Source of the DNA: a virus | Strand: one strand, 5' to 3' | Length of the DNA stretch: 64,000 nt | Virus record (IMG/VR): IMGVR_UViG_3300050821_004478 | In this document: positions 1-64,000 of the stretch, in pieces | Layout of the letters: each line of letters opens with the position of its first letter | Numbering within the stretch: position 1 is the stretch's first letter | Notes under the pieces: model-generated | The model's database searches: none | What the model saw: the letters and a program-made list of their open reading frames with translations, nothing else | Told to the model about the DNA's origin: nothing | Made by a program: the position numbers and the translations under genes

Positions 1-2
1 GG

Positions 3-218
3 TTCGAACGCGGCGACGGTATCACGCAGTTTTCTCTCCGCAGCTTACACAGTGGCAACGTAGACGTGAGTGCAATTGCAAAGAAGTACGGGGGCGGCGG
101 CCACGGAACAGCCGCAGGCTTCCAGCTATCTATGCCGGAAGGCCGCATTTTAGTTGACAAAATTCTGAATCGAATCACTTACACCACATTCGTTCAGCCA
201 GGAGGATGTGTAAAATGA
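3..218 (+). CDS. DHH/DHHA1-family phosphoesterase, C-terminal fragment (5' end outside window)
   Basis: Frame is open from the window edge to TGA at 216-218. The translation ...SAIAKKYGGGGHGTAAGFQL... carries the DHHA1 GGGH motif. Confidence 0.55.
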   Translation, partial: FERGDGITQFSLRSLHSGNVDVSAIAKKYGGGGHGTAAGFQLSMPEGRILVDKILNRITYTTFVQPGGCVK

Positions 219-928
219 CCTTACTCGTTGCTGTTAAGTCGTGCCGCGCTGACTTAGATCGCGGCTACCACGATGTGATTCGCGCGACCTGGGGCCAAGA
301 CTTGAGGAACCGAAACGTCTTAGTCCGGTTCTTCGTAGGTCATACCGGGGCGGATTATTTTCTAGCGCACCCCAAGGCCGACGCTCGGACGTTGAAGAGC
401 GACGAGGTTGTCGCAGATAGCGCGGATGATTACGACGCGTTGCCTTTCAAGGTCCGCTCAATCTGTCATTGGGTGACCACCAAGAATATCGACCACGTTT
501 TTCTCTGCGACACAGATACTTATGTGAATGCAAGCAGGCTTCTGACGTGCGGATATCGGAGATTTGACTATGCTGGTAAGATCAGCAAGCCAATTGGCGA
601 AACTTTTCCTTACGACGCGGTTGACCGTCGCGGCGTTACTACGCATATCGCTGAGTGCCACCCGTGGGCTAGCGGTGGTTACGGTTACTTCCTATCTAGG
701 GAGGCGATGTTCTTGATCTCAGATTCTTATCCTAAGGGGTGGGCAGAAGACTTGTGGGTTGGACAAGTATTAGGGCCAGAATTCGCTAAGGGCGACATGC
801 TCGCGCTCGATCTACCAGCGGGCGCTTACTCGCAGCACTTCCCGCAATTGAAGTACGGGTCCGGTTATGACCCGAAGCTGAAGTGGATGGAAGCTGCGCA
901 CCTAGTGAACAAGACGGTGAACGGATGA
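215..928 (+). CDS. GT31/Fringe-like beta-1,3-glycosyltransferase
   Basis: Motifs LLVAVKS..R..IRATWG, DDYDALPFK, DxD motif FLCDTDTYV, and EDLWVG. AGGAGGA RBS at 199-205. An alternative ATG lies at 206. Confidence 0.7.
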   Translation: MTLLVAVKSCRADLDRGYHDVIRATWGQDLRNRNVLVRFFVGHTGADYFLAHPKADARTLKSDEVVADSADDYDALPFKVRSICHWVTTKNIDHVFLCDTDTYVNASRLLTCGYRRFDYAGKISKPIGETFPYDAVDRRGVTTHIAECHPWASGGYGYFLSREAMFLISDSYPKGWAEDLWVGQVLGPEFAKGDMLALDLPAGAYSQHFPQLKYGSGYDPKLKWMEAAHLVNKTVNG

Positions 929-1611
929 AGACCGCGCTTTTAGTTATAGCCACAGGAGAGCGATATCACCAGTATGTTAATCCACTGCTGGAGTCTGCTA
1001 AAGAATTTTTCGTGGAGCACGACGCGTTCTTATGGGCGGACGAACTAATTCCCAGCATCGCGAAATTTCAACTTCAAAAGTATGCCTTGGGATTTCCAAA
1101 CGAGACGCTGTACAGATACCACACCTTCTTTGAACAGTATCAATTTCTTGAGAAGTACGACTACTTGTTTTACATCGACGTAGACATGCGATTCGTTGCC
1201 CCGGTAGGGGAGGAGATATTCTCTGATGGTATAACGGCCACGCTACATCCGGGCTATGTCGGCACACCGGGTACACCGGAGCGTCGCGCTGAGTCGATGG
1301 CAGTTATTCCACAAGGAAGCAACAACAGGTATTTCTGCGGAGGTTTCAATGGCGGGACTTCGGGGCATTTTCTGCGCATGGCACAAGCTATAAAAGGAGC
1401 AGTCGACGAAGATGCGAGTAGAGGAATCACAGCTATATGGCACGATGAATCGCACTTAAACAGATACCTATACTTGAATGGTCCAACGAAAGTTCTCGAC
1501 CCGTCTTACTGCTACCCGGAGAACGCAGGTCCATACTACACAAGCAAGTGGAAGGCCGCAGGCTTGATTGTCACTCCAAAGATTCTGGCGTTAACCAAGG
1601 CGGGCAAATGA
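925..1611 (+). CDS. GT6-family glycosyltransferase (ABO / alpha-1,3-Gal(NAc) transferase-like)
   Basis: Motifs YIDVDMRF, TLHPG, ERR..S.A.IP, GGFNGG, AIWHDESHLNRYL and PTKVLDPSY, collinear with ABO transferases as recalled. ATGA overlap with the upstream stop. Confidence 0.85.
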   Translation: MKTALLVIATGERYHQYVNPLLESAKEFFVEHDAFLWADELIPSIAKFQLQKYALGFPNETLYRYHTFFEQYQFLEKYDYLFYIDVDMRFVAPVGEEIFSDGITATLHPGYVGTPGTPERRAESMAVIPQGSNNRYFCGGFNGGTSGHFLRMAQAIKGAVDEDASRGITAIWHDESHLNRYLYLNGPTKVLDPSYCYPENAGPYYTSKWKAAGLIVTPKILALTKAGK

Positions 1612-2387
1612 TTACAGTGAAGCTGATGGGCGGGATGGGCAATCAGATGTTTCAATACGCTATGGGACTGGCGGTGGCGCGTCGCCTCGATACTCGCGTC
1701 CAGCTTGATACATCCCTCCTGGGAGTCAATCGACCTCTTGCTCTCCATCAGTGGAATATAGATGCTCTCCAATTAGCGCCCCGTCACGCTGCCACCGTTC
1801 ACGAACAAGGCATGCGGTACAATCAGGCGACAGTGGATAGCATTAAGGACGGCGACGTTCTACAAGGCTATTGGCAGAGCGAAAAGTATTTCTACGACCC
1901 GGATGCATTGCGCGGCGAGTTCACACCGCTGACTTGGTCTATCAGATCGCGGGATTTATTGAAACAAATTTTTCAAAGCAATTCAGTCGCAGTTCATGTT
2001 CGTCGCGGCGACTATCTGAATGAACCGCACAAGAGTTTTCACGGCATACTCTCAGATAAATACTACGCCGATGCTATGACGCGCATTTGGCACGAGCGTG
2101 GACTCAGTGCTCGATTTTTCATATTCTCCGACGACATAAAATGGGTGAAGAGCAATTTTTCTTCCGAACCATTCACCTTTGTGGAACCAGGCACCGAATC
2201 AGAAGATATTTACCTGATGTCGATCTGCAACCACGCGATCATCGCTAACAGTTCTTTCTCGTGGTGGGGCGCGTGGTTGGGCGACAAGCAAAAGAACCGC
2301 ACGGTGATTGCTCCCGCAAAGTGGTTTGCTGACGGGTCGGGAGAAGACTACTCAGATATCGTACCGGAGCGATGGATTAAAATATGA
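1608..2387 (+). CDS. GT11 alpha-1,2-fucosyltransferase
   Basis: Motifs GGMGNQMFQYA, HVRRGDY and NSSFSWWGAWL. ATGA overlap with the upstream gene. Confidence 0.8.
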   Translation: MITVKLMGGMGNQMFQYAMGLAVARRLDTRVQLDTSLLGVNRPLALHQWNIDALQLAPRHAATVHEQGMRYNQATVDSIKDGDVLQGYWQSEKYFYDPDALRGEFTPLTWSIRSRDLLKQIFQSNSVAVHVRRGDYLNEPHKSFHGILSDKYYADAMTRIWHERGLSARFFIFSDDIKWVKSNFSSEPFTFVEPGTESEDIYLMSICNHAIIANSSFSWWGAWLGDKQKNRTVIAPAKWFADGSGEDYSDIVPERWIKI

Positions 2388-4462
2388 AGACCGCTGTCAT
2401 CCTAGTCGCGACAGGCGAACGTTACGCAGGGCACATCGCGCCGATGATCGCATCTCTGAGAGATTTCTTCCCACCGTGCGATATACTCTTGTTCACCGAC
2501 AGCAAAGATTCTTTTGACGCAATCAAGTTTGATTATCTGGACCTGGGATGGCCGGACGCTACCATGATGCGCTATCACGCCATCTACGAGCAGCGGGGCT
2601 TCCTGCTGGCGTATGACCACGTTTATTACATGGACGTGGACTTACGGGTCGTCAGCAAGATAGCACTCGACGAAATTTTTGCTGGCGGAATCACCGCAGT
2701 CCTACATCCGGGTTTCCCGGAGGCTTGGGAGCGTCGCCCGCAATCTGCCGCTTACGTCGGCAATGGCTCCACATATTATCAAGGCTGCTTCGTTGGTGGA
2801 AGCACCGGCGCATTTCTTCACATGTGCGCCAGTATAAGCAAGAGCATCGACGCAGACAATGAGAAGGGAATTACCGCAGTCTGGTTCGATGAATCGCACT
2901 TGAATCGCTATCTGCACGACAACCCGCCTGGAAAGGTCTTATCTCCCGCCTACGCTTATCCGGAAGGCTGGACCGGGCTGGTCCCCAAGATTCAGCACTT
3001 AGAGAAGCCCGACCAGTCTTGGAAGGATAGCAACAAGATCGTCAGAGGCTTTTGGTCTGGTCCAGAATTAACGAACATCCAGAAACTGTGCATCCGCTCT
3101 TACATGCGGCACGGCCATGAGTTCCACTTGTATGTAACACAGCCAACGGAAGGCATCCCGAAGGGAACGGTAGTCAAAGATGCAAACGAGATTCTACCCA
3201 AGTCTAGATTAGCGGAGTTTGACAACAGCGTGCACTTCTGCGACTACTTTCGGGTCCTCCTGATCTTGAGAGAGGGCGGCTGGTATGTAGATTTGGATAC
3301 GGTGTGCCTGCGCAAACTAGACTTCCCGGAGCCTTACGCCTTCGTATCAGAAGAGAAATTGGGCGCTCGTCGATCTCCCGATACGGATGTCATCCCATCT
3401 TCCGACAAAGTCCAAGAGTATCTCAGCGGCTGCGTCTTCAAGGCACCGAAGGACGCGGAAGTTTTGAAGTACATTGCCAACAAGATCGAGAGCATGGATA
3501 AGATGCACCCGGAAAGTTGGATATCCTTCGGCCCCGCGCTATTCAAAGAGGCCGTCCCGAAATTCGGGCTGAGCAAATATGTCAAGGCCCCGATAGTACT
3601 CGATGCCATGCGATATGATGAGATGCTGCACTTCGTATCTCCCGGACTCAAGCGATGGAATTTCACAGACCGGTCTTACTTGATTCACTTGAGAACATCT
3701 GCCTGGACCGACGGCGCTTTGGTGCCTAATAAAATATATCACCCGAGGTCTTTGTTTGAAGAACTGAAGGTCCGAAACAGCGTAGAGACCCGAGTATCCA
3801 TAGTGATTCCTTGCTACAACATGAAGGAGTATTTGAAAGAGACCATCGAATCGGCCTTGGCGCAGACTTACAGAAACTTCGAAGTGATCGTGGTCGACGA
3901 CGGCTCGATGGACAATGTTCACACAGTGTCCCAGCAGTTCGTAGATTCAATCGTGTGGATACGACAAGAAAACCAGGGACTGAATGTGGCCCGCAATACC
4001 GGAGCCAAGGCCGCCACAGGCGATTTGCTCCTATTCTTAGACGCTGACGACTTACTCGACTCCCACTATCTTGAGAAAACCGTGCCGCTTATGAAGGCAG
4101 GCGTCGGCATAGTCTCAACGGATATGCAGTACTTCGGGTTATCCGACCTGCGAATACCGACCGCCGAGACTTTGGAGCAGCAGAAAGTATCCAATCAGAT
4201 GCCGTACTGCCGCCTCATCCTTCGAGAGGCTTTCGAGCAGGCCGGTGGATACAGCATGAATCTGGATATCTGGGCCTACGGTGATTGGAATCTTTCCTTA
4301 GACATTTTGAAGCGAACTTGGAAGTGCGCTGTCCTGCATGAACCGTTATTCAAATACCGGATGCGCCCCGGCTCGATGAGGAGCATAGCGGGCCAGACTC
4401 ATGAGCAGATGTGCGCAGCGATTCGAAGAAATCATCCAGACATATTCCCGGAGGGAAAGTGA
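2384..4462 (+). CDS. Three-domain glycosyltransferase: N-terminal GT6, central GT32-like (DXD sugar-binding region), C-terminal GT2
   Basis: N-terminal domain: YMDVDLRV, VLHPGF, ERRPQSAAY, GCFVGG, AVWFDESHLNRYL. Central domain: FWSGPEL..CIRSY, FCDYFRVLLILREGGWYVDLDTV. C-terminal domain: VSIVIPCYN...QTYRNFEVIVVDDGS...LDADD. Confidence 0.75.
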   Translation: MKTAVILVATGERYAGHIAPMIASLRDFFPPCDILLFTDSKDSFDAIKFDYLDLGWPDATMMRYHAIYEQRGFLLAYDHVYYMDVDLRVVSKIALDEIFAGGITAVLHPGFPEAWERRPQSAAYVGNGSTYYQGCFVGGSTGAFLHMCASISKSIDADNEKGITAVWFDESHLNRYLHDNPPGKVLSPAYAYPEGWTGLVPKIQHLEKPDQSWKDSNKIVRGFWSGPELTNIQKLCIRSYMRHGHEFHLYVTQPTEGIPKGTVVKDANEILPKSRLAEFDNSVHFCDYFRVLLILREGGWYVDLDTVCLRKLDFPEPYAFVSEEKLGARRSPDTDVIPSSDKVQEYLSGCVFKAPKDAEVLKYIANKIESMDKMHPESWISFGPALFKEAVPKFGLSKYVKAPIVLDAMRYDEMLHFVSPGLKRWNFTDRSYLIHLRTSAWTDGALVPNKIYHPRSLFEELKVRNSVETRVSIVIPCYNMKEYLKETIESALAQTYRNFEVIVVDDGSMDNVHTVSQQFVDSIVWIRQENQGLNVARNTGAKAATGDLLLFLDADDLLDSHYLEKTVPLMKAGVGIVSTDMQYFGLSDLRIPTAETLEQQKVSNQMPYCRLILREAFEQAGGYSMNLDIWAYGDWNLSLDILKRTWKCAVLHEPLFKYRMRPGSMRSIAGQTHEQMCAAIRRNHPDIFPEGK

Positions 4463-5454
4463 AAATTCTCATCACAGGTGGCGCAGGATTTATTGCCGCG
4501 CATTTTGTCGATCATGTTTTGAAAACAACTGATTGGGACGTCGTCCTTCTCGACAAGTTAACGTACGCATCGAATGGTCTCCAGCGTTTAATGGAGATCG
4601 GTGCATGGCCTAACAATCCGCGCGTCAAGATTCACGTTGCAGATGTCGCGAAACCGCTGGGCAAGTGCCTGGAGGCAGAGATCGGCCACATCGACTACCT
4701 GCTTCACATGGCAGCTGGGACCCATGTCGACCGCTCGATTGCGTGTCCCCGCGACTTTGTGGAGGCGAATATCTTCGGAACCTTCGAGATGCTCGAATAC
4801 GCCCGCCGCATCCCAGGACTCAAAAAGTTCTTCTACTTCTCGACCGACGAGGTCTTCGGGCCAGCCAAAGTTGGAGAGGCATTCAGAGAGTGGGACCGCT
4901 ACAATTCGACCAATCCGTATTCCGCAACAAAGGCCGGTGGGGAGGAATTGGCACTGGCGTGGTCTAACACGTACGGCGTCCCCGTAATCATCAGCCACAC
5001 GATGAACGTTTATGGGGAGCGCCAGCATCCGGAGAAATTCATCCCACGGGTGGTCAGCGCACTTCTCAACGGAAGGACCCTCGATATCCACGTTGACCCG
5101 GTGACCGGCAATCCCGGCACAAGAAATTACCTACACTGCCAGGACGTGTCCGAGGCCGTCATGTTTTTATTGGAGCGTGGACTGAACCGTGAGAAGTACA
5201 ATATCACAGGAATGCAAGAGTATTCGAATTTGCATGTCGCTAGAGTGATCGCGAAAGTCCTAGGAAGGGAACTAGCTTATCGCGAGATTTACCCTCAAAC
5301 GATTCGCCCCGGCTTCGACGTTCGATACGGTATGGACGGCAGCAAGCTGGCCGCGATGGGATGGATGCCATCGAAAAGCCTTGACACCAATCTCAAAAAT
5401 ACGGTAGAGTGGATGGTGCGAGCAGAAAACAGGCATTGGCTGTATTTGAAGTGA
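4459..5454 (+). CDS. NAD-dependent sugar epimerase/dehydratase (extended SDR, dTDP-glucose 4,6-dehydratase-like)
   Basis: Motifs ILITGGAGFIAAH and YSATKAGGE. GTG start overlaps the upstream stop (GTGA). Confidence 0.7.
   Translation: MKILITGGAGFIAAHFVDHVLKTTDWDVVLLDKLTYASNGLQRLMEIGAWPNNPRVKIHVADVAKPLGKCLEAEIGHIDYLLHMAAGTHVDRSIACPRDFVEANIFGTFEMLEYARRIPGLKKFFYFSTDEVFGPAKVGEAFREWDRYNSTNPYSATKAGGEELALAWSNTYGVPVIISHTMNVYGERQHPEKFIPRVVSALLNGRTLDIHVDPVTGNPGTRNYLHCQDVSEAVMFLLERGLNREKYNITGMQEYSNLHVARVIAKVLGRELAYREIYPQTIRPGFDVRYGMDGSKLAAMGWMPSKSLDTNLKNTVEWMVRAENRHWLYLK
5381..5410 (+). promoter_or_regulatory. sigma70-like promoter candidate (TTGACA-N18-TAGAGT)
   Basis: TTGACA at 5381-5386 and TAGAGT at 5405-5410, inside the 3' end of the dehydratase ORF. 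Confidence 0.35.
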
Positions 5455-5465
5455 TATATTTCATC

Positions 5466-5490
5466 AAAACCCCCTCATTCGGGGGGTTTC
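5466..5490 (+). terminator. Hairpin terminator candidate
   Basis: AAAACCCCC-TCATTC-GGGGGGTTT hairpin sits 12 nt after the dehydratase stop. The U-tract is short. Confidence 0.45.
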
Positions 5491-5670
5491 GTGACAAGGA
5501 ATAACAATGACAGTGCTCAATAAAATCATGTGCTTCTTTTTTGAACACGATGATGTGCCAGAAAATATACAAACACTCTTTACCGACAACGGCGGCTGGC
5601 ATGATGTTGTTTATTCCTGGCGCTGCACGGTATGTAATCGACTCAGAGAATTTGAACGATAAGGAGGATT

Positions 5671-6180
5671 ATGGCGGACTTCAATCAGGCGGTGCAGAAG
5701 ACTTTAATCAACGAGGGCGGTTTCCAAAACATCCACGGCGACAGCGGCAACTGGACCGGGGGCGAGGTCGGCAAGGGCGAACTGAGGGGCACGAAATATG
5801 GTATCAGCGCCGCCGAATTCCCCAACCTCGACATCTTCAATCTGACCCAAGATCAGGCCATCCAGATTTACCGGGAAGGCTATTGGAAGGATGGTTACTC
5901 TCAGATCACTGATCAATTGCTGGCTGACAAACTATTCGACCTGGGTGTTCTCTTCGGCGTCGGGGAGGCCGTGAAGCTGCTACAAATCACAATGGCCAAC
6001 AAGATCAGCTTAGTCACCGATGGTGAGTTTGGTCTCGGCACGCTATCGGCGGTGAACCAGTCCGCAAATCTGCTGCCCGCTTACAAGACCACGTTCATCA
6101 ATCACTGCATGAATATCATCAACCACAATCCGGCGAAGGCACAGTTCGCGAATAATTGGGTACGTAGGATTAATTCGTGA
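5671..6180 (+). CDS. Endolysin, GH108 lysozyme-like domain plus PG_binding_3-like C-terminus
   Basis: Motifs LINEGGFQN, GDSGNWTGGE..GTKYGIS, and a C-terminal DGEFGLGT. TAAGGAGG RBS. Confidence 0.8.
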   Translation: MADFNQAVQKTLINEGGFQNIHGDSGNWTGGEVGKGELRGTKYGISAAEFPNLDIFNLTQDQAIQIYREGYWKDGYSQITDQLLADKLFDLGVLFGVGEAVKLLQITMANKISLVTDGEFGLGTLSAVNQSANLLPAYKTTFINHCMNIINHNPAKAQFANNWVRRINS

Positions 6181-6572
6181 TAACGATGGGCCGACATTGG
6201 ATGAGCGCGTTGGTCTCGTGGATTCCTGGGTTGAAGCATCCCGCTACTCCCAAGATAATCTATATGAACTGCTATGAGTACGACCGGGTCCGCCGCGCCA
6301 TAACCGGACGATGCAAAATCTGCAACTTTGTTGTCACCCGGGACGAGAAGGCCGTTCGAGAGTTAGTCTTTAAATGCGGAGATACATCCTGCGACTGTCA
6401 GAGGACGGGACTTAGCAGGCCACATCCAGTTTGTCATCTGTGTTACGACATGTTCCATGCACTGTATGCGAACTATACGATGGTGAATCGGAATTATTTC
6501 AAAGAGTTAGACGATCAGGATAAAGCAAATTCCGGCGACAACCCGGAGAAACGCAGGAGGATGGGCTTATGA
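6177..6572 (+). CDS. Cys-rich hypothetical protein (putative zinc-binding)
   Basis: GTGA overlap with the endolysin stop. Multiple CxxC / CxC pairs. Confidence 0.5.
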   Translation: MITMGRHWMSALVSWIPGLKHPATPKIIYMNCYEYDRVRRAITGRCKICNFVVTRDEKAVRELVFKCGDTSCDCQRTGLSRPHPVCHLCYDMFHALYANYTMVNRNYFKELDDQDKANSGDNPEKRRRMGL

Positions 6573-6790
6573 GGCACTTGATATCAACGATTCAATTCGC
6601 GCAAGGTTGGCTAGGAAATGAGTTGGCGAATGCTGCTAATGATATTACAGCAAATGACGGCGACACCACAATTGCAAAGAAAGTCATGGAGCAGTGGCAG
6701 GTCATCGACGAGGGGCTGGACGACGTCCTTCGAGAGAACGCTAATCTACGTCGCAAAGTACAGCTTATGAGAGAAGCACTGGCACTGTGA
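6569..6790 (+). CDS. hypothetical protein
   Basis: ATGA overlap with the upstream gene. 73-aa ORF. Confidence 0.5.
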   Translation: MRHLISTIQFAQGWLGNELANAANDITANDGDTTIAKKVMEQWQVIDEGLDDVLRENANLRRKVQLMREALAL

Positions 6791-7314
6791 ACCTTCGCTG
6801 GAATAGTTTCCTGAGACGGTTCGAAGCAGAATTCTCTGGTGATTTTGCAGGAGACCTCGCCGCCGTCAAAGAAGCAGGATTCAAGACAGACGGGGCACCG
6901 GGGTGGATATGGCACACGTTGAAGGCTGGACCTCTTACAAAGTTACGCACCCTCCGTCCCGGGTTACTCACTATCTCCCCGGAAGCCCGGGCGCAGTATA
7001 CCCCTATGGCTGCGATGGAGGAGAAGAACGCCGAGATCAAAGCCAAGGCAGCCAGCCACAACAAGGCTTCGAAGAAAAAGTTGAAGATAGCGGAGCAGAT
7101 TGCAAACGCGGTGGTGATTCCTGAGAAAGGCTACATCGATGCCTCCGACCTGCCGCCCCGCCCTCCGTATGTTTCCCCGTTTACCCCTCCCCCGCCGCCC
7201 GCCACGCTGTGCATCGTATGCGCGGCCCCCATCTATTTCTATGAACTGCAGTCCCCTCCGACCTGTCTTTGGTGTGAAAAAATAGTGCTTGACAAAACCG
7301 AAGAAGTCTGTTAG
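6787..7314 (+). CDS. hypothetical protein with C-terminal zinc-ribbon-like CIVC...CLWC
   Basis: GTGA overlap with the upstream gene. Pro-rich linker followed by CxxC-N18-CxxC. Confidence 0.5.
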   Translation: MNLRWNSFLRRFEAEFSGDFAGDLAAVKEAGFKTDGAPGWIWHTLKAGPLTKLRTLRPGLLTISPEARAQYTPMAAMEEKNAEIKAKAASHNKASKKKLKIAEQIANAVVIPEKGYIDASDLPPRPPYVSPFTPPPPPATLCIVCAAPIYFYELQSPPTCLWCEKIVLDKTEEVC

Positions 7315-7317
7315 CCT
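7289..7317 (+). promoter_or_regulatory. sigma70-like promoter candidate (TTGACA-N17-TAGCCT)
   Basis: Lies in the 3' end of the upstream ORF, 16 nt before the GGAGG RBS of the 7333 gene. Confidence 0.45.
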
Positions 7318-7332
7318 ACTTTTGGAGGTATT

Positions 7333-7554
7333 ATGACAAAACTGTTCGCATCTTTAGTTATTCTTGTTGCAATGGTCCTGGGCTTATCGATGTTGATGGC
7401 ATATCCCACGATGTGGATTGTGAACTATCTGTTCACCGCCCAATTACTGACTTTCGTTTTCGGTGCCGCGAAGATCGGTTTTTGGAAGGCCCTCGTTCTC
7501 AATGTATTCTTCGGCACCGCATTCAAAAGTTCCAATTCGAGTTCAAAAGATTGA
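7333..7554 (+). CDS. small membrane protein (holin candidate)
   Basis: 73 aa with at least 2 hydrophobic helices. GGAGG RBS. Located near the endolysin. Confidence 0.5.
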   Translation: MTKLFASLVILVAMVLGLSMLMAYPTMWIVNYLFTAQLLTFVFGAAKIGFWKALVLNVFFGTAFKSSNSSSKD

Positions 7555-7579
7555 TCGGCTAAGCCGGAAAGAGGTAACA

Positions 7580-8803
7580 ATGAAAAAGACCATCCTAGCA
7601 TTAGTTTTTCTCGCATTTGCATCGCCCGCGTTCGCGTGGAATTGTAGCGACCCGCTTGCATCACGCGTCCCGGTAGTATCTGGCACGTCCGGTTCCTTCG
7701 GGAATGGAGACGGCCAACTGTTCCTTGGCACAGGTAGCGAAGGAACGAAAGGACAACTATACCAATGTCAAGTTCCGAAACCACCGGTAACACCGCCAAC
7801 ACCGCCTACGGTCAATCAATCGCAGAATCAGACGCAGAACTCCTCCGCAAACTCAAATGCGACTTCGAATTCCAGCGCGAATTCGAAATCTACCTCCAGC
7901 GTAACGGGGGGCAACTCGACAAGTACATCCACAGGTGGCTCCGCGACAGCTACGGGCGGGTCTTCGGTGGTGAAGAACAGTGGCAATTCCATATTGACCA
8001 ACTCAGGGAATTCATCCAATACAAACAATACCACAGCAAACGGTGGTACGGGAGGTTCCGCGAGTTCATCAAACAATTCTGCCGGTAATGTCACCAGCTT
8101 CGTCGACAATCAGGTCCGCCAGACGCCGATGGCATACGCTCCGGACGCGGCCTTCACCACGTCACCGTGCGTGAAAGGCTTCTCAGGTGGCGTATCTCTC
8201 CCGGGTGGCGCAGGCAGTCTAGGGGTGAGCAAGACCGACAAGGGTTGCGATTCCCGACAGACCGCAGTTGTTTTCTACGCACTCGGCAACAAGACCGCAG
8301 CGGCGAGGATACTTTGCAGCAGCGATGCTGCCAGACGCGCCAAGCTGACCTTGGATGATTGCCTAGCTATCGTGGTTCCGCCAGTCCCCCAGATCGTGGT
8401 CCCACAGCCCCCAGCAGCCCCTCAGCCGCAGGTTATCGTTGTACCAGCCCCACAACCCGTTCTGGCCCCGATAGCAGCCCAGCCGTCCCCAGACTGCAAT
8501 CAGCCCAAGGCGGTTCCGGTTCACTATACCCGGGTCTGCAAGGCCAGTACCAAGATCGCGACTATCGGCTTTTGCAAACTTCACAACAGCATCCCAGACC
8601 CCGGCTGCTACGTAATTCTAGACGAAGCCGTGGGCGCAATTGGGGTAAATAATAATGCAAGAATTGTCTTGACAGGCCCGGTGGAATCTGGTAGAGTGGT
8701 CTTGTACTTGAAACAGCACAAGATCAGTTTGAACCAGATCACCTTGAAGCTGGCAGACGATCAGAACGGGACGCTTACCGTCCAGACAGAGATCGGAGAG
8801 TAA
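7580..8803 (+). CDS. secreted low-complexity (S/T/N-rich, then P/Q/V-rich) protein
   Basis: Signal peptide MKKTILALVFLAFASPAFA. About 120 aa of S/T/N/G repeats, then a PPVPQIVVPQPPAAPQPQ segment. Confidence 0.6.
   Translation: MKKTILALVFLAFASPAFAWNCSDPLASRVPVVSGTSGSFGNGDGQLFLGTGSEGTKGQLYQCQVPKPPVTPPTPPTVNQSQNQTQNSSANSNATSNSSANSKSTSSVTGGNSTSTSTGGSATATGGSSVVKNSGNSILTNSGNSSNTNNTTANGGTGGSASSSNNSAGNVTSFVDNQVRQTPMAYAPDAAFTTSPCVKGFSGGVSLPGGAGSLGVSKTDKGCDSRQTAVVFYALGNKTAAARILCSSDAARRAKLTLDDCLAIVVPPVPQIVVPQPPAAPQPQVIVVPAPQPVLAPIAAQPSPDCNQPKAVPVHYTRVCKASTKIATIGFCKLHNSIPDPGCYVILDEAVGAIGVNNNARIVLTGPVESGRVVLYLKQHKISLNQITLKLADDQNGTLTVQTEIGE
8669..8697 (+). promoter_or_regulatory. sigma70-like promoter candidate (TTGACA-N17-TAGAGT)
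   Basis: Lies in the 3' end of the 7580-8803 ORF, upstream of the 8805 gene. Confidence 0.5.
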
Positions 8804-8804
8804 C

Positions 8805-9236
8805 ATGCAAAACGCGAAGGAATACATCAAGGAATTGGAGCGAAGCGGCGCTGTATTCCATCGCGTGGAGCACGTCTCCAATAAGGCGGCAACTATGTTC
8901 AACCCAGGAGAAGATTTGCAGCATCTCGTGAAGACCGCGACGGAACAGATGACGCGTCACGATGCCAGCGACGTCGCCTTTTACGACGACGAAAAGCCGG
9001 AACTGATTCAAATTACAGCAATCTCCGACCGCGTCGTAATCGCGCGGCAGGAAGCACCTCACTACCTAGCAGGAATTAAGCCGTCCGGTCGCGCGGTGTG
9101 GACCCACAGCATGAAACTGGCGGTGGCATTCGATACGCCGTCGCTTAAACTAGGCGAAGTGTTGGACCGTATGGAGCACTACCAGATCGATGTGCTGGCT
9201 ATGCCAGCTTGCTGGTTTAGCAATCACCAGCCGTGA
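8805..9236 (+). CDS. hypothetical protein
   Basis: 143-aa ORF beginning 2 nt after the upstream stop. Confidence 0.5.
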   Translation: MQNAKEYIKELERSGAVFHRVEHVSNKAATMFNPGEDLQHLVKTATEQMTRHDASDVAFYDDEKPELIQITAISDRVVIARQEAPHYLAGIKPSGRAVWTHSMKLAVAFDTPSLKLGEVLDRMEHYQIDVLAMPACWFSNHQP

Positions 9237-9415
9237 GACACGACTGCTTCGCAAAGGGTAAGGCCGGGGAGTACATATGGCTATGCTCCCGCTGCCAACT
9301 CTGTTACGTTTGTTATCACAGAGCGGTTTTCTTTTTCGACGCAGATCAGTGGATGTGGAAAACAAAGAAGGGCAAGTTCGAGGAAGTCATCTTAGACGGG
9401 AGACTACATGAGTGA
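9233..9415 (+). CDS. Cys-rich small hypothetical protein
   Basis: GTGA overlap with the upstream gene. 60 aa with CSRCQLCYVC. Confidence 0.4.
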   Translation: MRHDCFAKGKAGEYIWLCSRCQLCYVCYHRAVFFFDADQWMWKTKKGKFEEVILDGRLHE

Positions 9416-9746
9416 CAAAAAGCTACACAAGAAACAGCCCCAGAAGCAGGCCGCGCCGTTAACGCAGGAAGAGTTTGCCGCATTGCAGATCGCAAAGGTG
9501 AAGGCCCAAGCGGAAGCGAAGGCGGAACGAGAGCGCGTCGAACTTTTCGCTCGCGCGTTGCCGAAATTGTCCCACGGTCAACTCGTGAAGGAATTGAAGA
9601 AGGCTGTCCATAGAGAGTACGCGGGTAAGCCGCCCCAGCCCCAGGCCGGGTTGAGCATCGCCTCGGGAGCAATTTTACTTACGGTGTTGGAGAACACCAA
9701 TACCCCGGAGAATCCTTTCGGAAGACTGCACTCGTACCCGCGATGA
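9408..9746 (+). CDS. hypothetical protein
   Basis: ATGAGTGA overlap with the upstream gene. Lys/Ala-rich helical N-terminus. Confidence 0.5.
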   Translation: MSDKKLHKKQPQKQAAPLTQEEFAALQIAKVKAQAEAKAERERVELFARALPKLSHGQLVKELKKAVHREYAGKPPQPQAGLSIASGAILLTVLENTNTPENPFGRLHSYPR

Positions 9747-9886
9747 AAAACAAACGCCTCATCGAGATTATGATAAGCATTCACAAGAAGGTAGATGTGA
9801 ATGCGTTGTCCGACGATCAATGGCGCGAATATCAGAAGGAACGTCAGGAAATGGAACAAGAGTTAAAGGAATATCAACGTGTTTGA
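9743..9886 (+). CDS. small hypothetical protein (47 aa)
   Basis: ATGA overlap with the upstream gene. Below the ORF-track length cutoff. Confidence 0.4.
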   Translation: MKNKRLIEIMISIHKKVDVNALSDDQWREYQKERQEMEQELKEYQRV

Positions 9887-9965
9887 ACTGTTATTCTGCC
9901 CTCAACACGGGATTCCTGCAGTCGTTATCGCGTTCCTCACCGGGAGCGACCCAGGAATTTTGTAC

Positions 9966-9994
9966 TTGACATGTCAGATGCATTATGCTAGAGT
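9966..9994 (+). promoter_or_regulatory. sigma70-like promoter (TTGACA-N17-TAGAGT)
   Basis: Intergenic, 28 nt upstream of the AGGAGG RBS and ATG at 10022. Confidence 0.6.
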
Positions 9995-10021
9995 CGTATC
10001 GTTGTTCAAAAGGAGGGCCTA

Positions 10022-10276
10022 ATGGCTCAAACATTAACGGAAATACAAAGAACCTTGCTTGGCATCATCGTCGCCGTTGAATCTGGCGTTACCACACCGG
10101 AGGAGGCTGTTGACGAATTGAACAAACTGAAAGCCAAGGCCGCGAAGGCTGGTCTCAATTTCAGAGCGGATTACTTGTTGGCCGACTTCCAAGAAATTAG
10201 AAAAAATTCCATTTCCTCGTATGAATCAAGTACATACGTGGAGCCAGTCTATGAAAGTTCTTCTTCGAGCTACTGA
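10022..10276 (+). CDS. hypothetical protein
   Basis: AGGAGG RBS and its own promoter. 84 aa. Confidence 0.55.
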   Translation: MAQTLTEIQRTLLGIIVAVESGVTTPEEAVDELNKLKAKAAKAGLNFRADYLLADFQEIRKNSISSYESSTYVEPVYESSSSSY

Positions 10277-11208
10277 TGATTCTGATTGGCTCACAAGCAC
10301 TCAAGATTGGATTGGAAAAGATCGGTCTGCCTCTAGGCAGAGTGCCGACCGACTTCGATTTTCTCGCACGTCCAGGCGAGCGCCAATTGGCAGACCTAGT
10401 TGGAGGAGCTAATCTAACCGTTGTAAAGGTTAGCCAAGACAAAGCACTTTTGAAGTCGCCGCACGGCAATATGATCGAAATTGATTACACGCGTCCTGGG
10501 ACATCAAACGTATTGTACGATCAGTGGGCCGAGACAATGGCGAAGCTAGATACCGCCGAGTTCTTTGGGATGCAGATCGAGGTCGCGCCGCTGGAGATGC
10601 TGTACAGCTTGAAGAAGTCGCATCGCCACAGTCCCCGGATGTTCGAGAAGCATGTCAAAGACTACAATGCTCTTCGCGTGATCTTTAATGGCAAGGATGC
10701 GTTCTCCAAGATTACGGCGACGCGATACGCGGAGGTCGCGGCTAGAGAAAAGCTGCGCACCCCAAGTCTAAACAAGTCCACGGTAGACTTCTTCGATGAC
10801 AAAGTCTCGAATCGCACCTTCATCCACGACCAGATTCACGAGGTGATGGCGCACGGTGATCGACCGATGTTCGAGAAGATCAAGATCGACCCGGACAAGG
10901 TCGCGTGTTCCAAGGAAAAGTTTTACGCGCTGCATTATCGGGAGCGCGCCGCCTGCGTGCAAGAGGAGGCATATGTTATCGCGCTGGAGCGGGCGATGAT
11001 ACCGATGCTCTTCGAGGGCGAAAAGATCGCCAATCCCCTGGCCGCATACAAGTGGGCCGTGATGCGAATCTGCACCACGCTGTGCTCTGGCTGGTTTCGC
11101 GAGTGGGCCGTGGAGAACTACGACAATATCATTCTGCTGTACAATAAGGATTACGTGGAGAAATTTTTGAAAGCGGTCGAATCGGGTCGCATTGAAAGGA
11201 TAAAATGA
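10276..11208 (+). CDS. hypothetical protein (weak Pol-beta-type nucleotidyltransferase-like N-terminus)
   Basis: TGATG overlap with the upstream gene. N-terminus reads ILIGSQAL...VPTDFDFL (GS...DxD-like). The motif assignment is tentative. Confidence 0.5.
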   Translation: MILIGSQALKIGLEKIGLPLGRVPTDFDFLARPGERQLADLVGGANLTVVKVSQDKALLKSPHGNMIEIDYTRPGTSNVLYDQWAETMAKLDTAEFFGMQIEVAPLEMLYSLKKSHRHSPRMFEKHVKDYNALRVIFNGKDAFSKITATRYAEVAAREKLRTPSLNKSTVDFFDDKVSNRTFIHDQIHEVMAHGDRPMFEKIKIDPDKVACSKEKFYALHYRERAACVQEEAYVIALERAMIPMLFEGEKIANPLAAYKWAVMRICTTLCSGWFREWAVENYDNIILLYNKDYVEKFLKAVESGRIERIK

Positions 11209-11360
11209 GCAACGCACCTTATCAAGTCGAGATTAAGCGTTTGACAACAATTTCAGAGCGCCAATCCAAGATGCTCGCGCAGGCGTTCTCCATCGGTTGT
11301 ATGCGCTTCGTTGGCGTGAACCGCACGAAGTTGATTCGATGGGCCAAGGCGGGGAAGTGA
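11205..11360 (+). CDS. small hypothetical protein (51 aa)
   Basis: ATGA overlap with the upstream gene. Below the ORF-track length cutoff. Confidence 0.4.
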   Translation: MSNAPYQVEIKRLTTISERQSKMLAQAFSIGCMRFVGVNRTKLIRWAKAGK

Positions 11361-11575
11361 ACGAAAAGAAACAATACCTGATCTACGGAGTTCTCGTGGA
11401 GGCCGTCAAGTCCGAGGGCAGCGGCTTCTACGATCTCACTATACCGGTGACAGGTGATAAACAGCGATACCTAGCAGACGTATTCGAAGATATCGCTATG
11501 CCCCTGGGAGCGTGCGCGACTCATCGAACGCCGCACCCGAAGAACGCTGATTGCAGGGAATGGAGCCACGTATGA
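11357..11575 (+). CDS. hypothetical protein
   Basis: GTGA overlap with the upstream gene. An alternative ATG lies at 11339. Confidence 0.45.
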   Translation: MNEKKQYLIYGVLVEAVKSEGSGFYDLTIPVTGDKQRYLADVFEDIAMPLGACATHRTPHPKNADCREWSHV

Positions 11576-11805
11576 GTCATCTAAGATTTGATCTAAAACC
11601 GAATCCCGGCAACAAGACCTGCCGGTGGTTGATCGTCAATCCCGCAGGTGACCCAGATACCGGCTCGGGCCAGCTTGGCTTCATCGAGTATCGCCCCACT
11701 TGGCGGCGATATGTGTGGGGCACGCTTAACAATGCAATATTCGATGTCGATTGTACCCAGGAGATCGTGGACTTCCTGCGGCTACACAAGGATGATAGAC
11801 AGTGA
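11572..11805 (+). CDS. hypothetical protein
   Basis: ATGA overlap with the upstream gene. Confidence 0.5.
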   Translation: MSHLRFDLKPNPGNKTCRWLIVNPAGDPDTGSGQLGFIEYRPTWRRYVWGTLNNAIFDVDCTQEIVDFLRLHKDDRQ

Positions 11806-12101
11806 TCGTTGGATTCCAGCCGGGAGGCAGCGTGCGGGATGCGCGCGTCGTGCTGCAGCCGAACGAGACTGTCCCGAACCGCTACAACGTTCCGGAGGCC
11901 GTTATCTACAGGGAGGACCCGGAGACCTTTGAATGGATTATGGTGAAGCCGAAGTTCTCCGTCTTGCCGGTTGACTCGCCGCTTCTGTCCCAACCGACCC
12001 TCCCGGAGGTCGAATTATTTCCCTTGACAACGGGGGAAAACTCTGATACGCTGTTTGAGCATCAAGACATTATCAATTTAGAGGAAGAGGTGAAGGAATG
12101 A
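11802..12101 (+). CDS. hypothetical protein
   Basis: GTGA overlap with the upstream gene. Confidence 0.5.
   Translation: MIVGFQPGGSVRDARVVLQPNETVPNRYNVPEAVIYREDPETFEWIMVKPKFSVLPVDSPLLSQPTLPEVELFPLTTGENSDTLFEHQDIINLEEEVKE
12024..12052 (+). promoter_or_regulatory. sigma70-like promoter candidate (TTGACA-N17-TACGCT)
   Basis: Lies inside the 3' end of the upstream ORF, ahead of the 12098 gene. Confidence 0.4.
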
Positions 12102-12583
12102 CGCTCACCACGCGGGAGAAATTTCTGCTGGTAATTTTGGCAGCCGTTCTGTGCTCCTGGCTCTTCGGATGTAAGAGGGAACACTATGTCGGTGTTCCTT
12201 CTCCCACCAACGGCATAACTGACGTAGCGCATCTACAGCAAGCTTACGCCGTCTACAACGAGGGTTATTTTCAAAACAAGCTGACCAAGACACCGGTAAT
12301 CGACATGCTGGAGTCAGACGACGGGAATATGGCGAGCACCCTTTGTGATGTGGACCGTAGTTGCATCATTCACTTTAATCTAAAGTTCGTCTTAGCGCCC
12401 CGAGTCGGGGACCAGACCCTTCTTCACGAAATGTGCCACGTCCAGACTTGGATGCAGGATATGGACCGGAACGGCGACCAAGTCGATCACGGGCGACATT
12501 GGCGCAGTTGCATGCTGAATCTGGATGCGCAAGGCGCTTTCCGAGAGATTCTGATCGACGACTACGCGGAGACAATGCCATGA
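12098..12583 (+). CDS. lipoprotein with SprT-like HExxH zinc-metallopeptidase motif
   Basis: Lipobox LFGC after a hydrophobic N-terminus. LLHEMCHV motif. Confidence 0.6.
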   Translation: MTLTTREKFLLVILAAVLCSWLFGCKREHYVGVPSPTNGITDVAHLQQAYAVYNEGYFQNKLTKTPVIDMLESDDGNMASTLCDVDRSCIIHFNLKFVLAPRVGDQTLLHEMCHVQTWMQDMDRNGDQVDHGRHWRSCMLNLDAQGAFREILIDDYAETMP

Positions 12584-12963
12584 AATTTAGTATTATAGTT
12601 CGTAAGCAAGGTAAAAAAGAGACGTGGCGGGAAGATTACAACCGAACAGATGTTCTCAATCTGGACGAGGCAGCCCATTGGGGCCGCAAGCTGATAGACG
12701 CATTCAACGACTCTTTGAGGTCCTACGAAGAGCCGCGAGAATATGTAGGTGTTCAAGAATCTCCAGACAGCGTGGCCGTTGCTCCCCACGAATGGCACAA
12801 GACCAATCTGGTCACGATTATCAAGGGTCACGAGGCTTACGATACAGCGATATGCCTGCGCTGTAATATCACAGGCAAGCGCTTTGGACTCGGTGGCGTG
12901 ACGATTGACCCGAAGTTCAAGGCCAAAAAATACCAAAGCTGCAACCCGAAAGGAAAATCATGA
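12580..12963 (+). CDS. hypothetical protein
   Basis: ATGA overlap with the upstream gene. Confidence 0.5.
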   Translation: MKFSIIVRKQGKKETWREDYNRTDVLNLDEAAHWGRKLIDAFNDSLRSYEEPREYVGVQESPDSVAVAPHEWHKTNLVTIIKGHEAYDTAICLRCNITGKRFGLGGVTIDPKFKAKKYQSCNPKGKS

Positions 12964-13154
12964 CAGCCAAACAACTAGCCAATTTACCTCTCGGCTCCCG
13001 GGTCCGACTGGAAGGCCCTGGTGGCGAGGAAGGTGTGATAATCAAAATCGGGCCAGTGGTATATATTAGTTGGCCGGATTCGGATGTCGTGAATTATGTG
13101 GACACGAATTCACCGAAGTGGCGAACGTTCATAAGCTGGCTGGAGATCGCATGA
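12960..13154 (+). CDS. hypothetical protein
   Basis: ATGA overlap with the upstream gene. Confidence 0.5.
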   Translation: MTAKQLANLPLGSRVRLEGPGGEEGVIIKIGPVVYISWPDSDVVNYVDTNSPKWRTFISWLEIA

Positions 13155-13252
13155 TAGCCGGACACGGGTTAAGCATCTCCGGTCTCATTCTGGGAATCCT
13201 CATGATCGCGGCGCTAGAAATTTGGACTCGCTGGCTGTGGAGAAGAAAATGA
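13151..13252 (+). CDS. small single-pass membrane peptide (33 aa)
   Basis: ATGA overlap with the upstream gene. Hydrophobic core GLILGILMIAAL followed by a basic tail. Confidence 0.4.
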   Translation: MIAGHGLSISGLILGILMIAALEIWTRWLWRRK

Positions 13253-13431
13253 AAAATCGCACCCTTGAGGTCTTTATTTTGATAGTGCTTTTCTCATGGA
13301 TAACTCTTGTTGCATTCGACGCCCGCCGCAAAAATAATGAGTGCCACAACCAATGCGCCCACGGCAACCGGGCCTGCCAAGATCGCTGTTTCAAACAAGA
13401 ATTCTGTCCCGAGGGAGACTTACCAAGATGA
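13249..13431 (+). CDS. small membrane-anchored Cys-rich protein
   Basis: ATGA overlap with the upstream gene. One TM helix, then CHNQCAHGNRACQDRC. Confidence 0.45.
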   Translation: MKNRTLEVFILIVLFSWITLVAFDARRKNNECHNQCAHGNRACQDRCFKQEFCPEGDLPR

Positions 13432-13574
13432 AACACACCCGCGCTCTGATCTTTATCGCCGCCACTTTAATCTCGATTGGAATATTCTTGACGACTGGAT
13501 TGTATTGCGTCCGACTCATCAACGCGATTTATGGGACGCACCAACCCCGGTATCAAGTGATGAGACTAAAATAA
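13428..13574 (+). CDS. small membrane peptide (48 aa)
   Basis: ATGA overlap with the upstream gene. Contains one TM helix. Confidence 0.4.
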   Translation: MKHTRALIFIAATLISIGIFLTTGLYCVRLINAIYGTHQPRYQVMRLK

Positions 13575-13578
13575 TCCT

Positions 13579-13607
13579 TGACAAACTTTCCGAACTGTGA
13601 GAGACTT
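13579..13607 (+). promoter_or_regulatory. sigma70-like promoter candidate (TTGACA-N17-GAGACT)
   Basis: Sits immediately upstream of the integrase GGAGAA RBS and ATG at 13627. Confidence 0.4.
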
Positions 13608-13626
13608 GGTGCATGGAGAAAACAAG

Positions 13627-14526
13627 ATGACGTTTCAATCACAGGCTGAGACTTTCATGTCTGAAATTGCCCTTCGCAAAAGTGACCCCGCGAAAGTGAA
13701 CACTTTGCGCGTCTATCGCTCCATCATCGACTTCCGTCTCCTACCTGCCATCGGCGGGCTGGAATTGCAGGAGGTCAACAACCGAACTGTCAAGGTACTC
13801 GTTGGCCGTCTCGCAGAGGCTGATCTGAGTCCCGCCACCATAACCTTGGCAGTCAGTCTCGTGAAGCAGGTTGTCAAGTCTGCGGTAGACGACGAAGGAA
13901 ATCAACTTTATCCCAGAACGTGGAATACCCGCTTTATCGACGCCCCGAAGATCGACAAATCAGCCCAGAGGACCCCAATTGCCACATCCCTGGCGCTGGG
14001 AGGCGCTGTGGCAGCCGTAAGGGGCGAAGTGGGGGGATTAGTGGCCCTCCTGGCTGGGACCGGCCTACGGGTCGGGGAGGCCCTTGCCATGCATAAGATC
14101 GACGACGGGGTGTCCAACTATTGGGACCCGGCAGCCGGGACCATCGCGGTACGCGCGACCCTGGTCAACGGCAAGTTGCAAGACTCCACCAAGACCAAGG
14201 CCGGGACCCGTATCGTGGACTTAGACCCGGCACTGAATAGCCTCCTGCATTCGGTATTCGCGATTCGCGATTCAAAAATATTTGTATCCTCGGAGCGCAC
14301 TCTTCGCCGCCGCATAGAAGAACTCGGGCTAGAAGGTTTTCACTCCATGCGCCGCTTCCGCATCACCCACCTGCAAGCCGCGAGCGTCCCCGCGACCCTG
14401 GTGAAGTTTTGGGCCGGTCACGCGGCGGGCGATGTTTCTGAAAGATACACAAAATTTGGGGAGCAGATTATGGTCAGAAAAACATGGGCCGATAAGGCAG
14501 GTTTGGGGTTCGATCTTCATGCGTAA
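13627..14526 (+). CDS. int: tyrosine recombinase / phage integrase
   Basis: SAM-like N-terminal domain. Catalytic-region pattern TGLRVGEAL ... HSMRRFRITHL ... GH ... ERY. Confidence 0.8.
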   Translation: MTFQSQAETFMSEIALRKSDPAKVNTLRVYRSIIDFRLLPAIGGLELQEVNNRTVKVLVGRLAEADLSPATITLAVSLVKQVVKSAVDDEGNQLYPRTWNTRFIDAPKIDKSAQRTPIATSLALGGAVAAVRGEVGGLVALLAGTGLRVGEALAMHKIDDGVSNYWDPAAGTIAVRATLVNGKLQDSTKTKAGTRIVDLDPALNSLLHSVFAIRDSKIFVSSERTLRRRIEELGLEGFHSMRRFRITHLQAASVPATLVKFWAGHAAGDVSERYTKFGEQIMVRKTWADKAGLGFDLHA

Positions 14527-14562
14527 ACAACGTCAAAAAGCTATACCTTTTTAGGAGGAAAC

Positions 14563-15054
14563 ATGACTGATCTTAGAGAGATGGGAATTTGTGACTTCTG
14601 GGGAGAACCCCACGCGTTTAATGCAGGTGCCCCGAATTGTCGCAACTGGCGTCCTGTGAAGCCAATCGAATTCGACAAGACTGTCGAGGTCGTGAACCAG
14701 AAGAACTCCTTCGGCGTCTGGATTGACGGAATCTTCCGCCCGGTCGACCTGGGCGCATTAGTCAAAATCTTCCAAGTGAAAGACGCGGCGATGGACGAGT
14801 TGAAGAGAGAGAACCTGCGGCTGCAGTCGGAGGTTCAGAAGCTGATATTCCAAGTTGACAACGAGAGGGAGATCGGAAAGCAGATTGGCCGCTGCTTGAA
14901 GGACGAGCAGGAGAAGACCATGAATGCTCAAATGTTCGGCGTCTCCTGCGTCTGCAAGTGGCAGAGCGGGAAAGTCGTATCTCTCTGCGGCGCGCATCAG
15001 ATGGCGACAAACGAAATCGCAGAAAAATTCCGCAAGTTGACGGAGAGTCTATGA
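14563..15054 (+). CDS. hypothetical protein (coiled-coil segment)
   Basis: TAGGAGGA RBS. 163 aa. Confidence 0.55.
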   Translation: MTDLREMGICDFWGEPHAFNAGAPNCRNWRPVKPIEFDKTVEVVNQKNSFGVWIDGIFRPVDLGALVKIFQVKDAAMDELKRENLRLQSEVQKLIFQVDNEREIGKQIGRCLKDEQEKTMNAQMFGVSCVCKWQSGKVVSLCGAHQMATNEIAEKFRKLTESL

Positions 15055-15437
15055 GGCTCCCCGGCTTCCTCCGCAGGTGGGCCGCAATGTATCTCGTGTG
15101 GAACAAGAACGAGATCGGCGGCATCCTCTACGATTACGCGAACGGAAATTGGAATGTGATCTGCCAGTGGGAGACAGACGCGGATAGGAAGGCAGCGATA
15201 GCCATAGTCGACAACATGCAAGACAGAGAGGAAGACGAGATTTACGTCAACGCGATTAAAACGAATGCCGGTGCGGGTCTCTTCATCGTGGAGGATTCCA
15301 ACTTCGGGTATTTCTTCCGCGCATTTCATCCCGGCGCGTACGAGATTGAAGAGGCTTTATTGGACACGGCGGCGCGGTGCCGCAAGATCGCGACGAAGAT
15401 GGGATACAGGAAGCCGGACGACGAGGAGGCTGTATGA
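15051..15437 (+). CDS. hypothetical protein
   Basis: ATGA overlap with the upstream gene. Confidence 0.5.
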   Translation: MRLPGFLRRWAAMYLVWNKNEIGGILYDYANGNWNVICQWETDADRKAAIAIVDNMQDREEDEIYVNAIKTNAGAGLFIVEDSNFGYFFRAFHPGAYEIEEALLDTAARCRKIATKMGYRKPDDEEAV

Positions 15438-15664
15438 GCGTGAAGACTATATCTTTTCAGACAAGGACGGAGCAAGTTATCTACAACATGATGATCGCAG
15501 CGTTAAAGGACTTCAAACTGATGGAAGATCGGTTGGCCTCTGCGCAATACCGCGCAAGGCAGGTGGCGAGTTTTCCTCCTTGGCTCCAGGAAGAGCAAGA
15601 GGGCGCAGCAAAACAGGAACTGAAAGACGCCCAGGCGGCTTACGATAACCTGGGTGGAGTATGA
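15434..15664 (+). CDS. hypothetical protein
   Basis: ATGA overlap with the upstream gene. Confidence 0.5.
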   Translation: MSVKTISFQTRTEQVIYNMMIAALKDFKLMEDRLASAQYRARQVASFPPWLQEEQEGAAKQELKDAQAAYDNLGGV

Positions 15665-15789
15665 CACTCCTCCAGATTCTCGCTCTCTCAGGACTGTGCG
15701 CCTTTGTGATCTTGGGCGCCTTTGTGATCTTGGGCGTCTTCATCCTAGCCTGCATTGCCACTTTCGAGGACGATTACAACGGCTGGTGA
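15661..15789 (+). CDS. small membrane peptide (42 aa) containing an 18-bp tandem duplication
   Basis: ATGA overlap with the upstream gene. Sequence LSGLCAFVILGAFVILGVFILACIA. Confidence 0.4.
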   Translation: MTLLQILALSGLCAFVILGAFVILGVFILACIATFEDDYNGW

Positions 15790-15827
15790 TGACGTTTCTA
15801 TATCATCAGTACCAATAAATGAGATTT

Positions 15828-16655
15828 TTATAGTTTCGATGAAGAAAATTGGTAAGGTTCGAAGTCTCTCGCGTACTGATCGGTAGGCTTCACCGTCGCT
15901 AGCAAGTAGCGGGCGCGCTCAATTCTCTTCCCCAGGTCCGCCTCGTTGTTCTGGTAGATGTCCAAGCTGCCGTATCCTCGAAATCCTACATGCGCGCATA
16001 CCGGCGTCTCCGGATACACGCAAGACATCCCCTCCTGCTTCATCACCCGTCTAATCAGCCAATCGTCCAGCGTTGAAACCTCCCACGGCGGGAAGTGTTT
16101 GTCGCAGTATGCCTTTGTGTCTTGGAAATATTCAGAGTTGATGTGTGGGACCAGGGCATCGAGGAGAGGTCTGCGAAGACAAGAACCCGGGTTACAATAA
16201 AGGTCTCTGTATTGCCAACGGAGATCGGGATGTTTGCGGCCACAAGAAGCTGCAACCTTATTAGATTGCTCTGGCCCAATACAACCTTTAATGGCTGACC
16301 GATGCCACGTAAAAAATGTCTGAGGATACACGAGTACATCTTCTTCAATCAGCCAGCAACGCTCGGCTCCGGTTTCGTATCCGGCTTTTAGAGACATCAA
16401 AATGTTGTAGGTACCGGAGGCGACTTTAGTGTGGGGCTTGGCGTGAAAAATCTGCGCTCTAGGAAGATACTTGTCTCGGACATATTCTACCTCGGCCACC
16501 CGCATCTCAGGAGACGTATCTAGAAAGATTCGGACGTCGTCAGGGGCATTGATAGCTTGTTCAAGTTTTTCAAGACACAGTGCTAATAACTCGGGCCGCG
16601 CAAAAGTTGGTATTACAATAATCTCGCTCAATGTGGCCTCCCGGACATCGGGCAT
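15828..16655 (-). CDS. GT-A-fold glycosyltransferase-like protein
   Basis: N-terminus IIVIPTFARPELLALCLEKL resembles the GT2 N-terminus. Acidic EED at LIEEDVLV. Confidence 0.45.
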   Translation of the reverse strand: MPDVREATLSEIIVIPTFARPELLALCLEKLEQAINAPDDVRIFLDTSPEMRVAEVEYVRDKYLPRAQIFHAKPHTKVASGTYNILMSLKAGYETGAERCWLIEEDVLVYPQTFFTWHRSAIKGCIGPEQSNKVAASCGRKHPDLRWQYRDLYCNPGSCLRRPLLDALVPHINSEYFQDTKAYCDKHFPPWEVSTLDDWLIRRVMKQEGMSCVYPETPVCAHVGFRGYGSLDIYQNNEADLGKRIERARYLLATVKPTDQYARDFEPYQFSSSKL

Positions 16656-17089
16656 TTTTTCTTGTTACTTTTACCACCGGGGCCATTACAGTTATTACAA
16701 AGAACTTGATACCCTTTGGGATATCTGTTTTTTCTGAGAAAATTTAAGAGAGCACAGCTAGAAATTCTTCTGCCGTTCTTTCCCAGATGTTTATAACCAT
16801 TGCCTTTGATGTGATCTAGTTGTAGAAAGCCAAAATAAATTGTTCGGCACCCTAGGCACATGCATTTCAATTTACCTTTACTATAGTATGTAAGCACATC
16901 TCGACGCAATCGCGACGCAGCTTCTCGCACTGATCTATTTATAATTTTTCTGTATTGGGGATTTTTTCTGCGATCTCGCATGCGCAAACGGCCATATCTT
17001 CTGCTGCGATAAAGGACACAGTCATCACAATATTTCTTAGTGTTGTGATAACTTCTTCTGATTGATTTTCTGCATCTTAAGCATTCCAT
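16628..17089 (-). CDS. HNH homing endonuclease
   Basis: Motif LQLDHIKGNG...VLCNNCN preceded by Cys pairs. Confidence 0.7.
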   Translation of the reverse strand: MECLRCRKSIRRSYHNTKKYCDDCVLYRSRRYGRLRMRDRRKNPQYRKIINRSVREAASRLRRDVLTYYSKGKLKCMCLGCRTIYFGFLQLDHIKGNGYKHLGKNGRRISSCALLNFLRKNRYPKGYQVLCNNCNGPGGKSNKKKCPMSGRPH

Positions 17090-17228
17090 TTTCTTTCTCC
17101 TGAATAGAAAGAGGCCGGAAGCGATTCAGGCGCTCCCGGCTCATTGCTTCATGAAACAAATTCTTCATCGAAACCAGAAAAACCTCATTTATGAACGCCG
17201 ATGACATAAAAACATCATCGACAAAGTT

Positions 17229-17417
17229 TTACCGAGATCGGCTTAATTCTTTCTGTCCGCCCTCGACCTTCGGCATCCCTTCTTTCTGAAACTTCTGTGG
17301 GTCAAAGTCGTCGAACGCTGCATCCCACTTCTTATCCGGTACGCTGATGTTCGCTGTGAACTGCGCTCGTATTGAGCCACGAGCTAAAGCATCGCCACCA
17401 CCAATATTATTCAGCAT
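17229..17417 (-). CDS. hypothetical protein
   Basis: 62-aa ORF overlapping the upstream gene's stop. Confidence 0.45.
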   Translation of the reverse strand: MLNNIGGGDALARGSIRAQFTANISVPDKKWDAAFDDFDPQKFQKEGMPKVEGGQKELSRSR

Positions 17418-17998
17418 TTGATTTTCTCCTTTTCTATATATTCTCCGTGCTTAGGTGCAAACGTCTTACAAAGTTTTCCCGATTCAATCAAGCCAACTAC
17501 TTGATTACAGGCTCGACAAAGTAGGCATCGAACGCATGAGCCACAAGATTCGTCTCCATTGTTACAGCATGTATGGTCGTGGTCGACACAAAGACGCTCA
17601 ATAGTTTCCGGTTTCTTACAGATGGCGCAAACAACTTCCCCGTCAGAGTTGGTTTGACGTTTTCTCATTGACAAAAGACGATCTATGGATAAGCCGAATC
17701 TTGAAACTTGAAGAAGCAATCGCTTCCATCCCCTAGGTCCACCATTCTCTTTAACACACTGAGCGCAATTCACCGGGTGTTGACGACCATGTGTATAATG
17801 CGGAGCTATAAATTCGTGACCGTTCGCCTCGCATCTTAATACAGGAACCCAATTCTTTTGAGAGTTATCCCAGCATTTAACCGCTCGCCCCGTGTAGACC
17901 GCGTGCAAGCCTCCATTAAGCCGAATGCGCGTTCCTCGTAGTTTCCCGATGCTATCTGTGGCACGGGCTTTCATTCTTGTTATTTGACGATTATTCAT
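17411..17998 (-). CDS. endonuclease VII-family (HNH-like) nuclease
   Basis: Motif CAICKK...LCVDHDH...CLLCRACNQVVG. Start trimmed to the ATG at 17998, which overlaps the upstream stop. Confidence 0.65.
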   Translation of the reverse strand: MNNRQITRMKARATDSIGKLRGTRIRLNGGLHAVYTGRAVKCWDNSQKNWVPVLRCEANGHEFIAPHYTHGRQHPVNCAQCVKENGGPRGWKRLLLQVSRFGLSIDRLLSMRKRQTNSDGEVVCAICKKPETIERLCVDHDHTCCNNGDESCGSCVRCLLCRACNQVVGLIESGKLCKTFAPKHGEYIEKEKIKC

Positions 17999-18173
17999 TT
18001 TCTGCGTCTGTGCCTTTCTTCCTTGCGGCCAAAATCTTATCTGCGAATTCGGCTCTACTCTCGGCAACCGCGCCGAGTAGCTCGTGAAGCTGGGGCAGCT
18101 TGCCCGCAGCGTGCAAACGCTCTACTTCCGCTTGGAAGTCTGAGGGTCCGTATTTCTTCTCTTTCTCGCTCAT
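17991..18173 (-). CDS. hypothetical protein
   Basis: 60 aa. Own promoter at 18190-18218. Confidence 0.5.
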   Translation of the reverse strand: MSEKEKKYGPSDFQAEVERLHAAGKLPQLHELLGAVAESRAEFADKILAARKKGTDAENE

Positions 18174-18189
18174 ATTAATCCTCTAAACC

Positions 18190-18218
18190 AGTGTATCACA
18201 AGGATGTGCCCTTGTCAA
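18190..18218 (-). promoter_or_regulatory. sigma70-like promoter (TTGACA-N17-TACACT)
   Basis: Minus strand reads TTGACA agggcacatccttgtga TACACT, between the 1972-aa gene's stop and the next start. Confidence 0.6.
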
Positions 18219-18228
18219 GCGTTATTTC

Positions 18229-21200
18229 TTACTTTTTGAAGGCATTCAGAAACTGTGCGGCACCGACCTGTCCGGCCTTCTTCGGCGCGCCTAGATTCTC
18301 TATACCGCCCGCTGTCTTGCCCTGGTTGGCCCCGTAGTTGAATCCGGTCTGCTCCGCTTCCGGCGTCTCGCCCTCTTCCTTGGCAGCACGCGCGGCGGCG
18401 TCCTTGAATGACCAAGACTCCTTCGGGATGCCGTGAGCACGATACAAAGCCTGCTCATAATACCAAAGCACAGCCTGCAGACTAGAGGTGGTGAGACCCA
18501 GCTTATTCGCGGTCTTCTCGAACGACTCCTTCATCAATCCGCGCTCCGCGCCATTGCGCGGCGAGTCAGAGAGAATCGCATCGTCACCAAACGAATTCTT
18601 ACCGAACTCCATCGTCCCCATCCAACGGTTCCAAGTGCGCGACACCCACATATCGGCGGTGAACGCAGACTCAACCCCGTGGAGATTCTGCATGAAAGGC
18701 CCGCGCTTCTCGCCCAAAATCATAGCGCCCGGACGCATGTCGGTCTTCTTGCCCTTCACGCCGCTGTTGTATTCCTTCAACTCCGAAACCGGGTGATCGG
18801 CCATCAGCCAATCGGCTGCGCCCTTCTCGCCCTTCCCAGCGACCAGCTTGTTAATCATCTCCAGCGCGTTGCCGTACGCAGCCACTCCGCGAGGCCCCCA
18901 CGACTTTCCGGTCGCCGGGTTCATAGGAGGGAACTGACCAGTCTCGTTATACGCATCCCAAGCCTTCACAGCGGCCTTGAAGTTGCCGTAAGGCTTCTGT
19001 CCAGATGATAGCACAGCTTCCGCAGCCTTGAAGAGCGACAACTTTACAGGATGGCCTGGAACTGAGTCGAGCGTTTCCCCGCCCACCAACTCCGGTCTCA
19101 TGCCTTGCAAAGAATTGTCGTGGTCCTTCATCTCTGTGGTGTACCACTCGGTGCCGGTCTTGCCTTGCGCTAGCTGATACTTTGCCTCGTCCTCGGCTAA
19201 CCTTTGGGCGCGGGCTGTCATCTTCCCGCCTTCCGTCCCAGGTTCCAACACGGGATTCTTTTCCTTGCTGTATTCATTCAAAGCTTGGGCCACGTCGATA
19301 TTCGAGATGCGTCCCTTCTCTCCGGTGCCTTCCACTTCCAACGGATTCTTCATCAGCGGAACCGAAGAACCTTTCGGAGACTTTGCGACTTGACTCTCTT
19401 GTAGATCAGATGGAAGAAGGCCAACCTTATTCTCTGCATATGGACGCTCTGCGGGAGGAACGTATCCAGACTCGCCCTTCTTAGGAATATTTCCAACTTC
19501 ATCGCGCAGATGTTTTCCGAAGTTCACCCAAGAATTCTGTCCACGAGTTTCCGATGTCAATGCGGGAATAGCTTCCGGTGGAAACATCTGACGGTGAACT
19601 AAGTATGCATTCTCTTCGCCCTTAGGCCCAAACTCAAATCCATGCGCGGCATGCCCGAATAGATCATGAACAGCGCGGAACATATCGTTTGAAGTTAGAC
19701 CTGTCTCCGGGTCTACCTTCGCCATTGGACTCTCTGGCTTAATATCACCACCTTGGAAGAAGTAAAGGTGATTGTTGTTACGGACGTCATCTGCCATCTC
19801 CGCAGAGTTAGCATACGGCTGTCCTTCCTTCGTCCACGGTTCAAACTTCATACCCATCTTCTGAGTCGCGTAATCCCACTGCTTGCGCACCTCGTCTGCC
19901 ATCGACTGGTATGCTTTTTGAACTTCCGGATTGTTCGGCTCGTGCTTCATAGCATCAAAGGCATCCGCCACACGCTTCGCAAACTCAACATTATGCGGCT
20001 TCGGTATAGCGTCTATCGCAGGAAGGCCGCGTTCTTTGTTATACTCATCTGCGCCCTTCGCGACTTCCGGTGTCTTTTCAATCTTCGATTCCGCAATGCC
20101 CGTAGGCGTGACTTTTTCAGGAACCTTATTCCAATCATCCACGGCCCGTAGAAAATCACCGATAGAACCGTATCCTGAAAGTCCTCTTCCTTTCTCTCCA
20201 CCCTTGCCCATCAAATCCCATGTCAGCGTGCCGTCGCCTACTCCACTCTTCGCGGCTGTTCTCAAATTGTGGGCGATAATGGCTCTCTGATCTTCTGTGG
20301 GAGCGGTATGCATTTCAATACCGATATTTCCGTCGCCGCCTTCTGGATAGACAATACGAGCAGCGCCTGTGTTCTTCTCAAATTTGTTTACAGCGCCCTC
20401 AATTGTTTCTCCCGTAGGCGTACGATATCCCGCAGCCTCGGCTATATCCGAGTGAGCGTTCTTCGCATTGATGATTCGTCCGTCAGGAAGAACCATTCCC
20501 GGCGCAGTCTTGTTAGAGAAGTCAGAATTGTACGAATATTTAACCGGATGAAAATCTTCATTCGGGTGCTTCTCTAGTTTCTCTACCGCTGTAACCGCGC
20601 TCTCTTCCGGCTTGCCCTTCTCAGCCGCAGCATATTCGGCGCGCTTCGCAGCGAGTCGTTCCTTCACCAACTCCGGTGTGATCGACTCTACGGGGAAGTT
20701 CAACGATGTGCCGGTGGTCGGCTCGTGGACGTACGCGGTGTCGGGATACTGGCGGGTCTCGCCGGTCGCCTTGTCCACGTACTCGAAGCCCTTCTGCACG
20801 CCGCCCGGGATGCCCCCACCTGCGCGGATAGCCTCATCGATTTCCGGCTTGCCGGTGGTGGTTTCCTTCGGGACAGGAATCTTACCTACTTGGCTTTCAG
20901 CGACCCCACGGGCTGCTGCAGCTTCCCTAGCAGACTTTGGTGTTCCTGTGCCGCGTCTGTCTTCACCTTCTCCTGGGGTCTTCTTCCCAGCGGCTTCTCC
21001 CTTCTCAGCTTTCTCGCCGCCTTCCCCAGCCCCTGCGCCATCTGGCCCAGGCTCAGTTCCTGTGTATTCATTATGGGCATTTCTGATATCCTCTGCAAAT
21101 TGAGATACGCGCCCATGACTTGCATGGAGCGTCTGTGACAGTCCTTCTTCTCTCACCGCAGCATTCGCACGGATGCGGTCTGCGATGTGTGGCTTGGTCA

Positions 21201-24147
21201 AAAATTCATGAGCGCGGTCGTAAGCGAGATCAACCACTTGTTCCACTTGAGACGCGGTGAAGTCTGGGTGAAGCTCTCTTATGATGGCGCGTGACTGACG
21301 GAAGTCTCCCCTTGTTGCCGGGGATGCCTTAACTTCGTCTCTCGTCATGCCCTTGAAAACTTCGTGGGATGCCGGTCCTGCCATCTTCTGGGTCAGCCAC
21401 TGTACTTCCTGATTGGCTAAAGCTTCCGGGTCGATATTACCTGCAGCATCGCGGATACTAGCGCCGTTGAATACGGATGTAGCACCTGCGCCCTTCTCAC
21501 TCTTCGGGTGAATGTCAGAGCGAATCTCGACAGGCTCTAAGCCATCGACGGCTCCAATTGCCATATGTGCCCACTCGTGTAGGTGAGCATCTTCCATTGA
21601 TACGCCTTCCGGCAAACCTGGGATAACTGCAGCAGGCGCGTGAGCCTTCATCGCAGGTGAATGCGATACCAGCGCAGACTCGTCGCCGCGTCCTAGTGAG
21701 ACGAGCGTCGGATTCAACTTAGTCGGCTCGCCTTCGTTGGCGCGCTTGTCGGCCTCCGCGAGCAATTCCTTTTCCTTGACAGGCTCGATCTTGACTTCCG
21801 CGTTTGGCTTGCCTGCAGCCTGGGCGGCAGCGCGGTCGGCTGTGTCGGCCTTCAAAATCTTCGTGAGCAGCGTCTTCTCTGCAGGGTCTAGTTCTACGCC
21901 GCTGCGGTTCTTCGCCGCAACATCATCGCGAAGGTTCTGTTCCAGTTCCTTGTATGAGGAATCTTCTAGATTTGATTCACCGTAGTGCGCCGCAAGTTCT
22001 GCGTGCAGGTCGGTGTTCTCCCTAGGTGTCAACTCAACGGAGCTAGGTCCATTCTTCACAGCCGGTGGAATTGCTTCGGTTGGAATTACTGGCGGTGTTC
22101 CAGTTCCCTTGATCTCGACTGGCTTGCGGTTAGTGCCCTTGAACTTCATCGACTTCTCGATGTGTTCGTCGCGCGTCATGTCGCGAGGTGCGATGAAGTC
22201 TTCGATAGGCTGTCCAACGGCCTCTCCGATTGCGCCGCCCGCGATAGCGCCCGGGATTCCCCCCGCTTCCGCCCCAGCCGCGATACCCATGCCCTTGATA
22301 GCCTTCCCGGTCAATCGACCAAGTAGGCCGCGCATCGCGCTGGCATTGCCGCTACCGCGAACGGTTGTGCCGCCACGGTTCGCACGAATTTGAGCGCCGA
22401 TTGCATCGCGCACATTGATAAGAGATGCAGTCTCCCCTCTAGCTGCGCGAATTCCCTCCACTCCGTGACCTTCCAGATTGTTGTAGATCGCGTTGCGCAG
22501 TTCGTCTGCCATGAAGAAGCGAGCCGCAAAGTCTGGGTTCGTCTCGATCATGTTGTAGATATCCCAATTATTCGCGCCCTTCATGGAAGCGCGGTTGTAA
22601 TTGTTCAACTTGGTGAGCGTGTCTTGGGCCTCGCTCATGGTCGGGTCGGTAAGATTAAACTCCGACAAAGCGTCCATCGCGTTCGAGAAGTTTCCATCCA
22701 GCTTCGCCATCTCTTCCAACTTCTGGGCGACCTTGATCTTCGGGCTGTCTTCCGGCTTAGTGGTGACTGGTTCGTCGGCATACTTCTCAACGTAAGGCTT
22801 GATCTTGTCTTCGATGCCCTGACGCCCGCCTTCTACGGCCTCGTACGCAGACGGGAGATCGTTGATCTTCGCGCCGCCTGCCTTCGCAGCCTCCATGTGA
22901 GCGCGGGCGATTTCTTCGTCTTCCGGAGTGTATCTGTTTGCACCGCGAGACGGCACGGCCTTCTGGAATAGATCGCTGGCCTTCTTCTGCTCCGACGCCT
23001 TCGATTCGTACTCATCGGCCTTGTTCTTATCCGCAGCCTTTGTGATCTGACGGCCTAACTTCTCCACCGCGATCTTCGCGGCGGCGCGACGCTGAGCGGC
23101 TTGATCGAATGCCTTTTGCGCATCGGCTACGTTCTTTGCGGCCTCGTTTGCTAACTGTCTCGCCGCGTCGGTAGCTGCCGGGGTGCCTTGTCCCGCAGTT
23201 TCTTTCTGGGCTGCATCCAAGGCGCGCTGCTGTACTTCCGCTGCCTGCGCTCTCGCGGTTTCCAAATTACGTGAGCGATTTGTGTACTCTTGCTCCGCAG
23301 CGGTGTGCGTATTTACTGCGACACCGAAACGGTCTAGTACTGGATTAAGTTTCTCGTGAACAAGTCCGCCAGCGACAACTCCGGTGACGTTGCCTACCAA
23401 CTCAGCTACGTCCGGAGACGCGCCCATATACTCCGCAGCCTTCTGCGCGTTTGTTTGCGCAACCATCGCAGGCAGGACAACCGCAAGTGCCTCCCCGCCC
23501 GGTGCTGCTACCGCACCAACAGGCCCCGCAGATTGAAATAGACCCTCGACAATCTTGTTGGCGGCGGCTGCAGATTTATCCAAATCCATGCCGCTGTTGA
23601 CGAGACCTTCATATACCTGCTTGTGAAGGGCAACGCTGCCCTCCAAAGCCTTGGGAAGTCCCTCGGCTGGGCCTGCAAAAAACTCTCCTGCTTTTTCCGA
23701 GACTCCCGAATGGGTACCTGTCGCACCCATCTTCTTGAGCATAGCTCCGACCCAAGTGGAGGCACTCCCGTTCTTCACATCGGTCTGCACGTCCTGCAGC
23801 CAAGATTCAAACCCGCCTTCGCGAGGACTAATAGACGTCTTGCCCGCAGGAGGAGTGAGATTGAGTACACCGGACGGTTGAACTTTGGTTTCGGCTGGCT
23901 TGAATCCCGGTGGCGGCGCGACTTGCGCTTCCACGACTGGCCGGAATCCTGGGGGAGGAGGTGGCGCAACCTGTGCGTTTACCGTTACCGGCTTAAATCC
24001 CGGAGGCGGCGGTGGCGCAGCTTGTTCATCGCCCACATTCGCAGGTCCAAGCGGTTTGCCTGCGACATCGTAGGCAATACCGTTATCTATACTCGTGGTT
24101 CCTGCTGGCTGATTTGTTGTTGATAGATCAGTTGACTGGTCGGCCAT
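18229..24147 (-). CDS. giant internal virion / ejection protein (T7 gp16-position analogue), multi-domain
   Basis: 1972 aa and last of the 137/243/748/1972-aa series. PPPPPGF(K/R)P repeats, long coiled coil, HEWAH at 21565-21579, and HDLFGH at 19651-19668. Confidence 0.6.
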   Translation of the reverse strand: MADQSTDLSTTNQPAGTTSIDNGIAYDVAGKPLGPANVGDEQAAPPPPPGFKPVTVNAQVAPPPPPGFRPVVEAQVAPPPGFKPAETKVQPSGVLNLTPPAGKTSISPREGGFESWLQDVQTDVKNGSASTWVGAMLKKMGATGTHSGVSEKAGEFFAGPAEGLPKALEGSVALHKQVYEGLVNSGMDLDKSAAAANKIVEGLFQSAGPVGAVAAPGGEALAVVLPAMVAQTNAQKAAEYMGASPDVAELVGNVTGVVAGGLVHEKLNPVLDRFGVAVNTHTAAEQEYTNRSRNLETARAQAAEVQQRALDAAQKETAGQGTPAATDAARQLANEAAKNVADAQKAFDQAAQRRAAAKIAVEKLGRQITKAADKNKADEYESKASEQKKASDLFQKAVPSRGANRYTPEDEEIARAHMEAAKAGGAKINDLPSAYEAVEGGRQGIEDKIKPYVEKYADEPVTTKPEDSPKIKVAQKLEEMAKLDGNFSNAMDALSEFNLTDPTMSEAQDTLTKLNNYNRASMKGANNWDIYNMIETNPDFAARFFMADELRNAIYNNLEGHGVEGIRAARGETASLINVRDAIGAQIRANRGGTTVRGSGNASAMRGLLGRLTGKAIKGMGIAAGAEAGGIPGAIAGGAIGEAVGQPIEDFIAPRDMTRDEHIEKSMKFKGTNRKPVEIKGTGTPPVIPTEAIPPAVKNGPSSVELTPRENTDLHAELAAHYGESNLEDSSYKELEQNLRDDVAAKNRSGVELDPAEKTLLTKILKADTADRAAAQAAGKPNAEVKIEPVKEKELLAEADKRANEGEPTKLNPTLVSLGRGDESALVSHSPAMKAHAPAAVIPGLPEGVSMEDAHLHEWAHMAIGAVDGLEPVEIRSDIHPKSEKGAGATSVFNGASIRDAAGNIDPEALANQEVQWLTQKMAGPASHEVFKGMTRDEVKASPATRGDFRQSRAIIRELHPDFTASQVEQVVDLAYDRAHEFLTKPHIADRIRANAAVREEGLSQTLHASHGRVSQFAEDIRNAHNEYTGTEPGPDGAGAGEGGEKAEKGEAAGKKTPGEGEDRRGTGTPKSAREAAAARGVAESQVGKIPVPKETTTGKPEIDEAIRAGGGIPGGVQKGFEYVDKATGETRQYPDTAYVHEPTTGTSLNFPVESITPELVKERLAAKRAEYAAAEKGKPEESAVTAVEKLEKHPNEDFHPVKYSYNSDFSNKTAPGMVLPDGRIINAKNAHSDIAEAAGYRTPTGETIEGAVNKFEKNTGAARIVYPEGGDGNIGIEMHTAPTEDQRAIIAHNLRTAAKSGVGDGTLTWDLMGKGGEKGRGLSGYGSIGDFLRAVDDWNKVPEKVTPTGIAESKIEKTPEVAKGADEYNKERGLPAIDAIPKPHNVEFAKRVADAFDAMKHEPNNPEVQKAYQSMADEVRKQWDYATQKMGMKFEPWTKEGQPYANSAEMADDVRNNNHLYFFQGGDIKPESPMAKVDPETGLTSNDMFRAVHDLFGHAAHGFEFGPKGEENAYLVHRQMFPPEAIPALTSETRGQNSWVNFGKHLRDEVGNIPKKGESGYVPPAERPYAENKVGLLPSDLQESQVAKSPKGSSVPLMKNPLEVEGTGEKGRISNIDVAQALNEYSKEKNPVLEPGTEGGKMTARAQRLAEDEAKYQLAQGKTGTEWYTTEMKDHDNSLQGMRPELVGGETLDSVPGHPVKLSLFKAAEAVLSSGQKPYGNFKAAVKAWDAYNETGQFPPMNPATGKSWGPRGVAAYGNALEMINKLVAGKGEKGAADWLMADHPVSELKEYNSGVKGKKTDMRPGAMILGEKRGPFMQNLHGVESAFTADMWVSRTWNRWMGTMEFGKNSFGDDAILSDSPRNGAERGLMKESFEKTANKLGLTTSSLQAVLWYYEQALYRAHGIPKESWSFKDAAARAAKEEGETPEAEQTGFNYGANQGKTAGGIENLGAPKKAGQVGAAQFLNAFKK

Positions 24148-24154
24148 GTTATCC

Positions 24155-26401
24155 TTACGGCTTGTACGGTTTCCCGTCTGCTGTTACCCACTGATTGTTA
24201 AGTAGCCAAATGTTCGTCTTACCGTCTTCCGATGTCATCGGATGTGTTCCACCCTTTGGAGCCGCTGTGGCGGCTGTTGCGGGAGTCTTACCTGCCGTGA
24301 TCTGCTGCTGTACTGGATTTTCTGTTGGCGGTGAAAGCGGCGAACGAGCGAAATCGCCATACTCTCGCGCCAAGAATCTGTTGTTTCCAACGCGTCCATC
24401 AAACTGAGAGCCTACGGCACCCAGCGTCGATGCAATCGCGTATCTGCGCTGTTCTGCGGTTTGAGCCGCACCAAACAAGGCAAGTGCAGCATTGCGCGCA
24501 GTATCAGATGCGGTACCGCCGCCCATAACCTTACCGTAGTCGTCGGCCACACCAAGTACCAAGGCCGCGTATCCTGACAGTGGACCCTTACCTTCCTTCA
24601 ACTTCAGCCAATCTTCTGCCGTGTTCAAAGTCGGGAAAGAGTTATCTGGAATCTGCTTTGCCATCTCTGTAAGCTGGTCCATCGTGCCGCCCTTAGACAT
24701 AAGCGAACGAGCAGAGCCGAAGAATGTGGCTGTTGTTGGTGACTTCGCGATGTGCTCGAAGTTCACTTCGTCAGCCGGGTTGTAATTCTTGTCAATCTTC
24801 TGAGCCTCGGTTGTCGCCTTCTCGATGAAGTCCGTTGTTGTTTGACGCGTGCGAAGGTCGGCCAGAGTTAAGTCACCTCTTGCAAGCATGCGACCTGCAG
24901 TTACCGGGTCACCTTGCTTTGCAACTTGGTCAGCCGTTGCCTTACGCTGCATGTCGTCGAAGTAGTTATCGCGAGCCAACTTTGCGGCGTCGATAGCTGA
25001 GGTCAACTTTGCCTTGTTTCCCGGGTCAGTCTCGGTCTTCAATGCCTCTTGAAGTTGAGGTATAACACCGGAAGCCTTGTCGCCGGATAGCGACGTCGGG
25101 TCGTGGAGAATCTTATCGACCCACTTGATGCCCTCTTCTGAATCCTTCTTGTATGCCTCGACCTGCTTCTCGGTGATTGCTTGAGACGTGAATGTCGCGA
25201 CCTTCTGCTTCTCTGCAGTCAGGTCCGCGATCTGTGAGTTAGCCGCGTCGAGTCCCTGCTGATTCTTTTGGGTCTTCGCTATATCAGCTTGTGCCTGCAA
25301 GTCTTGGATATGCAAGTCCGCATTCTGTTGATACTGCAGAAGTCCCGCGTACGCAGAACCCGGAATGTGAGAGATCGCAGCTTGAATAGTCGGGTCGGTC
25401 AAGTAAGGGCTTAGTGTCTTCAACTCTTCATCGCTGACCGGCTTCTCTCGTGAATTGTTCAAAATGCCAACCGCATTGCGGGCCAGATTCAACGCGCCAT
25501 TCGACGCAGCAAATTGGTTGCTGGTTAGTTTCGTGTTTGGAGGATACTGCGCAACACCGTACTTTTGAAAGTCCGTGCTCATTTGAGCAGGTACAATCTT
25601 GTCGTCTTTTTCTCCGCTCTTGGTTGCGCGGGTGATGATGTCGTAAGTCGGAGAGGTGATTACATCTCCGTCCTTATCCTTCTTCGGCTCTCCTTGCGCA
25701 TTAAGAACCGGCTCTTCACCTGTGGCGCGAACGAAGTACTTAGTCGCAAAATCCTTGTCAGTTTGAAAGCGTCTCGCCATCTCGGCGTGATTGATACCAC
25801 TTTCGATGTCGTGATTTTCTTTATAGGCGTCAGAAAATTCCTGATTGCCCTTGTACGCGGCTTGGCGAATACCTTGATCTTGCTGATAAATGTTGCGGTG
25901 CAGAGCAACCGTTTCCGCCTGGGTTTTCGCCAAAAGTGCGTCTTCTTTCTTGGCCTCAGCGAGGCGCTTGTTGCGCGCGTTCAGCGTGTTCGTTACACCG
26001 GTCAGCCAGCCGCCCTTCGTGTCAGAGGCGTGAGACGCGTCGCCTAATGCGCCGGATAATTTATCTCCGAAACTTCCTGTCGACGGCGCAGCTTCGGGAA
26101 CCGGACGGTCGACTGCAGGTGCTGCAGCCTGGGCCTTCTTCTGACTCTCGACTGCTGCTGTCTTCACAGCCAACGGCGAGTTCTTTTGTACGTCAGTAAT
26201 GTGTTTTAGATAGCCCGCGACGATGCCGTCCAATCCAGTTCCGGCTAAAATTCCGCCTATACCCGTTGGGGCCGGGGTTCCGGGAGTCGTACCTTGGGCT
26301 ACCGGTCCCAAAGCCGCAAGAACTGGAGCGGCGCTTGACGCGACCTGTCCCGCAGATTGGCTGCTGTCGGGTGCTTGCTTCTGATCGTCAAATTCAGTCA
26401 T
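24155..26401 (-). CDS. internal virion protein (T7 gp15-position analogue)
   Basis: 748 aa and largely helical. Assignment rests on position and size only. Confidence 0.5.
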   Translation of the reverse strand: MTEFDDQKQAPDSSQSAGQVASSAAPVLAALGPVAQGTTPGTPAPTGIGGILAGTGLDGIVAGYLKHITDVQKNSPLAVKTAAVESQKKAQAAAPAVDRPVPEAAPSTGSFGDKLSGALGDASHASDTKGGWLTGVTNTLNARNKRLAEAKKEDALLAKTQAETVALHRNIYQQDQGIRQAAYKGNQEFSDAYKENHDIESGINHAEMARRFQTDKDFATKYFVRATGEEPVLNAQGEPKKDKDGDVITSPTYDIITRATKSGEKDDKIVPAQMSTDFQKYGVAQYPPNTKLTSNQFAASNGALNLARNAVGILNNSREKPVSDEELKTLSPYLTDPTIQAAISHIPGSAYAGLLQYQQNADLHIQDLQAQADIAKTQKNQQGLDAANSQIADLTAEKQKVATFTSQAITEKQVEAYKKDSEEGIKWVDKILHDPTSLSGDKASGVIPQLQEALKTETDPGNKAKLTSAIDAAKLARDNYFDDMQRKATADQVAKQGDPVTAGRMLARGDLTLADLRTRQTTTDFIEKATTEAQKIDKNYNPADEVNFEHIAKSPTTATFFGSARSLMSKGGTMDQLTEMAKQIPDNSFPTLNTAEDWLKLKEGKGPLSGYAALVLGVADDYGKVMGGGTASDTARNAALALFGAAQTAEQRRYAIASTLGAVGSQFDGRVGNNRFLAREYGDFARSPLSPPTENPVQQQITAGKTPATAATAAPKGGTHPMTSEDGKTNIWLLNNQWVTADGKPYKP

Positions 26402-26416
26402 CTTATTATCCTCTAC

Positions 26417-27148
26417 TTACCCTAAGCCATTAAAAAAGCCTTGTGCAAAGGCCGCTGGCTGACTTGCTCCTGCAGCCGAATTTGCTACCCCTGATATACC
26501 GCCGCCGATGCCGCCCGCTGCCATCGATGCCAAACTGGTGATGCCGCCAGCAATTGCTTGATCTTCTTGCTGCTGTTGCGCGTAAACATCTTTCGCTTGA
26601 CCGAAGGCTTCTTTACCTTGCTCAATTGAACCGCTCATCGCCGCGTTCGGGCTGTAGCCTTGCGACAACTGTTCCATGCCGCCCTGCGCCTTCCAATAGT
26701 TCTGATTGCCTTGCGCGTAATCCGCTTGGGTAATCTGATTCTCCGCACCCGCAAGTTGATTAGCCGCCGAAGATGCAATCGAGCCTTCGATCTGTCTCTG
26801 CACGCCGCTTATAATTCCGGTTCCGCCGCCACCTTGGCCTGCGCCAAAGTTAGCCGCCGCTTGCTGAGCGTTGCGGCTTGCCGCGCCCGCGTTGTTAATA
26901 GCCGCAGTGTTGAGAGCGGCTCTCTCTTCCGCAGAGAAGCCCCGCTGACTTGGACCAGCCGCCAAGATAGGCGACATAGCACGGTTAATCGCACTCAATA
27001 CATCTGACTGTTGACCAAATCGAGTGGCATAATTCGACTGCAGTGTCTTCGAAAAACTGGCGCTTGCCGCTGCCTGATCTTTTTCTGCTTTACTTGGCCC
27101 GCAGTTACCGGTCGCCGCGCCAATTATCGGTGCAATTATCCCACCCAT
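26417..27148 (-). CDS. Gly/Ala/Gln-rich internal virion protein (T7 gp14-position analogue)
   Basis: 243 aa of low complexity. Assignment rests on position only. Confidence 0.45.
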   Translation of the reverse strand: MGGIIAPIIGAATGNCGPSKAEKDQAAASASFSKTLQSNYATRFGQQSDVLSAINRAMSPILAAGPSQRGFSAEERAALNTAAINNAGAASRNAQQAAANFGAGQGGGGTGIISGVQRQIEGSIASSAANQLAGAENQITQADYAQGNQNYWKAQGGMEQLSQGYSPNAAMSGSIEQGKEAFGQAKDVYAQQQQEDQAIAGGITSLASMAAGGIGGGISGVANSAAGASQPAAFAQGFFNGLG

Positions 27149-27150
27149 AT

Positions 27151-27564
27151 TTATTCCCTCTCAAAATCCAACCGACGGTCGCTGATGCCTACCGGCTTAA
27201 ACCCCAGATGCTTGTCCATGAAGGCCACCAAAGTGGGACTGATGGAACCGAAGATCAAACCTTTCTTCTCATCTGCTTTGTAAATCTCGATCAGCTTCTT
27301 CACACACGCGATCATCCCGACCACCAATCTGCGTTTCGAAACGACTGACTCGGGAGCAAACTGCGTGTGGATGCGAACATATTCACCTTCCGCGTTCAAA
27401 CGAACGTAGGCCAGGGGGCCGCGCTCATCCATCAGGCAGAAGGCGAGTAGTCCATTTCCAGTCAACCACCATTCCGGATATTCTTCAGAGTGATAAAGAT
27501 CACGAGAGGTCCACTCGGTGATCTGTTTCACATCCGCTGAGGTCGACTCAGAGAAATTTATCAT
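27151..27564 (-). CDS. small protein, weak GNAT-acetyltransferase-like C-terminus
   Basis: 137 aa with ...GLIFGSISPTLVAFMDKHLGFKPVG. Tentative. Confidence 0.35.
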   Translation of the reverse strand: MINFSESTSADVKQITEWTSRDLYHSEEYPEWWLTGNGLLAFCLMDERGPLAYVRLNAEGEYVRIHTQFAPESVVSKRRLVVGMIACVKKLIEIYKADEKKGLIFGSISPTLVAFMDKHLGFKPVGISDRRLDFERE

Positions 27565-27574
27565 CCTAATTCCT

Positions 27575-29560
27575 TTATGTAGACAGAGTTATGATTGGCC
27601 AGAATGCTGCGGTCACGCCTGTGGTAAAGTTGCTCGTTAAGTTAGCTGCCGTTGTAGGAGCAGCCGGAACGGTAGGACCAAGACCTGTTAATGAACCTCC
27701 GGTTGAAGAGGTAACGCTCGTCCACCATGTAGGACCTGTTCCCGATTGAGCCGGGGCATTAGCAAAGTAGAAGTATTCTACCTGCTGACTTGGGGTTGCT
27801 CCACTAAAAGTTAGACCGGTGCCGTCACCGGTGAATGCTAACCAGTAATTACCTGCTTGAATAGTAATGGTACCTTGGACAAATGGCTTAGTTACTACGG
27901 CAACTGAGTTGAACACTTGCGGCCCTAGATTCCAAACTAAAACTCCGGCTGTCGTGTACATTCCCCAATCATAATGATTCGTGTCCGAAGTAGTTACGTT
28001 GAATGTGAAGTTCCCGACAGTGATAGGAGCATCTATATGCATATACAAAAACTTCACTGAATTTGCAGTAAAACTAAAACTCTGCGCATTTATAGGATTT
28101 ATATTTGCGGGCGCAGAAAAGAACTTCGGAAGACTCAAAATTGACTGAGACGTACCGCCGCCGCCGCCTCCGGTAGACGCGAATCTAATCCCACCCGCGC
28201 CCAAATCCGTGATCGTCATGTTGTTACCAGCGATCAAGTTCAAAACAGTTTGCGATGAGTTCAGCACGCTGTTTGTTTCAAATGTAACTACCGGTGCCAC
28301 ACCACGTTCTGTCCAGTACCCAAAGCCGTCAGAAACTATCAGAACTCCAGTGTTTGGAAGCAGCTTAATTTGCTGATTTTTGCCGTCAATATTCGCGCTC
28401 GACTGGACAAAGAACGTTCCGGTGCCAGTGTTTTCTACATAAGTGTACCAGCCGACAGGGAAAACTGCATTCGTCACAGCTTGCAGGCGAAAGTTCGCCA
28501 TTATGAATTCGAAGGAACCTATGCCTGCTCCGGTTCCGGAACCGACGAGCGTTGCTCCCACCGCAGGATTCACCAGATATTCATCCAAGCCAACGACAAA
28601 CTCATTAGCTGACGGAGGGCCAGACCATTGTATGGCAGTCCACGGAATCTGGGTATATCCTGCACCCGCAGTCGGTTGAACTCCAGTTGTGCTGAGACCG
28701 TATCTAGCTGCTACGAACGCGAAAGTATTTGTAACAGTAGGAACTATCGAGGCGCTGCCCACACCCGTGGCAAATTGATCTAGTCCCCCGGTAAGACTGA
28801 TGCCGGAAAATTCATCTACAACGAGACTCTGAAAAGACCCCATTGGTCCGGGTTGAAAAGCTATAACGGCGTTGGGTCCGGCTTTACAGTTTGCTGCATA
28901 CCACTGTGATGTCTTGCCAGAATTGCTGATAGTTGCGATAGGAACCCAAGTATTTCCGGCACTGTCTCCTATGGTATTGGTTGGCCCAACCGTTTGTGAA
29001 CTCGATGCTGTAGCGATCAAAAAATTACCGAGACGATTATCGCTTGAAAAAGTAGCGAGAGCGGAATTTCCTGCTCCACCACCCTTTGCTGTTTGAACAT
29101 AACCAAAAGAACTAGCCGACCCGGGGAGCGTGACAAAACCGCCAGCGTTGTTGGTCATCGAGATCAGCGTATCTCGGTCGGCCAATGTAACTAGGTAAGA
29201 CGTTCCTGTCTGCACATTCTCGTTGATGATAGGCGTGTCATCATCGGTGGTAGCGCTGGCCGCAGTTGACGGAGGTACCAGTTTTTGGAAACTCTGTACA
29301 GCAGCGTTTACATCCGCGATAGCAGAAGGCTGAGGCGGCTGAACCCTGAAATTGGGGACGTTTCCGCCCATCTGGCTATTCGCGATATCCGTATTCAGAC
29401 CAAGTGTCATCGTAGAGATCGCGCCGGACGCGAATCGATCTGCGGCAACCGGAGGCACTTGCGCACCTCCTCCACTTTCAATCGGAGGTCTTGTGACTTC
29501 TGACCAACCTTCCGGTATGGTGAAGTCTTTCTCGTTTGTAATGTGGTCTTTATTTGCCAT
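27575..29560 (-). CDS. tail fibre/spike-like protein
   Basis: 661 aa, Gly/Thr/Ser/Asn-rich and beta-rich, with a GGGGGG run. Assigned from structural-module context. Confidence 0.5.
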   Translation of the reverse strand: MANKDHITNEKDFTIPEGWSEVTRPPIESGGGAQVPPVAADRFASGAISTMTLGLNTDIANSQMGGNVPNFRVQPPQPSAIADVNAAVQSFQKLVPPSTAASATTDDDTPIINENVQTGTSYLVTLADRDTLISMTNNAGGFVTLPGSASSFGYVQTAKGGGAGNSALATFSSDNRLGNFLIATASSSQTVGPTNTIGDSAGNTWVPIATISNSGKTSQWYAANCKAGPNAVIAFQPGPMGSFQSLVVDEFSGISLTGGLDQFATGVGSASIVPTVTNTFAFVAARYGLSTTGVQPTAGAGYTQIPWTAIQWSGPPSANEFVVGLDEYLVNPAVGATLVGSGTGAGIGSFEFIMANFRLQAVTNAVFPVGWYTYVENTGTGTFFVQSSANIDGKNQQIKLLPNTGVLIVSDGFGYWTERGVAPVVTFETNSVLNSSQTVLNLIAGNNMTITDLGAGGIRFASTGGGGGGTSQSILSLPKFFSAPANINPINAQSFSFTANSVKFLYMHIDAPITVGNFTFNVTTSDTNHYDWGMYTTAGVLVWNLGPQVFNSVAVVTKPFVQGTITIQAGNYWLAFTGDGTGLTFSGATPSQQVEYFYFANAPAQSGTGPTWWTSVTSSTGGSLTGLGPTVPAAPTTAANLTSNFTTGVTAAFWPIITLST

Positions 29561-32500
29561 TATTGTCCCTTGATGATTGCACCATTCACGGACAAATTGT
29601 AAATCGTGTCGGCATTTGCTGTTGTCCCAAAGTCTACCTTCAACGTCAAGAATATGCAGCGCGCTAGAGAACCGACTCCTGCAAAGTAGTATCTGTTTGG
29701 ACTGTAACTTGTTGGAGACAGAGTCGCACCGTAAACAGTTGGCGGGTCAAACTGCGGTGCCAAGGTGAAAGGCGTGAACACGCTGGTTGAACTAAATGCC
29801 TCGTTGAGCAAATACGAGACCGTTGGGTGATACGCGACTCCGGAGAAGTCTGCCTCCAAGAATCGAAGAATCGATAGCTCCCCTCTACGAGCAAGGGCTA
29901 AGGTTCCTTGAATAAAGAACGCATCATACGGCGTTCCATTATCGGTGTAGACCGTTGTGTCGCGTTTCAAAACTTCTTGACCACCGGTTGTTGCACCCAC
30001 TAGAAGCTTTTTGATGCCCGGGGACGTTTCCACGGTCACAACCATCTTGCAGCCGTTGGTGACGGCCGCGAACGGTGACCAGATCGGTTCTGTTCCGTTG
30101 ATCGAGCCGTTCTGTTGACGAGGGTTGAGTCTATACCAGCCTGTTGCGCCGTCCGCAATCGCGATCATGTTATCATTGCCGCTCTGCAGAATCGCAAGAT
30201 AACCTGTTGACGGATTCCATGTAGCGTCTTGAACTCCGGACACGGCGGCATTTGCTAACTCATCTTGGATTGGGAAGCCCGCGTTCGTGAGAGTCAAATT
30301 TGGCGACAGAACTCTCAGCACACTATCTGCTCCTAAGAAAAATACTTCTCCCGCAAGCGCATCTAAGAAATTCCAACTAAGCAGACCAACGCCGCGCACC
30401 AGCGTGTAAGTGAAGAAGGAACCGGTTGCCGGACCTCCTGAGATAACTTCAATGCTTGCCGGTGTGAAGACGATCAACACCGACCCAATTTTGATAGCGC
30501 GAACTGGATTCGCTAAGAAAGTAAACTCGTCAGCCACATTGAATGCAGAATTGGGATTTCCAACTCGTGTGTCTGGACCTCCGCTGAAGACAACTTGGTT
30601 TCCGCTGATTCCCCAAATGCGGTCGAAGTTAAACTCTTGAGGGCGGAAGTTCGACGGAGGTGGGTTGTTAACCCCGTTTATCGGCGCAGGAATTAATACG
30701 TTAAGCCCCGGGTATGATACGCCCGCAATTGTTGACGGGATGTCGGGAAGAAAGTCTCTGAACGACCACGTTCCCGGCCCTCCGTTTGGAAGGTTCGGAA
30801 TTTCGGTTAGCTCGAACATGTTCGAACTGCCGCCGCCGTCCGCAGAACGCCAAATAACAATTGTGTCTACAGCCGGGTCGGTAGAAACAGGACCGGAGAT
30901 CGTCAGCACAGCGCCCGGGTTTGGGCCGATTGGAGTAATCGTCGCGGGAGATGCGCTCGATACATCGCCCGTCAAGCTGCCCGTGGGGAACGGAAGTGGC
31001 GCAGATAGGCCGGGAGGAATAGGCGGCATCGATGTTCCGAAAATATTTACCGTATAAAAGTCTGTAAGAGAGCGAGACTTGTATGAATACGCGTACGAAT
31101 ATCCCTTCGTGAACGTCAAAGATTGGGTGCTGAATACCTCTTCATTAAACCAGATCAGACCATTCGCCGCCGCAGCAGCGTGCGTCTCATTTACCTGGGA
31201 GGTAGTGGTGACTGTGAAAGTCGTGGCATTTGCAGTCAGTGCTACCACGTATCCGTTGTTTCCCGGATTCGTGAAACCGGTGACGATAAGCTGTTGACCT
31301 GCTAGGTTGCTTAAACCGGTGCCGGTGTATGTTGTAGTTGCTCCCGAAACAGCTACTTGGCTCAATACAAAGCTGGTGCCGTTGTCGTCGGTATAGTTTC
31401 CTATCGGAGGCCACGTCGGTTGCACAGTCCCGCTTAATCCGCTGTTGACAACAAACTCAACGTCGGCTGGTACCCGATTGTCGATAATACTTGCGCCGCC
31501 GAGAGGTGTTGCGCCGCTGGGCGGGAAGAAGCCTTGCACAGGAAGATACCACTTCGTTGCGGTGGCCCACGTTACGCCGTCTCCGACGTTGGTCCAAGTC
31601 AGCCCACTGGTTTCCTTCGTGGTCTTGCCGTATCCCGGGGTGAATACCGGCACTGAGCCGTTAGAAATTCCGCTCACGGTGCATACATAGAAAGCGTGAG
31701 TCAGCGGGTCGTAGATCGCAGAGAACGGCGTGTTGTTCGAACTCCATGCGTTGTATTGGGTTGTTGCGGCCCACGTATAAAGACCCAGGCTCATCCAAAC
31801 CAAATCATTGTCGTAAACCAACGTCCCTGCGGGCACTGCAACCGTGCCAAACGGCGTATAGCCGGAACCTGATGTTCCGCCGCCTGACGCTTGGAAGTAC
31901 AAAATTTGAGGCGCAGGAGGAAGGCCGTTCTGCAGACCGGATAGCTCAACAATGGCCGTTGCCGCATCGTTGTTGGTTACCGTTCCGACTGCCGGATACA
32001 CTGTACTCGGCAACCACGGAGCCAATCCGGCATTTGCGATGCCGGGGCCAACCCAAATCCACACGCAGCTTCCGTCGTTGGTATGCTGCCCTAGTGCCTT
32101 CTTAAAAGCTGGAACAAGGCTTCCACTGGTTCCAGATGATGCAGAAGATGATTGGACGTAGCAAGCCTTAGTAACAGGGTCATAAACGATACAAGGTTGC
32201 GCGGTGGTTCCGCCGACTGTGGCGTTGTTGTAAATTGAATGTGCAGTCCACGCGACGATAGGACCCTTGTTGGTCCACGTGATAGTGCCGCCGCCTGTTG
32301 TATCAGACGTCGTTCCTCCGGGACTCTGGTTCCACGGTGGCTGTCCGCTTCCGCTGATTCCGAATTGCGTGGTGTTCGTAGTCGATGCGTTGACCGACTG
32401 AAGTTGCCACATATCTCCGGTGCCGGAATCAAATATCAATCCCATCGTAGAAAATTCGGTCGATGCGGTCCAAGATACCGATGCGACGCCGCTTTCTGTG

Positions 32501-33285
32501 ATTACAACGGTAGGTGCTGTCGTTGGCGTTGGAATACCGAAACCAAAAACTTGGCCGTTCGCGCCCGCGTTGGTTGGATTCCAAATCCACGTATCTACGC
32601 CGTCGCCCGCATAAAGAATGCCCGCAACCGCGACGAAACTCGTTTGTCCCGCGCCCGCTGTCTTACCGAACAAGAATTGCTTGCTCCCATTCTGCTGGTC
32701 CCACCACACTGCTCCCGAGGTTATAGCAGACGCAGCGACGGTCTCTGCGATGCCGTTCGGATTTGCTAAAGTCAATGTGGTAGTCGTGCTGGCGGTGACT
32801 GCGAAGGAACCATTATTTCCAGCGTTAGCGAAGCCTGAGATAGTGAAGACCATGCCAACATATGCGTTGCTGCCACCGAGCGGGAACGTACCGGTGTAAA
32901 CTGTCGTTCTAGGCGAGCCACTTGCGTTAGCCGCAGATGATACAGCTAGCGCGCCGGAAGAACCGGTATCGATGACGTCACGAATCGTGCCATCAAGTTG
33001 AGGGAACGCAAACGCATATAAAGGTGCGGTCGGATATGTTGTCGTTGAAAAAGGAGAGAGTCCAAAACGGCGCTGCAAAGAGAGAAGATTACTCAATTCA
33101 ACGTTCTTGCCGCCTAGCAATTGCCCTGGTCTGCCGCCGTAGTACTTATTTTCTGCCTGAGTTCCGCCCGGGTGAAATTGAGCACGGTTCGTATTCAAGC
33201 CCTCGAAGTAGGTCTCGACAAAGAGAGAACCCCACGCACTTAGGCGCTTACTTTGAACACCTGCCGATTCAAATGCTCCAGCCAT
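29560..33285 (-). CDS. large tail/baseplate-like structural protein
   Basis: 1241 aa. Carries two copies of the ITGF.N.GNNG module and repeated Y.C..sG.SG..P.F/W motifs. Confidence 0.5.
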   Translation of the reverse strand: MAGAFESAGVQSKRLSAWGSLFVETYFEGLNTNRAQFHPGGTQAENKYYGGRPGQLLGGKNVELSNLLSLQRRFGLSPFSTTTYPTAPLYAFAFPQLDGTIRDVIDTGSSGALAVSSAANASGSPRTTVYTGTFPLGGSNAYVGMVFTISGFANAGNNGSFAVTASTTTTLTLANPNGIAETVAASAITSGAVWWDQQNGSKQFLFGKTAGAGQTSFVAVAGILYAGDGVDTWIWNPTNAGANGQVFGFGIPTPTTAPTVVITESGVASVSWTASTEFSTMGLIFDSGTGDMWQLQSVNASTTNTTQFGISGSGQPPWNQSPGGTTSDTTGGGTITWTNKGPIVAWTAHSIYNNATVGGTTAQPCIVYDPVTKACYVQSSSASSGTSGSLVPAFKKALGQHTNDGSCVWIWVGPGIANAGLAPWLPSTVYPAVGTVTNNDAATAIVELSGLQNGLPPAPQILYFQASGGGTSGSGYTPFGTVAVPAGTLVYDNDLVWMSLGLYTWAATTQYNAWSSNNTPFSAIYDPLTHAFYVCTVSGISNGSVPVFTPGYGKTTKETSGLTWTNVGDGVTWATATKWYLPVQGFFPPSGATPLGGASIIDNRVPADVEFVVNSGLSGTVQPTWPPIGNYTDDNGTSFVLSQVAVSGATTTYTGTGLSNLAGQQLIVTGFTNPGNNGYVVALTANATTFTVTTTSQVNETHAAAAANGLIWFNEEVFSTQSLTFTKGYSYAYSYKSRSLTDFYTVNIFGTSMPPIPPGLSAPLPFPTGSLTGDVSSASPATITPIGPNPGAVLTISGPVSTDPAVDTIVIWRSADGGGSSNMFELTEIPNLPNGGPGTWSFRDFLPDIPSTIAGVSYPGLNVLIPAPINGVNNPPPSNFRPQEFNFDRIWGISGNQVVFSGGPDTRVGNPNSAFNVADEFTFLANPVRAIKIGSVLIVFTPASIEVISGGPATGSFFTYTLVRGVGLLSWNFLDALAGEVFFLGADSVLRVLSPNLTLTNAGFPIQDELANAAVSGVQDATWNPSTGYLAILQSGNDNMIAIADGATGWYRLNPRQQNGSINGTEPIWSPFAAVTNGCKMVVTVETSPGIKKLLVGATTGGQEVLKRDTTVYTDNGTPYDAFFIQGTLALARRGELSILRFLEADFSGVAYHPTVSYLLNEAFSSTSVFTPFTLAPQFDPPTVYGATLSPTSYSPNRYYFAGVGSLARCIFLTLKVDFGTTANADTIYNLSVNGAIIKGQ

Positions 33286-33291
33286 GTTTCT

Positions 33292-33322
33292 CCAAATAAA
33301 AATGGCGGCAAGAATCGCCGCC
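33292..33322 (-). terminator. rho-independent terminator
   Basis: Minus strand reads GGCGGC-GATTCTT-GCCGCC followed by ATTTTTATTT, directly after the GIY-YIG gene. Confidence 0.6.
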
Positions 33323-33348
33323 TTAAGAAGTTAAATTTTTAGTTCTTA

Positions 33349-33987
33349 TTATGCGTAAGCAATAATCAGATTTTGCTCACTGCACAAAGCGCAGCTAGGA
33401 TTTATTTTATTGCGAAGAACGTGACGCTGTTTATGAACGCCTATTAAACTCGCCGCCTTCGCGGCTTCTACTCTCTGCTCATGAGTACCCCACTGACCTC
33501 GGTCTCCTGAGACACCGCGCCCAGCCCGCCCGCCAATCAGCCCTCCTGATCTACCAATCTCTGATCGTCTTTCAGGGGTAAGACTAAAAATTCCTCTCTT
33601 ATCCGCTTTCAACTTTTTGCCTATTTGTTTTCGGTGTTCGGGCGTCAAAGAGAATATTCCGGTACCGCGCTCTAAGCTGATTTTACCCAAATTTTTATAG
33701 TCTTCGGCTCCGGGAATTTGAAGATTCATTCCACCATCGTATCCATACCAAGTATGGAATTGAAACATCCAAATCGTTTCAAGTTCGTTCAACGCCTGTT
33801 GGTCTTGAACCTCTACAAGTTCACGAACTGGTCGCGGAAGTTCTGTGTTAGGAAAATCACGCTTAAATCTGCGTCCAAACGAAGAGTTACCAGGGCGATG
33901 CCGATAATCGCGTTTCGCCCCCTGCCCGACATAAATGAACCGGGCTGGGTCATGTGGATGAGGATATCGGTATAGGTGTCCGATCAT
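33349..33987 (-). CDS. GIY-YIG homing endonuclease (free-standing)
   Basis: N-terminal motif ...FIYVGQG...R...; basic repeated RGIFSLTPE(H/R)R modules. Has its own promoter and terminator. Confidence 0.6.
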   Translation of the reverse strand: MIGHLYRYPHPHDPARFIYVGQGAKRDYRHRPGNSSFGRRFKRDFPNTELPRPVRELVEVQDQQALNELETIWMFQFHTWYGYDGGMNLQIPGAEDYKNLGKISLERGTGIFSLTPEHRKQIGKKLKADKRGIFSLTPERRSEIGRSGGLIGGRAGRGVSGDRGQWGTHEQRVEAAKAASLIGVHKQRHVLRNKINPSCALCSEQNLIIAYA

Positions 33988-33993
33988 CTTATC

Positions 33994-34022
33994 AGTATAT
34001 CACACTTTTTAGGATTTGTCAA
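33994..34022 (-). promoter_or_regulatory. sigma70-like promoter (TTGACA-N17-TATACT)
   Basis: Minus strand reads TTGACA aatcctaaaaagtgtga TATACT, upstream of the GIY-YIG start. Confidence 0.65.
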
Positions 34023-34031
34023 GAGTTATTT

Positions 34032-34967
34032 TTATACCGCCCGTCCTGCGTGTCCTAGTTGCGCCATTCCAAGTGTCGCCGTCCGCTCCACGTCGCGGGC
34101 TAGCCACTGTTGAACGAATATGTTCTTCTGCATCTCGGTCAAACCGCTGGCCTTCGATAAGAATGCAGCCACACCACGCTGACGATATTGTTGCGCGCGG
34201 GGGTCGTCCACCATTGCCATCGCTTCCGATAAGAACAAATTGTTGTAGATGTCTGAGTACTGATCTGGGATTGGGTCCCACGCGTAATTGCTGACGTACG
34301 CCGGAATTACTTCCGCGACTCCTGCCCCATTCACGACGGTCAATGTTGTTGGCGTAACACTTACAACCGGGAATGTGCCGTTGTTGGCAACGTGCGCAAC
34401 GAAGCCGGTGATAACCGCATTCGCTCCCGCAGGAAACGAAGTGATATCGAATGTCCCGTTATATGTTGTATTCGGGCCGACTGCGTTTGCTGCGCTGCTG
34501 ATGAAGAAGGGTCCAAATTGGGGAGCCATCTTCTGATATACGATGGTCACCAAATAAATCTTATCCGGCACACCAAGAAACCTGAATTTGAAATTCAGCG
34601 CTCCCGATATGATAGATGAACTCTCGACGGACATCGCACTCGGACGATGCTGGGCTGCAGATAGACTGAGAGCAGCATTATTGTATATGTCTTTTATCTC
34701 AGCGACAACACCCTGATCGTCCGTGAGAGAAACCTTTTCAACGAATGCAAGGTCTGGAACAGGCTGTATATAATCTTGCAAGCCTATCTGGGTATTGAAG
34801 GTGGTCTCTGCGCGATTGAAGTACCAAGTGATTGGAGGATTCAACATCGAATTGCGAATCATCGAGGCAATAGAAACCGCAGGTTCTCCACCCAGGCCCG
34901 CGAACAACGGCGAGTACTGAATGAAAGGTGAAACAAAGTTGGTGGTGTTCAGTAGATTCATCGTCAT
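34032..34967 (-). CDS. structural protein with ITGF..NNG module
   Basis: 311 aa. Module at 34320-34475. Confidence 0.5.
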   Translation of the reverse strand: MTMNLLNTTNFVSPFIQYSPLFAGLGGEPAVSIASMIRNSMLNPPITWYFNRAETTFNTQIGLQDYIQPVPDLAFVEKVSLTDDQGVVAEIKDIYNNAALSLSAAQHRPSAMSVESSSIISGALNFKFRFLGVPDKIYLVTIVYQKMAPQFGPFFISSAANAVGPNTTYNGTFDITSFPAGANAVITGFVAHVANNGTFPVVSVTPTTLTVVNGAGVAEVIPAYVSNYAWDPIPDQYSDIYNNLFLSEAMAMVDDPRAQQYRQRGVAAFLSKASGLTEMQKNIFVQQWLARDVERTATLGMAQLGHAGRAV

Positions 34968-34969
34968 GA

Positions 34970-36547
34970 TTATGGTCTCGGATAATTATAGGGCCACGCG
35001 GCTCCCTGATAATTGTTGCGGCTGCGCGCCGCGCCAAAGACTGTACGCGACGGAATAAATTTGTTCTCTTCCAACTCGCGATCTTCCTTCACACGCAGTT
35101 CATTCAACGCGGCCTTCCACAAGGCCCACTCTTGAGGGAACTTTGCATACACGGCCTTCTCGGGAGAGCGGTGGTAAAGTTGCGCGATGAATCCGTCGCG
35201 GAAGAACGTCTCAAACTCATCTGGCAGTGGGCCAAGTGTTTGAGCCAAGCTAACGAAACGAATTGGCTTCATCTGCGCGATCAAATTAAATTGCCACTGA
35301 CTTCCCGTTGTCGTTGGCACAGGCACGAAGCGGAAGCCCCATCCGTTGGGGTCTAGAACAGTCCACTGAGTCGATGCGCCTGTTCCTGACGCGGTGACGC
35401 CGGGAACCGCATTACGAACTGCTAGGGGCGGCGTGGTTCCTTCTATACCGTATGTGGTGAGCAATAAGAAGTTGCCGTTTGCATCTATGATCTGAGTGAT
35501 AGGATTTTGCGGCTGGCTTGTTTTCTCTGAACTGTTTACGTCGCCGCCAGATTGATATGTTCCGGGATTGACTGCCATTGTGACTGTGACGGTCGGCGCA
35601 GTCAGCACAGTATCATTGATGCTCACGATAACCCAACTACCGTTATATCCAACTGGAAATGCACTATCGATGCCGAGAGTGCTGGCAACTTTAATCGTTG
35701 GCAGAAGACTCGATATGGTAAAAGTTGCTTGACCGGCAGACCACGATGCCGCAGTTACAGCGGAACCTGTAGGTGCTAGATAAACTGAGCCGGGTCCCGG
35801 GTTATTACCGGTCGTTGGACCACCAATATTTGCCTGCCCCCAGGTGCCGTAATACAATGTGCGATTTGGAAACCAATTGCAGCGGAAGCCTGGGTCGCCT
35901 AGTCCTGCGCCGCCCGTGTAGCTGGCGGTAATCTGAGGAAGTTGACGTCCGCACTCGATGCGAACGAATGGCTTCGGAATAGAGGTGTTGTTGATGTCGA
36001 AAGCCACCCCGCGTTCCAGCCACGACATATTGAGAAGAGAGCCGCCCGCTGAGAGGGCATTACCTGAATGAGCCTCTACCACTCCACCCACGTTTTGTAA
36101 CACGAGTGCGAAAGCAGAAGACGCGACGCACATAAAGGTTCCGTTGTTACCGGCATTTGTGAATCCGGTGATAACAAAGGGTACTCCGACGTATCCGCCG
36201 AACGCGCCGTCCGGCAGTGTCCCCGCATAAGTTGCGGTGCCTTGTGAAGGTGAGACTTGAGTGACGCCTGTCAACGTCAAGTTACCGCTTAATCCTGGCG
36301 CATTGGTTACTGCGTAATCTTGCTGAAGACTGTTCGAATAGATCGGCGGGATTATAAATTCATTCCACTTGTGGGGGAACGGTGTGGAACAAATTGCATT
36401 CATCACCGTGTTGGCAACCGAAGTGGCAACACGCTCAGTGAAACCTCCCGCATTTAAAATTGGCTCAACATCACCGTGAGTCTCCGCAGTATCAGCAATA
36501 TATTGAAGAGTGATGGTAGAAAGACTTGTAAAGAATCCGTATGCCAT
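34970..36547 (-). CDS. structural protein with ITGF.N.GNNG module
   Basis: 525 aa. Module at 36080-36241. Confidence 0.5.
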   Translation of the reverse strand: MAYGFFTSLSTITLQYIADTAETHGDVEPILNAGGFTERVATSVANTVMNAICSTPFPHKWNEFIIPPIYSNSLQQDYAVTNAPGLSGNLTLTGVTQVSPSQGTATYAGTLPDGAFGGYVGVPFVITGFTNAGNNGTFMCVASSAFALVLQNVGGVVEAHSGNALSAGGSLLNMSWLERGVAFDINNTSIPKPFVRIECGRQLPQITASYTGGAGLGDPGFRCNWFPNRTLYYGTWGQANIGGPTTGNNPGPGSVYLAPTGSAVTAASWSAGQATFTISSLLPTIKVASTLGIDSAFPVGYNGSWVIVSINDTVLTAPTVTVTMAVNPGTYQSGGDVNSSEKTSQPQNPITQIIDANGNFLLLTTYGIEGTTPPLAVRNAVPGVTASGTGASTQWTVLDPNGWGFRFVPVPTTTGSQWQFNLIAQMKPIRFVSLAQTLGPLPDEFETFFRDGFIAQLYHRSPEKAVYAKFPQEWALWKAALNELRVKEDRELEENKFIPSRTVFGAARSRNNYQGAAWPYNYPRP

Positions 36548-36554
36548 AAGCGCC

Positions 36555-37259
36555 TTAGATCAATTTGTGATCTTTCAAAAGTTGTATCACTGCCGCTCTT
36601 GATTGCTGTACCGCTGCCTCGATAGGGCCTGCCGGGCCGCGAGGACCGGGTATGCCGGGTGAACCTGCTTCGCCCTTCTCGCCTGTTGCACCTTGAGCGC
36701 CTACATCGCCCTTCTCGCCACGCTCGCCTGCTGCACCAGGGGGGCCGTCAAAACCTCGTTCGCCCTTCGTGCCGGGGAATCCTTGGGAACCTCGTTCGCC
36801 GCGCTCTCCGCGTTCGCCTATCGCACCAGAGGGTCCTGGGGAGCCGGGAACGAATGACGGCTCGCCCTTCTCGCCGCGCTCGCCTACATCGCCCTTCTCT
36901 CCACGCTCACCTTGGATACCGCGTTCGCCTGGAAAGCCTTGTCTGCCCTGCGCTCCCGGCTCTCCGGTCGCGCCACGCTCGCCTTGCGGCCCCGCGTTGC
37001 CTACTGGACCTGGGATATTGGAAACTCCTGGCTCGCCCTTCTCGCCGCGAGCGCCCGGGGGACCGACAATAGAATCACCCTGGAGGCCGCGCGAACCAGT
37101 CTCGCCGCGCACGCCCTGGTCGCCCTTCTTACCTCGCGCGCCTTCTACGCCGCGACGAGAGACATGAACCTTGCGGTGTTCTGCGTGCTCTGACTCAAAT
37201 TGGGTGATGCGCGCAGTGAGCGCTTCGATCTGCTGTTGAAGCTGTTCCAAAGTTGACAT
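36555..37259 (-). CDS. collagen-like (Gly-X-Y repeat) fibre protein
   Basis: N-terminal coiled coil, then about 55 uninterrupted GXY triplets (GEKGDQGVRGETGSRG...). Confidence 0.75.
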   Translation of the reverse strand: MSTLEQLQQQIEALTARITQFESEHAEHRKVHVSRRGVEGARGKKGDQGVRGETGSRGLQGDSIVGPPGARGEKGEPGVSNIPGPVGNAGPQGERGATGEPGAQGRQGFPGERGIQGERGEKGDVGERGEKGEPSFVPGSPGPSGAIGERGERGERGSQGFPGTKGERGFDGPPGAAGERGEKGDVGAQGATGEKGEAGSPGIPGPRGPAGPIEAAVQQSRAAVIQLLKDHKLI

Positions 37260-37268
37260 ATGCTTCCT

Positions 37269-37538
37269 TTACATCGTGAATGTTCCGGTCGGCAACTGCG
37301 TAGGCTGAACCGGAGGCGGTGGTGAATTTATGATAGACTGAGCCAACATAACAGGAGCAACCAAATTATTGACTGCGGGTTGTCCACCAGTACTGAATGC
37401 TGCCGTTATAGCGCTCAACCAGAATGTGACCGTAACCGAAATTCCATCTACGGTTCCGACAACGGTTACTGATGGGTCCGGGAAACCTGGAAGATTCGGA
37501 GTGTAAGATGAACTGCTTACTACGTATACATGGCTCAT
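37269..37538 (-). CDS. hypothetical structural protein
   Basis: 89-aa ORF whose ATG overlaps the upstream gene's stop (ATGA). Confidence 0.45.
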   Translation of the reverse strand: MSHVYVVSSSSYTPNLPGFPDPSVTVVGTVDGISVTVTFWLSAITAAFSTGGQPAVNNLVAPVMLAQSIINSPPPPVQPTQLPTGTFTM

Positions 37539-38320
37539 TAGTATTCATATCCGATAAGACAAAAGGTTACACCCGCACCTGTGGTTGTAGAACCAACGAC
37601 TGTGGACGACGCTATATGACTTATCGCAATCTGATTGCCTCCAGCAACTTCTAGTCCGTCCGGGAAATCCAGGCACACTGGTTCTGCGGTAAAACTTTGA
37701 TTATTTGCTCCCGGAGAAAGAGCATTGATAATAACAGGTGAGGCTACAGTTATTCCGGAGGCGGCTACTCGTACTCTAGCACGCGTTGCAATCTGCGTGT
37801 TATTAGCCGGAATTCCGGCAAGAGTAAGTTGCTGTATACGTAAAGTCTTGCCTGCCGTCACCGTGTAGGAAGTAGCAGTTGCCTGTGCAACATTTCCTTT
37901 AGTAATATTCAACGTTGCCAGTGCTTCCGTTGTAATAGCAGAAATGGAGTCAACATATAAAGTGACTTGGGTACGACCCGAATCCTTTACTTCTCGAACC
38001 GCCATTGCCTGGGCGGGGGAGGCAGATATTGATGCACCGCTGTTGTACGCGAGATCGAATTGAAAGACTCCGGAAACGCCATTTCCAAGAGCGGAAGTTA
38101 AAGTTATGGTGATATTTCCGTTAGCGTCGACCGTCGCTGACGTAACAGGAACCGGAGGATTGTTTGCAAAAACAGATGAAGGGGGCACGCCTGCCGCAGC
38201 AAATGGATTTGCAGGACTGCCGCCAACCTGATACAGGTTGACTAGCGCAAATGTAAAGACGGTTGCAACTCCGTCACCTTGTAAAACAACTGAAACAGGA
38301 ATTACTTGCTGGATTGCCAT
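37538..38320 (-). CDS. fibre/decoration-like protein sharing an N-terminal anchor with the 501-aa protein
   Basis: MAIQQVIPVSVVLQGDGVATVFTF compares with MSIQQAVPLTIVLVGDGVSLAFTF in the 501-aa protein. Confidence 0.5.
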   Translation of the reverse strand: MAIQQVIPVSVVLQGDGVATVFTFALVNLYQVGGSPANPFAAAGVPPSSVFANNPPVPVTSATVDANGNITITLTSALGNGVSGVFQFDLAYNSGASISASPAQAMAVREVKDSGRTQVTLYVDSISAITTEALATLNITKGNVAQATATSYTVTAGKTLRIQQLTLAGIPANNTQIATRARVRVAASGITVASPVIINALSPGANNQSFTAEPVCLDFPDGLEVAGGNQIAISHIASSTVVGSTTTGAGVTFCLIGYEY

Positions 38321-38329
38321 TTTTATTCC

Positions 38330-39835
38330 TTAACGAAGTTCTTCCCAAGTAAATGCTGCGCTGGCTGAAGTGGCTCCAGACGGCACGGTTGTCACAACAA
38401 CACTGATGATATCTTGAACTGTGCCAGTGATGTCCAATGTAAACGGATATCGACAAACCGGGTTGATCTGAGCAATTTCGTCGGTGGATGCATAACCTGT
38501 TTTGTAGATTGTTCCACCCGCTATCGAGGTAGCACTGGTGTCTTTTTCTACGGCGCTGTTCGAGTCCACGGAAGAAAACGCAGACCCGGTCAAGACACCG
38601 TTGTACACCAACTCGTATTCCAAATCTTTCTGGTTCGACAAGATAACCAAGTCGGATAAGAAAATTCTGGTTCTGTTGGTCTGACCGGCGAATAGCAACT
38701 TCGGACGAATACTCAAGATGGGACGACGGGTAGTTACCGAAGTAACTGTTGCTCCTGTTGACGCGCCGAAGTTTAGTAGCAAAGGTTTTTCTTGTCCACC
38801 TTCGCTAACGACTGAGATACAGATAACCTTCATCGTATCCGCAGACACAGGAACTCCGGTATTTGTTATCTCTGCACGAACCGGTAGGCAGGCCGTGTTC
38901 ATGTAAGGGCCAACCAAAGAGTTTGACAACGGCATAGAGTGTATAAACGTGTACACGCCGTTTATGAAGAAACCAAATCTTACCCTTCCTGCACCAAGCC
39001 ACTGAAAGTCGATGACGAATACCTGGGACTTAGAGAAGTCTACCGTAACGCCAGAAGAGCCGGTGCCATCAACCTTATCGATGTTCCAACTTGCCTGAGG
39101 CACTCTTGTTTCTACGATAGAGCCGGATGCGTTGCTACGCAGAACCAGAGCTACTCCGGTTGCACCACTCATCTCGAAGAAGATTCCATTGTTGGCGTCA
39201 AAGTAGCCTAGTCGCTGTCTCGCATTAGTTAGCGCAGAATTTAACACAGCGCTTATCAAAATCAATTGAGACTTTCCCGGCTCGTATGCGAAGTATTCCT
39301 TAGTCTGAGCGATGGCCTGCGCATTCGCTACGGTACCACCCGTGCTAAGCGTTAGAGAAGATTCATTTGTAGTCTTGACAGTGCTGCCCGTTCCAACGTT
39401 TGCAAATTGCATAAACAACGGTTGGGTATCATACTGATACAAAAGTTGGAAGATGGTCGTAGGGTCCGCAACACGCATACGGCCAAAGGCGTCCGCGCTG
39501 CCCGCGCCTGGGGCAATGGTGGTAACTTTCAAAGCACTGTCGGATACCAAGATCGGATATGAACCGAGTAACAATCTCACTTCAAATGCTTTCGCTACGC
39601 CGGAAGCTATCGCAGAAACCGTTGTTATAGTAACATTACCGAAGGTATCCACTGATACGCTTGCCGGAACCGGAGGGCTAATCAGTTGCGCAGCTACCGG
39701 AATAATATTTGCGCCCAACGAAGAGGTATGGCTTAAGTTGTCCACTGGCGAACGAGTCGGTGGAAATGTGAAGGCCAGTGATACACCGTCACCAACCAGA
39801 ACGATAGTCAATGGGACTGCTTGCTGTATAGACAT
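38330..39835 (-). CDS. fibre/decoration-like structural protein
   Basis: 501 aa. Its N-terminus is paralogous to that of the 260-aa protein. Confidence 0.5.
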   Translation of the reverse strand: MSIQQAVPLTIVLVGDGVSLAFTFPPTRSPVDNLSHTSSLGANIIPVAAQLISPPVPASVSVDTFGNVTITTVSAIASGVAKAFEVRLLLGSYPILVSDSALKVTTIAPGAGSADAFGRMRVADPTTIFQLLYQYDTQPLFMQFANVGTGSTVKTTNESSLTLSTGGTVANAQAIAQTKEYFAYEPGKSQLILISAVLNSALTNARQRLGYFDANNGIFFEMSGATGVALVLRSNASGSIVETRVPQASWNIDKVDGTGSSGVTVDFSKSQVFVIDFQWLGAGRVRFGFFINGVYTFIHSMPLSNSLVGPYMNTACLPVRAEITNTGVPVSADTMKVICISVVSEGGQEKPLLLNFGASTGATVTSVTTRRPILSIRPKLLFAGQTNRTRIFLSDLVILSNQKDLEYELVYNGVLTGSAFSSVDSNSAVEKDTSATSIAGGTIYKTGYASTDEIAQINPVCRYPFTLDITGTVQDIISVVVTTVPSGATSASAAFTWEELR

Positions 39836-39836
39836 T

Positions 39837-41567
39837 TTATTCCTCGGTCCCGCAGACCGTGATTCTCACGTTTCCTGTTGCTAGGGCCGCGCTTAGATTG
39901 ATGTTAAGAACGTTGTTGGCTAGAGCACTTAAGAATCCATTTCCAATGTCAATCCATCCGGACGTATATCCGCCTAAAACAGTTGTAACCGCAGTTGTTG
40001 GAACAAAGGCATCAAAGGATAGACCTAACGCTGAAGAAGCATCCTGAAAGTTAAAGGTTATTACTCCTCCGGAAACCTGAGACGAGTTACTGGTTACGTC
40101 GATGATGAATCGCATCAAGCGAAACTTCTTACCTGATGTCGGAGTCCAGACGGCTGTGTTGCCGGATGCAGTTGCTTGAGCGGTTTTGAAAATGTTTGGA
40201 GTTCGAATAAAAACTGTTGCTGATTGTGTTGCGCTTGTAACAGCCATTTGGGCAGTAGCAACAGCGCCTGTAGCATTAGAACCAGGGCCTGAAAAACCTC
40301 TTATAGCCGTTGCATCTCCGGGGAACCCATCCGAAGAAAGAGTAATTTGATTCGCGCCCATACCGCTGCCTAAATTGGTTAGAGCGTTAACGAGTGCCGC
40401 TGTACCTGCAACAGTCTTACCTCCTACTATTACCGGGTTGGGGGCTGTAGTTAAGTACGCGCCTGCGGGAGCGACTGTTCCTTGTACGGTTAACTGTCCA
40501 CCTATGACTTGAAGAATCGACTGAAGACGAAAAGTTGTTTGTAGCACTGCGGTATTCGTATAAACAATTCTATAGAAGGCTCCGAGAACAGGAACAGTAA
40601 TCTGAAATGCACCGCCGCCATAAGTAATTGTTTGTACAATATCCCAATTTGTACCATCTTGGGACTGCTGAATTGAAACACCACCCGCAGCAGAACCGCC
40701 ACTTGCAAAAATTTGAATACAAATAGACTGATACGGAAGTACAGATTCGGATGTTCCTGTAAATACTCCGTTGCCAGCCAACGGTGTAGTGGTAGAATTT
40801 GCAGTAGATATGAAACTGTTCAACTGCATCTTCTCGCGCTGATTGCCTGCAAGATCAACAGAGAGTGCTACCTGGTCGCCTTCCGTCCATACCGGGGCCG
40901 CAGCATTAGCTATTGCAGGAAGGGTTCCAACATTCGTAGCACCTGGGGCTGCGTTGTTGTTTGTCTTGTTACCTGCGACGGTCTGCGTGCCGCTTGGCGT
41001 AATTGTAACAGTTCCGCTAACGGGTATCGCAGTGCCGCCGCCGACACCTTGAACAGTTACAACGCCAACAGATGGAACTCCTGCTGTACCGTCGAGAATT
41101 GCACCGGCATTACCGAGAATATCTACCTTACCGATGGTATTTGCGCCAGTCGGGAGAGCATTCGTAATCGCAGTCACAGCGGTGATTGTTCCGCTATCTA
41201 CTACGGTGTGAAGATTAGTTCCTGTTGGCTGAACGACCGTAACAGTAGATAATTCACCGGACACGATAGCAACGCTAAGAGGATTTCCCGCCGTTCCGAA
41301 CGCATTTGTTCCATCTGAAAGTTCAACCGGAAGCGGATTACTTAGTGCGGGAGGGCTGCCGTTCACGTCTGCAATGTTGACGTTAGTAGGAGCGCCGCCA
41401 CCGCCAGAGTTGACCGCAACGTTAACAAGTAGATTTCCGTGTGCGTCTGTTTGAAGGGGTGTACCCTGGCCGTCTACAAGAGTTTCTCCCGCAGCATTGT
41501 ATACGCCGCCGACTATCTCGGCTGTCGTAGGCTGCGAACTGTTAGGACCACTCTTAGGAGGTGCCAT
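39837..41567 (-). CDS. structural protein (Gly/Thr/Ala/Val-rich)
   Basis: 576-aa beta-rich ORF. RBS GAGGA. Confidence 0.5.
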   Translation of the reverse strand: MAPPKSGPNSSQPTTAEIVGGVYNAAGETLVDGQGTPLQTDAHGNLLVNVAVNSGGGGAPTNVNIADVNGSPPALSNPLPVELSDGTNAFGTAGNPLSVAIVSGELSTVTVVQPTGTNLHTVVDSGTITAVTAITNALPTGANTIGKVDILGNAGAILDGTAGVPSVGVVTVQGVGGGTAIPVSGTVTITPSGTQTVAGNKTNNNAAPGATNVGTLPAIANAAAPVWTEGDQVALSVDLAGNQREKMQLNSFISTANSTTTPLAGNGVFTGTSESVLPYQSICIQIFASGGSAAGGVSIQQSQDGTNWDIVQTITYGGGAFQITVPVLGAFYRIVYTNTAVLQTTFRLQSILQVIGGQLTVQGTVAPAGAYLTTAPNPVIVGGKTVAGTAALVNALTNLGSGMGANQITLSSDGFPGDATAIRGFSGPGSNATGAVATAQMAVTSATQSATVFIRTPNIFKTAQATASGNTAVWTPTSGKKFRLMRFIIDVTSNSSQVSGGVITFNFQDASSALGLSFDAFVPTTAVTTVLGGYTSGWIDIGNGFLSALANNVLNINLSAALATGNVRITVCGTEE

Positions 41568-41671
41568 AATTAAAATCCTCGCGCAGGAGAGGGCGCGTTA
41601 AAGTGTGGGGGGATGCAGCCGGGGGTGGATGCTTGGGAGGTTTTTGAGCTAGCTACTGTCGTCATTCTCTT

Positions 41672-41705
41672 CCTGAAAAGAAAGTGGGGCGAAATCCGTC
41701 GCCCC
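41672..41705 (-). terminator. rho-independent terminator
   Basis: Minus strand reads GGGGCG-ACGGATTT-CGCCCC followed by ACTTTCTTTTC, 20 nt after the 41726 gene's stop. Confidence 0.6.
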
Positions 41706-41725
41706 TCGGTACACGCCTGCGAAGA

Positions 41726-42289
41726 TTAAATCTGTAGATTCGGGGTCTCGGCCAATGCCTTACCAGTCTTAGTGCTCTCTGCTGATATGTGCGCGCCACC
41801 GAAACGCTCTGATGACGATGCCTTGTTGCTGGAGTCTTCGGCCATCTCTTGCGCTCTGCGCCAGCCGATGCCGGTCCAGTTCGGAATCTTGCTTCCGTTA
41901 CGGGTCAAATATTCGTCGGTGTCGCCTGGGAGCCAACGCGCGCCACATAACGTACACTTGATGACGATCTTACCATCTGTAAAGGTGTGGGGATAAACTG
42001 ACGGGTCGCGTTGCTGGCCTCGCGTGCGTCCCTTACCGCCTTTCAAATGCTTGCAATTCTTTTGATTCTCGATCTTCGCGATGGTGTAGTTCTCCGACTC
42101 TACGCGACGTTGCTTGTCGCGAGCCTGGAGCGCCACTTCCAACGCGGCTTCCTTCTCCGCGATGCGGGCTTCCTTCGCCATCATGATGCTGAGCAAGGCC
42201 ATGAACTTCGACTCGGAAAGATTCCCGGTTGCCTGGGCCTCGCGCAGAACTGCGTTTACATCAACTTCTGTTTTCTTTACGTCTGTCAT
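41726..42289 (-). CDS. hypothetical protein
   Basis: ORF with a likely start at the MTDVKK ATG (42289). A longer alternative extends to 42322. Confidence 0.5.
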   Translation of the reverse strand: MTDVKKTEVDVNAVLREAQATGNLSESKFMALLSIMMAKEARIAEKEAALEVALQARDKQRRVESENYTIAKIENQKNCKHLKGGKGRTRGQQRDPSVYPHTFTDGKIVIKCTLCGARWLPGDTDEYLTRNGSKIPNWTGIGWRRAQEMAEDSSNKASSSERFGGAHISAESTKTGKALAETPNLQI

Positions 42290-42386
42290 TTTACACCTTT
42301 GAGGTTGGCAAAACATCTTCAACCGCCCTGTACAGGCCCGGGGTCAGGCAGATTGTGTCAAGTTTTATTGCTAAAAAACTTGACAT

Positions 42387-43073
42387 CTATTGTCCGAGAA
42401 CTTCCTGATCTTCAAGGCTAGAGTAACATTTGCCGTTACGCTTTTCCCAAAGAGAGCGGAAATATCTTGCGGAGATTGCATTGGGTGATGGTACCCCAAA
42501 AATTTTGTGGCACTGTACTTCTGTGATGATCTCTTTCTCGACAAGTTGGATTGCTACCGTGCGCCAACCGCGCGACTCTTCCCCATCGGGAATGCCGTGG
42601 CTGTCTAGTTTCAGTACGCTCCACTCCCACATTGAGGGAACATCCATGAAACAGACTGCGCGTAATTTCTTAGATTGACCTGGGGGAGAACACCATAGTC
42701 CAACGGTCGGGATTCCGCCGCGCCCTATCCAGCCAACGTCTGTGATAACGGTCTTCAACCCGTTCGCGTGCAACTTGTCGACGAAATTTCGGGTACTGAT
42801 CTTGTTGATCTGGCGGGCCGCTTTGTTAGTCAGGTCTTCCTGATCGTCCCACTTGTAGGCCGCTGCCATTCGGTTCGAGATGTCTTTCTCGGCGGCGAAC
42901 GATTCCTTCACGAACGACTTGTAGTCGTTGGGCCACTTGACCCAATTCGGAGTGCCGTCCGCCAACATCTGGCGAATGGCTTGATGCGTCGCATCTACAT
43001 CGTGGTGCTCATTGAATGGATTCTCAACGTCGGGGCCTTTGATGAAAGGCTGGTCCGGAGTTTGGATGGTCAT
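42387..43073 (-). CDS. hypothetical protein
   Basis: 228-aa ORF immediately downstream of the GIY-YIG gene. Confidence 0.5.
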   Translation of the reverse strand: MTIQTPDQPFIKGPDVENPFNEHHDVDATHQAIRQMLADGTPNWVKWPNDYKSFVKESFAAEKDISNRMAAAYKWDDQEDLTNKAARQINKISTRNFVDKLHANGLKTVITDVGWIGRGGIPTVGLWCSPPGQSKKLRAVCFMDVPSMWEWSVLKLDSHGIPDGEESRGWRTVAIQLVEKEIITEVQCHKIFGVPSPNAISARYFRSLWEKRNGKCYSSLEDQEVLGQ

Positions 43074-43087
43074 TGGTATTGTCCTTT

Positions 43088-43684
43088 TTATTGTGCTGCT
43101 CGACGACGCTGCTGTGATGCTCTCATCTTCTGCTTCGTTTCTTCTGATGCCTTCTTGCCTTTGTGGGAATCGGACATTCGCTGGCGCGCTTCGTCAGTAC
43201 GTTTTGCGCCGACATGAACGGCCATCAGTTTCTGAAAATTGTCTTCGGACATCTTCCTACCGAGAGCGTATTTGTTACCCATGCTACGCTGAGATAACTT
43301 CTGTCGATGGCTCTCTGGCATCACCAGTCCGATACGAGACGCGGACATCTTGGCGCGGGTTTCTTTGCTCATCTTAACTCCCAGAGAGCCGTTCCCGCCG
43401 TGCGTAATGTTATACCCCTTCTTGGGGTCCGTGGTGTCCCATGATTTAATCAAGCCAATTTCGTACAGGTCCATCTCTTGCTTTGTTCCGACAATAACAA
43501 GAGGCTTCACCTCAAATCCGTCAGCGCCGTACTTTCGAATCGCGCGATAGAGAAGGCGCTTACCTTGATAGCCCGTTTCGGCTAACCAAACATTCCTGCG
43601 CCAATAGGACTCCAAATCTATACCGGCGTGTTGTCCAACGTATTTCTTGCCGTTCTTCTTGTTTGTAATCAAATAGACTATCAT
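43088..43684 (-). CDS. GIY-YIG homing endonuclease (I-TevI-like, NUMOD3-type repeats)
   Basis: Motif VYLITNKKNGKKYVGQ. Repeated ...E(T/A)R.KMS.S..G modules. Confidence 0.8.
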   Translation of the reverse strand: MIVYLITNKKNGKKYVGQHAGIDLESYWRRNVWLAETGYQGKRLLYRAIRKYGADGFEVKPLVIVGTKQEMDLYEIGLIKSWDTTDPKKGYNITHGGNGSLGVKMSKETRAKMSASRIGLVMPESHRQKLSQRSMGNKYALGRKMSEDNFQKLMAVHVGAKRTDEARQRMSDSHKGKKASEETKQKMRASQQRRRAAQ

Positions 43685-43742
43685 TTACTCTCCATGAAAG
43701 AGTGATTGAGGGGTGTGTTCATGGCACACCCCATCAATCTTA

Positions 43743-43771
43743 ACCTTAACGCGCGTTGCAACGCTTGTCAA
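43743..43771 (-). promoter_or_regulatory. sigma70-like promoter (TTGACA-N17-TAAGGT) with GTTGCAAC palindrome in spacer
   Basis: Minus strand reads TTGACA agcGTTGCAACgcgcgt TAAGGT, upstream of the GIY-YIG gene. Confidence 0.5.
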
Positions 43772-43774
43772 GGG

Positions 43775-44005
43775 AAAAGTTTTCACTCGTTACTGAATAG
43801 CAGGCCACTTGTTACCGCTTTCGCGGGGCCGGTCATTTCTGCCGACCTCTTACAGTTTTGTTTCCTGTAAGAGCAGACTATCGCATCGCCCCGAAGGGCG
43901 TTCGCTCGCTTAGTCGTTCACGGTGCCTTTCGGCTTCCGCCTTGTTAGCATTTCAGCTTCCAAGTCAATCAGAGCAAATTATCTACTAGCAGATTACGCT
44001 GCTAG
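43775..44005 (-). ncRNA. group I intron-like ribozyme core, copy A
   Basis: On the minus strand: P2 CTAGCAG/CTGCTAG; P3 TTGCTC/GAGCGA; R-like element GUGAACGACUAAGCGAG (43905-43921); P8 CGCCC-UUCG-GGGCG; S-like element GAUGCGAUAGUCUGCUC (43871-43887); three further hairpins. Confidence 0.6.
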
Positions 44006-44069
44006 GAGTCCATATTGAACGCTATCAATGTAACGAATACGCTGCGTGTTGACGCCAGTTGCGGGCGGC

Positions 44070-44312
44070 AAAGTCACGGTTTGGTGAAACTTGTAACTGC
44101 ACCCAATCTTGTTAACACTTTCGTGTACCGAATCATTTCTGTTCGGTTCATACGGTTTGTTTCCCGTATGTTCAGACTATTGCATCGACCTATTGTCAGA
44201 AGGTCGTTTTCTCGCTTAGTCGTTCACGGTGCCTTTCGGCTTCCGCCTCGTTGCCGTTTCAGGTTTCGAGTCAATCAGAGAAAATTTACTGTGGCCTATG
44301 CTGTTAAGCCAC
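44070..44312 (-). ncRNA. group I intron-like ribozyme core, copy B (overlaps 3' end of capsid ORF)
   Basis: On the minus strand: P2 GTGGC/GCCAC, containing the capsid stop codon; P3 TTTCTC/GAGAAA; an identical 37-nt core including the R element (44211-44227); S-like element GAUGCAAUAGUCUGAAC (44170-44186). All stems covary with copy A. Confidence 0.6.
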
Positions 44313-45231
44313 CGATGGTAGATACGGGGTCGAAGCTCGATGCCGGTGCGTCTGTGACCACTCGACAATCGATTGTCTTCCAATCGCCGTCATCGAGGTC
44401 TGTGTCGCCCGGGACCTGAAGCCACACACCGATCATCGCGTAATTGCCGAAGACGTATGTGCGGTAGCCGATCTTGCCGGTGCCGCTGTAGTTAGCGGTG
44501 GTTGTGACGAACGGAGTCTGCATGAAGCCGATGTTGGTGCCCGGTAGAACAATGACCTTGTTCTGGTCGCTGCCTGCCATCGCATCAAACTTCTCCATGT
44601 TCTCGTACTTCCACAAATCCGCGATGCTGTTGTTCACAGTCGTGGCGTTGTAGATGTCGCCCAACACGTTGGGGCTGATTGCGCCTAGGAACATACCGCG
44701 CTTGCAAGGCAACACGTTCTTTGAAACAAGCTGCTGCTTCAATTCACGGATGGTGCCAAGGTCAAGCGTGAAAGGTGACGCCAGCAAGCTGCTCTGGTTA
44801 ACCTGTGAGTCCACGCCGGACGCGCTGTCAGCAACTGCGCTGTACAGTTCGCTGATCGATTGCCCAGCTTGGTAGCCGAGTTCGACTGCGCTGTTGCCGA
44901 CCAACTCGTCAATCGCCGCTGCAATCGCGAACGAAGAAAAGTTGGCATAGTTGTTCCACTCACCGATCTGAGCCGGTGAGCTAAGCTGGCTGATGACTTC
45001 CGGGTTGCCCACGGTGCCGTCAGAATTCTGGATGATGTCACCAGATAGCGTGTTGTACTGGAAAAACGTACGGTTCACGCCCATGTGGAGACCCTGCACG
45101 CGACGTTCAGCAGCGCCAACGAATGCGTTGGTGTTGCCCTTCAAGTTCGGGATGAGTTCCTTATCGAAGATGATCGCTTGCGCGGTTAATACGTTTGCTA
45201 CGTTTGACCCTGATGGGTTCGGACCACTCAT
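44296..45231 (-). CDS. major capsid protein candidate; 3' end may be interrupted by a group I intron
   Basis: 311-aa ORF directly after the scaffold-like gene in a portal-scaffold-capsid order. The stop codon lies inside the P2 hairpin of intron-like copy B. Confidence 0.6.
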   Translation of the reverse strand: MSGPNPSGSNVANVLTAQAIIFDKELIPNLKGNTNAFVGAAERRVQGLHMGVNRTFFQYNTLSGDIIQNSDGTVGNPEVISQLSSPAQIGEWNNYANFSSFAIAAAIDELVGNSAVELGYQAGQSISELYSAVADSASGVDSQVNQSSLLASPFTLDLGTIRELKQQLVSKNVLPCKRGMFLGAISPNVLGDIYNATTVNNSIADLWKYENMEKFDAMAGSDQNKVIVLPGTNIGFMQTPFVTTTANYSGTGKIGYRTYVFGNYAMIGVWLQVPGDTDLDDGDWKTIDCRVVTDAPASSFDPVSTIGGLTA

Positions 45232-45274
45232 GGTAGTTCTCAGTCACAAGATCAGCGCGACGCGCTGGTCGACC

Positions 45275-46597
45275 TTATCGAATCTGGATACCGTAGGCTT
45301 GAAGTTGTTTGACGAATTGAGGGTCCGTCTTCAACTTAGCTCTCATTACTTTCGGGTCCATATCCTTTACGGTCTTTAGGAATTCCTTCCTCGCGAGTGC
45401 TGGGTCTGGCGTTCCCGGTCGTTGTGCGCTCAACGAACCCGGAGGCAAGCCTCCATTCACTCCCGGACGACGGGCGGGTACTGGCACATTAGGTGCCGCC
45501 GCAGACGTCGCTACCGTTGCTTCAACCACAGGCTGACTAGGCACTGCTGGCTGGGCTGCTACTATAGGTACTGGCACTGCAATTGGCGTTTCCGCGACCG
45601 GGATTACCGGGGGAGCGGGCGTTGCTGCAGTGGCTGCTGGGACCGGATTAGGGACCACAACAGCTTGTCTCGTTGCCACGGTTTCCACCTTGGCAAGTTT
45701 GTCACCCTGTTCCAAAAGGTCCTGAAACGCGGCCTCAAGGTTATCATGGGTAAGTTCAAGATTGTTCTCTACAAAATAATCATTCATTGCCTTCTTATTG
45801 GCATCGCACGGGTTATAGTCATGCAAGTGATGACGCATCCACTGGTTTGAAATGGCGCGGCCCGTTTCGTAGGCTTCTTTGTTCTTCAGTTCAGTTTCAC
45901 GCTTCTGATAACTGCTCTCGATGGTGGCGTGAATCACATCGGTGATCTTTGATGAATCCTTTTCTTCCAAAGCAACGCGCGCTGCTTCCGCGATTGCCTC
46001 TGGGGACAAAATTGTTTTCTCTTGCTTGAATGACAACTTCTGCTGTTTCAAGCGATGAAATGCGCGGGTCGCCTGGACGTGGACTTCTCGCTTCTTCGCT
46101 GCGAGTTCAACCAACGTGCGCGCTTCCAAGTGCGTCGGACGACCGATGTTTTTACCATCTTCTCCGGTAACTTGGTATTCTTCAATGTAACGGGTCGCTT
46201 TGCCTTGCGCGTCACGAACGATTGTTACGCCTGCGGCCAACCACTCTGCATCTTCCGCTTCGTGATTGTTGACTACCGGAACTGCTTTCGGAATATCGTC
46301 AGTTGGCATATCAGCGGGCAGTGGCGCATTCATCGCTATCGCTTCTGCTGTTGCCGCTGCCATCTTTGCGGCCTCTGCTGCGAGTTCTTCTGTTGATGGG
46401 GGAATCACACGATTCAACTGCGCATCAACTGCCTCTTCTCGGTTCTGGGCCTCCAACATCAACTCAGATACACGAGATGCAACCACACGATCTCGAAGGA
46501 GTGACTGCATATCCTTGGACGTGGTTGGGTCTTTCACGGCTGCTAGAATGGACTTCAAATCCATCTGCAGCACAACTTCGCGAGTGATTGCACTCAT
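45275..46597 (-). CDS. scaffolding protein candidate
   Basis: 440 aa, acidic and Ala-rich, helical. Lies between the portal and capsid genes. Confidence 0.55.
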   Translation of the reverse strand: MSAITREVVLQMDLKSILAAVKDPTTSKDMQSLLRDRVVASRVSELMLEAQNREEAVDAQLNRVIPPSTEELAAEAAKMAAATAEAIAMNAPLPADMPTDDIPKAVPVVNNHEAEDAEWLAAGVTIVRDAQGKATRYIEEYQVTGEDGKNIGRPTHLEARTLVELAAKKREVHVQATRAFHRLKQQKLSFKQEKTILSPEAIAEAARVALEEKDSSKITDVIHATIESSYQKRETELKNKEAYETGRAISNQWMRHHLHDYNPCDANKKAMNDYFVENNLELTHDNLEAAFQDLLEQGDKLAKVETVATRQAVVVPNPVPAATAATPAPPVIPVAETPIAVPVPIVAAQPAVPSQPVVEATVATSAAAPNVPVPARRPGVNGGLPPGSLSAQRPGTPDPALARKEFLKTVKDMDPKVMRAKLKTDPQFVKQLQAYGIQIR

Positions 46598-46616
46598 GTG
46601 GTATCCTTATTCGATT

Positions 46617-46997
46617 CTACTTCGTTCCCTGTTCGGGAGATTTTATCGGCATTTGGAAACGCGGTTTTGGTGTTGCCACCAATTCCGGATTTTCCCTCTG
46701 CTGTGCTTCTGCTACTGCGGTGCGTTGGTGCAACTTGACAGAGTCAAGCACTTCTGCGGAGAACTTGTTCATCGCGCGAGCCGTCGTCTGCAATCCCATT
46801 AACTGTTCTGGGTAACGTTCGATACTCGGATTCAGTTTGATGACTGCCTCAGTTGCTGTGCGACAAGATTCCGCCATCAATCGAACTAAGACTTTCCATC
46901 CCGGTTGATTCACGAGTTGTGCGAGCGAGATGCGCTCTTCGAATGTTAGGTTCTCACCCAACACCTTACGGCCTTCATCGGACATTGTATACTCCAC
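46617..46997 (-). CDS. hypothetical protein
   Basis: 126-aa ORF between the portal and scaffold genes. Confidence 0.5.
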   Translation of the reverse strand: MEYTMSDEGRKVLGENLTFEERISLAQLVNQPGWKVLVRLMAESCRTATEAVIKLNPSIERYPEQLMGLQTTARAMNKFSAEVLDSVKLHQRTAVAEAQQRENPELVATPKPRFQMPIKSPEQGTK

Positions 46998-47043
46998 CCC
47001 TTTCAGGGATTGTGACGGGGCACCTTTCGATGCCCCCTGTTAG

Positions 47044-49146
47044 TTAAAGTGCGGTGGTTGCGCCGAAGCCTTGTGTGTTATCTGGGGCACCCAAACCGGG
47101 TGCTGTTGATTTCTCGATTGAAGAACGGAAGGCTTCGTTGCCTGCCTTTCCAAGTTGCTTCTGATTCTCCATCACCTGTTCTTGTTCGAACTTCTGCTGC
47201 TGCATGTCTTGCGCGTTCTTCATCTGCGCCGCCTGCATAGCCGCTGGACTGTTCGCGTCGTGCTTCTGCTTCTCTACTTCCGTCATCTCACGTAGGAAGG
47301 CTTGGCTGAACTTCCAGCCTGCTGCATCAGTGAATGCTTGGAAGATAGCGACTGCGTCGAACTGGTACCCAGCATCGTTGGCGTTTGCCGTGAACGTTGG
47401 GTTATTGAGAAGTTGTATCATCACTGGAAGTGCTTGTGCCATTTCTTTCTTGGCCCCGAGGTTTGCTCCTGCGAGAACTTCATACTCGACCTTCGCATTG
47501 CGGTATGCGATATGATCGACTTTGAAATCGTTACCGATCTTCTCGCCCAAGATATCCTTAATGACCGATGTCGGCAACAAATCGTTGTCGAGATCGTCCA
47601 TCTGAAAGAGCCAAGGTTCAAAGACCTGACGGACGAATCGTCCGGTCGGGCCATCTAGACGAGACGCGTTCGCCGCGACAACCGCCGCCGCGCCCGTGCC
47701 TGATCTCATACCCGTCGTACTGATGCCTGCATGACCAGCGCCCTGCACTACCTGCTCGTTAGCGCCCGATGTTGCTGCGCCAGCGGACTGAGATTGCTGG
47801 ATGAACGCAAATGCCTCTTGAGGAGGGGTCGGCATTTGTAGGAACTTGAAAGCCTTCTCAACGTCTTCTTCGACGTCTATGATGCCGCCTTGCTCCCAGC
47901 GTGTGTTCTGTGTCGGTGCGTTAAAACCTCTCTTGCGTAGCGCCACAGGTTGCAAGCAGTAAGCTAGCAAGTCGAGCGCAAGGTTGGTTACACCCTGCTC
48001 CACAATCTGCTCGCTGCCGATTAGCAGTCCGAGTCCCTGACCGTAGAAACTGTCTGGGATGTTGCGCCAGTTGGCCGAGTAGAACGGAATCTTGCTGTAC
48101 GGGTTGACTTCATTGCGAATCAAAATATTATGGCCGTTGAAGATCAAGACCACTATGACTTTCTCATCATCCCAATGCTCTAAGATTTCCAGCGGCGCTC
48201 TGTTCGGGTCCGCCGAAGTCTTGTAGCTGCGGGGCTTCGAATGCTGCAAGTAGCCCATCATCCCTTCCGGGATGGTCATAGAAATATTGTCTGGTCCCGG
48301 TGACGTTGCCTTCTCGAACATACGACGAAGGACATCTTCTTCCGGAATGTTGTAACCCTCTACGCCGCGCAGACGGTCCAAATCTTGGTACGTCGCATAG
48401 TCGCGGTAAACAACCCACTTCGCCGTACGGATATCACCGCAGCGGCAGCCTGGGTCCACAAGGACTGTGCGGATATCGCAGAACTTAAGCCACGGATGGG
48501 AAACAGTCTTCTTGTAGAACTCGATCTCGAAGTCGTCTGAGTCCGGCGTATCAATCGGTGCGGTCTCAATACCAGACGGTGCGTGAACCTTCGGCGCGTA
48601 GCGCTTGTATTTCTTTTCGGTCTTCTGGTACTCAGTATAGCCCCACTTCCAAATACCGGTGCCAAGCAGAGCCATCTGCTCAAGCCCGCGTTCTATCTCT
48701 TCCTCGAAGCGCATGGCCTTGAGTTGGAAATTGAACATCGCAGTCTTTGCCTGGATGACTTCCGGCGTGGTACCCGGACTTGGTCGTAGAAGGAAACACG
48801 GGTCTTCATAAAAGATGCCGCCCATGATCTTCGGAACGATGGAGCTAATGTGATTCGAAACCATGAACTTCGGCACTGCCGAGTTCGCTACGTCGGTGCC
48901 GCCACCAATATCATTGGTGGAAATGGGCGACTGATAAAGCAAGTCGGACATCGTCCAACCGCTGGCCCACTGATTGATGTTGATGAAATTGTCTGCCAGT
49001 TCTGTGTTGTTGAGAACGAGGTTGATCGCAGCCGTGTCGTTGAACTGTATGGTTCCGGTCTCCGAGTCGATGTACGTATTTTCTGTGGTGATCTCGGCGG
49101 CCTTCTCCGTTTCCAATCCCGCTATCTGCTGGTCGATATCGCTCAT
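47044..49146 (-). CDS. portal protein candidate
   Basis: 700-aa ORF downstream of TerL and upstream of the scaffold and capsid genes. Assigned from size and position. Confidence 0.6.
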   Translation of the reverse strand: MSDIDQQIAGLETEKAAEITTENTYIDSETGTIQFNDTAAINLVLNNTELADNFININQWASGWTMSDLLYQSPISTNDIGGGTDVANSAVPKFMVSNHISSIVPKIMGGIFYEDPCFLLRPSPGTTPEVIQAKTAMFNFQLKAMRFEEEIERGLEQMALLGTGIWKWGYTEYQKTEKKYKRYAPKVHAPSGIETAPIDTPDSDDFEIEFYKKTVSHPWLKFCDIRTVLVDPGCRCGDIRTAKWVVYRDYATYQDLDRLRGVEGYNIPEEDVLRRMFEKATSPGPDNISMTIPEGMMGYLQHSKPRSYKTSADPNRAPLEILEHWDDEKVIVVLIFNGHNILIRNEVNPYSKIPFYSANWRNIPDSFYGQGLGLLIGSEQIVEQGVTNLALDLLAYCLQPVALRKRGFNAPTQNTRWEQGGIIDVEEDVEKAFKFLQMPTPPQEAFAFIQQSQSAGAATSGANEQVVQGAGHAGISTTGMRSGTGAAAVVAANASRLDGPTGRFVRQVFEPWLFQMDDLDNDLLPTSVIKDILGEKIGNDFKVDHIAYRNAKVEYEVLAGANLGAKKEMAQALPVMIQLLNNPTFTANANDAGYQFDAVAIFQAFTDAAGWKFSQAFLREMTEVEKQKHDANSPAAMQAAQMKNAQDMQQQKFEQEQVMENQKQLGKAGNEAFRSSIEKSTAPGLGAPDNTQGFGATTAL

Positions 49147-49173
49147 TGCGCCTCTATGAGAGGCGCGGCCTCT

Positions 49174-49746
49174 CTATTGTTGCCTTCTCATCCAGTCAGC
49201 AACAAGCTGTATTTGTTCAGCCGTTGCGTTTTGTTTTATTGTATTGGCTAGATAGGAAATCACAAAACAATTTCCTTTCACATATCCAAGTTTAGGAACG
49301 AATCTGTCCAAAGACGCTGACGCGCCTGTAAGTCCTGGGAGCATTTCGAACGGTGTATTAAAAACCGGGCAGTGCCCGTCCCCGATTAATTCCAAAATAT
49401 CATTCTTAGACAAATCAAAAGGTAGGTCTTTCTTTAACGCCCGCCTTCTAGCGCTCTGATACATCGAAGTAGCAAGACGAGTAAAACCACCACATCTTTT
49501 GCAATTATTTCTTCGCTTGCCGTGGTCACATACTCCGATGCCGCCGCACTTCTCACAATAGTGGCGCGGCTTATCGTGTTCACAAATACTGCCGCCGCCG
49601 ATTCCCAAAATTTTACAATCTTTACATACTGCACGAACGTGGTCGTGTTCGCAAATTGAAGAACCGCCGATACTGAGGAGTTTGCATTCCCTACAATATT
49701 GGCGAAGATGGTTATGTAAGCATCTAGCTTTTTCTTTGTCATTCAT
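49174..49746 (-). CDS. HNH homing endonuclease with N-terminal repeated Cys/His zinc modules
   Basis: Repeats SICEHD..R..C..C. C-terminus SLDRFVPKLGYVKGNCFVISYLANTIK. Inserted between TerL and portal. Confidence 0.7.
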   Translation of the reverse strand: MNDKEKARCLHNHLRQYCRECKLLSIGGSSICEHDHVRAVCKDCKILGIGGGSICEHDKPRHYCEKCGGIGVCDHGKRRNNCKRCGGFTRLATSMYQSARRRALKKDLPFDLSKNDILELIGDGHCPVFNTPFEMLPGLTGASASLDRFVPKLGYVKGNCFVISYLANTIKQNATAEQIQLVADWMRRQQ

Positions 49747-49809
49747 AAAACTCTCCAGTAAAGAGCGATCAGGAGAACTGTGTTACTGGCACAATCCTCC
49801 CAATCTTAA

Positions 49810-49838
49810 ATCTTAACACAAGTTGCAACTCATGTCAA
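49810..49838 (-). promoter_or_regulatory. sigma70-like promoter (TTGACA-N17-TAAGAT) with GTTGCAAC palindrome in spacer
   Basis: Minus strand reads TTGACA tgaGTTGCAACttgtgt TAAGAT, upstream of the HNH gene. Confidence 0.55.
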
Positions 49839-49908
49839 GAAGTTTGTTTGGCCGCTACTTCGCTAAAGATACTACCCTGCTAAGAAACTATCCTGCCTTG
49901 CGAAAGAG

Positions 49909-52209
49909 CTAAAGACGCCAGGGACCCTTATTACCAAATATGCGCATGCGTGGGTCGAGAGGGCGCGGTGGTTCTGGCTCCGGTTCGGGTGGTTTCACTT
50001 CACCCGTTTCTCCACGCACCCACTGCTTCCACGTCGGTGCTTGCACGCTTGGTTGACCGGGATTCATTAGGGTCCCGCCATATCGTTGACCGAAATACGC
50101 TTCGTAGTGACGCGCCTTGCGATAATATTTGTCTTGTTCTTCCGCGAGTCTTTTCTCTTCTTCCGGGTCAACAGTATCGATTGCCGGTCGTGCATCTTGG
50201 GGGAGGATGTACAGGAGATACGCGATAGCGTCGGGGATATCGTCCTTACGCCCCTTGTTCTTCTTCTCGCCTGTGTACTGAATGAACTGTTTGAACGTCT
50301 CATCAATCCAGGGTCCGAGCACGAAGTGAAGACGGTGCGCCGACAGCAAGATTTCTATGCTCTTGATTCGATTGCGCTTTGCGTTCTCTTCTCGCGACGG
50401 CTGCTTCCAGTAAATGTACGGTTGGAAACTTTGACGTGCGCCCACGCGCTCAATCTCGTCTCGTAGTTGGTCGTACGCGTTGGACGCTTCGATCATCGTG
50501 ACTTTCGGGCCGTAACGCTTTGACAGCGCTACGATCTGATAAGCCAATTCCGTGTACTTCCACTTGTCGTAGACGATCTCAAGGATGACGAAAGCCCACT
50601 CATTAGCATCGTTCTTGTAGAGACGCGCGACGACGCCGACTGAATAGTCTGACGTCTTTTTATCTGACAGCGCCCAATCCCAGACGACGTAGATGTCGCC
50701 CACTTTCGGTGCGGCTTCGCGCTGGTACATATGAGAGCGAAGGTCGGCCTCAGTAAAACTGATCTTGAAGCCGCTATCTTCGGCGGCATCGGTCGGCTGA
50801 TTAAGTTGCTGATTTCTAAACTCACGCTCGCCCTTCTTTAAGAGCAAGCGATGAAGTTTGTTGAACGTCCACTTCTGGGGAAAGTTCAGCGTTACCATAT
50901 CTTCGGTAAGCTGCATGATCGGAACTTCTACGTATTCCGGTTTTACATCCCATGCACCACGACAGTGATACCTGATAGGTGCTATCTCTTTCTCGCCCTC
51001 TGGCGGCGTAAGACGCGTACCGTACCAATCATCGGTAAAGTAGCGGGTTCCAATATGATCGCTAAACCCATACGGGTCGAGCAAATCATCGGTGCCATCG
51101 TAATCTTTCTTTATCTTGGCTCTTGTCTCTTCTGTGTTTGAATTCGCATTGGTGACAACGTCATCACCCTTCTTGAAATCGCAATGCCAACCCGATATGT
51201 TTGCAACAATCGAATTGACCCAGATCGAACCCTGGCGCTGCGGTAGCATGCGCGCTGGAGAGATCAGTGGTTCCTTCGATGTTCCGTCGACACCGATTAA
51301 GACGTACTCAGGAAACAGCAAGTGAAACGCTGTTGGGTCCTGACCTTCCGCGAGAGAAAAATAGCCTTTGATTTCTAGCAAGAATGAAAGTGCCAGCTTG
51401 TACTCACCAGTGACAATGAGAATGCGGGCATCAGGACAGTTAAGCAAAATCTGTACTGAATCTGCGCCGTCAATCGTCGACTTGTAATAGCCGCGACTGT
51501 CAAGCAACATCATTTCTTTTGTGGGACGACCCTGTGAGTCATAACGCTCTTGGTCATCTATCATGTCATGAAAGTCGTCCAGCGTGTAACCTTCGAAATA
51601 CATTGAAGGAACAGTCGGGCGGCTTTCGTCCACGGTGCCATCAGACTTCAACCACGGGCCACCGAAATTCTTTTGTAGGAACTGATCGCATGTGACTTGA
51701 TGCACCGTGCGATACACACCCATGCCGAGTAGACGGCAAAGCCAGAACAAGTCCTTTCGTGCGCGGTCTCTCAGTTCGAGCCAGCGCCAGAAGCCGACGA
51801 TATCATCGACCTCGTATGTTATGTCTTCGATGCTTCTGCGACGCTGACCCTTCACTCGTTGCGTTGGGTCGCCCTCGGAATTTCGAATCTGAATCTTGGT
51901 CTCGGACGGATTGGGGCGCGTCGGACCCTTTGATTTCTTCTTGCTGCCCTCGTCATCTGCGTCGCCGTTTTCGGGCTGACCAAAATACAGACGCACCAAC
52001 TTGGTGTAGCTGCGAGCCTCGCTCTTAAATCTTACACCATCTCTGTCGAGATGGGCAACTTCGTCGAGGAGTCTTTGAACTGCCGATTCCCTCTCAGCCT
52101 TATCTTGCTCTGAGACCTTCGCAGCCTTCTCGCGGGCGCGAAGCGCTCTCATGCGTTCGGTGCTGGTGGACTTCGACTTCTTCTCTACCGGTTCAAGTTC
52201 CTCGGACAT
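49909..52209 (-). CDS. terL: terminase large subunit
   Basis: Walker A-like LDSRGYYKST, Walker B-like ARILIVTGE, and nuclease-domain VVWDWALSD. The basic N-terminal 200 aa may substitute for a small subunit. Confidence 0.7.
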   Translation of the reverse strand: MSEELEPVEKKSKSTSTERMRALRAREKAAKVSEQDKAERESAVQRLLDEVAHLDRDGVRFKSEARSYTKLVRLYFGQPENGDADDEGSKKKSKGPTRPNPSETKIQIRNSEGDPTQRVKGQRRRSIEDITYEVDDIVGFWRWLELRDRARKDLFWLCRLLGMGVYRTVHQVTCDQFLQKNFGGPWLKSDGTVDESRPTVPSMYFEGYTLDDFHDMIDDQERYDSQGRPTKEMMLLDSRGYYKSTIDGADSVQILLNCPDARILIVTGEYKLALSFLLEIKGYFSLAEGQDPTAFHLLFPEYVLIGVDGTSKEPLISPARMLPQRQGSIWVNSIVANISGWHCDFKKGDDVVTNANSNTEETRAKIKKDYDGTDDLLDPYGFSDHIGTRYFTDDWYGTRLTPPEGEKEIAPIRYHCRGAWDVKPEYVEVPIMQLTEDMVTLNFPQKWTFNKLHRLLLKKGEREFRNQQLNQPTDAAEDSGFKISFTEADLRSHMYQREAAPKVGDIYVVWDWALSDKKTSDYSVGVVARLYKNDANEWAFVILEIVYDKWKYTELAYQIVALSKRYGPKVTMIEASNAYDQLRDEIERVGARQSFQPYIYWKQPSREENAKRNRIKSIEILLSAHRLHFVLGPWIDETFKQFIQYTGEKKNKGRKDDIPDAIAYLLYILPQDARPAIDTVDPEEEKRLAEEQDKYYRKARHYEAYFGQRYGGTLMNPGQPSVQAPTWKQWVRGETGEVKPPEPEPEPPRPLDPRMRIFGNKGPWRL

Positions 52210-52237
52210 TGGGTGACTCCGTAATTCTTATACTGCT

Positions 52238-52507
52238 TTATTGGTTCAATACTTTTTTGGCGGCTTCTCGATTTGCTTCGGCACCTTTTAATTCTGCGCC
52301 CTGGTCTGCCTTCACGCCCATGAAACTATCGCCTTCTGATCGTGCGGCGCGTGCGTGAGAGTAATCTGATGACGCTGCCGCTGGCTTTCCGGCTGGCTTC
52401 GGTCCAAAATTGGTATGACCTGACTTCGTACCGATGCTTGATTTGCCGACGTCGTCGAGAGTCTTGTGTGCGCTCGCGAGCGCGTTTGTTATGAAGTCTG
52501 AACCCAT
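52238..52507 (-). CDS. hypothetical protein
   Basis: Start trimmed to the MGSDF ATG, 1 nt after the upstream stop. Confidence 0.45.
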   Translation of the reverse strand: MGSDFITNALASAHKTLDDVGKSSIGTKSGHTNFGPKPAGKPAAASSDYSHARAARSEGDSFMGVKADQGAELKGAEANREAAKKVLNQ

Positions 52508-52508
52508 G

Positions 52509-52991
52509 TTATGTCCTTGAGACGCCATCAAGTGGGTCTATATTCGATTCTGGCTTCTCTACCTTCGAGCGAATATCCTTGCAAGTCTCGTATTCTGCTT
52601 TCGCATTATCCGAAAGTTTGCTACCGTCGCCTGGGACGCCAAAGACTACGGCGACCGTCTTGCCGTCGTCCACAATTTTTCCGACAATGGCTTTATCATC
52701 TTGCTTTATGATAACTAGTTCCAGCCCGTTCTCTTGGACGTAGTGTTTCCCGTCTTTGTCGGCGCTAACAAATTTATAGACGATTGGCTCTTCCAACTTC
52801 ACAACGCGTTCGGGACCCGGTGCCACCGAAATGACAGCGACGTCCTTACCGATCTCGACGTGGGCACCCACGAATTCTTCTGGAGAACAAGCGCCAATGT
52901 CATAGCCAACTGTCTTGTCTTGAGCAAGCGCGCATCCGGCGAATGCGAGAACTAGTGCGGCGATTCCTACGCGAACGAATTTGAGACTCAT
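52509..52991 (-). CDS. lipoprotein
   Basis: Signal peptide with lipobox LAFAGC. Confidence 0.6.
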   Translation of the reverse strand: MSLKFVRVGIAALVLAFAGCALAQDKTVGYDIGACSPEEFVGAHVEIGKDVAVISVAPGPERVVKLEEPIVYKFVSADKDGKHYVQENGLELVIIKQDDKAIVGKIVDDGKTVAVVFGVPGDGSKLSDNAKAEYETCKDIRSKVEKPESNIDPLDGVSRT

Positions 52992-53001
52992 GGTAACTTC
53001 C

Positions 53002-53220
53002 TTAAACCTTTGGAGGGTCTACACTTGGTGCTGCAGATGAATCTTTTGATGCCGGACTAAAAGCGTGTCCTGTGATTGCGCCCAACACTGTCCCCGTAAA
53101 TGCAACGAAGGTTGAATCCATGTGATGAAGATATTGGAGGATAGTGCCGATGCCAAACACCCCGATACACACAGGAAGATGATAGTCTTTAATATTTGTA
53201 AGTATTTTATCGAGGTTCAC
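53002..53220 (-). CDS. small membrane protein
   Basis: 72 aa with two hydrophobic helices. Confidence 0.5.
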   Translation of the reverse strand: MNLDKILTNIKDYHLPVCIGVFGIGTILQYLHHMDSTFVAFTGTVLGAITGHAFSPASKDSSAAPSVDPPKV

Positions 53221-53229
53221 GGGACCTTC

Positions 53230-53418
53230 TTAATGTTTGAACTTGCCCATCGTATGAGCAAAGTTTGCCATGTGGCGAACATGCTCATTCTTTGAGTTCT
53301 TCGCGGCTTCCATTTTCTCAGCCGGGATGTTCTCATCCTCAGGAACACCTAGAGCGCGATGAAGACCACCTTTGCGAAGGTGGTGCATTGCGCGATATAG
53401 CGAGGGATTCTTCGCCAT
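53230..53418 (-). CDS. hypothetical protein
   Basis: 62-aa ORF. Confidence 0.45.
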   Translation of the reverse strand: MAKNPSLYRAMHHLRKGGLHRALGVPEDENIPAEKMEAAKNSKNEHVRHMANFAHTMGKFKH

Positions 53419-53419
53419 G

Positions 53420-54001
53420 TTAAGCCGCCGCTGGCGGTGCGCCCGCCGCGCCCGGAGGTGGTACCGCTGCCGCGCCAGCCATCGGCTGGTTGGCTACATC
53501 GTTGCCCTCGCCTGGATTCATCTGTGATGTGTGGTCCATCATATGGTCCATGAGTTCGTCGTGCGAACCTACTGCACCCTTCACATCCTTATGTGGACCG
53601 TCTTCATGCACATGGTGTACGGTGTGGCTGCCATCTTTGTGGTGCTCCACATGCGTGTGAGAAAACTTGTGCTTCTTCATATTTGCTCCGTATTTCTTCA
53701 AATATCGTATGGCGCTTTCTAAGGTGGAGATGTTATCTTTTGCATTTCCCAGCATGTGATTGCAAGGTCTGCATAACAATCCCCGAAACTTGTTTGTGAC
53801 GTGGTCGTGGTCTATGTGCGGGGTCTTCTTAAAGACCTCCGAACAGATAGCACATCTGTTGTCTTGCTCGATAAGACGTGCATCGACTACCACTTTGGTC
53901 GTTCCACGTCGAGGGGCTTGTATAAAACGCCGTTTCTCGGGATGCCTCTTTCGATACTTCTGAGCCGCTTCGTTGTTGCGTTCACGCAAACTTTTAATCA
54001 T
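53420..54001 (-). CDS. endonuclease VII-family nuclease with His-rich C-terminal tail
   Basis: Motif CAICSE...HIDHDH..NKFRGLLCRPCNHMLG. The tail reads HKFSHTHVEHHKDGSHTVHHVHEDGPH. Confidence 0.7.
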   Translation of the reverse strand: MIKSLRERNNEAAQKYRKRHPEKRRFIQAPRRGTTKVVVDARLIEQDNRCAICSEVFKKTPHIDHDHVTNKFRGLLCRPCNHMLGNAKDNISTLESAIRYLKKYGANMKKHKFSHTHVEHHKDGSHTVHHVHEDGPHKDVKGAVGSHDELMDHMMDHTSQMNPGEGNDVANQPMAGAAAVPPPGAAGAPPAAA

Positions 54002-54063
54002 AGTATCCTCTGCAAAGGAAAAATGGGACGGCGTTGCAGCGCCGCCCCTTGTAGCTACAAATT

Positions 54064-54978
54064 TTAACTCATCATATGCTTGTCAGCCTGATTGCTGCTC
54101 TCGTGGAGAAGCGCCTTCGCGTAAAGACTTCCGCTGGGACGCTTGAATACCCCGACGACGCCGCCCGGTGTAACCTTAACTAAGTTGTGGTCTCCGTGAA
54201 GCAGGTGACTAACTTGATGAATTGTAGAGCTATGAACGAATGAGATTGTGGGACGGCCAGTCTTCTCGCCCTCTGAGATCACCATCTTGATCTCGGGGTT
54301 CGTTCTGGCTCTAAAATCGTTGATGCGCTCACCGCCCGGAATCTTTTCATCCGGGTTCTTCTGATAGTGCATAATTGCTTTCATGTTCTCAGGCGTCTTG
54401 TGCTGCCCTGCGTAGTTGCCGACATTTAAGGCATCGAAATTTTTGATGACCTTCGTCTTGCCGGGTCCGATAGTTATATCGGCCATCTCGCCAGTGCGAT
54501 TCTTCGAACTTCTGTAAGAAGCACCGAGGGGTTTGTCACCCAAATAGCCTGCAAGAAATCGGCGGACGTCCAAACCTTGTTGACGGCCAACGCTATCCAA
54601 AGGAAAATTCATAGGCCCACGGAAGAGTTTTTCTTTATTTGCTTCCGTCTGGCCGTGGCGCACAAAGAGCGCGAGCAATTTATCGCCTTGCGGTTCGATC
54701 TGTGTTAGCTTCTTCAATGGCTCTACGAACTCACAGCACTGATGCGGTGCGTCGGTGATGATCGCGAGGCCCTTCTCGTCGTGCTGGACTTCTGGGTCCG
54801 CCATCATGACTTCCTGATTACAGCGGTTACCGGTCTGATTCAGATACTCACAATTGGCGCAGGAGTATGGACCGTTAGAGGCAAACCCCGCTAGTTTAGT
54901 GCTGTCCGGCCACATCGGGCCGACCTTAGCAATCAAAGCCCGGAGTCCGTCTATGATCGACGGCCAGTCCTTACTCAT
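54064..54978 (-). CDS. histidine phosphatase (phosphoglycerate-mutase superfamily) with Cys-rich N-terminal domain
   Basis: RHG motif LFVRHGQTEANKE. N-terminus contains CANCEY...C...CC. Start trimmed to the ATG at 54978. Confidence 0.65.
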   Translation of the reverse strand: MSKDWPSIIDGLRALIAKVGPMWPDSTKLAGFASNGPYSCANCEYLNQTGNRCNQEVMMADPEVQHDEKGLAIITDAPHQCCEFVEPLKKLTQIEPQGDKLLALFVRHGQTEANKEKLFRGPMNFPLDSVGRQQGLDVRRFLAGYLGDKPLGASYRSSKNRTGEMADITIGPGKTKVIKNFDALNVGNYAGQHKTPENMKAIMHYQKNPDEKIPGGERINDFRARTNPEIKMVISEGEKTGRPTISFVHSSTIHQVSHLLHGDHNLVKVTPGGVVGVFKRPSGSLYAKALLHESSNQADKHMMS

Positions 54979-55174
54979 TCTTTCTCGCCTCGCGAGCGTG
55001 CGTATATGATGACTTTTTAACATGCTCCGGTAAACCCTTCTCGGGAGTCGAAGCAAAATCGTGGAGTTGTTTGTGCGTCATGTCCGCGAGGCCCTTGTTC
55101 TTCTCGTTCAGGTCTTCGGGATGGTGCTCCGCAATTGCCATCGCGATACGCTGTGCTTTTGATTCGGCTGGCAT
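54971..55174 (-). CDS. DUF3008-like small protein
   Basis: Sequence SKAQRIAMAIAEHHPE...QLHDFASTPEKGLP. Confidence 0.5.
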   Translation of the reverse strand: MPAESKAQRIAMAIAEHHPEDLNEKNKGLADMTHKQLHDFASTPEKGLPEHVKKSSYTHAREARKNE

Positions 55175-55446
55175 TATTTAATCCAGTGAAAATACTGCGC
55201 GACCTGATGAATGCCACCTACAACCGGAAGGACGCAGATGGCTTGAATCTTCTGCCAAAGGCGAGTACTCTTCGCGTCATCTTCCAAGGATTTAACCTTG
55301 GTTTTTATCACGCCGCGAAACTCTCGAAAATCACCGTGGTATGTTTCCACAACCTTGGTCAGTTCTGTGATCGCTCTCAATACTTCTGCGTTATCATCAG
55401 TCATAAAATTTGTCGGGACTATGACTCGACGTGTTGGGGATTTCAC
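55174..55446 (-). CDS. hypothetical protein
   Basis: 90-aa ORF that follows the terminator at 55493-55525. Confidence 0.5.
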   Translation of the reverse strand: MKSPTRRVIVPTNFMTDDNAEVLRAITELTKVVETYHGDFREFRGVIKTKVKSLEDDAKSTRLWQKIQAICVLPVVGGIHQVAQYFHWIK

Positions 55447-55492
55447 CCGGGTGCCCGTGGTGGTCGCGTTTGTGTTTGCGTCCCAGCCAAGC

Positions 55493-55525
55493 GGGGAAAA
55501 GAAGGGGGCGATTTCATCACCCCCT
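55493..55525 (-). terminator. rho-independent terminator
   Basis: Minus strand reads AGGGGG-loop-CCCCCT followed by TCTTTTCC, after the 55532 gene. Confidence 0.55.
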
Positions 55526-55531
55526 AAGTTT

Positions 55532-56140
55532 TTACGACTCGATGGTGAACTCGTTCAACTGCGCCTTGTTCGTTGCGTCCGTGGTTCCGAACGTTACGCC
55601 AACGACGAAGCCGAGAACCGCGCCCTGTTGAAGCAAGGGGTTGCCCGCGTTGAAGTCCAAACCAGATGTGATGGCACTCAATACGGCTGGGGTAGAGTTA
55701 AGTCCAATACGAGTCTGTGACTTGTAAGAACCAACCAACAATCCATTTGCGCCAGCGATTGAAGCACCTACTAGATCAACTTCAAGCGACCAAGGCTCGA
55801 CTGTGAAGAACGGAACAATCGCCGGGGTGGTTGCAATCGAGGTGTAGACCGGACTGGTCAAAGAGCCAGTCACAGCATACACTTGAACTGTTATGGTACC
55901 TGACGGGTCGCCGCTGTCGCTGCCTAGAGAACCAGCCGCGATAATGGTAAAGTCCTGACCGTTGAATACGTTCTGCGCCGGAAGAAACAGAGCGCCAACC
56001 GCGCTAGTTGCAGACGGTGTTGACGGTGCTACTCCGATGGACGGACCAAGTGGGCGGGGGAAATACTTGACAGTTGTGCCAAGACCTCCTACCTTAGACC
56101 CGAATTGCCCGTTTACTCCAAAATCCAATACGTTGCTCAT
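55532..56140 (-). CDS. hypothetical beta-rich protein
   Basis: 202-aa ORF. Confidence 0.5.
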   Translation of the reverse strand: MSNVLDFGVNGQFGSKVGGLGTTVKYFPRPLGPSIGVAPSTPSATSAVGALFLPAQNVFNGQDFTIIAAGSLGSDSGDPSGTITVQVYAVTGSLTSPVYTSIATTPAIVPFFTVEPWSLEVDLVGASIAGANGLLVGSYKSQTRIGLNSTPAVLSAITSGLDFNAGNPLLQQGAVLGFVVGVTFGTTDATNKAQLNEFTIES

Positions 56141-56236
56141 TGTGTTTTCCTTTTAGTGTACGCCAACGCGACGGGAGCACCGCCATGAAGACGCTGTTAT
56201 GGGAACCGCCCTTACTGAGACGGATTGCCAAAATTT

Positions 56237-56620
56237 TTAAACGAAGTTGATTGTAACCACGGTTGAACTCGACGGTGCTGTTACGCCCGCTGTTCCACCT
56301 GTGGTAACTGCGGCTGCGCTAAGCGCGGTGCCGAAAGTCTTACCCAAGCCTGCTCCGGTATAAAGAACGTGCGTCACAACAACGCCTGCCGGAACATAGA
56401 TGACCTCATCTGGCACTGTGGTGCCAAGCACAACTGAGCCGGAAGCCAAGTTGAACAACTTGACATAGGTCGCTGCGCCGCCGTTCGCTGAGTTATCGAT
56501 GATGATGGAAAAAACTTTTGCAGATGAAGCCTTGATGCCCTCTACAGTGGACCCCATCGCGGTAGACGTATATACGATCTCATTTGCTGGAGACGGTATA
56601 TTTACTATTGAAATCGCCAT
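56237..56620 (-). CDS. hypothetical beta-rich protein
   Basis: 127-aa ORF. Confidence 0.5.
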   Translation of the reverse strand: MAISIVNIPSPANEIVYTSTAMGSTVEGIKASSAKVFSIIIDNSANGGAATYVKLFNLASGSVVLGTTVPDEVIYVPAGVVVTHVLYTGAGLGKTFGTALSAAAVTTGGTAGVTAPSSSTVVTINFV

Positions 56621-56913
56621 TAGAAGTTACCTGCCTGAGGAACGACATTCGATGCGTTCAGCGCTGTTGGATTCAGATTAATATTTGCATATGTGGAAGA
56701 GCCGTCTGCGATGACTTGAACCAGATGATAATAAACGGAGGCAGAAATCGTTGCTCTTATGATGTAGGTACCTGCCACAAGACTCGCGAACGAGTAATTG
56801 CCGGAACCATCGACCGTAGCAAAGATGATTACGTTGGTGAGAACATTCAGACACTGTACTTGTGCAGCGGAGAAAGCTGCGCCGCCGACGTTACCAGTAA
56901 TCGTACTTGCCAT
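56620..56913 (-). CDS. carboxypeptidase-regulatory-like (beta-sandwich) domain protein
   Basis: Pattern ITGNVGG..F..AQV......ATVDGSGNYSFASLVAGTYIIRA. GGAGA RBS before the ATG at 56913. Confidence 0.5.
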   Translation of the reverse strand: MASTITGNVGGAAFSAAQVQCLNVLTNVIIFATVDGSGNYSFASLVAGTYIIRATISASVYYHLVQVIADGSSTYANINLNPTALNASNVVPQAGNF

Positions 56914-57030
56914 TCTTATCTCCACACCCAGCCACATGCTGGACAAACTTTTATCTCTCCCGAATTCTTTCGAAGTAGGAGTTTACAAACAGCACAAAGA
57001 CGCGTCCACACGAAACCTCCGTGCAGCTAA

Positions 57031-57414
57031 TTAACTGCCGTGAGCTACTCCCAAAAAGTCTAGCCAGTAGGAAGCGTTGCCACCGAGGTTGATAACTTGG
57101 AGAATGTCAAGACTGGAGGGATTCGCGAATGCGTCAGCGAAGTAATGCGCTGTGGTATCACCTGAGGAAAGATGTGTCTCATATTGAGCGATTCTTGTAG
57201 CACCTGCGCCGCCGTCAAACGTTGTAGCATTAACGGCTGGATTATGAACTGCGCCCGCGCTATCGACGTTGAGTACAATTAAACCATCCGACACAATCTG
57301 AATCAAATCAAGATTCTGGCTAGCAACGCCATTAGGCGTAACTTGAGGGAACGCGGTAGCAACCGATGCTCCGGGCTGCGCTGCGATCAATGCTGTGGTT
57401 GTTGCTGCGGCCAT
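57031..57414 (-). CDS. hypothetical protein
   Basis: 127-aa ORF, the first gene downstream of the tRNA array. Confidence 0.5.
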   Translation of the reverse strand: MAAATTTALIAAQPGASVATAFPQVTPNGVASQNLDLIQIVSDGLIVLNVDSAGAVHNPAVNATTFDGGAGATRIAQYETHLSSGDTTAHYFADAFANPSSLDILQVINLGGNASYWLDFLGVAHGS

Positions 57415-57435
57415 GTTGTCTCCATATTACTAAAA

Positions 57436-57510
57436 TGGTTGCCTGATTTGGATTCGGACCAAAACTTCCGCTTTCAGAGAGCGGCGTGCTACCGGTTGCA
57501 CTATCTGGCA
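57436..57510 (-). tRNA. tRNA-Gln: tRNA-Gln (anticodon CUG)
   Basis: D arm GUGC/GCAC; anticodon arm CCGCU-CUCUGAA-AGCGG; T arm UUUGG-UCCGAAU-CCAAA; CCA encoded; one A-A mismatch in the acceptor. Confidence 0.8.
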
Positions 57511-57608
57511 ATTGAAATAAAAGTCGTCCCTACTAAGGCGATGGGGTCCTTTTCCTCCGAGGTCACATCGCGCTGCTTCCTCAAAGTACCAGACCGACGA
57601 CCCGAGAT
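57511..57608 (-). ncRNA. unassigned structured spacer between tRNAs (candidate processed stable RNA)
   Basis: 98 nt with no cloverleaf. Terminal pairing GGGUCGUC...GACGAC and an internal GAGG...CCUC hairpin. Confidence 0.25.
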
Positions 57609-57684
57609 TGGTTGCTCATGAAGGACTCGAACCTTCATCTTCGGATTCAAAGTCCGAGGTCCTCCCAATTAGACGAGAGAGCAA
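57609..57684 (-). tRNA. tRNA-Gln: tRNA-Gln (anticodon UUG)
   Basis: Anticodon arm UCGGA-CUUUGAA-UCCGA; T arm GAAGG-UUCGAGU-CCUUC; CCA encoded; 1-2 mismatches at the base of the acceptor. Confidence 0.75.
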
Positions 57685-57691
57685 TAGAAAC

Positions 57692-57765
57692 TGGTCCCGA
57701 GCCACCGAGTCGAGCGGTGTCTTCTCCGTCTTCAGCGGAGGGTGCAACCCTTACACCTGCAGGGG
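57692..57765 (-). tRNA. tRNA-Phe: tRNA-Phe (anticodon GAA), non-canonical
   Basis: Anticodon arm CUCCG-CUGAAGA-CGGAG; T arm CACCG-CUCGACU-CGGUG; acceptor CCCCUGC/GCUCGGG has two central mismatches; CCA encoded. Confidence 0.55.
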
Positions 57766-57766
57766 A

Positions 57767-57952
57767 TTAAATAAGTTCAATAGTAAATGCGTGTGGGTTT
57801 GAGAACTCACCATACTTACAGGTGACTTTCAGTTTTCCCAAATCAAACTGTGTGAACGTAAACTCATGAGGCAGCAAGTTATGAGAAATGAATTGTTGTT
57901 TCAGTTCTCGAATCAATGAGACGTCGATTTTATCTGCCTGCTCTTGAGTCAT
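57767..57952 (-). CDS. small hypothetical protein (61 aa)
   Basis: Start trimmed to the MTQEQ ATG with a GAAGGA RBS. The longer ORF would run through tRNA-Ser. Confidence 0.45.
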   Translation of the reverse strand: MTQEQADKIDVSLIRELKQQFISHNLLPHEFTFTQFDLGKLKVTCKYGEFSNPHAFTIELI

Positions 57953-57967
57953 TGTTGTTCCTTCAAA

Positions 57968-58054
57968 TGGCGGAGAGCCAAGGAGTCGAACCCTGTCACG
58001 CGTGAGCGTGTCTCTGTTTTCAAGACAGTTAAGCACCGTTGCTAGCTGCCCTCC
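57968..58054 (-). tRNA. tRNA-Ser: tRNA-Ser (anticodon UGA), type II
   Basis: Acceptor GGAGGGC/GCUCUCC; anticodon loop CUUGAAA; long variable arm CACGC-UCAC-GCGUG; T loop UUCGACU; CCA encoded. Confidence 0.85.
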
Positions 58055-58197
58055 GTAAAATTTGCCCGTTACAGATGAGTCCTCCTCGTGAAGGTCATCA
58101 CCCTAAGCTCCCACGGGTCCGAGGCATGATCGCGTCGCCCGGGTAACGTCCTTCTAGTCCGGCAGCACCACGCGATGGAACAACATCAAGATTAAAT
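58055..58197 (-). ncRNA. unassigned structured spacer between tRNAs (candidate processed stable RNA)
   Basis: 143 nt with no cloverleaf and no ORF. Contains a 7-bp helix AUCGCGU...ACGCGAU. Confidence 0.3.
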
Positions 58198-58283
58198 TGG
58201 CGGAACGAGAAGGAGTCGAACCTTCACGACCTCTCGGTCGCAAGTTTAGCAAACTTGTCCGGCTACCGTTTCGGCACCGTTCC
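58198..58283 (-). tRNA. tRNA-Ser: tRNA-Ser (anticodon GCU), type II
   Basis: Acceptor GGAACGG/UCGUUCC; anticodon arm CAAGU-UUGCUAA-ACUUG; variable arm CGACC-GAGA-GGUCG; CCA encoded. Confidence 0.85.
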
Positions 58284-58284
58284 A

Positions 58285-58332
58285 TGTCAACTTATAGATT
58301 GACAAATAACTCTCGTTTGTCAACTTATAGAT
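58285..58332. repeat. 15-bp direct repeat TGTCAACTTATAGAT x2 (period 33) between tRNA genes
   Basis: Exact copies at 58285-58299 and 58318-58332. Confidence 0.8.
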
Positions 58333-58343
58333 GTACAAAATTT

Positions 58344-58420
58344 TGGCGGGAAGCGACGGACTCGAACCGCCACCCTTCGGGTTGGAGCCGAAGATGCTGC
58401 CACTAACACTTGCGACCCGC
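58344..58420 (-). tRNA. tRNA-Trp: tRNA-Trp-like (anticodon CCA) with aberrant acceptor/T geometry
   Basis: Anticodon arm CUUCGG-CUCCAAC-CCGAAG; T arm GGCGG-UUCGAGU-CCGUC. The 5' strand GCGGGUCGC pairs with the 3' strand GCUUCCCGC only with two internal mismatches. Confidence 0.5.
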
Positions 58421-58426
58421 TGAAAC

Positions 58427-58514
58427 TGGTGGATAGTGAACGACTCGAACGTTCGAAGCCCACATGGGGCGCGTGTTTTACAGACACGAGCAATTGCCGC
58501 TATGCGAACCATCC
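58427..58514 (-). tRNA. tRNA-Tyr: tRNA-Tyr (anticodon GUA), type II
   Basis: Acceptor GGAUGGU/ACUAUCC; anticodon arm CGUGU-CUGUAAA-ACACG; long variable arm; T arm GAACG-UUCGAGU-CGUUC; CCA encoded. Confidence 0.85.
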
Positions 58515-58522
58515 ATGAAACT

Positions 58523-58596
58523 TGGAGCACCACAACTGAATCGAACAGTTGCCTCTGCCTTACGAAGGAAGTGTCCTGCCACTGGACCAGCAGTGC
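58523..58596 (-). tRNA. tRNA-Thr: tRNA-Thr (anticodon CGU)
   Basis: D arm GUCC/GGAC; anticodon loop UUCGUAA; T arm AACUG-UUCGAUU-CAGUU; CCA encoded. Confidence 0.8.
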
Positions 58597-58604
58597 TCAA
58601 AACT

Positions 58605-58844
58605 TTACTTTACGTGCGCGCGAAACCATGCTGCTAGACGCGCTGGCCACCATGAGGGCGGCTGCGGCGGCTTCTGCTTTGCAATTGGCGTGTTGAGCAT
58701 TCCGTTGTAGGAAGGCATAAGCACGCTGCCGTCGTCGTAATAGATCGGACCATTCACGGCTTTGTCGCCGTACTTGAATGAGCCTGCGGGAAACGGATTG
58801 CTCTGGCTACCGTCTGGTACTGGCACTACTGGCGTTGTTGCCAT
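58605..58844 (-). CDS. small hypothetical protein (79 aa)
   Basis: Start trimmed to the MATTPV ATG with an AGGAGA RBS. The longer ORF would run through tRNA genes. Confidence 0.45.
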   Translation of the reverse strand: MATTPVVPVPDGSQSNPFPAGSFKYGDKAVNGPIYYDDGSVLMPSYNGMLNTPIAKQKPPQPPSWWPARLAAWFRAHVK

Positions 58845-58860
58845 GCGTTCTCCTAAAAGT

Positions 58861-58935
58861 TGGAGCGAGATACCAGAATCGAACTGGTGCCTAAACCTTG
58901 GCAAGGTCTCGTACAAACCACTATACGAATCCCGC
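58861..58935 (-). tRNA. tRNA-Gly: tRNA-Gly (anticodon GCC)
   Basis: Acceptor GCGGGAU/AUCUCGC; anticodon loop UUGCCAA; T arm ACCAG-UUCGAUU-CUGGU; CCA encoded. Confidence 0.85.
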
Positions 58936-58942
58936 TTAAAAT

Positions 58943-59018
58943 TGGAGCAAAGTGATGGATTCGAACCACCGTGTCGAAGGTACAAGCTTCGCATACTAGG
59001 CCGCTGTATGAACCATGC
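58943..59018 (-). tRNA. tRNA-Thr: tRNA-Thr (anticodon UGU)
   Basis: Anticodon arm CGAAG-CUUGUAC-CUUCG; T arm GGUGG-UUCGAAU-CCAUC; CCA encoded; U4-U69 mismatch. Confidence 0.8.
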
Positions 59019-59020
59019 TC

Positions 59021-59094
59021 TGGAGCCAAGACGTGGAATCGGACCACGGCCTCCTCCTTACCAAGGAGGAATTCTGCCACTAGACTATCTAGGC
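59021..59094 (-). tRNA. tRNA-Thr: tRNA-Thr (anticodon GGU)
   Basis: Anticodon arm CCUCC-UUGGUAA-GGAGG; T arm CGUGG-UCCGAUU-CCACG; CCA encoded; U4-U69 mismatch. Confidence 0.8.
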
Positions 59095-59103
59095 TCAAAA
59101 CTT

Positions 59104-59451
59104 TTACTTCAAAGAAATCTTTGATGCCTTCAGCTTCAGAAAATTTCTGATAACCTGAATGCCTTCGACAACGGAGACGCCAGCTAGGAATGCATATCCT
59201 GCGCCGAGGTTATGAGCCGCGATTACCGCTCCGACGCCCAGGACCGCTACCGCGCTAAGGAACGCGCTCAACGACTGGCCAATCTTTGCAAAAAGAAACT
59301 TCATGACCGGGTTGCCTTCCACAAAGCCGTGCTGCAGACCGATCATGGTGGTGTAAGCATCACCCAACACCGCGACGAGACTTGTAAAACTTAGTGCAGC
59401 CAAGAGAACCGTCTGTCCTGCTGTCCATGTGCCTACTGGAGGTGTGAACAT
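59104..59451 (-). CDS. membrane protein (DUF5658-like, ...GFVEGNP... motif)
   Basis: Start trimmed to the MFTPPV ATG. Four hydrophobic helices. The longer ORF would run through tRNA-Gly. Confidence 0.5.
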   Translation of the reverse strand: MFTPPVGTWTAGQTVLLAALSFTSLVAVLGDAYTTMIGLQHGFVEGNPVMKFLFAKIGQSLSAFLSAVAVLGVGAVIAAHNLGAGYAFLAGVSVVEGIQVIRNFLKLKASKISLK

Positions 59452-59466
59452 TAATTCTCCTAAAAA

Positions 59467-59540
59467 TGGAGCGAACTGCGAGACTCGAACTCGCTTCTCC
59501 GGCTTGGAAGACCAGGGCACAACCTATATGCCAAGCTCGC
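59467..59540 (-). tRNA. tRNA-Gly: tRNA-Gly (anticodon UCC)
   Basis: Acceptor GCGAGCU/AGUUCGC; anticodon loop CUUCCAA; T arm GCGAG-UUCGAGU-CUCGC; CCA encoded. Confidence 0.85.
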
Positions 59541-59548
59541 TCAGAAAT

Positions 59549-59635
59549 TGGTTGCAGGGGCCAGATTCGAACTGGCGGTGTGCTTTCGCATCGGGCTTAT
59601 GAGACCCGCGACATCGGCCACTAGTCGACCCTACA
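59549..59635 (-). tRNA. 87-nt type II (long variable arm) tRNA with CAU anticodon
   Basis: Acceptor UGUAGGG/CCCUGCA; A73; 11-nt D loop; anticodon arm CGGGU-CUCAUAA-GCCCG; about 15-nt variable arm containing UGC-GAAA-GCA; T arm GCCAG-UUCGAAU-CUGGC; CCA encoded. Confidence 0.7.
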
Positions 59636-59699
59636 ACTGAAACTTTATTTGCTCATCACCCAGATCACATACACGACTGAGATGATGACGCCCAGAACG

Positions 59700-59942
59700 T
59701 TACAGACTGTTCGCGTCAGCGCCATTTTCTGATCTAAGCTGAGCGACATTCTTTTCGTCCTTTTTCTTGTTGCGACCGTCATACCACTTTCGTCGCAATC
59801 CCAAATATTCGAGTTGAGCCTTCAGACTCTCCTCCGCTGCGACTCGCATCGCACGATCATCTTTCCAGATGCTGATTAGAAAGTATAAGGCTACTAAGTC
59901 GACCGCCAGTGCTGCAACCGAGGCTGCGTCTGCTATCGTCAT
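59700..59942 (-). CDS. small membrane-anchored protein
   Basis: 80 aa with an N-terminal TM helix followed by a charged helix. Confidence 0.45.
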   Translation of the reverse strand: MTIADAASVAALAVDLVALYFLISIWKDDRAMRVAAEESLKAQLEYLGLRRKWYDGRNKKKDEKNVAQLRSENGADANSL

Positions 59943-59964
59943 AGATCACCGATCAGGACGAAAA

Positions 59965-60040
59965 TGGTTCCCCAGGTTGGATTCGGACCAACGACCCCTT
60001 GCTTATCAGGCGAGTGCTCTAGCCACTGAGCTACCGGGAA
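59965..60040 (-). tRNA. tRNA-Ile: tRNA-Ile (anticodon GAU)
   Basis: D arm UAGCUCAGUGGCUAGAGC; anticodon loop CUGAUAA; T arm GUUGG-UCCGAAU-CCAAC; CCA encoded. Confidence 0.85.
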
Positions 60041-60048
60041 ATTGAAAC

Positions 60049-60363
60049 TTATTTACGTTGAAGTCTTGCGTACCAAAGAAGCTGATGTTGATAGTCTTCT
60101 TCAGCGGTGCAGAAACTCCAAGGCCAAAACTTTTCGAGTGTCGGGGGGAACTGCAACGTCTGCTTCCCGTCGCGACCCCAAGACCACACATCGTTGAAAC
60201 TTGCTTCCAGGCGTTTCGGGATGACTAGTTCTTCCCAATCTTTGCAATCCCTGATTGCCTGCTCTTGCGCCCGACGCCAGCAGCGGCGAGCAACCATCTT
60301 GTCGTGCGCCGCTGATCTCACGCCTGTGATGGCAGAGTACGGCTTGCGATAACTTTTTGACAT
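60049..60363 (-). CDS. hypothetical protein
   Basis: 104-aa ORF between tRNA genes. Confidence 0.5.
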   Translation of the reverse strand: MSKSYRKPYSAITGVRSAAHDKMVARRCWRRAQEQAIRDCKDWEELVIPKRLEASFNDVWSWGRDGKQTLQFPPTLEKFWPWSFCTAEEDYQHQLLWYARLQRK

Positions 60364-60413
60364 TGAAACCTCCGTAGGTTTACCTAATACATGTCATGTT
60401 ATCTCCTTAAAAT

Positions 60414-60486
60414 TGGTGGACCGATGGGGAGTCGAACCCCTTTTTCTCGGTGCAAGCGAGACGTATACCCGTCCTACTCTCAGCCC
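60414..60486 (-). tRNA. tRNA-Ala: tRNA-Ala (anticodon UGC)
   Basis: Acceptor GGGCUGA/UCGGUCC with G3-U70; anticodon arm UCUCG-CUUGCAC-CGAGA; CCA encoded. Confidence 0.8.
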
Positions 60487-60492
60487 ATAAAG

Positions 60493-60567
60493 TGGTAGCG
60501 TAGCAGAGACTCGAACTCTGTCTTCGTGCTTGAAAGGCACGATGCCTAACCCATAGCAGACTGCGCC
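60493..60567 (-). tRNA. tRNA-Glu: tRNA-Glu (anticodon UUC)
   Basis: Anticodon arm CGUGC-CUUUCAA-GCACG; T arm CAGAG-UUCGAGU-CUCUG; CCA encoded; C5-A68 mismatch. Confidence 0.8.
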
Positions 60568-60576
60568 ACTGAAAAT

Positions 60577-60663
60577 TTATTCGCCCTTCGGTGCCTTGAA
60601 GAACCAAGCAGCGAGCAGAAGCACAAACAGTGTGCCTCCGATGATCTCAAATATGACTGTCAT
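60577..60663 (-). CDS. possible 28-aa membrane peptide
   Basis: Translation MTVIFEIIGGTLFVLLLAAWFFKAPKGE. Weak RBS. Below the ORF-track cutoff. Confidence 0.3.
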   Translation of the reverse strand: MTVIFEIIGGTLFVLLLAAWFFKAPKGE

Positions 60664-60671
60664 CTCTATTC

Positions 60672-60875
60672 CTATTGCACAATCACTATCGGTGCCGGAA
60701 GTCTGAATGGCTTCCCCAACAGCGCCCCGTGTGGTCCTACTTTCATGAAGAGATCAGCGGAGCCATCCTTGTAAACATACAAGTGCCAACCGCGCGCTCT
60801 CTTATAATTTAGAACCGGATAGACATACGTGCCGTCTCCTTGTTCTTCAATCTCGATACAGTGATTTGCGATCAT
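60672..60875 (-). CDS. hypothetical protein
   Basis: 67-aa ORF. Confidence 0.45.
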   Translation of the reverse strand: MIANHCIEIEEQGDGTYVYPVLNYKRARGWHLYVYKDGSADLFMKVGPHGALLGKPFRLPAPIVIVQ

Positions 60876-60925
60876 AATGTTCTCCGTTGCTCAACGAGCA
60901 TATTATTCTACGGTGCTTCGAACTT

Positions 60926-61001
60926 TGGTAGCGTCGACGGGATTCTAACCCGTGTGGCCTGATTGAGAATCAGGAATCCTAGAACACTAGATGACATCGC
61001 C
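60926..61001 (-). tRNA. tRNA-Glu: tRNA-Glu (anticodon CUC)
   Basis: Anticodon arm CCUGA-UUCUCAA-UCAGG; T arm ACGGG-UUAGAAU-CCCGU; CCA encoded; A5-A68 mismatch. Confidence 0.75.
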
Positions 61002-61139
61002 ACAGAAATCGGTCTTCCTCATCGGCGCGTCCCAGCCGAATCGCCCGAGGGCTAGCCTCGTGCCTTTCTCACGCGCGATACTCAGCACGCCTCGCCCTTA
61101 GTGGACGTCTCACACGGTAGATGCCCGTGATCGGAAGTT
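61002..61139 (-). ncRNA. unassigned structured spacer between tRNAs (candidate processed stable RNA)
   Basis: 138 nt. Closing helix CUUCC...GGAAG, nested helices CGAGG[CGUGC...GCACG]...CCUCG, and hairpin CACGG-GCAUCUA-CCGUG. Confidence 0.3.
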
Positions 61140-61225
61140 TGGTGCGCTAGGTGGGAGTCGGACCCACAATCCCTTTCGGGCCGGGGGTTTTAAGTCCCCT
61201 GCGTATGCCATTCCGCCACACGCGC
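61140..61225 (-). tRNA. tRNA-Leu: tRNA-Leu (anticodon UAA), type II
   Basis: D arm GCGG..CGC; anticodon loop CUUAAAA; variable arm GGCCC-GAAA-GGGAU; A73; CCA encoded; two acceptor mismatches. Confidence 0.7.
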
Positions 61226-61230
61226 AAAGA

Positions 61231-61305
61231 TGGTGCCTCGTGATGGAATCGGACCATCGTCTCGACTTTATAAGAATCGGGCCTTCGCCATTAGACGAAC
61301 GAGGA
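61231..61305 (-). tRNA. tRNA-Ile: tRNA-Ile (anticodon UAU)
   Basis: Anticodon arm CGAUU-CUUAUAA-AGUCG; T arm GAUGG-UCCGAUU-CCAUC; CCA encoded; U1-C72 mismatch. Confidence 0.7.
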
Positions 61306-61314
61306 ACTGAAAAT

Positions 61315-61390
61315 TGGTACGAAGCAGAGGAATCGAACCTCTCTAGCCAGTGTGTAGGACTGGTGCATAGTGCCTATCTGCCAGCCTCGT
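61315..61390 (-). tRNA. tRNA-Val: tRNA-Val (anticodon UAC)
   Basis: Acceptor ACGAGGC/GCUUCGU; anticodon arm CCAGU-CCUACAC-ACUGG (C at position 33); T arm AGAGG-UUCGAUU-CCUCU; CCA encoded. Confidence 0.75.
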
Positions 61391-61397
61391 ATTGAAC

Positions 61398-61817
61398 CTA
61401 CCTATCCAATCGGAGTTCTTTGCAATAATGCTGTAGTCCAGTCCAACGTCCTTTGTCGACATTGAAGTTTCCGATTGGTTCAAACTTTTTGTGACCGACA
61501 CACCATGACATGCCTTCTGGCGCAATTTTTCTTTTAGATACCCCACCATGATAAATATGCTGACGGTTGCAATCCAAATGAGAGAATGCGACGTTGTCCA
61601 TATCCCAGAACAACTCGGCAGAGCGACCTTCCCACGGTCTGACGTGCTCTATGCTCAGTTCATCCACCGTCTCGATTTCTTTTTCACATCGAGCACATAT
61701 ATTGTCTCGGTACTTTTTCAATTGCCTGAATAGAACCATCTTACGAAGTCTATTCATCGCGGTGCCTTGTGGCATCCCGAGAGTCTCGATGACTCTCTGT
61801 GTTCTTGCGTTTGACAT
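61398..61817 (-). CDS. HNH homing endonuclease (paralogue of 63419-63799)
   Basis: Motif ...CARCEKEI...LSIEHVRPW...NVAFSHLDCN. Confidence 0.7.
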   Translation of the reverse strand: MSNARTQRVIETLGMPQGTAMNRLRKMVLFRQLKKYRDNICARCEKEIETVDELSIEHVRPWEGRSAELFWDMDNVAFSHLDCNRQHIYHGGVSKRKIAPEGMSWCVGHKKFEPIGNFNVDKGRWTGLQHYCKELRLDR

Positions 61818-61858
61818 AGTCGTTAGCCTCTGGCTGTAGATTTATGTGTTTGTAAAAT

Positions 61859-61934
61859 TGGTGCATCGCTCCAGGCTCGAACTGGAACTCCGTCGCTTAA
61901 AAGGCGAGTACGCTGCCGCTCGCGTCCGCAATGC
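61859..61934 (-). tRNA. tRNA-Lys: tRNA-Lys (anticodon UUU)
   Basis: Acceptor GCAUUGC/GCGAUGC; anticodon loop CUUUUAA; T arm UCCAG-UUCGAGC-CUGGA; CCA encoded. Confidence 0.8.
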
Positions 61935-61944
61935 ACAGAAAATT

Positions 61945-62019
61945 TGGTGGACTCGGTGGGATTCGAACCCACACCAAATCGGTTAAGAGCCGAGTATGCA
62001 ACCGTAACACCTCGGGTCC
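61945..62019 (-). tRNA. tRNA-Lys: tRNA-Lys (anticodon CUU)
   Basis: Acceptor GGACCCG/CGAGUCC; anticodon loop CUCUUAA; T arm GUGGG-UUCGAAU-CCCAC; CCA encoded. Confidence 0.8.
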
Positions 62020-62026
62020 ACTGTAG

Positions 62027-62353
62027 TTTTGGTGACGCTATAATCAGGATTCTGTCGAGGACGAACATTCCTCTCAAGTCGCTTTCGCGAAGCACGCTAC
62101 CCGCTCGTCATCCCGCTCAACAAGCGGTCAGAGCCTATTTGCGCTTGCACGAGTGTGGAGTTCGCTGACTCGAATGGCTCTTAAAGGCACCTTAACTGAG
62201 TTAGTGTGCTCTCAAGGGCACCAGCCCTTACCCGAACGCTTACGCGCCCCGCATCTTCCACGGCACTCTGTTGAGACGTGTCCTGAATTTCCTCGACGCG
62301 CCTTGGAGTATTTCACCGAGGGCTTACCGCCGCGTTCGTCTACGCTACCAAAA
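62027..62353 (-). ncRNA. rnpB: RNase P RNA (bacterial type A-like, reduced)
   Basis: On the minus strand: P1 UUUUGGU/ACCAAAA; P2 GACGAAC/GUUCGUC; P4 5' strand GAGGAAAUUCAGGA with a bulged U, pairing with the 3' strand ACAGAAUCCUGAUUA. Conserved blocks GGGUAAGGG, AACUCCAC..GCAAGCGCAAAUAGG and CGACAGAA occur in the canonical order. Confidence 0.8.
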
Positions 62354-62458
62354 TCTTCGGCATAGTTTTTCGTTAACCGCGCCGCGCCAAAACGATTCGA
62401 CTTGTCTACTTCGATTGCCGCGCGCTGGGCGAGACCTCGTGAATAGGGCCGACAAACT

Positions 62459-62532
62459 TGGAGCGCGAAGTGTGAATCGAACACACGATGGGTGTTTTGC
62501 AGACACCTAACTTACCACTTGTCGATTCGCGC
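62459..62532 (-). tRNA. tRNA-Cys: tRNA-Cys (anticodon GCA)
   Basis: Acceptor GCGCGAA/UUCGCGC; anticodon arm GGUGU-CUGCAAA-ACACC; T arm GUGUG-UUCGAUU-CACAC; CCA encoded. Confidence 0.9.
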
Positions 62533-62577
62533 AAACTTGACAATCAAGGTCTTAACCTTGACAAAACTGGTCGCTCA

Positions 62578-62664
62578 CCAGAGAGTCGAACTCTGACGCC
62601 CTTTCGGGCGGCGGGTTTTGAATCCGCTGCGTCTGCCGGTTCCGCCAGCAAGCGAATATTTACT
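62578..62664 (-). tRNA. tRNA-Leu: tRNA-Leu (anticodon CAA), type II
   Basis: Acceptor CGCUUGC/GUGAGCG; D arm GCGG..CGC; anticodon loop UUCAAAA; variable arm CGCCC-GAAA-GGGCG; A73; CCA encoded. Confidence 0.85.
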
Positions 62665-62705
62665 CGTGCTGTAAATATGGCACGAGGATTAAATTTGGAA
62701 GGCCA

Positions 62706-62780
62706 CCGGAGAGTCTAACTCCGCTCTGGACGTTCGTAGCGTCCCGTCGTGTACGATGGACTAGCAGCCCTCTGAAAATT
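62706..62780 (-). tRNA. tRNA-Arg: tRNA-Arg (anticodon ACG)
   Basis: Anticodon arm GGACG-CUACGAA-CGUCC; T arm CGGAG-UUAGACU-CUCCG; acceptor contains several G-U pairs; D loop lacks GG; CCA encoded. Confidence 0.7.
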
Positions 62781-62855
62781 GAATTCCCCGTTGCGCGGAA
62801 CAACGCGTCTCGCAACCTTTAAGTGCCGACGTTGCGCCCACGGCACGGAAAAAAT

Positions 62856-62930
62856 TGGAAGGCCCGGGGAGAATTCAACTCCCATAGTCGCCTTAGAAGT
62901 GCGACGTCCTGTGCATTGAACGACAGGCCC
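62856..62930 (-). tRNA. tRNA-Arg: tRNA-Arg (anticodon UCU)
   Basis: Acceptor GGGCCUG/CGGGCCU; anticodon loop CUUCUAA; T arm GGGAG-UUGAAUU-CUCCC; CCA encoded. Confidence 0.75.
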
Positions 62931-62937
62931 ACAAAAT

Positions 62938-63022
62938 TGGTTGCCCCTGAGAGACTTGAACTCTCAATCCCTTCCGGGCGCTTGTTTCTAAGACAAGTGC
63001 GTATTCGTTCCGCCAAGAGGCA
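62938..63022 (-). tRNA. tRNA-Leu: tRNA-Leu (anticodon UAG), type II
   Basis: Anticodon arm CUUGU-CUUAGAA-ACAAG; variable arm CCC-GGAA-GGG; T arm GAGAG-UUCAAGU-CUCUC; A73; CCA encoded. Confidence 0.85.
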
Positions 63023-63252
63023 ATAGAAATCCGAGGAGCTACTTATCAACGCGCGGCCCCCGGACGCGCTTTGGGTCCCTGTTTACAGAGACCGAGAGTG
63101 CATGCCCCTTACCAGTCGACGAGGCCACGCGCGCGGGAGCTACCCGGCTGTGTTTGACTCTCTGTTGTACAACATCGTTCCCCTGCCTGCCTCCGTTGCT
63201 TAGCCTCTTAGTTGAGGCCAGCTAACACAGTGGTGCCGTTCGAGGAAAGTTT
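63023..63252 (-). ncRNA. unassigned ~230-nt structured RNA candidate with RNase P S-domain-like motifs
   Basis: The minus strand contains ACAACAGAGAGUCAAAC, a GC-rich hairpin region, UGGUAAGGGG, and UCUCUGUAAAC. No cloverleaf and no ORF. Confidence 0.35.
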
Positions 63253-63327
63253 TGGCAGAGATAACGGGAATCGGACCCGTACTTTTTCCGTGACAGGGAA
63301 ACGTCGTTACCAACTGACCCTATCTCT
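63253..63327 (-). tRNA. tRNA-Asp: tRNA-Asp (anticodon GUC)
   Basis: Anticodon arm UUUCC-CUGUCAC-GGAAA; T arm ACGGG-UCCGAUU-CCCGU; G73; CCA encoded. Confidence 0.85.
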
Positions 63328-63335
63328 GCAGAAAT

Positions 63336-63411
63336 TGGCTCCATCCCTCCGACTCGAACGGAGACCCTCCTCATTAACAGTGAGGTGTCCTACCAATTGG
63401 ACCAGAATGGA
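63336..63411 (-). tRNA. tRNA-Asn: tRNA-Asn (anticodon GUU)
   Basis: Acceptor UCCAUUC/GGAUGGA; D arm GUCC/GGAC; anticodon arm CCUCA-CUGUUAA-UGAGG; T arm CUCCG-UUCGAGU-CGGAG; CCA encoded. Confidence 0.9.
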
Positions 63412-63418
63412 ACTGAAC

Positions 63419-63799
63419 TCAGTGCCCGGTTATTTGATATTTCCTTCGGCGCTTTCTTTCCGTGTATGTCCTTCTCATATACGCGGCTGTTTGTGCTCTC
63501 CGAACTTGTATCGCTTCTTCGGGCGAATACTTCCTTGTAATTCGACGGGCGTTTGTATTGCATGATCTGTGACTGAAAGAAATGTTCGTCAAAGAGAAGA
63601 ACAATACTTTCGGTTCACTGCTGTGCAACCACGGCTCCTTATGATCTATCGAGAAATCTCGACTAGACTCAATCTGCTTACCGCATCGAAAACAGGAATC
63701 CTTTTTCACTTCTCTTATCAACTCGAAAAGAATTTCCTTTCTGAGTTGATGGCAGGCCGTCCCAAACGGGACTCCTAGTTGCTGCTGCTTATTATCCAT
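63419..63799 (-). CDS. HNH homing endonuclease (paralogue of 61398-61817)
   Basis: Motif ...CFRCGKQI...FSIDHKEPW...NISFSHRSCN. GGGAGG RBS. Confidence 0.7.
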   Translation of the reverse strand: MDNKQQQLGVPFGTACHQLRKEILFELIREVKKDSCFRCGKQIESSRDFSIDHKEPWLHSSEPKVLFFSLTNISFSHRSCNTNARRITRKYSPEEAIQVRRAQTAAYMRRTYTERKRRRKYQITGH

Positions 63800-63903
63800 T
63801 CGAACCTCCCTTTTTAGGGTAAGCCCGAATCCGATGCTGCACCAGCCACTCGGTTTAAGTCCGAGAACTTTTCACTACTCCTCGGATGTTGGTCCGAGAA
63901 ATT

Positions 63904-63993
63904 TGGTCGGGGCGAGAGGAATTGAACCTCCAAGGGAGTTTGTCCACCTGCTTCCAAAGCAGGACCGCTGCCAGATTACGGACCTACACCCCG
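63904..63993 (-). tRNA. 90-nt tRNA-like gene with UGG (Pro) anticodon and long variable arm, irregular D region
   Basis: Acceptor CGGGGUG/CGCCCCG; A73; anticodon arm CCUGC-UUUGGAA-GCAGG; about 15-nt variable arm GGA-CAAAC-UCC; T loop UUCAAUU; CCA encoded. No clean 4-bp D stem could be drawn. Confidence 0.55.
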
Positions 63994-64000
63994 ATTAAAG

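Follow-up and report, generated by a model that had tools for sequence, protein, structure and literature searches.

A tightly packed phage operon with six glycosyltransferase domains, two of them related to the human ABO enzymes

Layout of the cassette and its surroundings

We analysed a 64,000-nucleotide stretch (the window) of the 101.7 kb contig of an uncultured phage of ~100 kb. Portal, terminase and virion protein genes, a GH108 endolysin and 25 tRNA genes establish its phage nature, and homing endonucleases are also present. On the plus strand, positions 215-5454 hold a tightly packed operon of five genes with six transferase domains, of which two are related to the human ABO enzymes and one is a fucosyltransferase; the gene order is GT31-like, GT6, GT11, a GT6+GT32-like+GT2 fusion (2384-4462, 692 aa) and a short-chain dehydrogenase/reductase (SDR; Table 1). 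Upstream lie the replication/recombination genes UvrD, PDDEXK and DHHA1. All five junctions are 4-bp ATGA or GTGA overlaps, including that to DHHA1, where the stop codon and the start codon of the GT31-like gene overlap as ATGA. We found no promoter or terminator of the cassette's own, promoter and terminator sites not being in excess, and no transmembrane segments in the cassette proteins, all of which are soluble.

Table 1. Positions of the cassette features and of selected neighbours in the window
Feature	Position	Strand	Evidence
DHH/DHHA1 phosphoesterase gene, 3' end	1..218	+	Pfam PF02272; gene call on source contig
GT31-like (Galactosyl_T/Fringe-type) glycosyltransferase, 237 aa	215..928	+	PF01762 6.4e-10, 39.6 bits (cut-off 23)
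GT6a, stand-alone GT6 of the DXD clade, 228 aa	925..1611	+	PF03414 8e-34; PHROG 3317
GT11 alpha-1,2-fucosyltransferase-like protein, 259 aa	1608..2387	+	PF01531 4e-34; PHROG 2644 2e-49
GT6b, N-terminal GT6 domain of fusion	2384..3013	+	PF03414 9e-24
GT32-like middle domain of fusion	3029..3784	+	PF04488 (GT32-type DXD region) 3.5e-7, 31.3 bits (cut-off 23)
GT2 C-terminal domain of fusion (VVDDGS, LDADD)	3785..4462	+	PF00535 about 5e-34
NDP-glucose 4,6-dehydratase (RmlB type), SDR, 331 aa	4459..5454	+	PF16363 + PF01370 ~1e-42
GH108 + PG_binding_3 endolysin, downstream of cassette	5671..6180	+	PHROG 315 8e-28; Pfam
Short Xer-like tyrosine recombinase (R, HxxR, Y present)	13597..14526	+	PHROG 1 7e-21

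Every Pfam assignment lay above its gathering cut-off and all catalytic motifs examined were intact (DDYDALPFK, CDTDTY and SGGYGYFLS in the GT31-like protein; HVRRGDY, FSDD..W and SSFSWWGAWL in GT11, whose match covers positions 30-295 of the 298 in PF01531; GHEFHLY and GGWYVDLDT in the GT32-like domain; GGAGFIA, STDE and YxxxK in the SDR). Within the fusion, conservation peaks in the GT32-like domain, as judged by invariant alignment columns, and the GT2 domain matches chondroitin synthase (2z86, 6e-22) and shows a weak GtrB-like PHROG similarity (2e-11); neither GtrA nor GtrC is present. The initial annotation had described five coupled genes with six transferase domains at this locus and had assigned the domains to GT31, GT6 (twice), GT11, GT32 and GT2; its coordinates are correct, every junction carries the overlap, and all six assignments hold in the profile search.

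The same annotation saw an integrase consistent with lysogeny. A tyrosine recombinase does lie 8 kb downstream of the cassette and is conserved in relatives (further matches: PF00589 at 3e-4 only; NCBIfam XerA-like, 1.3e-5); however, it is the sole lysogeny-type gene detected, and no repressor-type family was matched among the window ORFs. The virion module encodes several large Ser/Thr-rich (21%) proteins and a collagen-like 234-aa protein (36555-37259). The secreted Ser/Thr-rich protein encoded at 7463-8803 lacks conserved counterparts in relatives.

The two GT6 domains and the dehydratase

GT6a carries DVD, HPG, T-PERR, CGGF, WHDESH and the invariant Lys225, with Ala three residues before it (K-3), and matches BoGT6a (5e-33) and human GTA (5e-29). 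GT6b carries DVD, HPG, QGCF, WFDESH and Lys208, with His205 at K-3; it matches BoGT6a (1e-28), and its AF2 model aligns to 4ayj with a Foldseek TM of 0.71. Both are of the DXD, metal-dependent kind, and both retain the acceptor residues His/Gly of HPG in alignment with PDB sequences. The motifs DVDM/DVDL, HPG, YFCGGFNGG and YYQGCFVGG reported earlier are present, and the human motifs quoted for comparison (YYLGGFFGG in GTA, YYMGAFFGG in GTB) agree with the PDB alignments; WHDESHLN, reported for both domains, stands for the first, whereas the second reads WFDESHLN. The proposed divergence in donor specificity fits the difference between CGGF and QGCF, at positions that were shown experimentally to set it (BoGT6a A155-GGL158 = GTA L266-GGF = GTB M266-GAF; PMC3516806). 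The domains also differ at the acceptor position K-3 (Ala vs. His), and in GT6b a Phe replaces the sugar-contacting His (BoGT6a His190, GTA His301). GT6 had been called rare in prokaryotes, which is true only in relative terms: GT6 accounts for 2,222 of 1.84 billion clusters (50% identity) and occurs in 72 GenBank phage records. Many bacterial GT6 domains are fused to a Wzx-type flippase (PF01943+PF03414).

Sequence matches place the dehydratase with the dTDP-glucose enzymes (RmlB type) and not with GDP-mannose dehydratases: it matches TIGR01181 at 7.5e-80 (268 bits, under the equivalog cut-off of 365) and the dTDP-glucose 4,6-dehydratase-type structures 2hun (2e-58), 1g1a (2e-53) and 6vlo (4e-51), but Gmd at 1.4e-6 only. 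This lends no support to a role in a fucose pathway, and an obvious consumer of an RmlB-type product is absent from the cassette transferases. The description of the cassette as a complete set also fails, as no priming phosphoglycosyltransferase, Wzx, Wzy, ligase or Gmd/Fcl was found among the 57 other window ORFs, and the genes called in the flanking stretches add none; the survey covered all of the contig but ~22 kb (positions 1-16,646 and 96,081-101,738).

Conservation and relation to known systems

The cassette is inherited together with the phage backbone. Two related phage contigs (L002 and L003) carry it at the same position and in the same order, and L006 holds a rearranged version (GT31-GT11-[GT6+GT31+GT32+GT2]-SDR-GT2). 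The SDR is the most conserved cassette gene (78-83% identity across L002, L003 and L006; 82-83% in the first two), followed in L002/L003 by the fusion (72-78%) and GT31 (72-73%); these values equal those of the PDDEXK nuclease (76-78%) and UvrD (77%) and exceed that of the endolysin (49-54%), whereas GT6a (49-58%) and GT11 (44-57%) diverge faster. The closest cellular relative of the GT32 domain is a stand-alone 299-aa gene (51% identity) in a polysaccharide locus of an Acidobacteriota MAG, with GT4, GT2, UDP-GlcNAc 2-epimerase, deacetylase and methyltransferase genes as neighbours. No prophage copy of the cassette occurs among the 72 genome loci recovered from 185,579 GTDB species genomes. 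Acidobacteriota supply 10 of the 30 best genome matches, and the best GenBank phage terminase match is to an acidobacterial Tunturiibacter phage from tundra soil (27%). The JGI scaffolds presumably come from forest soil, bog or peat. Such indirect evidence makes it probable that the host lives in the environment rather than as an animal commensal; it may be an acidobacterium.

The GT11-GT6 pairing noted initially recurs in other phages, and its combination with a sugar-nucleotide enzyme is already known from cyanophages P-SSM2 (one block with GT11, GT6, a nucleotide-sugar epimerase and GT2/GT1/GT25) and Bellamy (epimerase-GT11-GT6, the genes overlapping). A 237 kb IMG/VR phage has GT6-GT11-GT32...GT31, and metagenome contigs carry shuffled GT6/SDR/GT32/GT31/GT11 sets. 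The cassette thus resembles the cyanophage 'LPS/cell-surface' clusters (P-SSM2, P-SSM5, Bellamy, ACG-2014f, S-SCSM1), blocks of soluble transferases with GT11 and a DXD-type GT6 that also include a nucleotide-sugar epimerase/dehydratase, lack flippase and polymerase, and have unproven functions. GT6a is of the P-SSM2 subtype (A/CGGF, Ala at K-3) and GT6b of the Bellamy subtype (QGC[FL], His at K-3). However, our phage belongs to an unrelated lineage (no DNA similarity; terminase 21-27% identical to any GenBank phage), its environment is probably non-marine, and its cassette has two GT6 paralogues, a GT31 gene and an RmlB-type dehydratase as its sugar-nucleotide enzyme. The GT6-GT32-GT2 tri-domain fusion is absent from all GenBank phages.

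Bacterial ABH-mimicry loci (Bacteroides ovatus BoGT6a, E. coli O86 wbnH-J-K-I, Helicobacter mustelae) likewise pair GT11 with a GT6 alpha-1,3 transferase and share the acceptor-site His/Gly of the A/B synthases. In E. coli O86 the GT6 lies inside a Wzx/Wzy O-antigen cluster with GDP-fucose genes. The phage cassette, by contrast, is of DXD type, anchor-less and without Wzx, Wzy, Gmd or Fcl, while bacterial ABH-mimicry GT6 enzymes are of the metal-independent NXN type, have a membrane-binding tail and are encoded in O-antigen clusters alongside Wzx/Wzy and GDP-fucose genes (PMC3516806). The phage GT6 domains resemble clade 1 (P-SSM2 GT6; Parachlamydia acanthamoebae PaGT6) in their DXD motif, ~225-aa size and lack of a C-terminal basic-hydrophobic-basic membrane anchor (PMC3516806), with the T/R donor contacts, HPG, WxDESH and C-terminal Lys conserved; predicted GT6b departs from that clade in the Phe for the sugar-contacting His and in its fusion to two further transferase domains. 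PaGT6 transfers GalNAc to 2'-fucosylated acceptors only, yielding the A determinant (PMC3516806).

Proposed function and alternatives

We reasoned that the cassette is a conserved phage-encoded operon for cytoplasmic glycan assembly, of the cyanophage 'LPS/cell-surface' kind, acting most likely on a host envelope glycan precursor, a reading to which we give a probability of about one half. Donor and linkage assignments are drawn from the enzyme families and a small number of specificity residues. ABH-like chemistry is plausible: GT11 and GT6 are coupled, and the acceptor His/Gly are kept in both GT6 domains. The enzymes would act in sequence on an acceptor pre-existing in the infected cell, most likely a lipid-linked host envelope precursor (an O-unit, EPS or the LPS core) that the phage would remodel in the course of lytic growth. 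The GT31 beta-1,3 transferase and the GT2 domain would extend the chain; GT11 would place an alpha-1,2-linked 6-deoxyhexose, most likely fucose, on a beta-galactoside; both GT6 domains would add alpha-1,3 caps; the GT32-like domain would attach one more alpha-linked sugar; and the dehydratase would supply a 4-keto-6-deoxy sugar nucleotide. GT6a would probably use a HexNAc donor, because its CGGF resembles the LGGF/AGGL of GalNAc enzymes, and GT6b probably a different hexose, because of its QGCF and the Phe at the sugar-binding His position. The predicted product is a fucosylated oligosaccharide with branches and alpha-linked caps; in its core chemistry it would resemble the A/B determinants. 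Since the window lacks a priming transferase, flippase and GDP-fucose genes, the scheme needs matching host intermediates. If true, envelope remodelling could mask receptors or block superinfection.

The initial annotation instead envisaged a temperate phage with a complete ABH pathway, whose prophage converts the host serotype to mimic animal histo-blood-group glycans. The set of GT31, GT11 and GT6 does match the ABH-mimicry enzymology of the E. coli O86 type. It also fits that of the Bacteroides type (PMC3516806), and a tyrosine recombinase with its catalytic set intact lies nearby. Classical serotype-conversion modules (GtrABC, Oac, Iap/Wzy-beta) are phage genes with a surface-glycan role, as is predicted for the cassette. 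However, those modules are small membrane-protein morons beside int/att, expressed from the prophage, and the cassette is not a moron. It lacks its own promoter, its translation is coupled through DHHA1 to that of lytic-cycle genes, it is conserved like the core genes, and no prophage copy was recovered from the species genomes, which together disfavour prophage-expressed conversion. The pathway is incomplete in the window and the dehydratase is of the wrong type, the homing endonucleases and 25-tRNA array recall large virulent phages, and the nearest relatives, Acidobacteriota MAGs and a tundra-soil phage, live where there is no vertebrate glycan to mimic; we therefore regard this account as improbable. 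Still more remote is DNA hypermodification, in which the transferases would assemble a glycan on a hydroxymethylated genome base, as in T-even phages and 5hmC-glycosylating clusters. The cassette does directly follow replication/recombination genes, and GT-A-fold phage transferases with epimerases can place mono- or disaccharides on 5hmC (bioRxiv 10.1101/2023.12.21.572611). However, no thymidylate-synthase-like hydroxymethylase, cytosine methyltransferase or TET/JBP dioxygenase occurs in the 57 other ORFs or the flanks seen, six transferase domains far exceed the need of any known DNA glycan, and the characterised GT6 enzymes reviewed use sugar acceptors. GT11, GT31 and GT32 enzymes do likewise.

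A more serious though still doubtful alternative is that the operon decorates phage structural proteins (capsid, tail or the collagen-like protein) in the cytoplasm before assembly. Precedents are mycobacteriophages, whose capsids and tail tubes are glycosylated, and giant viruses, which themselves encode the glycosylation of their capsids. Vertical inheritance and fixed position favour such a particle role, and the replication-gene-like conservation fits it at least as well as an envelope role. The exclusively soluble enzymes, the absence of lipid-carrier and export genes from the window, the collagen-like and Ser/Thr-rich proteins of the virion module, and related GT32/GT31/GT11/SDR sets on giant-virus MAG contigs and jumbo-phage contigs (IMG/VR) also speak for it. 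Glycosylated phage virions have been documented (Freeman et al., 2023, cited in PMC12801897). However, the sequence reveals no acceptor motif, glycosylated protein or evident protein-priming transferase, glycans are the acceptors of the characterised GT6 enzymes reviewed, and the Ser/Thr-rich secreted protein is not kept in relatives. We rank the host envelope precursor as the first-choice target and virion proteins as the second. In cells, bacterial relatives of the GT32 and GT6 domains have envelope-polysaccharide contexts, the GT32-domain relative lying in a polysaccharide locus and many bacterial GT6 being fused to a flippase.

The cassette and its predicted enzymes

We found that all five genes of the cassette described in the initial annotation were recovered both by ORF listing and by gene calling on the source contig (ENA ERZ27253726 k141_2126788; 101,738 bp), and a Pfam profile search returned the same six transferase assignments (GT31, GT6, GT11 and GT6/GT32/GT2), each above its gathering threshold. 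The cassette comprises six transferase domains in four proteins together with one sugar-nucleotide enzyme. Hydrophobic segments are absent from all of these proteins (0/5), and every junction is a 4-bp overlap (ATGA or GTGA), as is that between the first transferase and the DHH/DHHA1 phosphoesterase gene (DHHA1) directly upstream. Pfam E-values were 6e-10 for the GT31-type Galactosyl_T domain, 4e-34 for GT11, ~1e-42 for the extended SDR and 8e-34 for the stand-alone GT6 (GT6a); in the fusion protein they were 9e-24 for the N-terminal GT6 domain (GT6b), 3.5e-7 for PF04488 and 5e-34 for GT2. Judged by its coding sequence, the locus carries soluble GT-A/GT11 enzymes as one intact and co-translated set, plus a predicted NDP-glucose 4,6-dehydratase.

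Features of the cassette, of the remaining window and of related contigs
Feature	Sequence	Coordinates	Strand	Basis
Gene 1, GT31-like	window	215-928	+	ORF listing and source-contig gene calls; Pfam
Gene 2, GT6a	window	925-1611	+	ORF listing and source-contig gene calls; Pfam
Gene 3, GT11	window	1608-2387	+	ORF listing and source-contig gene calls; Pfam
Gene 4, GT6-GT32-GT2 fusion, 692 aa	window	2384-4462	+	ORF listing and source-contig gene calls; Pfam
Gene 5, extended SDR	window	4459-5454	+	ORF listing and source-contig gene calls; Pfam
Low-complexity protein	window	7463-8803	+	
Giant protein	window	18229-24147	-	
Collagen-like protein	window	36555-37259	-	
tRNA array	window	57436-63411	-	
Extra gene of related phage contig	L002	9054-10040	+	
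Shuffled cassette	L116	3605-9490		
Shuffled cassette	L117	1863-7747		
Very large glycan cluster	L118	1900-19000		

The gene 3 product scored 118.6 bits against PF01531 (cut-off, 23.9), covered model positions 30-295 of 298 and has all three motifs that are the hallmark of GT11 (HxRRxD; SDD..W; S.F.WW.A.L); it is assigned to this CAZy family as a putative alpha-1,2-fucosyltransferase. Gene 1 is a predicted CAZy GT31 member, with a partial match to PF01762 (39.6 bits vs. a cut-off of 23; model positions 4-105 of 195), a DTD (DxD) motif and SGGYGYFLS in the GGxGYxLS region. PDB sequence searches with these two proteins gave no usable match. The middle domain of the fusion is a candidate GT32, an assignment weaker than those of the other domains: PF04488, the DXD sugar-binding region, was matched at 31.3 bits (cut-off, 23) over a span of only 35 residues, relatives also match PF05704, and VDLD is invariant in the alignment of fusion relatives (A1).

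The SDR scored 268 bits against TIGR01181 (RmlB), below the equivalog cut-off of 365, and its best PDB matches were all dTDP-glucose dehydratases (2e-58 to 1e-44; 2hun, 2e-58; Salmonella RmlB 1g1a, 2e-53; the putative dTDP-D-glucose 4,6-dehydratase 6vlo, 4e-51). With its STDE and YSATK (YxxxK) motifs, it is probably an NDP-glucose 4,6-dehydratase of the dTDP-glucose type, acting on a dTDP- or UDP-linked substrate. Two other identities were considered and rejected, namely a GDP-mannose dehydratase (Gmd; TIGR01472 only 1.4e-6, 27.8 bits vs. a cut-off of 415) and a GalE-type epimerase supplying UDP-Gal/UDP-GalNAc (galE scores 92 bits and RmlB 268, and the protein carries the STDE motif of dehydratases). 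Given the RmlB-type match and the poor Gmd match, the SDR would not be the source of GDP-fucose.

We detected no Gmd, Fcl, RmlC or RmlD gene among the 57 other window ORFs or in the flanking contig stretches seen. The same 57 ORFs yielded no priming phosphoglycosyltransferase, flippase, polymerase/ligase or donor-sugar gene at E<=1e-3, and none of these families occurs in the called genes of the flanks seen. The complete ABH set proposed initially therefore did not hold up, as neither a Wzx/Wzy-type locus nor an ABH-antigen locus is made up by the genes of the window and the flanks seen.

Two GT6 domains with different specificity residues

Both GT6 domains score well above the PF03414 cut-off of 25 bits (117 for GT6a and 84 for GT6b), they matched BoGT6a at 5e-33 and 1e-28 and human GTA/GTB at about 1e-29 and 1e-22, and the whole active site of each can be aligned to Bacteroides BoGT6a and human GTA/GTB. 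In a predicted structure of the fusion, of only moderate quality (pLDDT 69.6; prediction was poor for the C-terminal portions of its GT6 and GT2 domains), the N-terminal domain resembled 4ayj with a Foldseek TM of 0.71; searched whole, the model gave matches dominated by the GT6 domain and no information on the middle domain. The catalytic Glu is kept within a W-x-D-E-S motif (WHDESH in GT6a, WFDESH in GT6b), as is a C-terminal Lys (K225 in GT6a, K208 in GT6b) that is invariant in both alignments with phage and metagenome relatives (A1 and A3). These residues, the profile scores above the curated threshold and, for GT6b, the structural similarity place both domains in CAZy GT6. The motifs quoted for them at the outset are present, save that the alignment has WFDESH in the second domain where WHDESH had been given.

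At the site of the NXN of Bacteroides-type enzymes both domains have DVD; GT6a ends 3 residues past the invariant Lys, and neither domain has a BHB membrane tail. On the strength of the DVD and the absent membrane-binding tail we place both in GT6 clade 1, as predicted metal-dependent enzymes of the prokaryote/phage type. This clade was defined by Thiyagarajan et al. with cyanophage P-SSM2, marine metagenome sequences and Parachlamydia PaGT6, a metal-dependent GalNAc transferase requiring a 2'-fucosylated acceptor (PMC3516806). DXD is found in 140 of the 143 best GT6 matches whose active site was alignable throughout.

Both domains keep the Thr and Arg that contact the donor, the acceptor residues of HPG and the catalytic Glu, and acceptor positions A1/A2 are His/Gly, as in the A/B synthases, vs. 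Gln/Trp of alpha-1,3-GalT (alpha3GT). At acceptor position A7, 3 residues before the invariant Lys, GT6a has Ala and GT6b His, where GTA has Ala, BoGT6a Ile and alpha3GT Trp. The experimentally established four-residue donor-specificity stretch (AGGL in BoGT6a, LGGF in GTA, MGAF in GTB and HAAI in alpha3GT; PMC3516806) reads CGGF in GT6a and QGCF in GT6b, which bears out the initial observation that the two domains are unlike at these residues, and in GT6b the sugar-contacting His (BoGT6a His190) is replaced by Phe. Cyanophages show the same two combinations (AGGF with Ala in P-SSM2; QGCL with His in Bellamy). Because the donor and acceptor residues differ and both combinations recur in cyanophages, a difference in specificity between GT6a and GT6b is well founded at the sequence level; an A/B-synthase-type function (alpha-1,3-GalNAc/Gal onto Fuc-alpha-1,2-Gal), suggested by the same residues, is a candidate.

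Conservation, distribution and host

The window has a tailed-phage setting (portal, terminase, virion protein, GH108 endolysin, homing-endonuclease-like ORFs and 25 tRNA genes). Among 50,697 GenBank phage records there is no close relative, and the sole match of the cassette DNA to GenBank phages is 153 bp of the dehydratase, to cyanophage S-SCSM1. Three related phage contigs (L002, L003 and L006) have the cassette at the same site, between DHHA1 and the lysis genes, and it is present in all four related contigs examined; the gene order in L002 and L003 equals that of the window, and the more distant L006 reads GT31-GT11-[GT6+GT31+GT32+GT2, 971 aa]-SDR-GT2. Amino-acid identities of window proteins to L002 and L003 were 82-83% for the SDR, 72-78% for the fusion and 72-73% for GT31, alongside 76-78% for a PDDEXK nuclease, 77% for UvrD, 62-66% for DHHA1 and 49-54% for the endolysin. 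The fixed site and the replication-gene-like identities therefore indicate that the cassette is inherited with the phage backbone under strong constraint, and it behaves as a backbone gene set, not as an accessory moron. GT6a (49-58%) and GT11 (44-57%), the 'terminal-epitope' enzymes, evolve faster than the remaining cassette. L002 has an extra 328-aa gene between its GT11 and fusion genes, which matches no Pfam or NCBIfam family and could encode an additional glycan-modifying enzyme.

GT6 had been called rare in prokaryotes; it is uncommon but not exceptional, as HMMER, run in full against 1.84 billion representative proteins, found 2,222 GT6 clusters at E<=1e-3 (241 at E<=1e-30), with multidomain architectures common among them, and 72 GenBank phage records (T4-like cyanophages and two metagenomic megaphages) carry GT6. 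Cyanophage P-SSM2 has GT11, GT6, nucleotide-sugar epimerase, GT2, GT1 and GT25 genes in a single block, phage Bellamy has overlapping epimerase-GT11-GT6 genes, and on a 237-kb phage contig of IMG/VR a GT31 comes after GT6-GT11-GT32. Two JGI scaffolds (L116 and L117), which we take to be of peatland type, carry a shuffled cassette (GT6-SDR-GT32-GT6...GT31) with SDRs 69-76% identical to that of the window, so that domain order and fusion state are fluid. From this recurrence across cyanophages, IMG/VR and metagenome contigs, we consider GT11 plus GT6, often with GT31, GT32 and an SDR, to be a recurrent phage gene guild. Like the cyanophage-type glycan clusters, the cassette combines soluble glycosyltransferases including GT11 and DXD-type GT6 with a nucleotide-sugar SDR, is co-directional and has no export genes; the feature is real, and is a phage glycan cluster of an already known sort. 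Cyanophage S-SCSM1 has fucosyltransferases and fucose-pathway genes, and the cyanophage version, annotated since 2005, has mostly been discussed as 'LPS genes' possibly altering the host surface (PMC9602691).

New here are the phage lineage, the co-resident GT6 subtypes, the backbone-like conservation and the GT6-GT32-GT2 fusion. The fusion has no counterpart in GenBank phages, and the only full-length relatives of like size and domain set that were found are a few proteins from metagenomes (P0002-P0005 and P0008); an IMG/VR scan gave matches with an alignment-based query and none with a single-protein query. In bacteria, a large group of ~669-aa proteins (P0072-P0108; one cluster has 380 members) fuse a Wzx-type polysaccharide flippase (PF01943/PF13440) to GT6, a direct physical link of GT6 with O-unit export. 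The very large cluster on a 436-kb metagenome contig (L118; JGI Ga0326728_10000058) holds GT2, three GT31, GT11, GT6 and GT32 genes, two TylF-type O-methyltransferases, and an epimerase, a GHMP kinase, a SIS+HAD fusion and a transaldolase that suggest heptose-type sugar nucleotide synthesis.

The nearest cellular relative of any cassette part is a GT32-like gene of 299 aa that stands alone and shares 51% identity with the fusion middle domain; it lies in a surface-polysaccharide locus of an Acidobacteriota MAG (with GT4, GT2, UDP-GlcNAc 2-epimerase, polysaccharide deacetylase and methyltransferase genes). Acidobacteriota account for 10 of the 30 best genome matches, the best GenBank match of the terminase is acidobacterial Tunturiibacter phage Tunturi_3 (only 27% identity), and many metagenome relatives lie on JGI scaffolds that presumably come from peat, bog and forest-soil projects. 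The host is therefore likely environmental, possibly acidobacterial.

The proposed glycan and where it might go

We propose that the enzymes would assemble a branched oligosaccharide stepwise on an acceptor that already exists. GT31 and GT2 would extend the chain with beta-linked sugars, GT11 would add alpha-1,2-fucose or a related 6-deoxyhexose, the GT32-like domain may add a further alpha-linked sugar, and the two GT6 domains would place alpha-1,3 caps, of HexNAc type by GT6a and of another hexose by GT6b. The favored candidate for the acceptor is a lipid-linked glycan of the host envelope, because cellular relatives of the domains lie in polysaccharide loci and GT6 in bacteria commonly shares a protein with a Wzx flippase; we give this whole model, acceptor included, a probability of about 0.5. 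A serious rival, to which we lend distinctly less credence, is that the cassette glycosylates the virion, in keeping with its core-like conservation and with relatives in giant viruses and jumbo phages; a collagen-like protein of the structural module is a conceivable target. This 234-aa protein has GXY repeats at residues 37-213 (Pfam Collagen, 8e-29) that are similar to those of streptococcal Scl and Legionella Lcl, and it may serve as a fibre or as a decoration protein. Rather doubtful, in our judgement, is the broader proposal that ~100-kb environmental (possibly acidobacterial) phages keep a six-domain core pathway for an A/B-like fucosylated glycan for their own use, with two DXD-type GT6 subtypes drawn from a large radiation of the proposed ABO-ancestor clade that is unexplored in soil and phages. 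If true, the glycan could coat the virion or its collagen-like fibres, much as giant viruses glycosylate their own capsids.

The initial annotation had instead read the cassette as prophage-borne mimicry of host glycans, with lysogenic conversion, and pointed to an integrase. That tyrosine recombinase, short, Xer-like and with its catalytic set intact, is the only lysogeny-type gene seen and lies 8 kb from the cassette, and the 57 other window ORFs match no repressor-type family. The usual marks of a lysogenic-conversion moron (own promoter and terminator, int/att neighbor, prophage copies and patchy distribution) were absent: the cassette is coupled to the gene upstream, promoter and terminator signals around it are at chance level, and all relatives examined have it. 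A scan with motifs from the most conserved fusion domain, over one genome for each of 185,579 prokaryotic species, returned 72 loci, all with the GT32 domain alone (GT6 in 0/72; prophage relatives, 0/72). Coupling, conservation, absent prophage copies and the lack of a repressor-type match therefore argue against lysogenic conversion, though the phage may still be temperate, and an environmental host, made likely by the Acidobacteriota relatives and the soil-phage terminase match, renders mimicry of vertebrate glycans improbable as the selective reason; we regard the prophage-mimicry model as very unlikely. Glycosylation of the phage DNA seems less plausible still, as no base-hydroxymethylation gene was seen among those 57 ORFs.

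To our knowledge, phage clusters of GT6 and GT11 have been recognized since the P-SSM2 genome (2005), and nobody has shown which glycan they make or where it goes. The pairing is not peculiar to marine cyanophages, as large phages unrelated to them also have it, together with GT31, GT32 and a 6-deoxy-sugar enzyme, and the cassette enlarges the DXD-type GT6 clade, which Brew and colleagues reportedly suggested to be ancestral to the ABO gene family of vertebrates. With its two GT6 subtypes and a naturally occurring fusion of three domains, the compact, translationally coupled operon lends itself to heterologous expression and could yield metal-dependent alpha-1,3 transferases of use in glycan synthesis; it would gain in interest should the glycan turn out to be ABH-like and located on the virion.

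Elsewhere in the window, a 407-446-aa protein encoded after the lysis genes begins with a signal-peptide-like stretch, contains linkers rich in Pro/Thr and a long low-complexity region rich in Ser/Thr/Asn, and matches no family; its absence from L002 and L003 ruled it out as a conserved mucin-like acceptor. Another protein, of 1,972 aa, likewise matches no family and repeats APPPPPGF(K/R)PV at its N-terminus; this giant protein is probably associated with the virion or ejected. The 25-tRNA array covers 17 different amino acids and is interspersed with small ORFs, including HNH, GIY-YIG and NUMOD3 homing-endonuclease-like ones.

Follow-up and report, generated by a model that had tools for sequence, protein, structure and literature searches.

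Collaborative homing has been described for the S-PM2 psbA intron together with F-CphI and for the Aeh1 nrdA intron together with mobE-type nucleases (Zeng 2009; Bonocora & Shub 2009; review PMC3984707); F-CphI is a free-standing nuclease of the Endo VII type (PMC6083498). Introns have also been found in phage capsid genes: that of mycobacteriophage LittleE measures 819 bp, contains a LAGLIDADG-like ORF and has been proven to splice by RT-PCR and N-terminal sequencing, and a capsid-gene intron was reported for the lactococcal phage Tuc2009 (PMC3706429). The Jug jumbo phages combine ORF-less group I introns of ~206 nt with stand-alone endonuclease genes, and metatranscriptome reads confirmed splicing for about half of the predicted introns (PMC12880540). 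A split capsid gene with a free-standing homing endonuclease nearby is an arrangement known from other phages.

Here we describe such a locus in a window of 64,000 nt from a ~102-kb phage (IMG/VR record IMGVR_UViG_3300050821_004478), where comparison with homologues divides an HK97-fold major capsid gene on the minus strand into three exons separated by two inserts. As in LittleE and Tuc2009, group I-type introns reside in the major capsid gene, uninterrupted homologues of the same length exist, and a U precedes the intron while a G ends it; unlike the LittleE intron, those found here are ~200 nt long, ORF-less and two per gene, and their splicing is predicted from sequence. With the Jug phages the locus shares small ORF-less introns that split essential genes, with stand-alone HNH or GIY-YIG genes alongside, but both the lineage and the host genes differ (terL, nrdD and DNA polymerase in the Jug phages); moreover, the Jug study located its introns with subtype models from the literature, whereas Rfam 15 does not recognise the family described here. 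Like the S-PM2/F-CphI pair, relatives of this phage carry F-CphI-like Endo VII-type (PF02945) nucleases in the same slot. Unlike in S-PM2 and Aeh1, the host gene is a capsid gene, two introns occur in one genome and at least eight sites are used in relatives, a single slot alternates between at least two nuclease families, and the homing role is a putative one.

A capsid gene predicted to consist of three exons

Two group I introns, paralogous and without ORFs, very probably split the capsid gene into three exons; they measure 203 and 213 nt, and a GIY-YIG gene stands free downstream. The predicted layout is as follows:

44307..45231, minus strand: capsid exon 1, 925 nt; ends ...GGU GGC U, the last U being base 1 of the Trp309 codon
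44104..44306, minus strand: intron B, 203 nt, after CDS nt 925
44018..44103, minus strand: capsid exon 2, 86 nt; bases 2-3 of the Trp309 codon and residues 310-337 (CSYKF...RYIDSV)
43805..44017, minus strand: intron A, 213 nt, after CDS nt 1011
43790..43804, minus strand: capsid exon 3, 15 nt; CCT GCT ATT CAG TAA, i.e. PAIQ and the stop

Read without splicing, the capsid ORF (45231..44296, minus strand) encodes 311 aa ending in ...STIGGLTA at a TAG (44298-44296). An earlier note on this DNA had suspected that this C-terminus is intron read-through and that the gene is split; all its coordinates hold (the 311-aa ORF, an ATG-less minus-strand frame whose TAA lies at 43996-43994, and the 14-nt gap to a 228-aa ORF), and the suspicion is borne out, as the homologues have 341 aa and joining the exons restores their exact sequence. 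We searched for homologues that end where the 311-aa product ends and found the opposite: the modal length is 341 aa, uninterrupted relatives (90-97% identity) read on as ...STIGG-WCSYKFHQTVTLPPATGVNTQRIRYIDSVPAIQ and stop, distant homologues (25-60% identity) still align through residues 338-341, and the head protein of phage Tunturi_3 (343 aa) has the same C-terminal tail.

The exon 1 junction is set by the uninterrupted homologues, and the translation of exon 2 matches residues 309-337 of the 341-aa proteins. Exon 3 supplies the last four residues and the stop found in all uninterrupted relatives, with only synonymous differences in the DNA, and the DNA following its stop is homologous to the post-stop DNA of the intron-free relative L005. 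Removing 44306-44104 and 44017-43805 in silico leaves a CDS of 1026 nt encoding 341 aa, the same in length and C-terminus (...STIGGWCSYKF...DSVPAIQ, stop) as in ~45 uninterrupted relatives; intron-free alleles are known among the relatives for both insertion sites. The idea that the missing C-terminal part is encoded downstream was thus right for the ATG-less frame, which is exon 2, but not for the 228-aa ORF, which is a separate gene; the remainder is the 15-nt exon 3 behind intron A. By these comparisons the predicted true subunit has 341 aa, and the 311-aa capsid protein of the deposited annotation is a truncated product of read-through. Splicing of the late transcript at both introns would be needed to make it: with intron B retained, the product would lose the conserved last 33 residues (from the Trp309 codon onward), and with intron A retained QYGLLAA would take the place of the final PAIQ.

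Searches of the capsid protein against Pfam gave no match and against PHROG only a weak one (PHROG 1357), and a sequence profile search of the PDB returned only spurious kinesin matches. We obtained an AF2 model on P0005, an uninterrupted homologue with 96% identity, using an alignment of 70 sequences. The model (pLDDT 86, pTM 0.79) has the HK97 fold, and its best Foldseek matches are the capsid proteins of N4, Moo19, GP4 and Pan3 (E down to 3e-13). Residues 306-319 and 331-336 form confident beta-strands. As modelled, the protein is an HK97-fold major capsid subunit whose C-terminal tail would matter.

Two small predicted introns of one group I family

An identical core of 37 nt is present twice (copies A and B; 0 expected in shuffles), and both inserts fall in one ORF-less group I intron family. 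In an alignment of 27 copies, 95.9% of the cells in P3-P9, including the P3/P7 pseudoknot, are paired (48 pairs, 8 helices), and compensatory changes are seen in 40 of the 48 pairs (a level that 500 shuffles never reached; slid controls gave 35-44%). We find the P4-P6 and P3-P8 domains with the P3/P7 pseudoknot, followed by P9, as in a group I core; P5abc and P7.1/P7.2 are absent from the family. MFE folds recover the nested helices of both copies in the window, with z-scores of -4.7 for intron B and -3.6 for intron A, and our model R1 scores the two at 203.6 and 227.2 bits, respectively. Both have a P1 in which the end of the 5' exon pairs with a guide and a U.G wobble marks the 5' splice site, in intron A with only 3 exon bp. 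The guide covaries with the exon at both insertion sites, and each intron would find its own 5' splice site through this pairing. Rfam 15 (including RF00028 Intron_gpI) gave the inserts no group I match, neither at the gathering score nor, on as much as 531 nt, at E <= 10; only chance matches came up (sR16, mir-567, DUF805b).

The 5' end of intron B is defined by the following element:

44291..44312, minus strand: predicted P1 of intron B, exon GUGGCU (44312-44307) paired with guide GGCCAC (44296-44291)

This 6-bp hairpin, which the MFE fold also shows, joins the last six exon bases to the internal guide sequence, with the U.G wobble at the splice site. Relatives with an intron at the same site have exon GUGGAU and guide GUCCAC, a compensatory change. 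The read-through TAG overlaps the guide, and its G partners the splice-site U. The earlier note had placed this TAG in a P2 hairpin, 12 nt before P3; the hairpin does hold the TAG, but it is P1, and the distance to P3 (44284-44278) is ~11 nt. Its inference that, if copy B is an intron, the 5' splice site lies within the last codons of the ORF agrees with the predicted end of exon 1 at 44307. Intron B comprises P1, P3-P9, P9a and P9b without a P2 and ends with G 44104; only a single join yields the conserved W309 with U before the intron and G at its end.

In intron A, P1 pairs GUU|CA (44020-44016; the bar marks the splice site) with UGGAC (44012-44008). It is short (3 exon bp and 2 intron bp) and P10 is weak, and L081 shows a compensatory change (exon AUU, guide GGAU). 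Here the hairpin seen earlier is a true P2 of 7 bp, CUAGCAG (44005-43999) with CUGCUAG (43992-43986), with the read-through TAA in its loop; this TAA lies 15 nt before P3 (43978-43972), just as had been described. The terminal G is 43805. Moving the junction upstream by one base, to follow nt 1010, would leave the protein unchanged but put a U-A pair at the splice site; we disfavour this option because the wobble would no longer be located there.

A free-standing nuclease gene downstream of the capsid gene

Downstream of exon 3 we find three further features:

43743..43771, minus strand: promoter-like element preceding the GIY-YIG gene; TTGACA, 17-nt spacer containing GTTGCAAC, TAAGGT
43088..43684, minus strand: homing-endonuclease gene of the GIY-YIG/NUMOD3 type, 198 aa; 105 nt from the capsid stop to its start
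42387..43073, minus strand: 228-aa ORF; starts 14 nt after the GIY-YIG stop; conserved neighbour gene

The 198-aa ORF matches the homing endonucleases of PHROG 314 (E = 1e-34) and has an N-terminal GIY-YIG domain together with NUMOD-type DNA-binding modules; NUMOD3 scores 35.2 bits, above the cut-off, and GIY-YIG 21.6 bits against a Pfam cut-off of 22.6. As exon 3 follows right after intron A and upstream of this gene, the endonuclease would not be intron-encoded, and introns of only 203 and 213 nt leave no room for a nuclease ORF. The predicted gene is free-standing.

The promoter-like element may well serve as a promoter: TTGACA-N3-GTTGCAAC is seen again at 49838-49822, ahead of an HNH gene (0.13 chance matches expected), and L005 has a similar element after its capsid stop. 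A strict sigma-70 scan made no call on the element at 43743..43771. The 228-aa ORF has no family match in Pfam or PHROG; in nearly all relatives a full-length homologue comes next after the capsid gene or the nuclease slot. We rejected it as a capsid exon, as these homologues follow intron-free and intron-bearing capsid genes alike.

Introns and the nuclease slot among relatives

Introns of this family occur in 33 of 80 relatives. Their insertion sites number at least eight and fall in the last ~110 nt of the capsid gene, crowded into ~95 nt beside the nuclease slot; in a few relatives introns are also present around codon 28-30 and ahead of the capsid gene. The 341-aa frame is restored in each intron-bearing relative that could be resolved. 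The junction-finding script accepted only introns preceded by U and ending in G, so that the universality of U and G among the relatives is partly by construction; a frame-restoring solution was nevertheless found in every resolved relative under this rule. For L043, L067 and L059, whose sites lay beyond the script, we used the RNA model, which places two introns each in L043 and L067 (the second sites being approximate) and one in L059. The family is also seen in ribonucleotide reductase and portal genes, and two or more other capsid families carry it ~24-33 codons ahead of the stop.

When occupied, the slot downstream of the capsid gene holds a GIY-YIG gene, an Endo VII-type gene (F-CphI-like, PF02945) or, at two loci, an unclassified ORF. 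Introns are absent from all 21 relatives whose slot is empty but present in 26 of the 43 with an occupied one (Fisher p = 1e-6), and among closely related genomes all combinations are seen except an intron with an empty slot. The association becomes weaker after phylogenetic correction: ~5 of 13 independent pairs point in the same direction and none in the opposite one (sign test, median p 0.06). The nuclease is found both with and without introns: GIY-YIG homologues occupy the same slot beside uninterrupted capsid genes in L015, L037, L053 and L054, and L079 has the GIY-YIG gene and only a 5' intron.

An ORF-less intron with a free-standing nuclease beside the interrupted gene is the layout of trans-homing, and the association of introns with an occupied slot suggests a resemblance to collaborative homing. 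In capsid alleles that lack a nuclease, the GIY-YIG enzyme, or the Endo VII-type one in relatives, would cut close to the 3' end of the gene; introns located there would interrupt the nuclease target and be carried along by repair, i.e. by collaborative (trans) homing. We tentatively propose, as possible rather than probable, that a single lineage of very small group I introns, which Rfam does not see, has specialised on phage major capsid genes and retargets via its guide sequence only, driven by an arms race with the free-standing GIY-YIG and Endo VII-type nucleases downstream, in which the introns would act as portable immunity during co-infection.

A serious, if somewhat doubtful, alternative is that the introns do splice but that their presence and clustering are unrelated to the adjacent nucleases; reverse splicing or ordinary recombination would have spread them, and shared ancestry would account for the co-occurrence. 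The borderline result of the corrected test would fit this, as would the intron-free relatives that bear a nuclease, the introns located around codon 28-30 and ahead of the capsid gene, and the occurrence of the family in ribonucleotide reductase and portal genes. However, no empty-slot genome has an intron, every informative independent pair points in the same direction, at least eight sites are packed into ~95 nt beside the slot, and there is experimental precedent for exactly such a pairing of intron and nuclease (PMC3984707).

Are the introns functional?

It is very improbable that both elements are decayed and no longer splice, leaving the phage with a truncated 311-aa capsid protein or defective. 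Rfam's failure to recognise them and the short P1 and P10 of intron A could be taken as signs of decay, and the split gene is a prediction from sequence. However, all core helices are intact in both copies and are maintained by compensatory changes across 27 copies; the exons are in frame and unmutated, even the 15-nt exon 3; the 30 residues that would be missing include the nearly invariant Y312 and confident strands; the genome record is complete, with terminal repeats; and such inserts are present in 33 of 80 relatives, with the 341-aa frame restored wherever it can be resolved.

Least credible of all is a large intron A that takes in the GIY-YIG ORF and leaves the real last exon of the capsid gene past 43088, e.g. 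in the 228-aa ORF: GIY-YIG ORFs are indeed frequent in mobile group I introns and the next ORF begins only 14 nt past the nuclease stop, but PAIQ and a stop directly follow the G at which the full-length model match ends (43805/43804), the DNA behind that stop is homologous to that of an intron-free relative, the GIY-YIG gene has the same place beside uninterrupted capsid genes (L015, L053), and the homologues of the 228-aa ORF are full length, with their own starts, in all lineages.

Implications

On the preferred reading of a capsid gene with two spliced introns, many database relatives of 308-328 aa would also be truncated read-throughs (e.g. P0003, P0004, P0016, P0020 and P0022). This intron family escapes both gene callers and pipelines built on Rfam, and the capsid genes of many uncultured phages are therefore probably mis-called. 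With one intron family, many neighbouring sites and two alternating nuclease families, the locus would offer a natural test bed for collaborative homing. Since each virion takes hundreds of capsid subunits, efficient splicing of both introns would be required, and splicing may thus be a control point of late gene expression.

Exon structure of the capsid gene

The uncultured-phage record to which the window belongs (101.7 kb) is complete and has terminal repeats; the window's minus strand also carries 20 clustered tRNA genes above the Rfam gathering score (57439-63411). Two paralogous elements of ~200 nt lie between the 311-aa capsid ORF and the GIY-YIG gene and have in common an identical 37-nt core (2 occurrences, with 0 expected by chance). 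The TAG of the 311-aa ORF and the TAA of an ATG-less open frame downstream (the mini-frame) are found in hairpins a short way 5' of a helix later identified as P3. An earlier note had proposed that the capsid gene is split. It is, and all coordinates of that note were correct when rechecked on the sequence.

Features of the capsid locus
45231-44296, minus strand, 311-aa ORF, stop codon TAG
45231-44307, minus strand, exon 1, 925 nt
44306-44104, minus strand, intron B, 203 nt
44103-44018, minus strand, exon 2 (the mini-frame), 86 nt
44017-43805, minus strand, intron A, 213 nt
43804-43790, minus strand, exon 3, 15 nt (CCT GCT ATT CAG TAA)
43684-43088, minus strand, GIY-YIG/NUMOD3 ORF, 198 aa
43073-42387, minus strand, 228-aa ORF, starting 14 nt past the GIY-YIG stop

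In-silico removal of both introns gives a CDS of 1026 nt encoding 341 aa (C-terminus ...STIGGWCSYKF...DSVPAIQ*), and this spliced product agrees with ~45 uninterrupted IMG/VR relatives in length and at both junctions. For intron B, the conserved Trp309 codon results from one join only (U of exon 1 and GG of exon 2). Moving the intron A junction one base upstream leaves the protein unchanged; this alternative is disfavoured, as the splice site would no longer fall on the U.G pair. Since the sequence following exon 3 is homologous to the post-stop sequence of the intron-free relative L005, the capsid gene ends at 43790.

Full length and identity of the capsid protein

Among the 277 homologues obtained in a search of 5.8 billion proteins, the most frequent length is 341 aa, not 311; those that are uninterrupted and 90-96% identical run on beyond ...STIGG as WCSYKFHQTVTLPPATGVNTQRIRYIDSVPAIQ, and the mini-frame translates as CSYKF...RYIDSV. 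The same C-terminal tail is present in the 343-aa 'major head protein' of Tunturiibacter phage Tunturi_3 (37% identity), the only isolate relative. The alignment reaches residues 338-341 also in representatives at 25-60% identity, and Y312 is nearly invariant among the homologues. Judged from these sequence comparisons, the 311-aa product is truncated.

Pfam gave no match for the protein, and its match to PHROG 1357 was weak. An AF2 model of an uninterrupted 96%-identical homologue, made with a 70-sequence alignment (pLDDT 86, pTM 0.79), has structural matches among HK97-fold capsid proteins, including those of N4, GP4 and Pan3, at E values as low as 3e-13. Its confident beta-strands include residues 306-319 and 331-336, most of which are encoded by exon 2. 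According to the model, the 341-aa product really is the capsid protein and its tail matters. Five database entries of the family (P0003, P0004, P0016, P0020, P0022) are 308-328 aa long with short unrelated tails (e.g. ...GGWCSSTSLKLAA); these are intron read-through truncations and no real variants.

Group I intron structure

Both inserts are group I introns. An alignment of 27 non-identical copies (2 of the window and 25 of relatives) supports P3, P4, P5, P6/P6a, P7, P8, P9 and two more 3' hairpins, including the P3/P7 pseudoknot, while P5abc and P7.1/7.2 are absent from the family. Pairing is found in 95.9% of cells and both-side changes in 40 of 48 pairs, a level of pairing and covariation reached by 0 of 500 shuffles; in controls with the 3' partner shifted by 1-3 columns, pairing was 35-44%. 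Single-sequence folds of the window copies reproduce the nested helices (z-scores -4.7 and -3.6). The covariance model built from this alignment (R1) finds exactly 2 copies across the whole phage genome; an Rfam 15 scan of the introns gave no group I match even at E <= 10.

In P1 of intron B, exon GUGGCU pairs with guide GGCCAC, the splice-site pair being U.G, and relatives with an intron at this site combine exon GUGGAU with guide GUCCAC. Because the guide overlaps with the stop codon of the annotated ORF (TAG), the hairpin around this codon, called P2 in the earlier note, is rather P1. Intron A has GUU|CA paired with UGGAC as P1, followed 3' by a true P2 (CUAGCAG/CUGCUAG) that holds the mini-frame TAA in its loop, just as had been described for this copy. 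The relative L081 has exon AUU and guide GGAU at the intron A site.

Distribution of the intron family

By R1, 33 of the 80 relatives contain introns, 44 in total. Within the last ~110 nt of the capsid gene, introns are inserted at eight or more sites (after CDS nt 917/918, 925, 931, 934, 941, 945, 1001 and 1011). These capsid introns form one family, differing mainly in P1 and P2. A few relatives contain further family introns near capsid codon 28-30 and 5' of the gene.

Further family introns
L032/L033: 3790-4000 and 2949-3165
L079: 3770-3999
L080: 3626-3815 and 3830-3996

The intron core, used as an exact motif in a scan of IMG/VR, matched at least 119 viral contig stretches (L087-L165 among them). 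Among the matches listed, several contigs carry 3-4 copies, and 42 of the 63 extractable upstream ORFs are major head proteins with matches to PHROG families 283, 1357 and 9953, the remainder including ribonucleotide reductase and portal genes. The majority of copies thus lie as interruptions within head-protein genes, others within those for ribonucleotide reductase and portal; in families 283 and 9953 the intron again lies ~24-33 codons 5' of the capsid stop. A related intron (94 bits with R1) splits the P22-like coat gene of MW202674.1 (L002:2971-3196; ~16848-17073 of the record), which is annotated with two 'P22 coat protein' CDSs and a 'hypothetical protein' inside the intron.

The downstream nuclease slot

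The 228-aa ORF had been considered as a supplier of the missing capsid segment. In almost every relative, with or without capsid introns, a full-length homologue stands in synteny immediately 3' of the capsid gene or nuclease slot, and on this comparison the ORF is a separate conserved gene. It has no family in Pfam or PHROG and probably encodes a head or head-completion protein.

What lies between the capsid stop and this gene differs among relatives: in 21 the slot is empty (70-150 nt), and in 43 it holds a GIY-YIG-type or an Endo VII-type ORF (PF02945, F-CphI family) or, at two loci, an unclassified ORF (L055 and L058, ~215 aa, no Pfam match). The Endonuclease VII-domain ORFs (130-176 aa) replace the GIY-YIG gene in several relatives (L005:5126-5524, L010:5322-5720, L013:3000-3422, L065:4461-4922 and others). 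L015 and L053, whose capsid genes are uninterrupted, have GIY-YIG genes 68-81% identical to that of the window next to them, from which we conclude that the nuclease is free-standing. Upstream of the GIY-YIG gene lies a promoter-like TTGACA-N17-TAAGGT with GTTGCAAC in its spacer, and the element TTGACA-N3-GTTGCAAC occurs on the minus strand at 43755-43771 (before this gene) and 49822-49838 (before an HNH gene near the portal gene). The promoter-like element 5' of the GIY-YIG gene was not among the calls of a strict sigma-70 scan. A similar element lies before the Endo VII-type gene of L005.

Introns were present in 0 of 21 empty-slot genomes versus 26 of 43 occupied-slot genomes (Fisher p = 1e-6). 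Intron state changed at least 18 times and slot occupancy at least 13 times on a tree of exon-1 DNA. Among 13 phylogenetically independent pairs, occupancy went in the same direction in ~5 and in the opposite direction in 0; as the median p of the sign test is 0.06, the link between introns and nucleases is suggestive, not proven.

Comparison with known systems and proposed mechanism

Capsid-gene introns are reported for Tuc2009 and for mycobacteriophage LittleE, where splicing was demonstrated (PMC3706429), and the Jug jumbo phages combine swarms of small (~206-nt) ORF-less introns with stand-alone nucleases (PMC12880540). What seems to be new here is the density of intron sites, the retargeting through change of the guide sequence, the alternation of two nuclease families within one slot and the invisibility of the intron family to Rfam. 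We propose that both introns would self-splice out of the late transcript. In mixed infection, alleles lacking a nuclease gene may be cut by the downstream nucleases close to the 3' end of the capsid gene, and introns interrupting the target would confer immunity and be co-converted with the nuclease gene.

Follow-up and report, generated by a model that had tools for sequence, protein, structure and literature searches.

Two small group I introns of one family probably interrupt the major capsid gene of a phage related to Tunturi_3

Organization of the capsid locus

The locus lies on the minus strand of a 64-kb stretch of viral DNA, hereafter called the window, and comprises a putative major capsid gene, preceded in conserved synteny by a portal gene and a gene encoding a 440-aa protein, and a free-standing gene for a GIY-YIG homing endonuclease. 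In the ORF listing, the capsid gene appears as a minus-strand ORF (45231..44296) of 311 aa ending in ...STIGGLTA. We propose that it is in fact made of three exons, interrupted by two small group I introns of one family, both devoid of ORFs, a reading to which we assign a probability of about 0.88. The features concerned are listed below in the order of transcription.

44307..45231, minus strand: capsid exon 1, codons 1-308 and the base T of Trp309 (from the ORF listing, the splice reconstruction and the 341-aa homologues)
44291..44312, minus strand: predicted P1 of intron 1, made of the exon sequence GUGGCU|U (44312..44306) and the guide AGGCCAC (44297..44291), with a U.G wobble; it holds the stop codon TAG
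44104..44306, minus strand: predicted intron 1 at CDS nt 925, 203 nt long and free of ORFs; its removal restores the frame
44175..44221, minus strand: predicted catalytic centre of intron 1
44018..44103, minus strand: capsid exon 2, 86 nt, encoding (W)CSYKFHQTVTLPPATGVNTQRIRYIDSV
43986..44020, minus strand: predicted P1 and P2 of intron 2 (from the sequence, the P1 analysis and the fold)
43805..44017, minus strand: predicted intron 2 at CDS nt 1011, 213 nt long and free of ORFs
43876..43915, minus strand: predicted catalytic centre of intron 2
43790..43804, minus strand: capsid exon 3, CCT GCT ATT CAG TAA, encoding PAIQ and the stop
43088..43684, minus strand: free-standing gene of a 198-aa GIY-YIG homing endonuclease; it begins 105 nt past the capsid stop

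The gene is identified as a major capsid gene by homology, together with its syntenic position after the portal gene. The protein is 36.6% identical, over 99% of its length, to gp6, the "major head protein" of the Tunturiibacter phage Tunturi_3, a 97.6-kb podovirus of Acidobacteriota (PMC11924767), and 25 of 41 members of the clade match TIGR04387 (N4-gp56 family major capsid protein) below its threshold. Neither Pfam nor PHROGs gave a match for the capsid protein. The sole matches returned by a profile search against PDB sequences were to kinesins, which we regard as spurious, and two AlphaFold predictions had mean pLDDT values of 29.6 and 34.5, too low for use.

An exact search with the 311-aa sequence matched no record. 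In the protein collection, most of the nearest homologues (74-96% identity) have 341 aa and end in ...STIGGWCSYKFHQTVTLPPATGVNTQRIRYIDSVPAIQ, with a minority stopping at 308-321 aa, and the uninterrupted capsid allele is present in many related contigs. Joining 45231..44307, 44103..44018 and 43804..43790 gives a spliced CDS of 1026 nt encoding 341 aa, a length equal to that of intron-less homologues, with which the initial annotation of this region had proposed an alignment. Over its last 33 residues, GGWCSYKFHQTVTLPPATGVNTQRIRYIDSVPAIQ, the spliced protein agrees at every position with P0003, a homologue without introns. The junction between exons 1 and 2 splits the codon of the invariant Trp309 (T|GG), and intron 2 is inserted only 12 nt ahead of the capsid stop codon. 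The in-frame TAG at 44298..44296, which is the apparent stop of the ORF, is the fourth codon inside intron 1, and the first in-frame stop of intron 2 is its eighth codon. The initial annotation had placed two intron-like elements between the capsid ORF and the GIY-YIG gene; this placement has to be corrected, as both elements interrupt the capsid gene itself and the stop of the ORF lies inside the first of them.

Against 14 alleles without introns, exons 2 and 3 show changes at 11-35 of 99 nt, with only 0-6 changed residues; relative to the allele of locus L014, 26 nucleotide changes leave every residue intact. Within the 30 C-terminal residues, 19 positions are invariant across homologues. 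This high nucleotide divergence with few residue changes is the mark of purifying selection, strongly suggesting that exons 2 and 3 are expressed, as protein-coding sequence that would be readable only after splicing.

Splice sites and guide sequences

Both introns of the window have U at position -1, predicted to form a wobble pair with a G of the intron, and G as their last position. In intron 2, GUU|CA (44020..44016) would pair with UGGAC (44012..44008), again with a U.G wobble at the splice site, giving a P1 with just three exon pairs, followed by a P2 in which CUAGCAG (44005..43999) pairs with CUGCUAG (43992..43986). The latter helix had been correctly named in the initial annotation, whereas its counterpart in the other copy, GUGGC/GCCAC, turned out to belong to P1 of intron 1 and not to P2. 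A terminator scan flagged the same P1 hairpin of intron 1 as terminator-like, which we consider an artefact.

Boundaries with U at -1 and a 3' G can be assigned in all 24 family introns extracted from the capsid gene, given that in some family members they were picked among equivalent alignments in order to satisfy this U/G rule. In the window, the boundary of intron 1 is unique, and intron 2 has two equivalent placements, of which one alone fits the rule. For the third intron of locus L093, the rule holds only on the assumption that the protein is longer by one residue.

Each of the 24 introns has a predicted P1 in which this U forms a wobble pair with a G of a guide complementary to its own exon. 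On average, a guide pairs with 5 nucleotides of its native exon, compared to 1.6 nucleotides of exons that flank other insertion sites. At site 925 (sites are given as capsid CDS positions), a synonymous exon change from GGC to GGA is matched by a change from G to U in the guide. The intron of locus L079, inserted at site 931, has P1 GCU|C/GGGC and the same P2 as intron 2; since its guide differs while P2 is the same, the guide sequence appears to track the insertion site.

Predicted structure of the intron RNAs

The 37-nt core GGCGGAAGCCGAAAGGCACCGTGAACGACTAAGCGAG occurs exactly twice in the window, on the minus strand at 44247..44211 and 43941..43905, where none would be expected from 100 shuffles. 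The observation that there are two minus-strand elements with an identical core thus holds, and the S-like strings, P3, P4, P8, P9, P9.1 and the GAAA hairpin listed for them in the initial annotation are all present as written there. In intron 1, the predicted catalytic centre comprises the P7 strand GACUA (44221..44217), the 3' strand of P3, P8, J8/7 and the P7 strand UAGUC (44179..44175), as delineated by pattern match, covariation and comparison with the T4 td intron. In intron 2, it comprises GACUA (43915..43911), the 3' strand of P3, P8 and UAGUC (43880..43876), delineated by pattern match and covariation. The layout consists of P3', 1-2 nt, a single hairpin (P8), J8/7 and P7'. The P7.1/P7.2 hairpins, a feature of subgroup IA2, which is the commonest viral group I subtype (PMC11835236), are absent between P3' and P8 in both window introns. 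Minimum-free-energy folds recover P3 or P7, P4, P5, P6/6a, P8, P9, P9.1 and P9.2 in each of the two introns, with fold z-scores of -4.0 (intron 1) and -4.5 (intron 2).

We examined covariation in two sets of sequences. The first set consists of 23 capsid-gene copies in a MAFFT alignment fitted to no structure, and the scored structure includes the P3/P7 pseudoknot. In this set, 95.9% of cells are paired, a share that falls to 34-41% if the partners are shifted by 1-3 columns, and 30 of the 43 pairs show compensatory changes; P3 is 100% paired, with covariation in all six of its pairs. The second set consists of 48 independent copies from GTDB contigs found with the core covariance model, in which 96.1% of cells are paired and 37 of the 40 pairs covary. 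P7, which is outside the search model, is 99.6% paired in these copies. The covariation supports the predicted P3/P7 pseudoknot, P4-P6 domain, P8, P9 and P9.1. Furthermore, the G-C pair of P7 beside a one-nucleotide bulge is invariant (23/23 capsid-gene and 47/47 GTDB sequences), while the outer P7 pair across the bulge is either A-U (27) or G-C (20) in the GTDB copies. We predict that this invariant pair and the bulge form the guanosine-binding site. Both window introns retain every position that is invariant in the family.

At the gathering score, Rfam reports only tRNAs in the whole 64-kb window and no Intron_gpI, and RF00028 (Intron_gpI) has no match on 43600..44500 (901 nt) at E <= 10. 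It also gave no match at any of 19 further genomic loci that share the P7 signature. In control searches, Rfam at the gathering score also misses the T4 td and nrdB introns, and in E-value mode the 3' half of T4 td scores 40.3 bits with RF00028, whose cut-off is 50. Because these experimentally established introns are missed as well, the negative Rfam result is weak evidence, and the Intron_gpI search, which the initial annotation had put forward as a way to refute the introns, is not a valid refutation here. A covariance model of the family core gives 176 bits for intron 2 and 170 bits for intron 1, with the next match in the window at 6.5 bits. The same model finds neither T4 td (7.3 bits, E = 1.4) nor nrdB significantly, so it does not tie the family to any group I intron of biochemically proven activity, and we assign both introns to group I on the defining structural features of this group, all of which are present in the predicted structure. 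At the nucleotide level, a megablast of the region against GenBank phages gave no match, and a sensitive blastn with intron 2 gave a single one, MW202674. A group II intron, an intein and recoding were also considered and rejected, given the group I core, the non-coding nature of the insert at the RNA level, the stops in all frames and the U/G bounds.

Distribution of the intron family

We scanned viral contigs with the spliced capsid protein and fetched 80 loci, most of which have an uninterrupted gene. About 30 of the 80 contain inserts of 165-240 nt belonging to the same RNA family, at CDS nt 62, 89, 917, 925, 931, 934, 941, 945, 1001 and 1011. The family therefore occupies at least 10 sites in the capsid gene, six of which are found within 29 nt (CDS nt 917-945). 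Introns at site 925 are also present in L025, L028, L081 and L093. L081 has introns at both window sites, with a capsid protein 79% identical to that of the window, and in L093, from a Bryobacterales genome bin, three introns interrupt a 69.5%-identical homologue, at nt 812, 925 and about 1014. The clade is thus a natural series, with intron-less alleles and alleles that have one, two or three introns. The larger inserts at nt 89 (L054, L026/L027 and L070) hold the same intron core, and those of L054 and L026 have an internal HNH/Endo VII-like endonuclease ORF upstream of P3.

The covariance model located the 48 further core copies in a set of 100 contigs, which come from bacterial and archaeal genome bins of great diversity. 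In MW202674, a deposited P22-like phage, an intron of the family splits a P22-type coat gene, which is annotated as two CDS and a hypothetical protein. The same family is also found in other major head protein genes and in a portal gene. Some introns at different sites have near-identical cores, with an identity of 0.88 between L051 (site 945) and L081 (site 925) and again between L071 (site 934) and L073 (site 89); these cores carry entirely different P1 and guide sequences.

The initial annotation had left three options for the two group I cores that it tied to the capsid and GIY-YIG genes: two introns, an intron duplication, or an intron with a decayed copy. Two introns is the option that we retain, as their removal restores 341 aa and the exons which they split off are under purifying selection. 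A recent tandem duplication, or gene conversion between the neighbours, could account for the identical 37-nt core in place of two independent acquisitions, and the two introns residing together in L076 do share a rare P4 variant (CUUGG/ACAGG) that is absent from the same-site orthologues of the first. Nevertheless, core identity is 0.89 between intron 2 and its L076 counterpart at site 1011, and 0.80 between intron 1 and its counterparts at site 925 in L025 and L028, compared to only 0.73 between the two introns of the window. Each intron is therefore closer to its same-site counterpart elsewhere than to its neighbour. Moreover, the same pair of sites is occupied in L081 and L093, whose capsid proteins share only 69-79% identity with that of the window, and the shared 37-mer, being the commonest variant across the whole family, is explicable by constraint. 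A recent duplication is thus improbable.

It can also be asked whether either element, or both, is the dead relic of an intron or a structured RNA of a 3' UTR, the 311-aa capsid protein being used as it is or the genome being defective. This would fit with an ORF of 311 aa that is complete with its own stop codon and with the lack of an Rfam match, splicing being deduced from the sequence. The 30 residues that such a protein lacks nevertheless include the 19 invariant positions, and the window encodes these residues exactly, in frame, in two pieces that are under purifying selection, as seen for example from the silent divergence relative to L014. Both introns also keep all the helices and all the invariant positions of the family, which disfavours a decayed copy, and each has a same-site orthologue in a divergent phage. 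We consider relics, or a 3'-UTR RNA, to be very improbable, and retain two introns that both splice as the probable state of this gene.

The neighbouring endonuclease gene and intron mobility

The product of the downstream GIY-YIG gene scores 70.6 bits with TIGR01453 (group I intron endonuclease), above the cut-off of 56, and also matches PHROG 314 (homing endonuclease; E = 1e-34) and Pfam NUMOD3 (E = 1.2e-8), while its match to Pfam GIY-YIG (E = 2.6e-4) is under the cut-off of that model. The TIGR01453 and PHROG 314 matches bear out the earlier identification of a GIY-YIG homing endonuclease gene next to the capsid gene. The gene had also been described as having its own promoter, for which we find no support, as a consensus scan of 42300..45400 revealed no sigma-70-like site.

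An endonuclease gene is found at the same position in 17 of 68 informative loci: in 9 of the 18 loci with 3' introns and in 8 of the 50 without (Fisher p = 0.009, odds ratio 5.25, neither value being corrected for relatedness). Among the loci that have an intron at site 945, reach the next gene and can be scored, all but L062 carry the endonuclease gene. Exceptions run in both directions, with half of the intron-bearing loci having no endonuclease gene and L009 having one (81% identical) beside an intron-less capsid gene. These data point to a weak link between endonuclease and introns.

From this link and from known systems we infer a role of the endonuclease in moving the introns, which are probably mobilised in trans by the neighbouring gene via double-strand-break repair and co-conversion. 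The introns might instead spread alone, by guide-directed reverse splicing, with the GIY-YIG gene as an unrelated selfish insertion. Reverse splicing would account for the near-identical cores (0.88) that occupy different sites and carry wholly dissimilar P1 and guide sequences, and the intron loci that have no endonuclease gene, half of the total, as well as the endonuclease loci that have no intron, would fit too. On the other hand, intron and endonuclease co-occur above chance by the uncorrected test given above, the scorable loci with an intron at site 945 carry the endonuclease gene with the single exception of L062, and trans homing has experimental precedents in T4 mobE/I-TevIII (PMC2790892) and in cyanophage S-PM2 (reviewed in PMC3984707). 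We therefore regard independent spread by reverse splicing as unlikely, albeit with an appreciable chance of being correct, and mobilisation in trans as the probable route.

The observations on sites, cores and host genes could be brought together in a broader reading, which is speculative and which we put forward as rather doubtful. The introns would represent a compact group I lineage of about 200 nt, uncaptured by the standard Rfam model, that prefers phage head genes (N4-gp56-like capsid, P22-type coat, other major head and portal genes) and moves between sites within a gene by swapping a P1/P2 targeting module while the core remains near-identical. The cluster of six sites at CDS nt 917-945 would then be the recognition site of the GIY-YIG endonuclease, with introns hitch-hiking on the breaks that it makes and protecting their carrier.

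Proposed pathway and significance

We propose that, in the late transcript, each intron folds into a group I core in which the P3-P8 and P4-P6 stacks are joined by the P3/P7 pseudoknot. A free guanosine would dock at the invariant G-C pair of P7 beside the bulged nucleotide and attack after the exon U that is wobble-paired to the guide G in P1. The terminal G of the intron would subsequently occupy the same site, and the exons would be ligated. Two such reactions would yield an mRNA for the full 341-aa capsid protein. The early in-frame stops, at the fourth codon of intron 1 and the eighth of intron 2, may halt ribosomes before they reach the ribozyme core, and translation of an unspliced message would give a protein that lacks the 30 conserved C-terminal residues. 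The GIY-YIG gene would be a separate mobile gene, most likely cutting nearby endonuclease-free capsid alleles, after which repair would copy the endonuclease gene along with the adjacent introns, as in trans or "collaborative" homing.

A phage capsid gene split by small group I introns is in itself a well-known phenomenon. What is mildly notable here is the occupation of at least 10 sites in one gene, the near-identical cores with different guides and the recurrence in unrelated head genes. In practice, gene callers truncate the capsid gene of the window to 311 aa, and capsid genes are similarly broken in about 30 of the 80 related contigs and in MW202674, because the introns go unrecognised and are not flagged by Rfam. 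The clade also constitutes good material on how ORF-less introns reach new sites, given its variety: at least 10 sites in one gene, introns that do or do not contain an endonuclease ORF, and an adjacent endonuclease gene found in some genomes and missing from others.

Comparison with known systems

The predicted P7 of the window introns resembles that of the T4 td intron (IA2), with an A, a bulged C, and GACUA paired with UAGUC-U. The T4 record contains the same AACGACUA ... AUAGUCUG as the catalytic centre of intron 1, and the P7 strands AACGACUA and AUAGUCUGCUCU are as in td, AUAGUCUGCUCU continuing into P9. The latter string is the one that the initial annotation had given as shared with td; it is indeed in the T4 record, and in the window it is situated in intron 2, the more downstream of the two copies. 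In both systems, P7 is followed by three 3' hairpins. Unlike td, the window introns have neither P7.1/P7.2 between P3' and P8 nor an ORF in P6, and neither Rfam nor the family model gives a significant link between the two.

The association of an ORF-less intron with an adjacent free-standing endonuclease gene is known from the S-PM2 psbA intron with F-CphI and from the T4 nrdB intron with MobE, and trans homing was shown for both of these pairs (PMC3984707, PMC2790892). As in these collaborative homing pairs, we observe ORF-less introns in a conserved phage gene with a stand-alone homing endonuclease gene adjoining, and both the introns and the endonuclease gene are variably present among relatives. 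The locus described here differs in having two introns, a capsid gene as host and an endonuclease of the GIY-YIG type rather than an Endo VII-like or HNH enzyme. The likeness lies in the gene arrangement, from which collaboration is predicted for the present locus.

Group I introns in phage capsid genes have been described in lactococcal phage Tuc2009 and mycobacteriophage LittleE (PMC3706429). As in these phages, the introns of the window are located in the most highly expressed late gene and were recognised through intron-less relatives and the rule of U at -1 and a 3' G. The capsid gene of LittleE has a single intron containing an endonuclease ORF (PMC3706429), whereas here two ORF-less introns are located 86 nt apart. 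Unlike in Tuc2009 and LittleE, the host gene is an N4-gp56-like capsid gene from a soil phage clade, with the second intron only 12 nt from the stop.

The finding of two complete cores in tandem beside a capsid gene had been called unusual in the initial annotation, which overstates the case, as phage genes with several small introns, accompanied by stand-alone endonucleases, are well documented (PMC12880540). Self-splicing introns and inteins interrupt genes of crAss-like phages, and the Jug jumbo phages of the gut have many group I introns of about 206 nt, several per gene, together with stand-alone endonucleases (PMC12880540). The Jug introns were found with subtype covariance models, and 37 of 76 were confirmed to be spliced by metatranscriptome reads (PMC12880540). 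The introns studied here belong to the same size class of about 200 nt, likewise with several per gene and stand-alone GIY-YIG/HNH endonuclease genes, and in both cases essential genes look fragmented in annotation. They differ in lineage, as the phages of the present clade are relatives of the Acidobacteriota podovirus Tunturi 3.

Spread of the intron family

The family of small group I introns to which both capsid introns of the window belong also splits the coat gene of a deposited genome.

MW202674.1 16569..18084, intron-split coat gene (L203) in a deposited P22-like podovirus genome

In the annotation of MW202674 the coat gene appears as a pair of CDS separated by a "hypothetical protein". 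A full-length family intron lies in the gap between this CDS pair (83.9 bits, E = 7.6e-18), which identifies the coat gene as a split gene that was not recognised as such.

The P7/J8-7 signature GACTAA-N18-34-GATGCRATAGTC is present in at least 120 GTDB genome contigs (L082-L201), whose carriers are very diverse bacteria and archaea, and the family model has 48 matching places among the first 100 signature-bearing contigs. Those flanking ORFs that could be named encode major head proteins (L157, L195), a P22-like portal (L155), NrdD (L088), a GIY-YIG endonuclease (L170) and, judging by eye, a putative LAGLIDADG-like endonuclease (L141). One capsid homologue is interrupted three times by introns of the family, at CDS nt 812, 925 and about 1014.

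L093 5639..6508, capsid homologue, 69.5% identical, on the 209-kb Bryobacterales MAG contig CAVXJY010000090.1

Its third intron satisfies the rule of a U at -1 of the 5' splice site and a G as last intron nucleotide only with one extra residue in the protein. The 209-kb contig that carries this gene is binned as Acidobacteriota, which may point to a prophage or to the phylum of the host.

Larger inserts occupy the capsid nt-89 site in four relatives.

L054 3222..3999; L026 and L027 3184..3996; L070 1706..2481, inserts of 776-813 nt

All four hold the same intron core as the family introns, and the two examined for ORFs, those of L054 and L026, each include an HNH/Endo VII-like endonuclease ORF of 190-223 aa upstream of P3. 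L026 and L027 also carry a further intron, lacking an ORF, at nt 62.

Conserved segments and neighbouring introns

Three unpaired segments are almost invariant across the family introns (alignments A2, A7) and probably make tertiary contacts: UGAUUGA in J3/4, the L9.1 loop of nine nucleotides, CAGAAAUGA, and, a few nucleotides ahead of the terminal G, the 3' tail GUAACAA. Other likenesses concern introns residing in the same gene.

L076 4933..5457, intron pair co-resident in one gene
Window 44247..44211 and 43941..43905, minus, identical 37-mer in both introns

The L076 introns have in common an unusual P4 variant, CUUGG...ACAGG, which is absent from same-site orthologues of the first intron, a sequence pattern that hints at gene conversion between neighbours. 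The 37-mer of the window could likewise reflect gene conversion between neighbours, or simply constraint.

Other features of the window

Window 43700..43760, minus, perfect 8-bp hairpin GGGGUGUG-CCAUGAA-CACACCCC
Window 57439..63411, minus, 20 tRNA genes densely arrayed within 6 kb

The hairpin precedes the free-standing GIY-YIG endonuclease gene, about 20 nt ahead of the gene's ribosome-binding site (GGAGAG) and start codon, and could regulate translation of the endonuclease or act in processing of the read-through capsid transcript. The tRNA count is far higher than in the related isolate Tunturi 3, for which three tRNAs were reported (PMC11924767).
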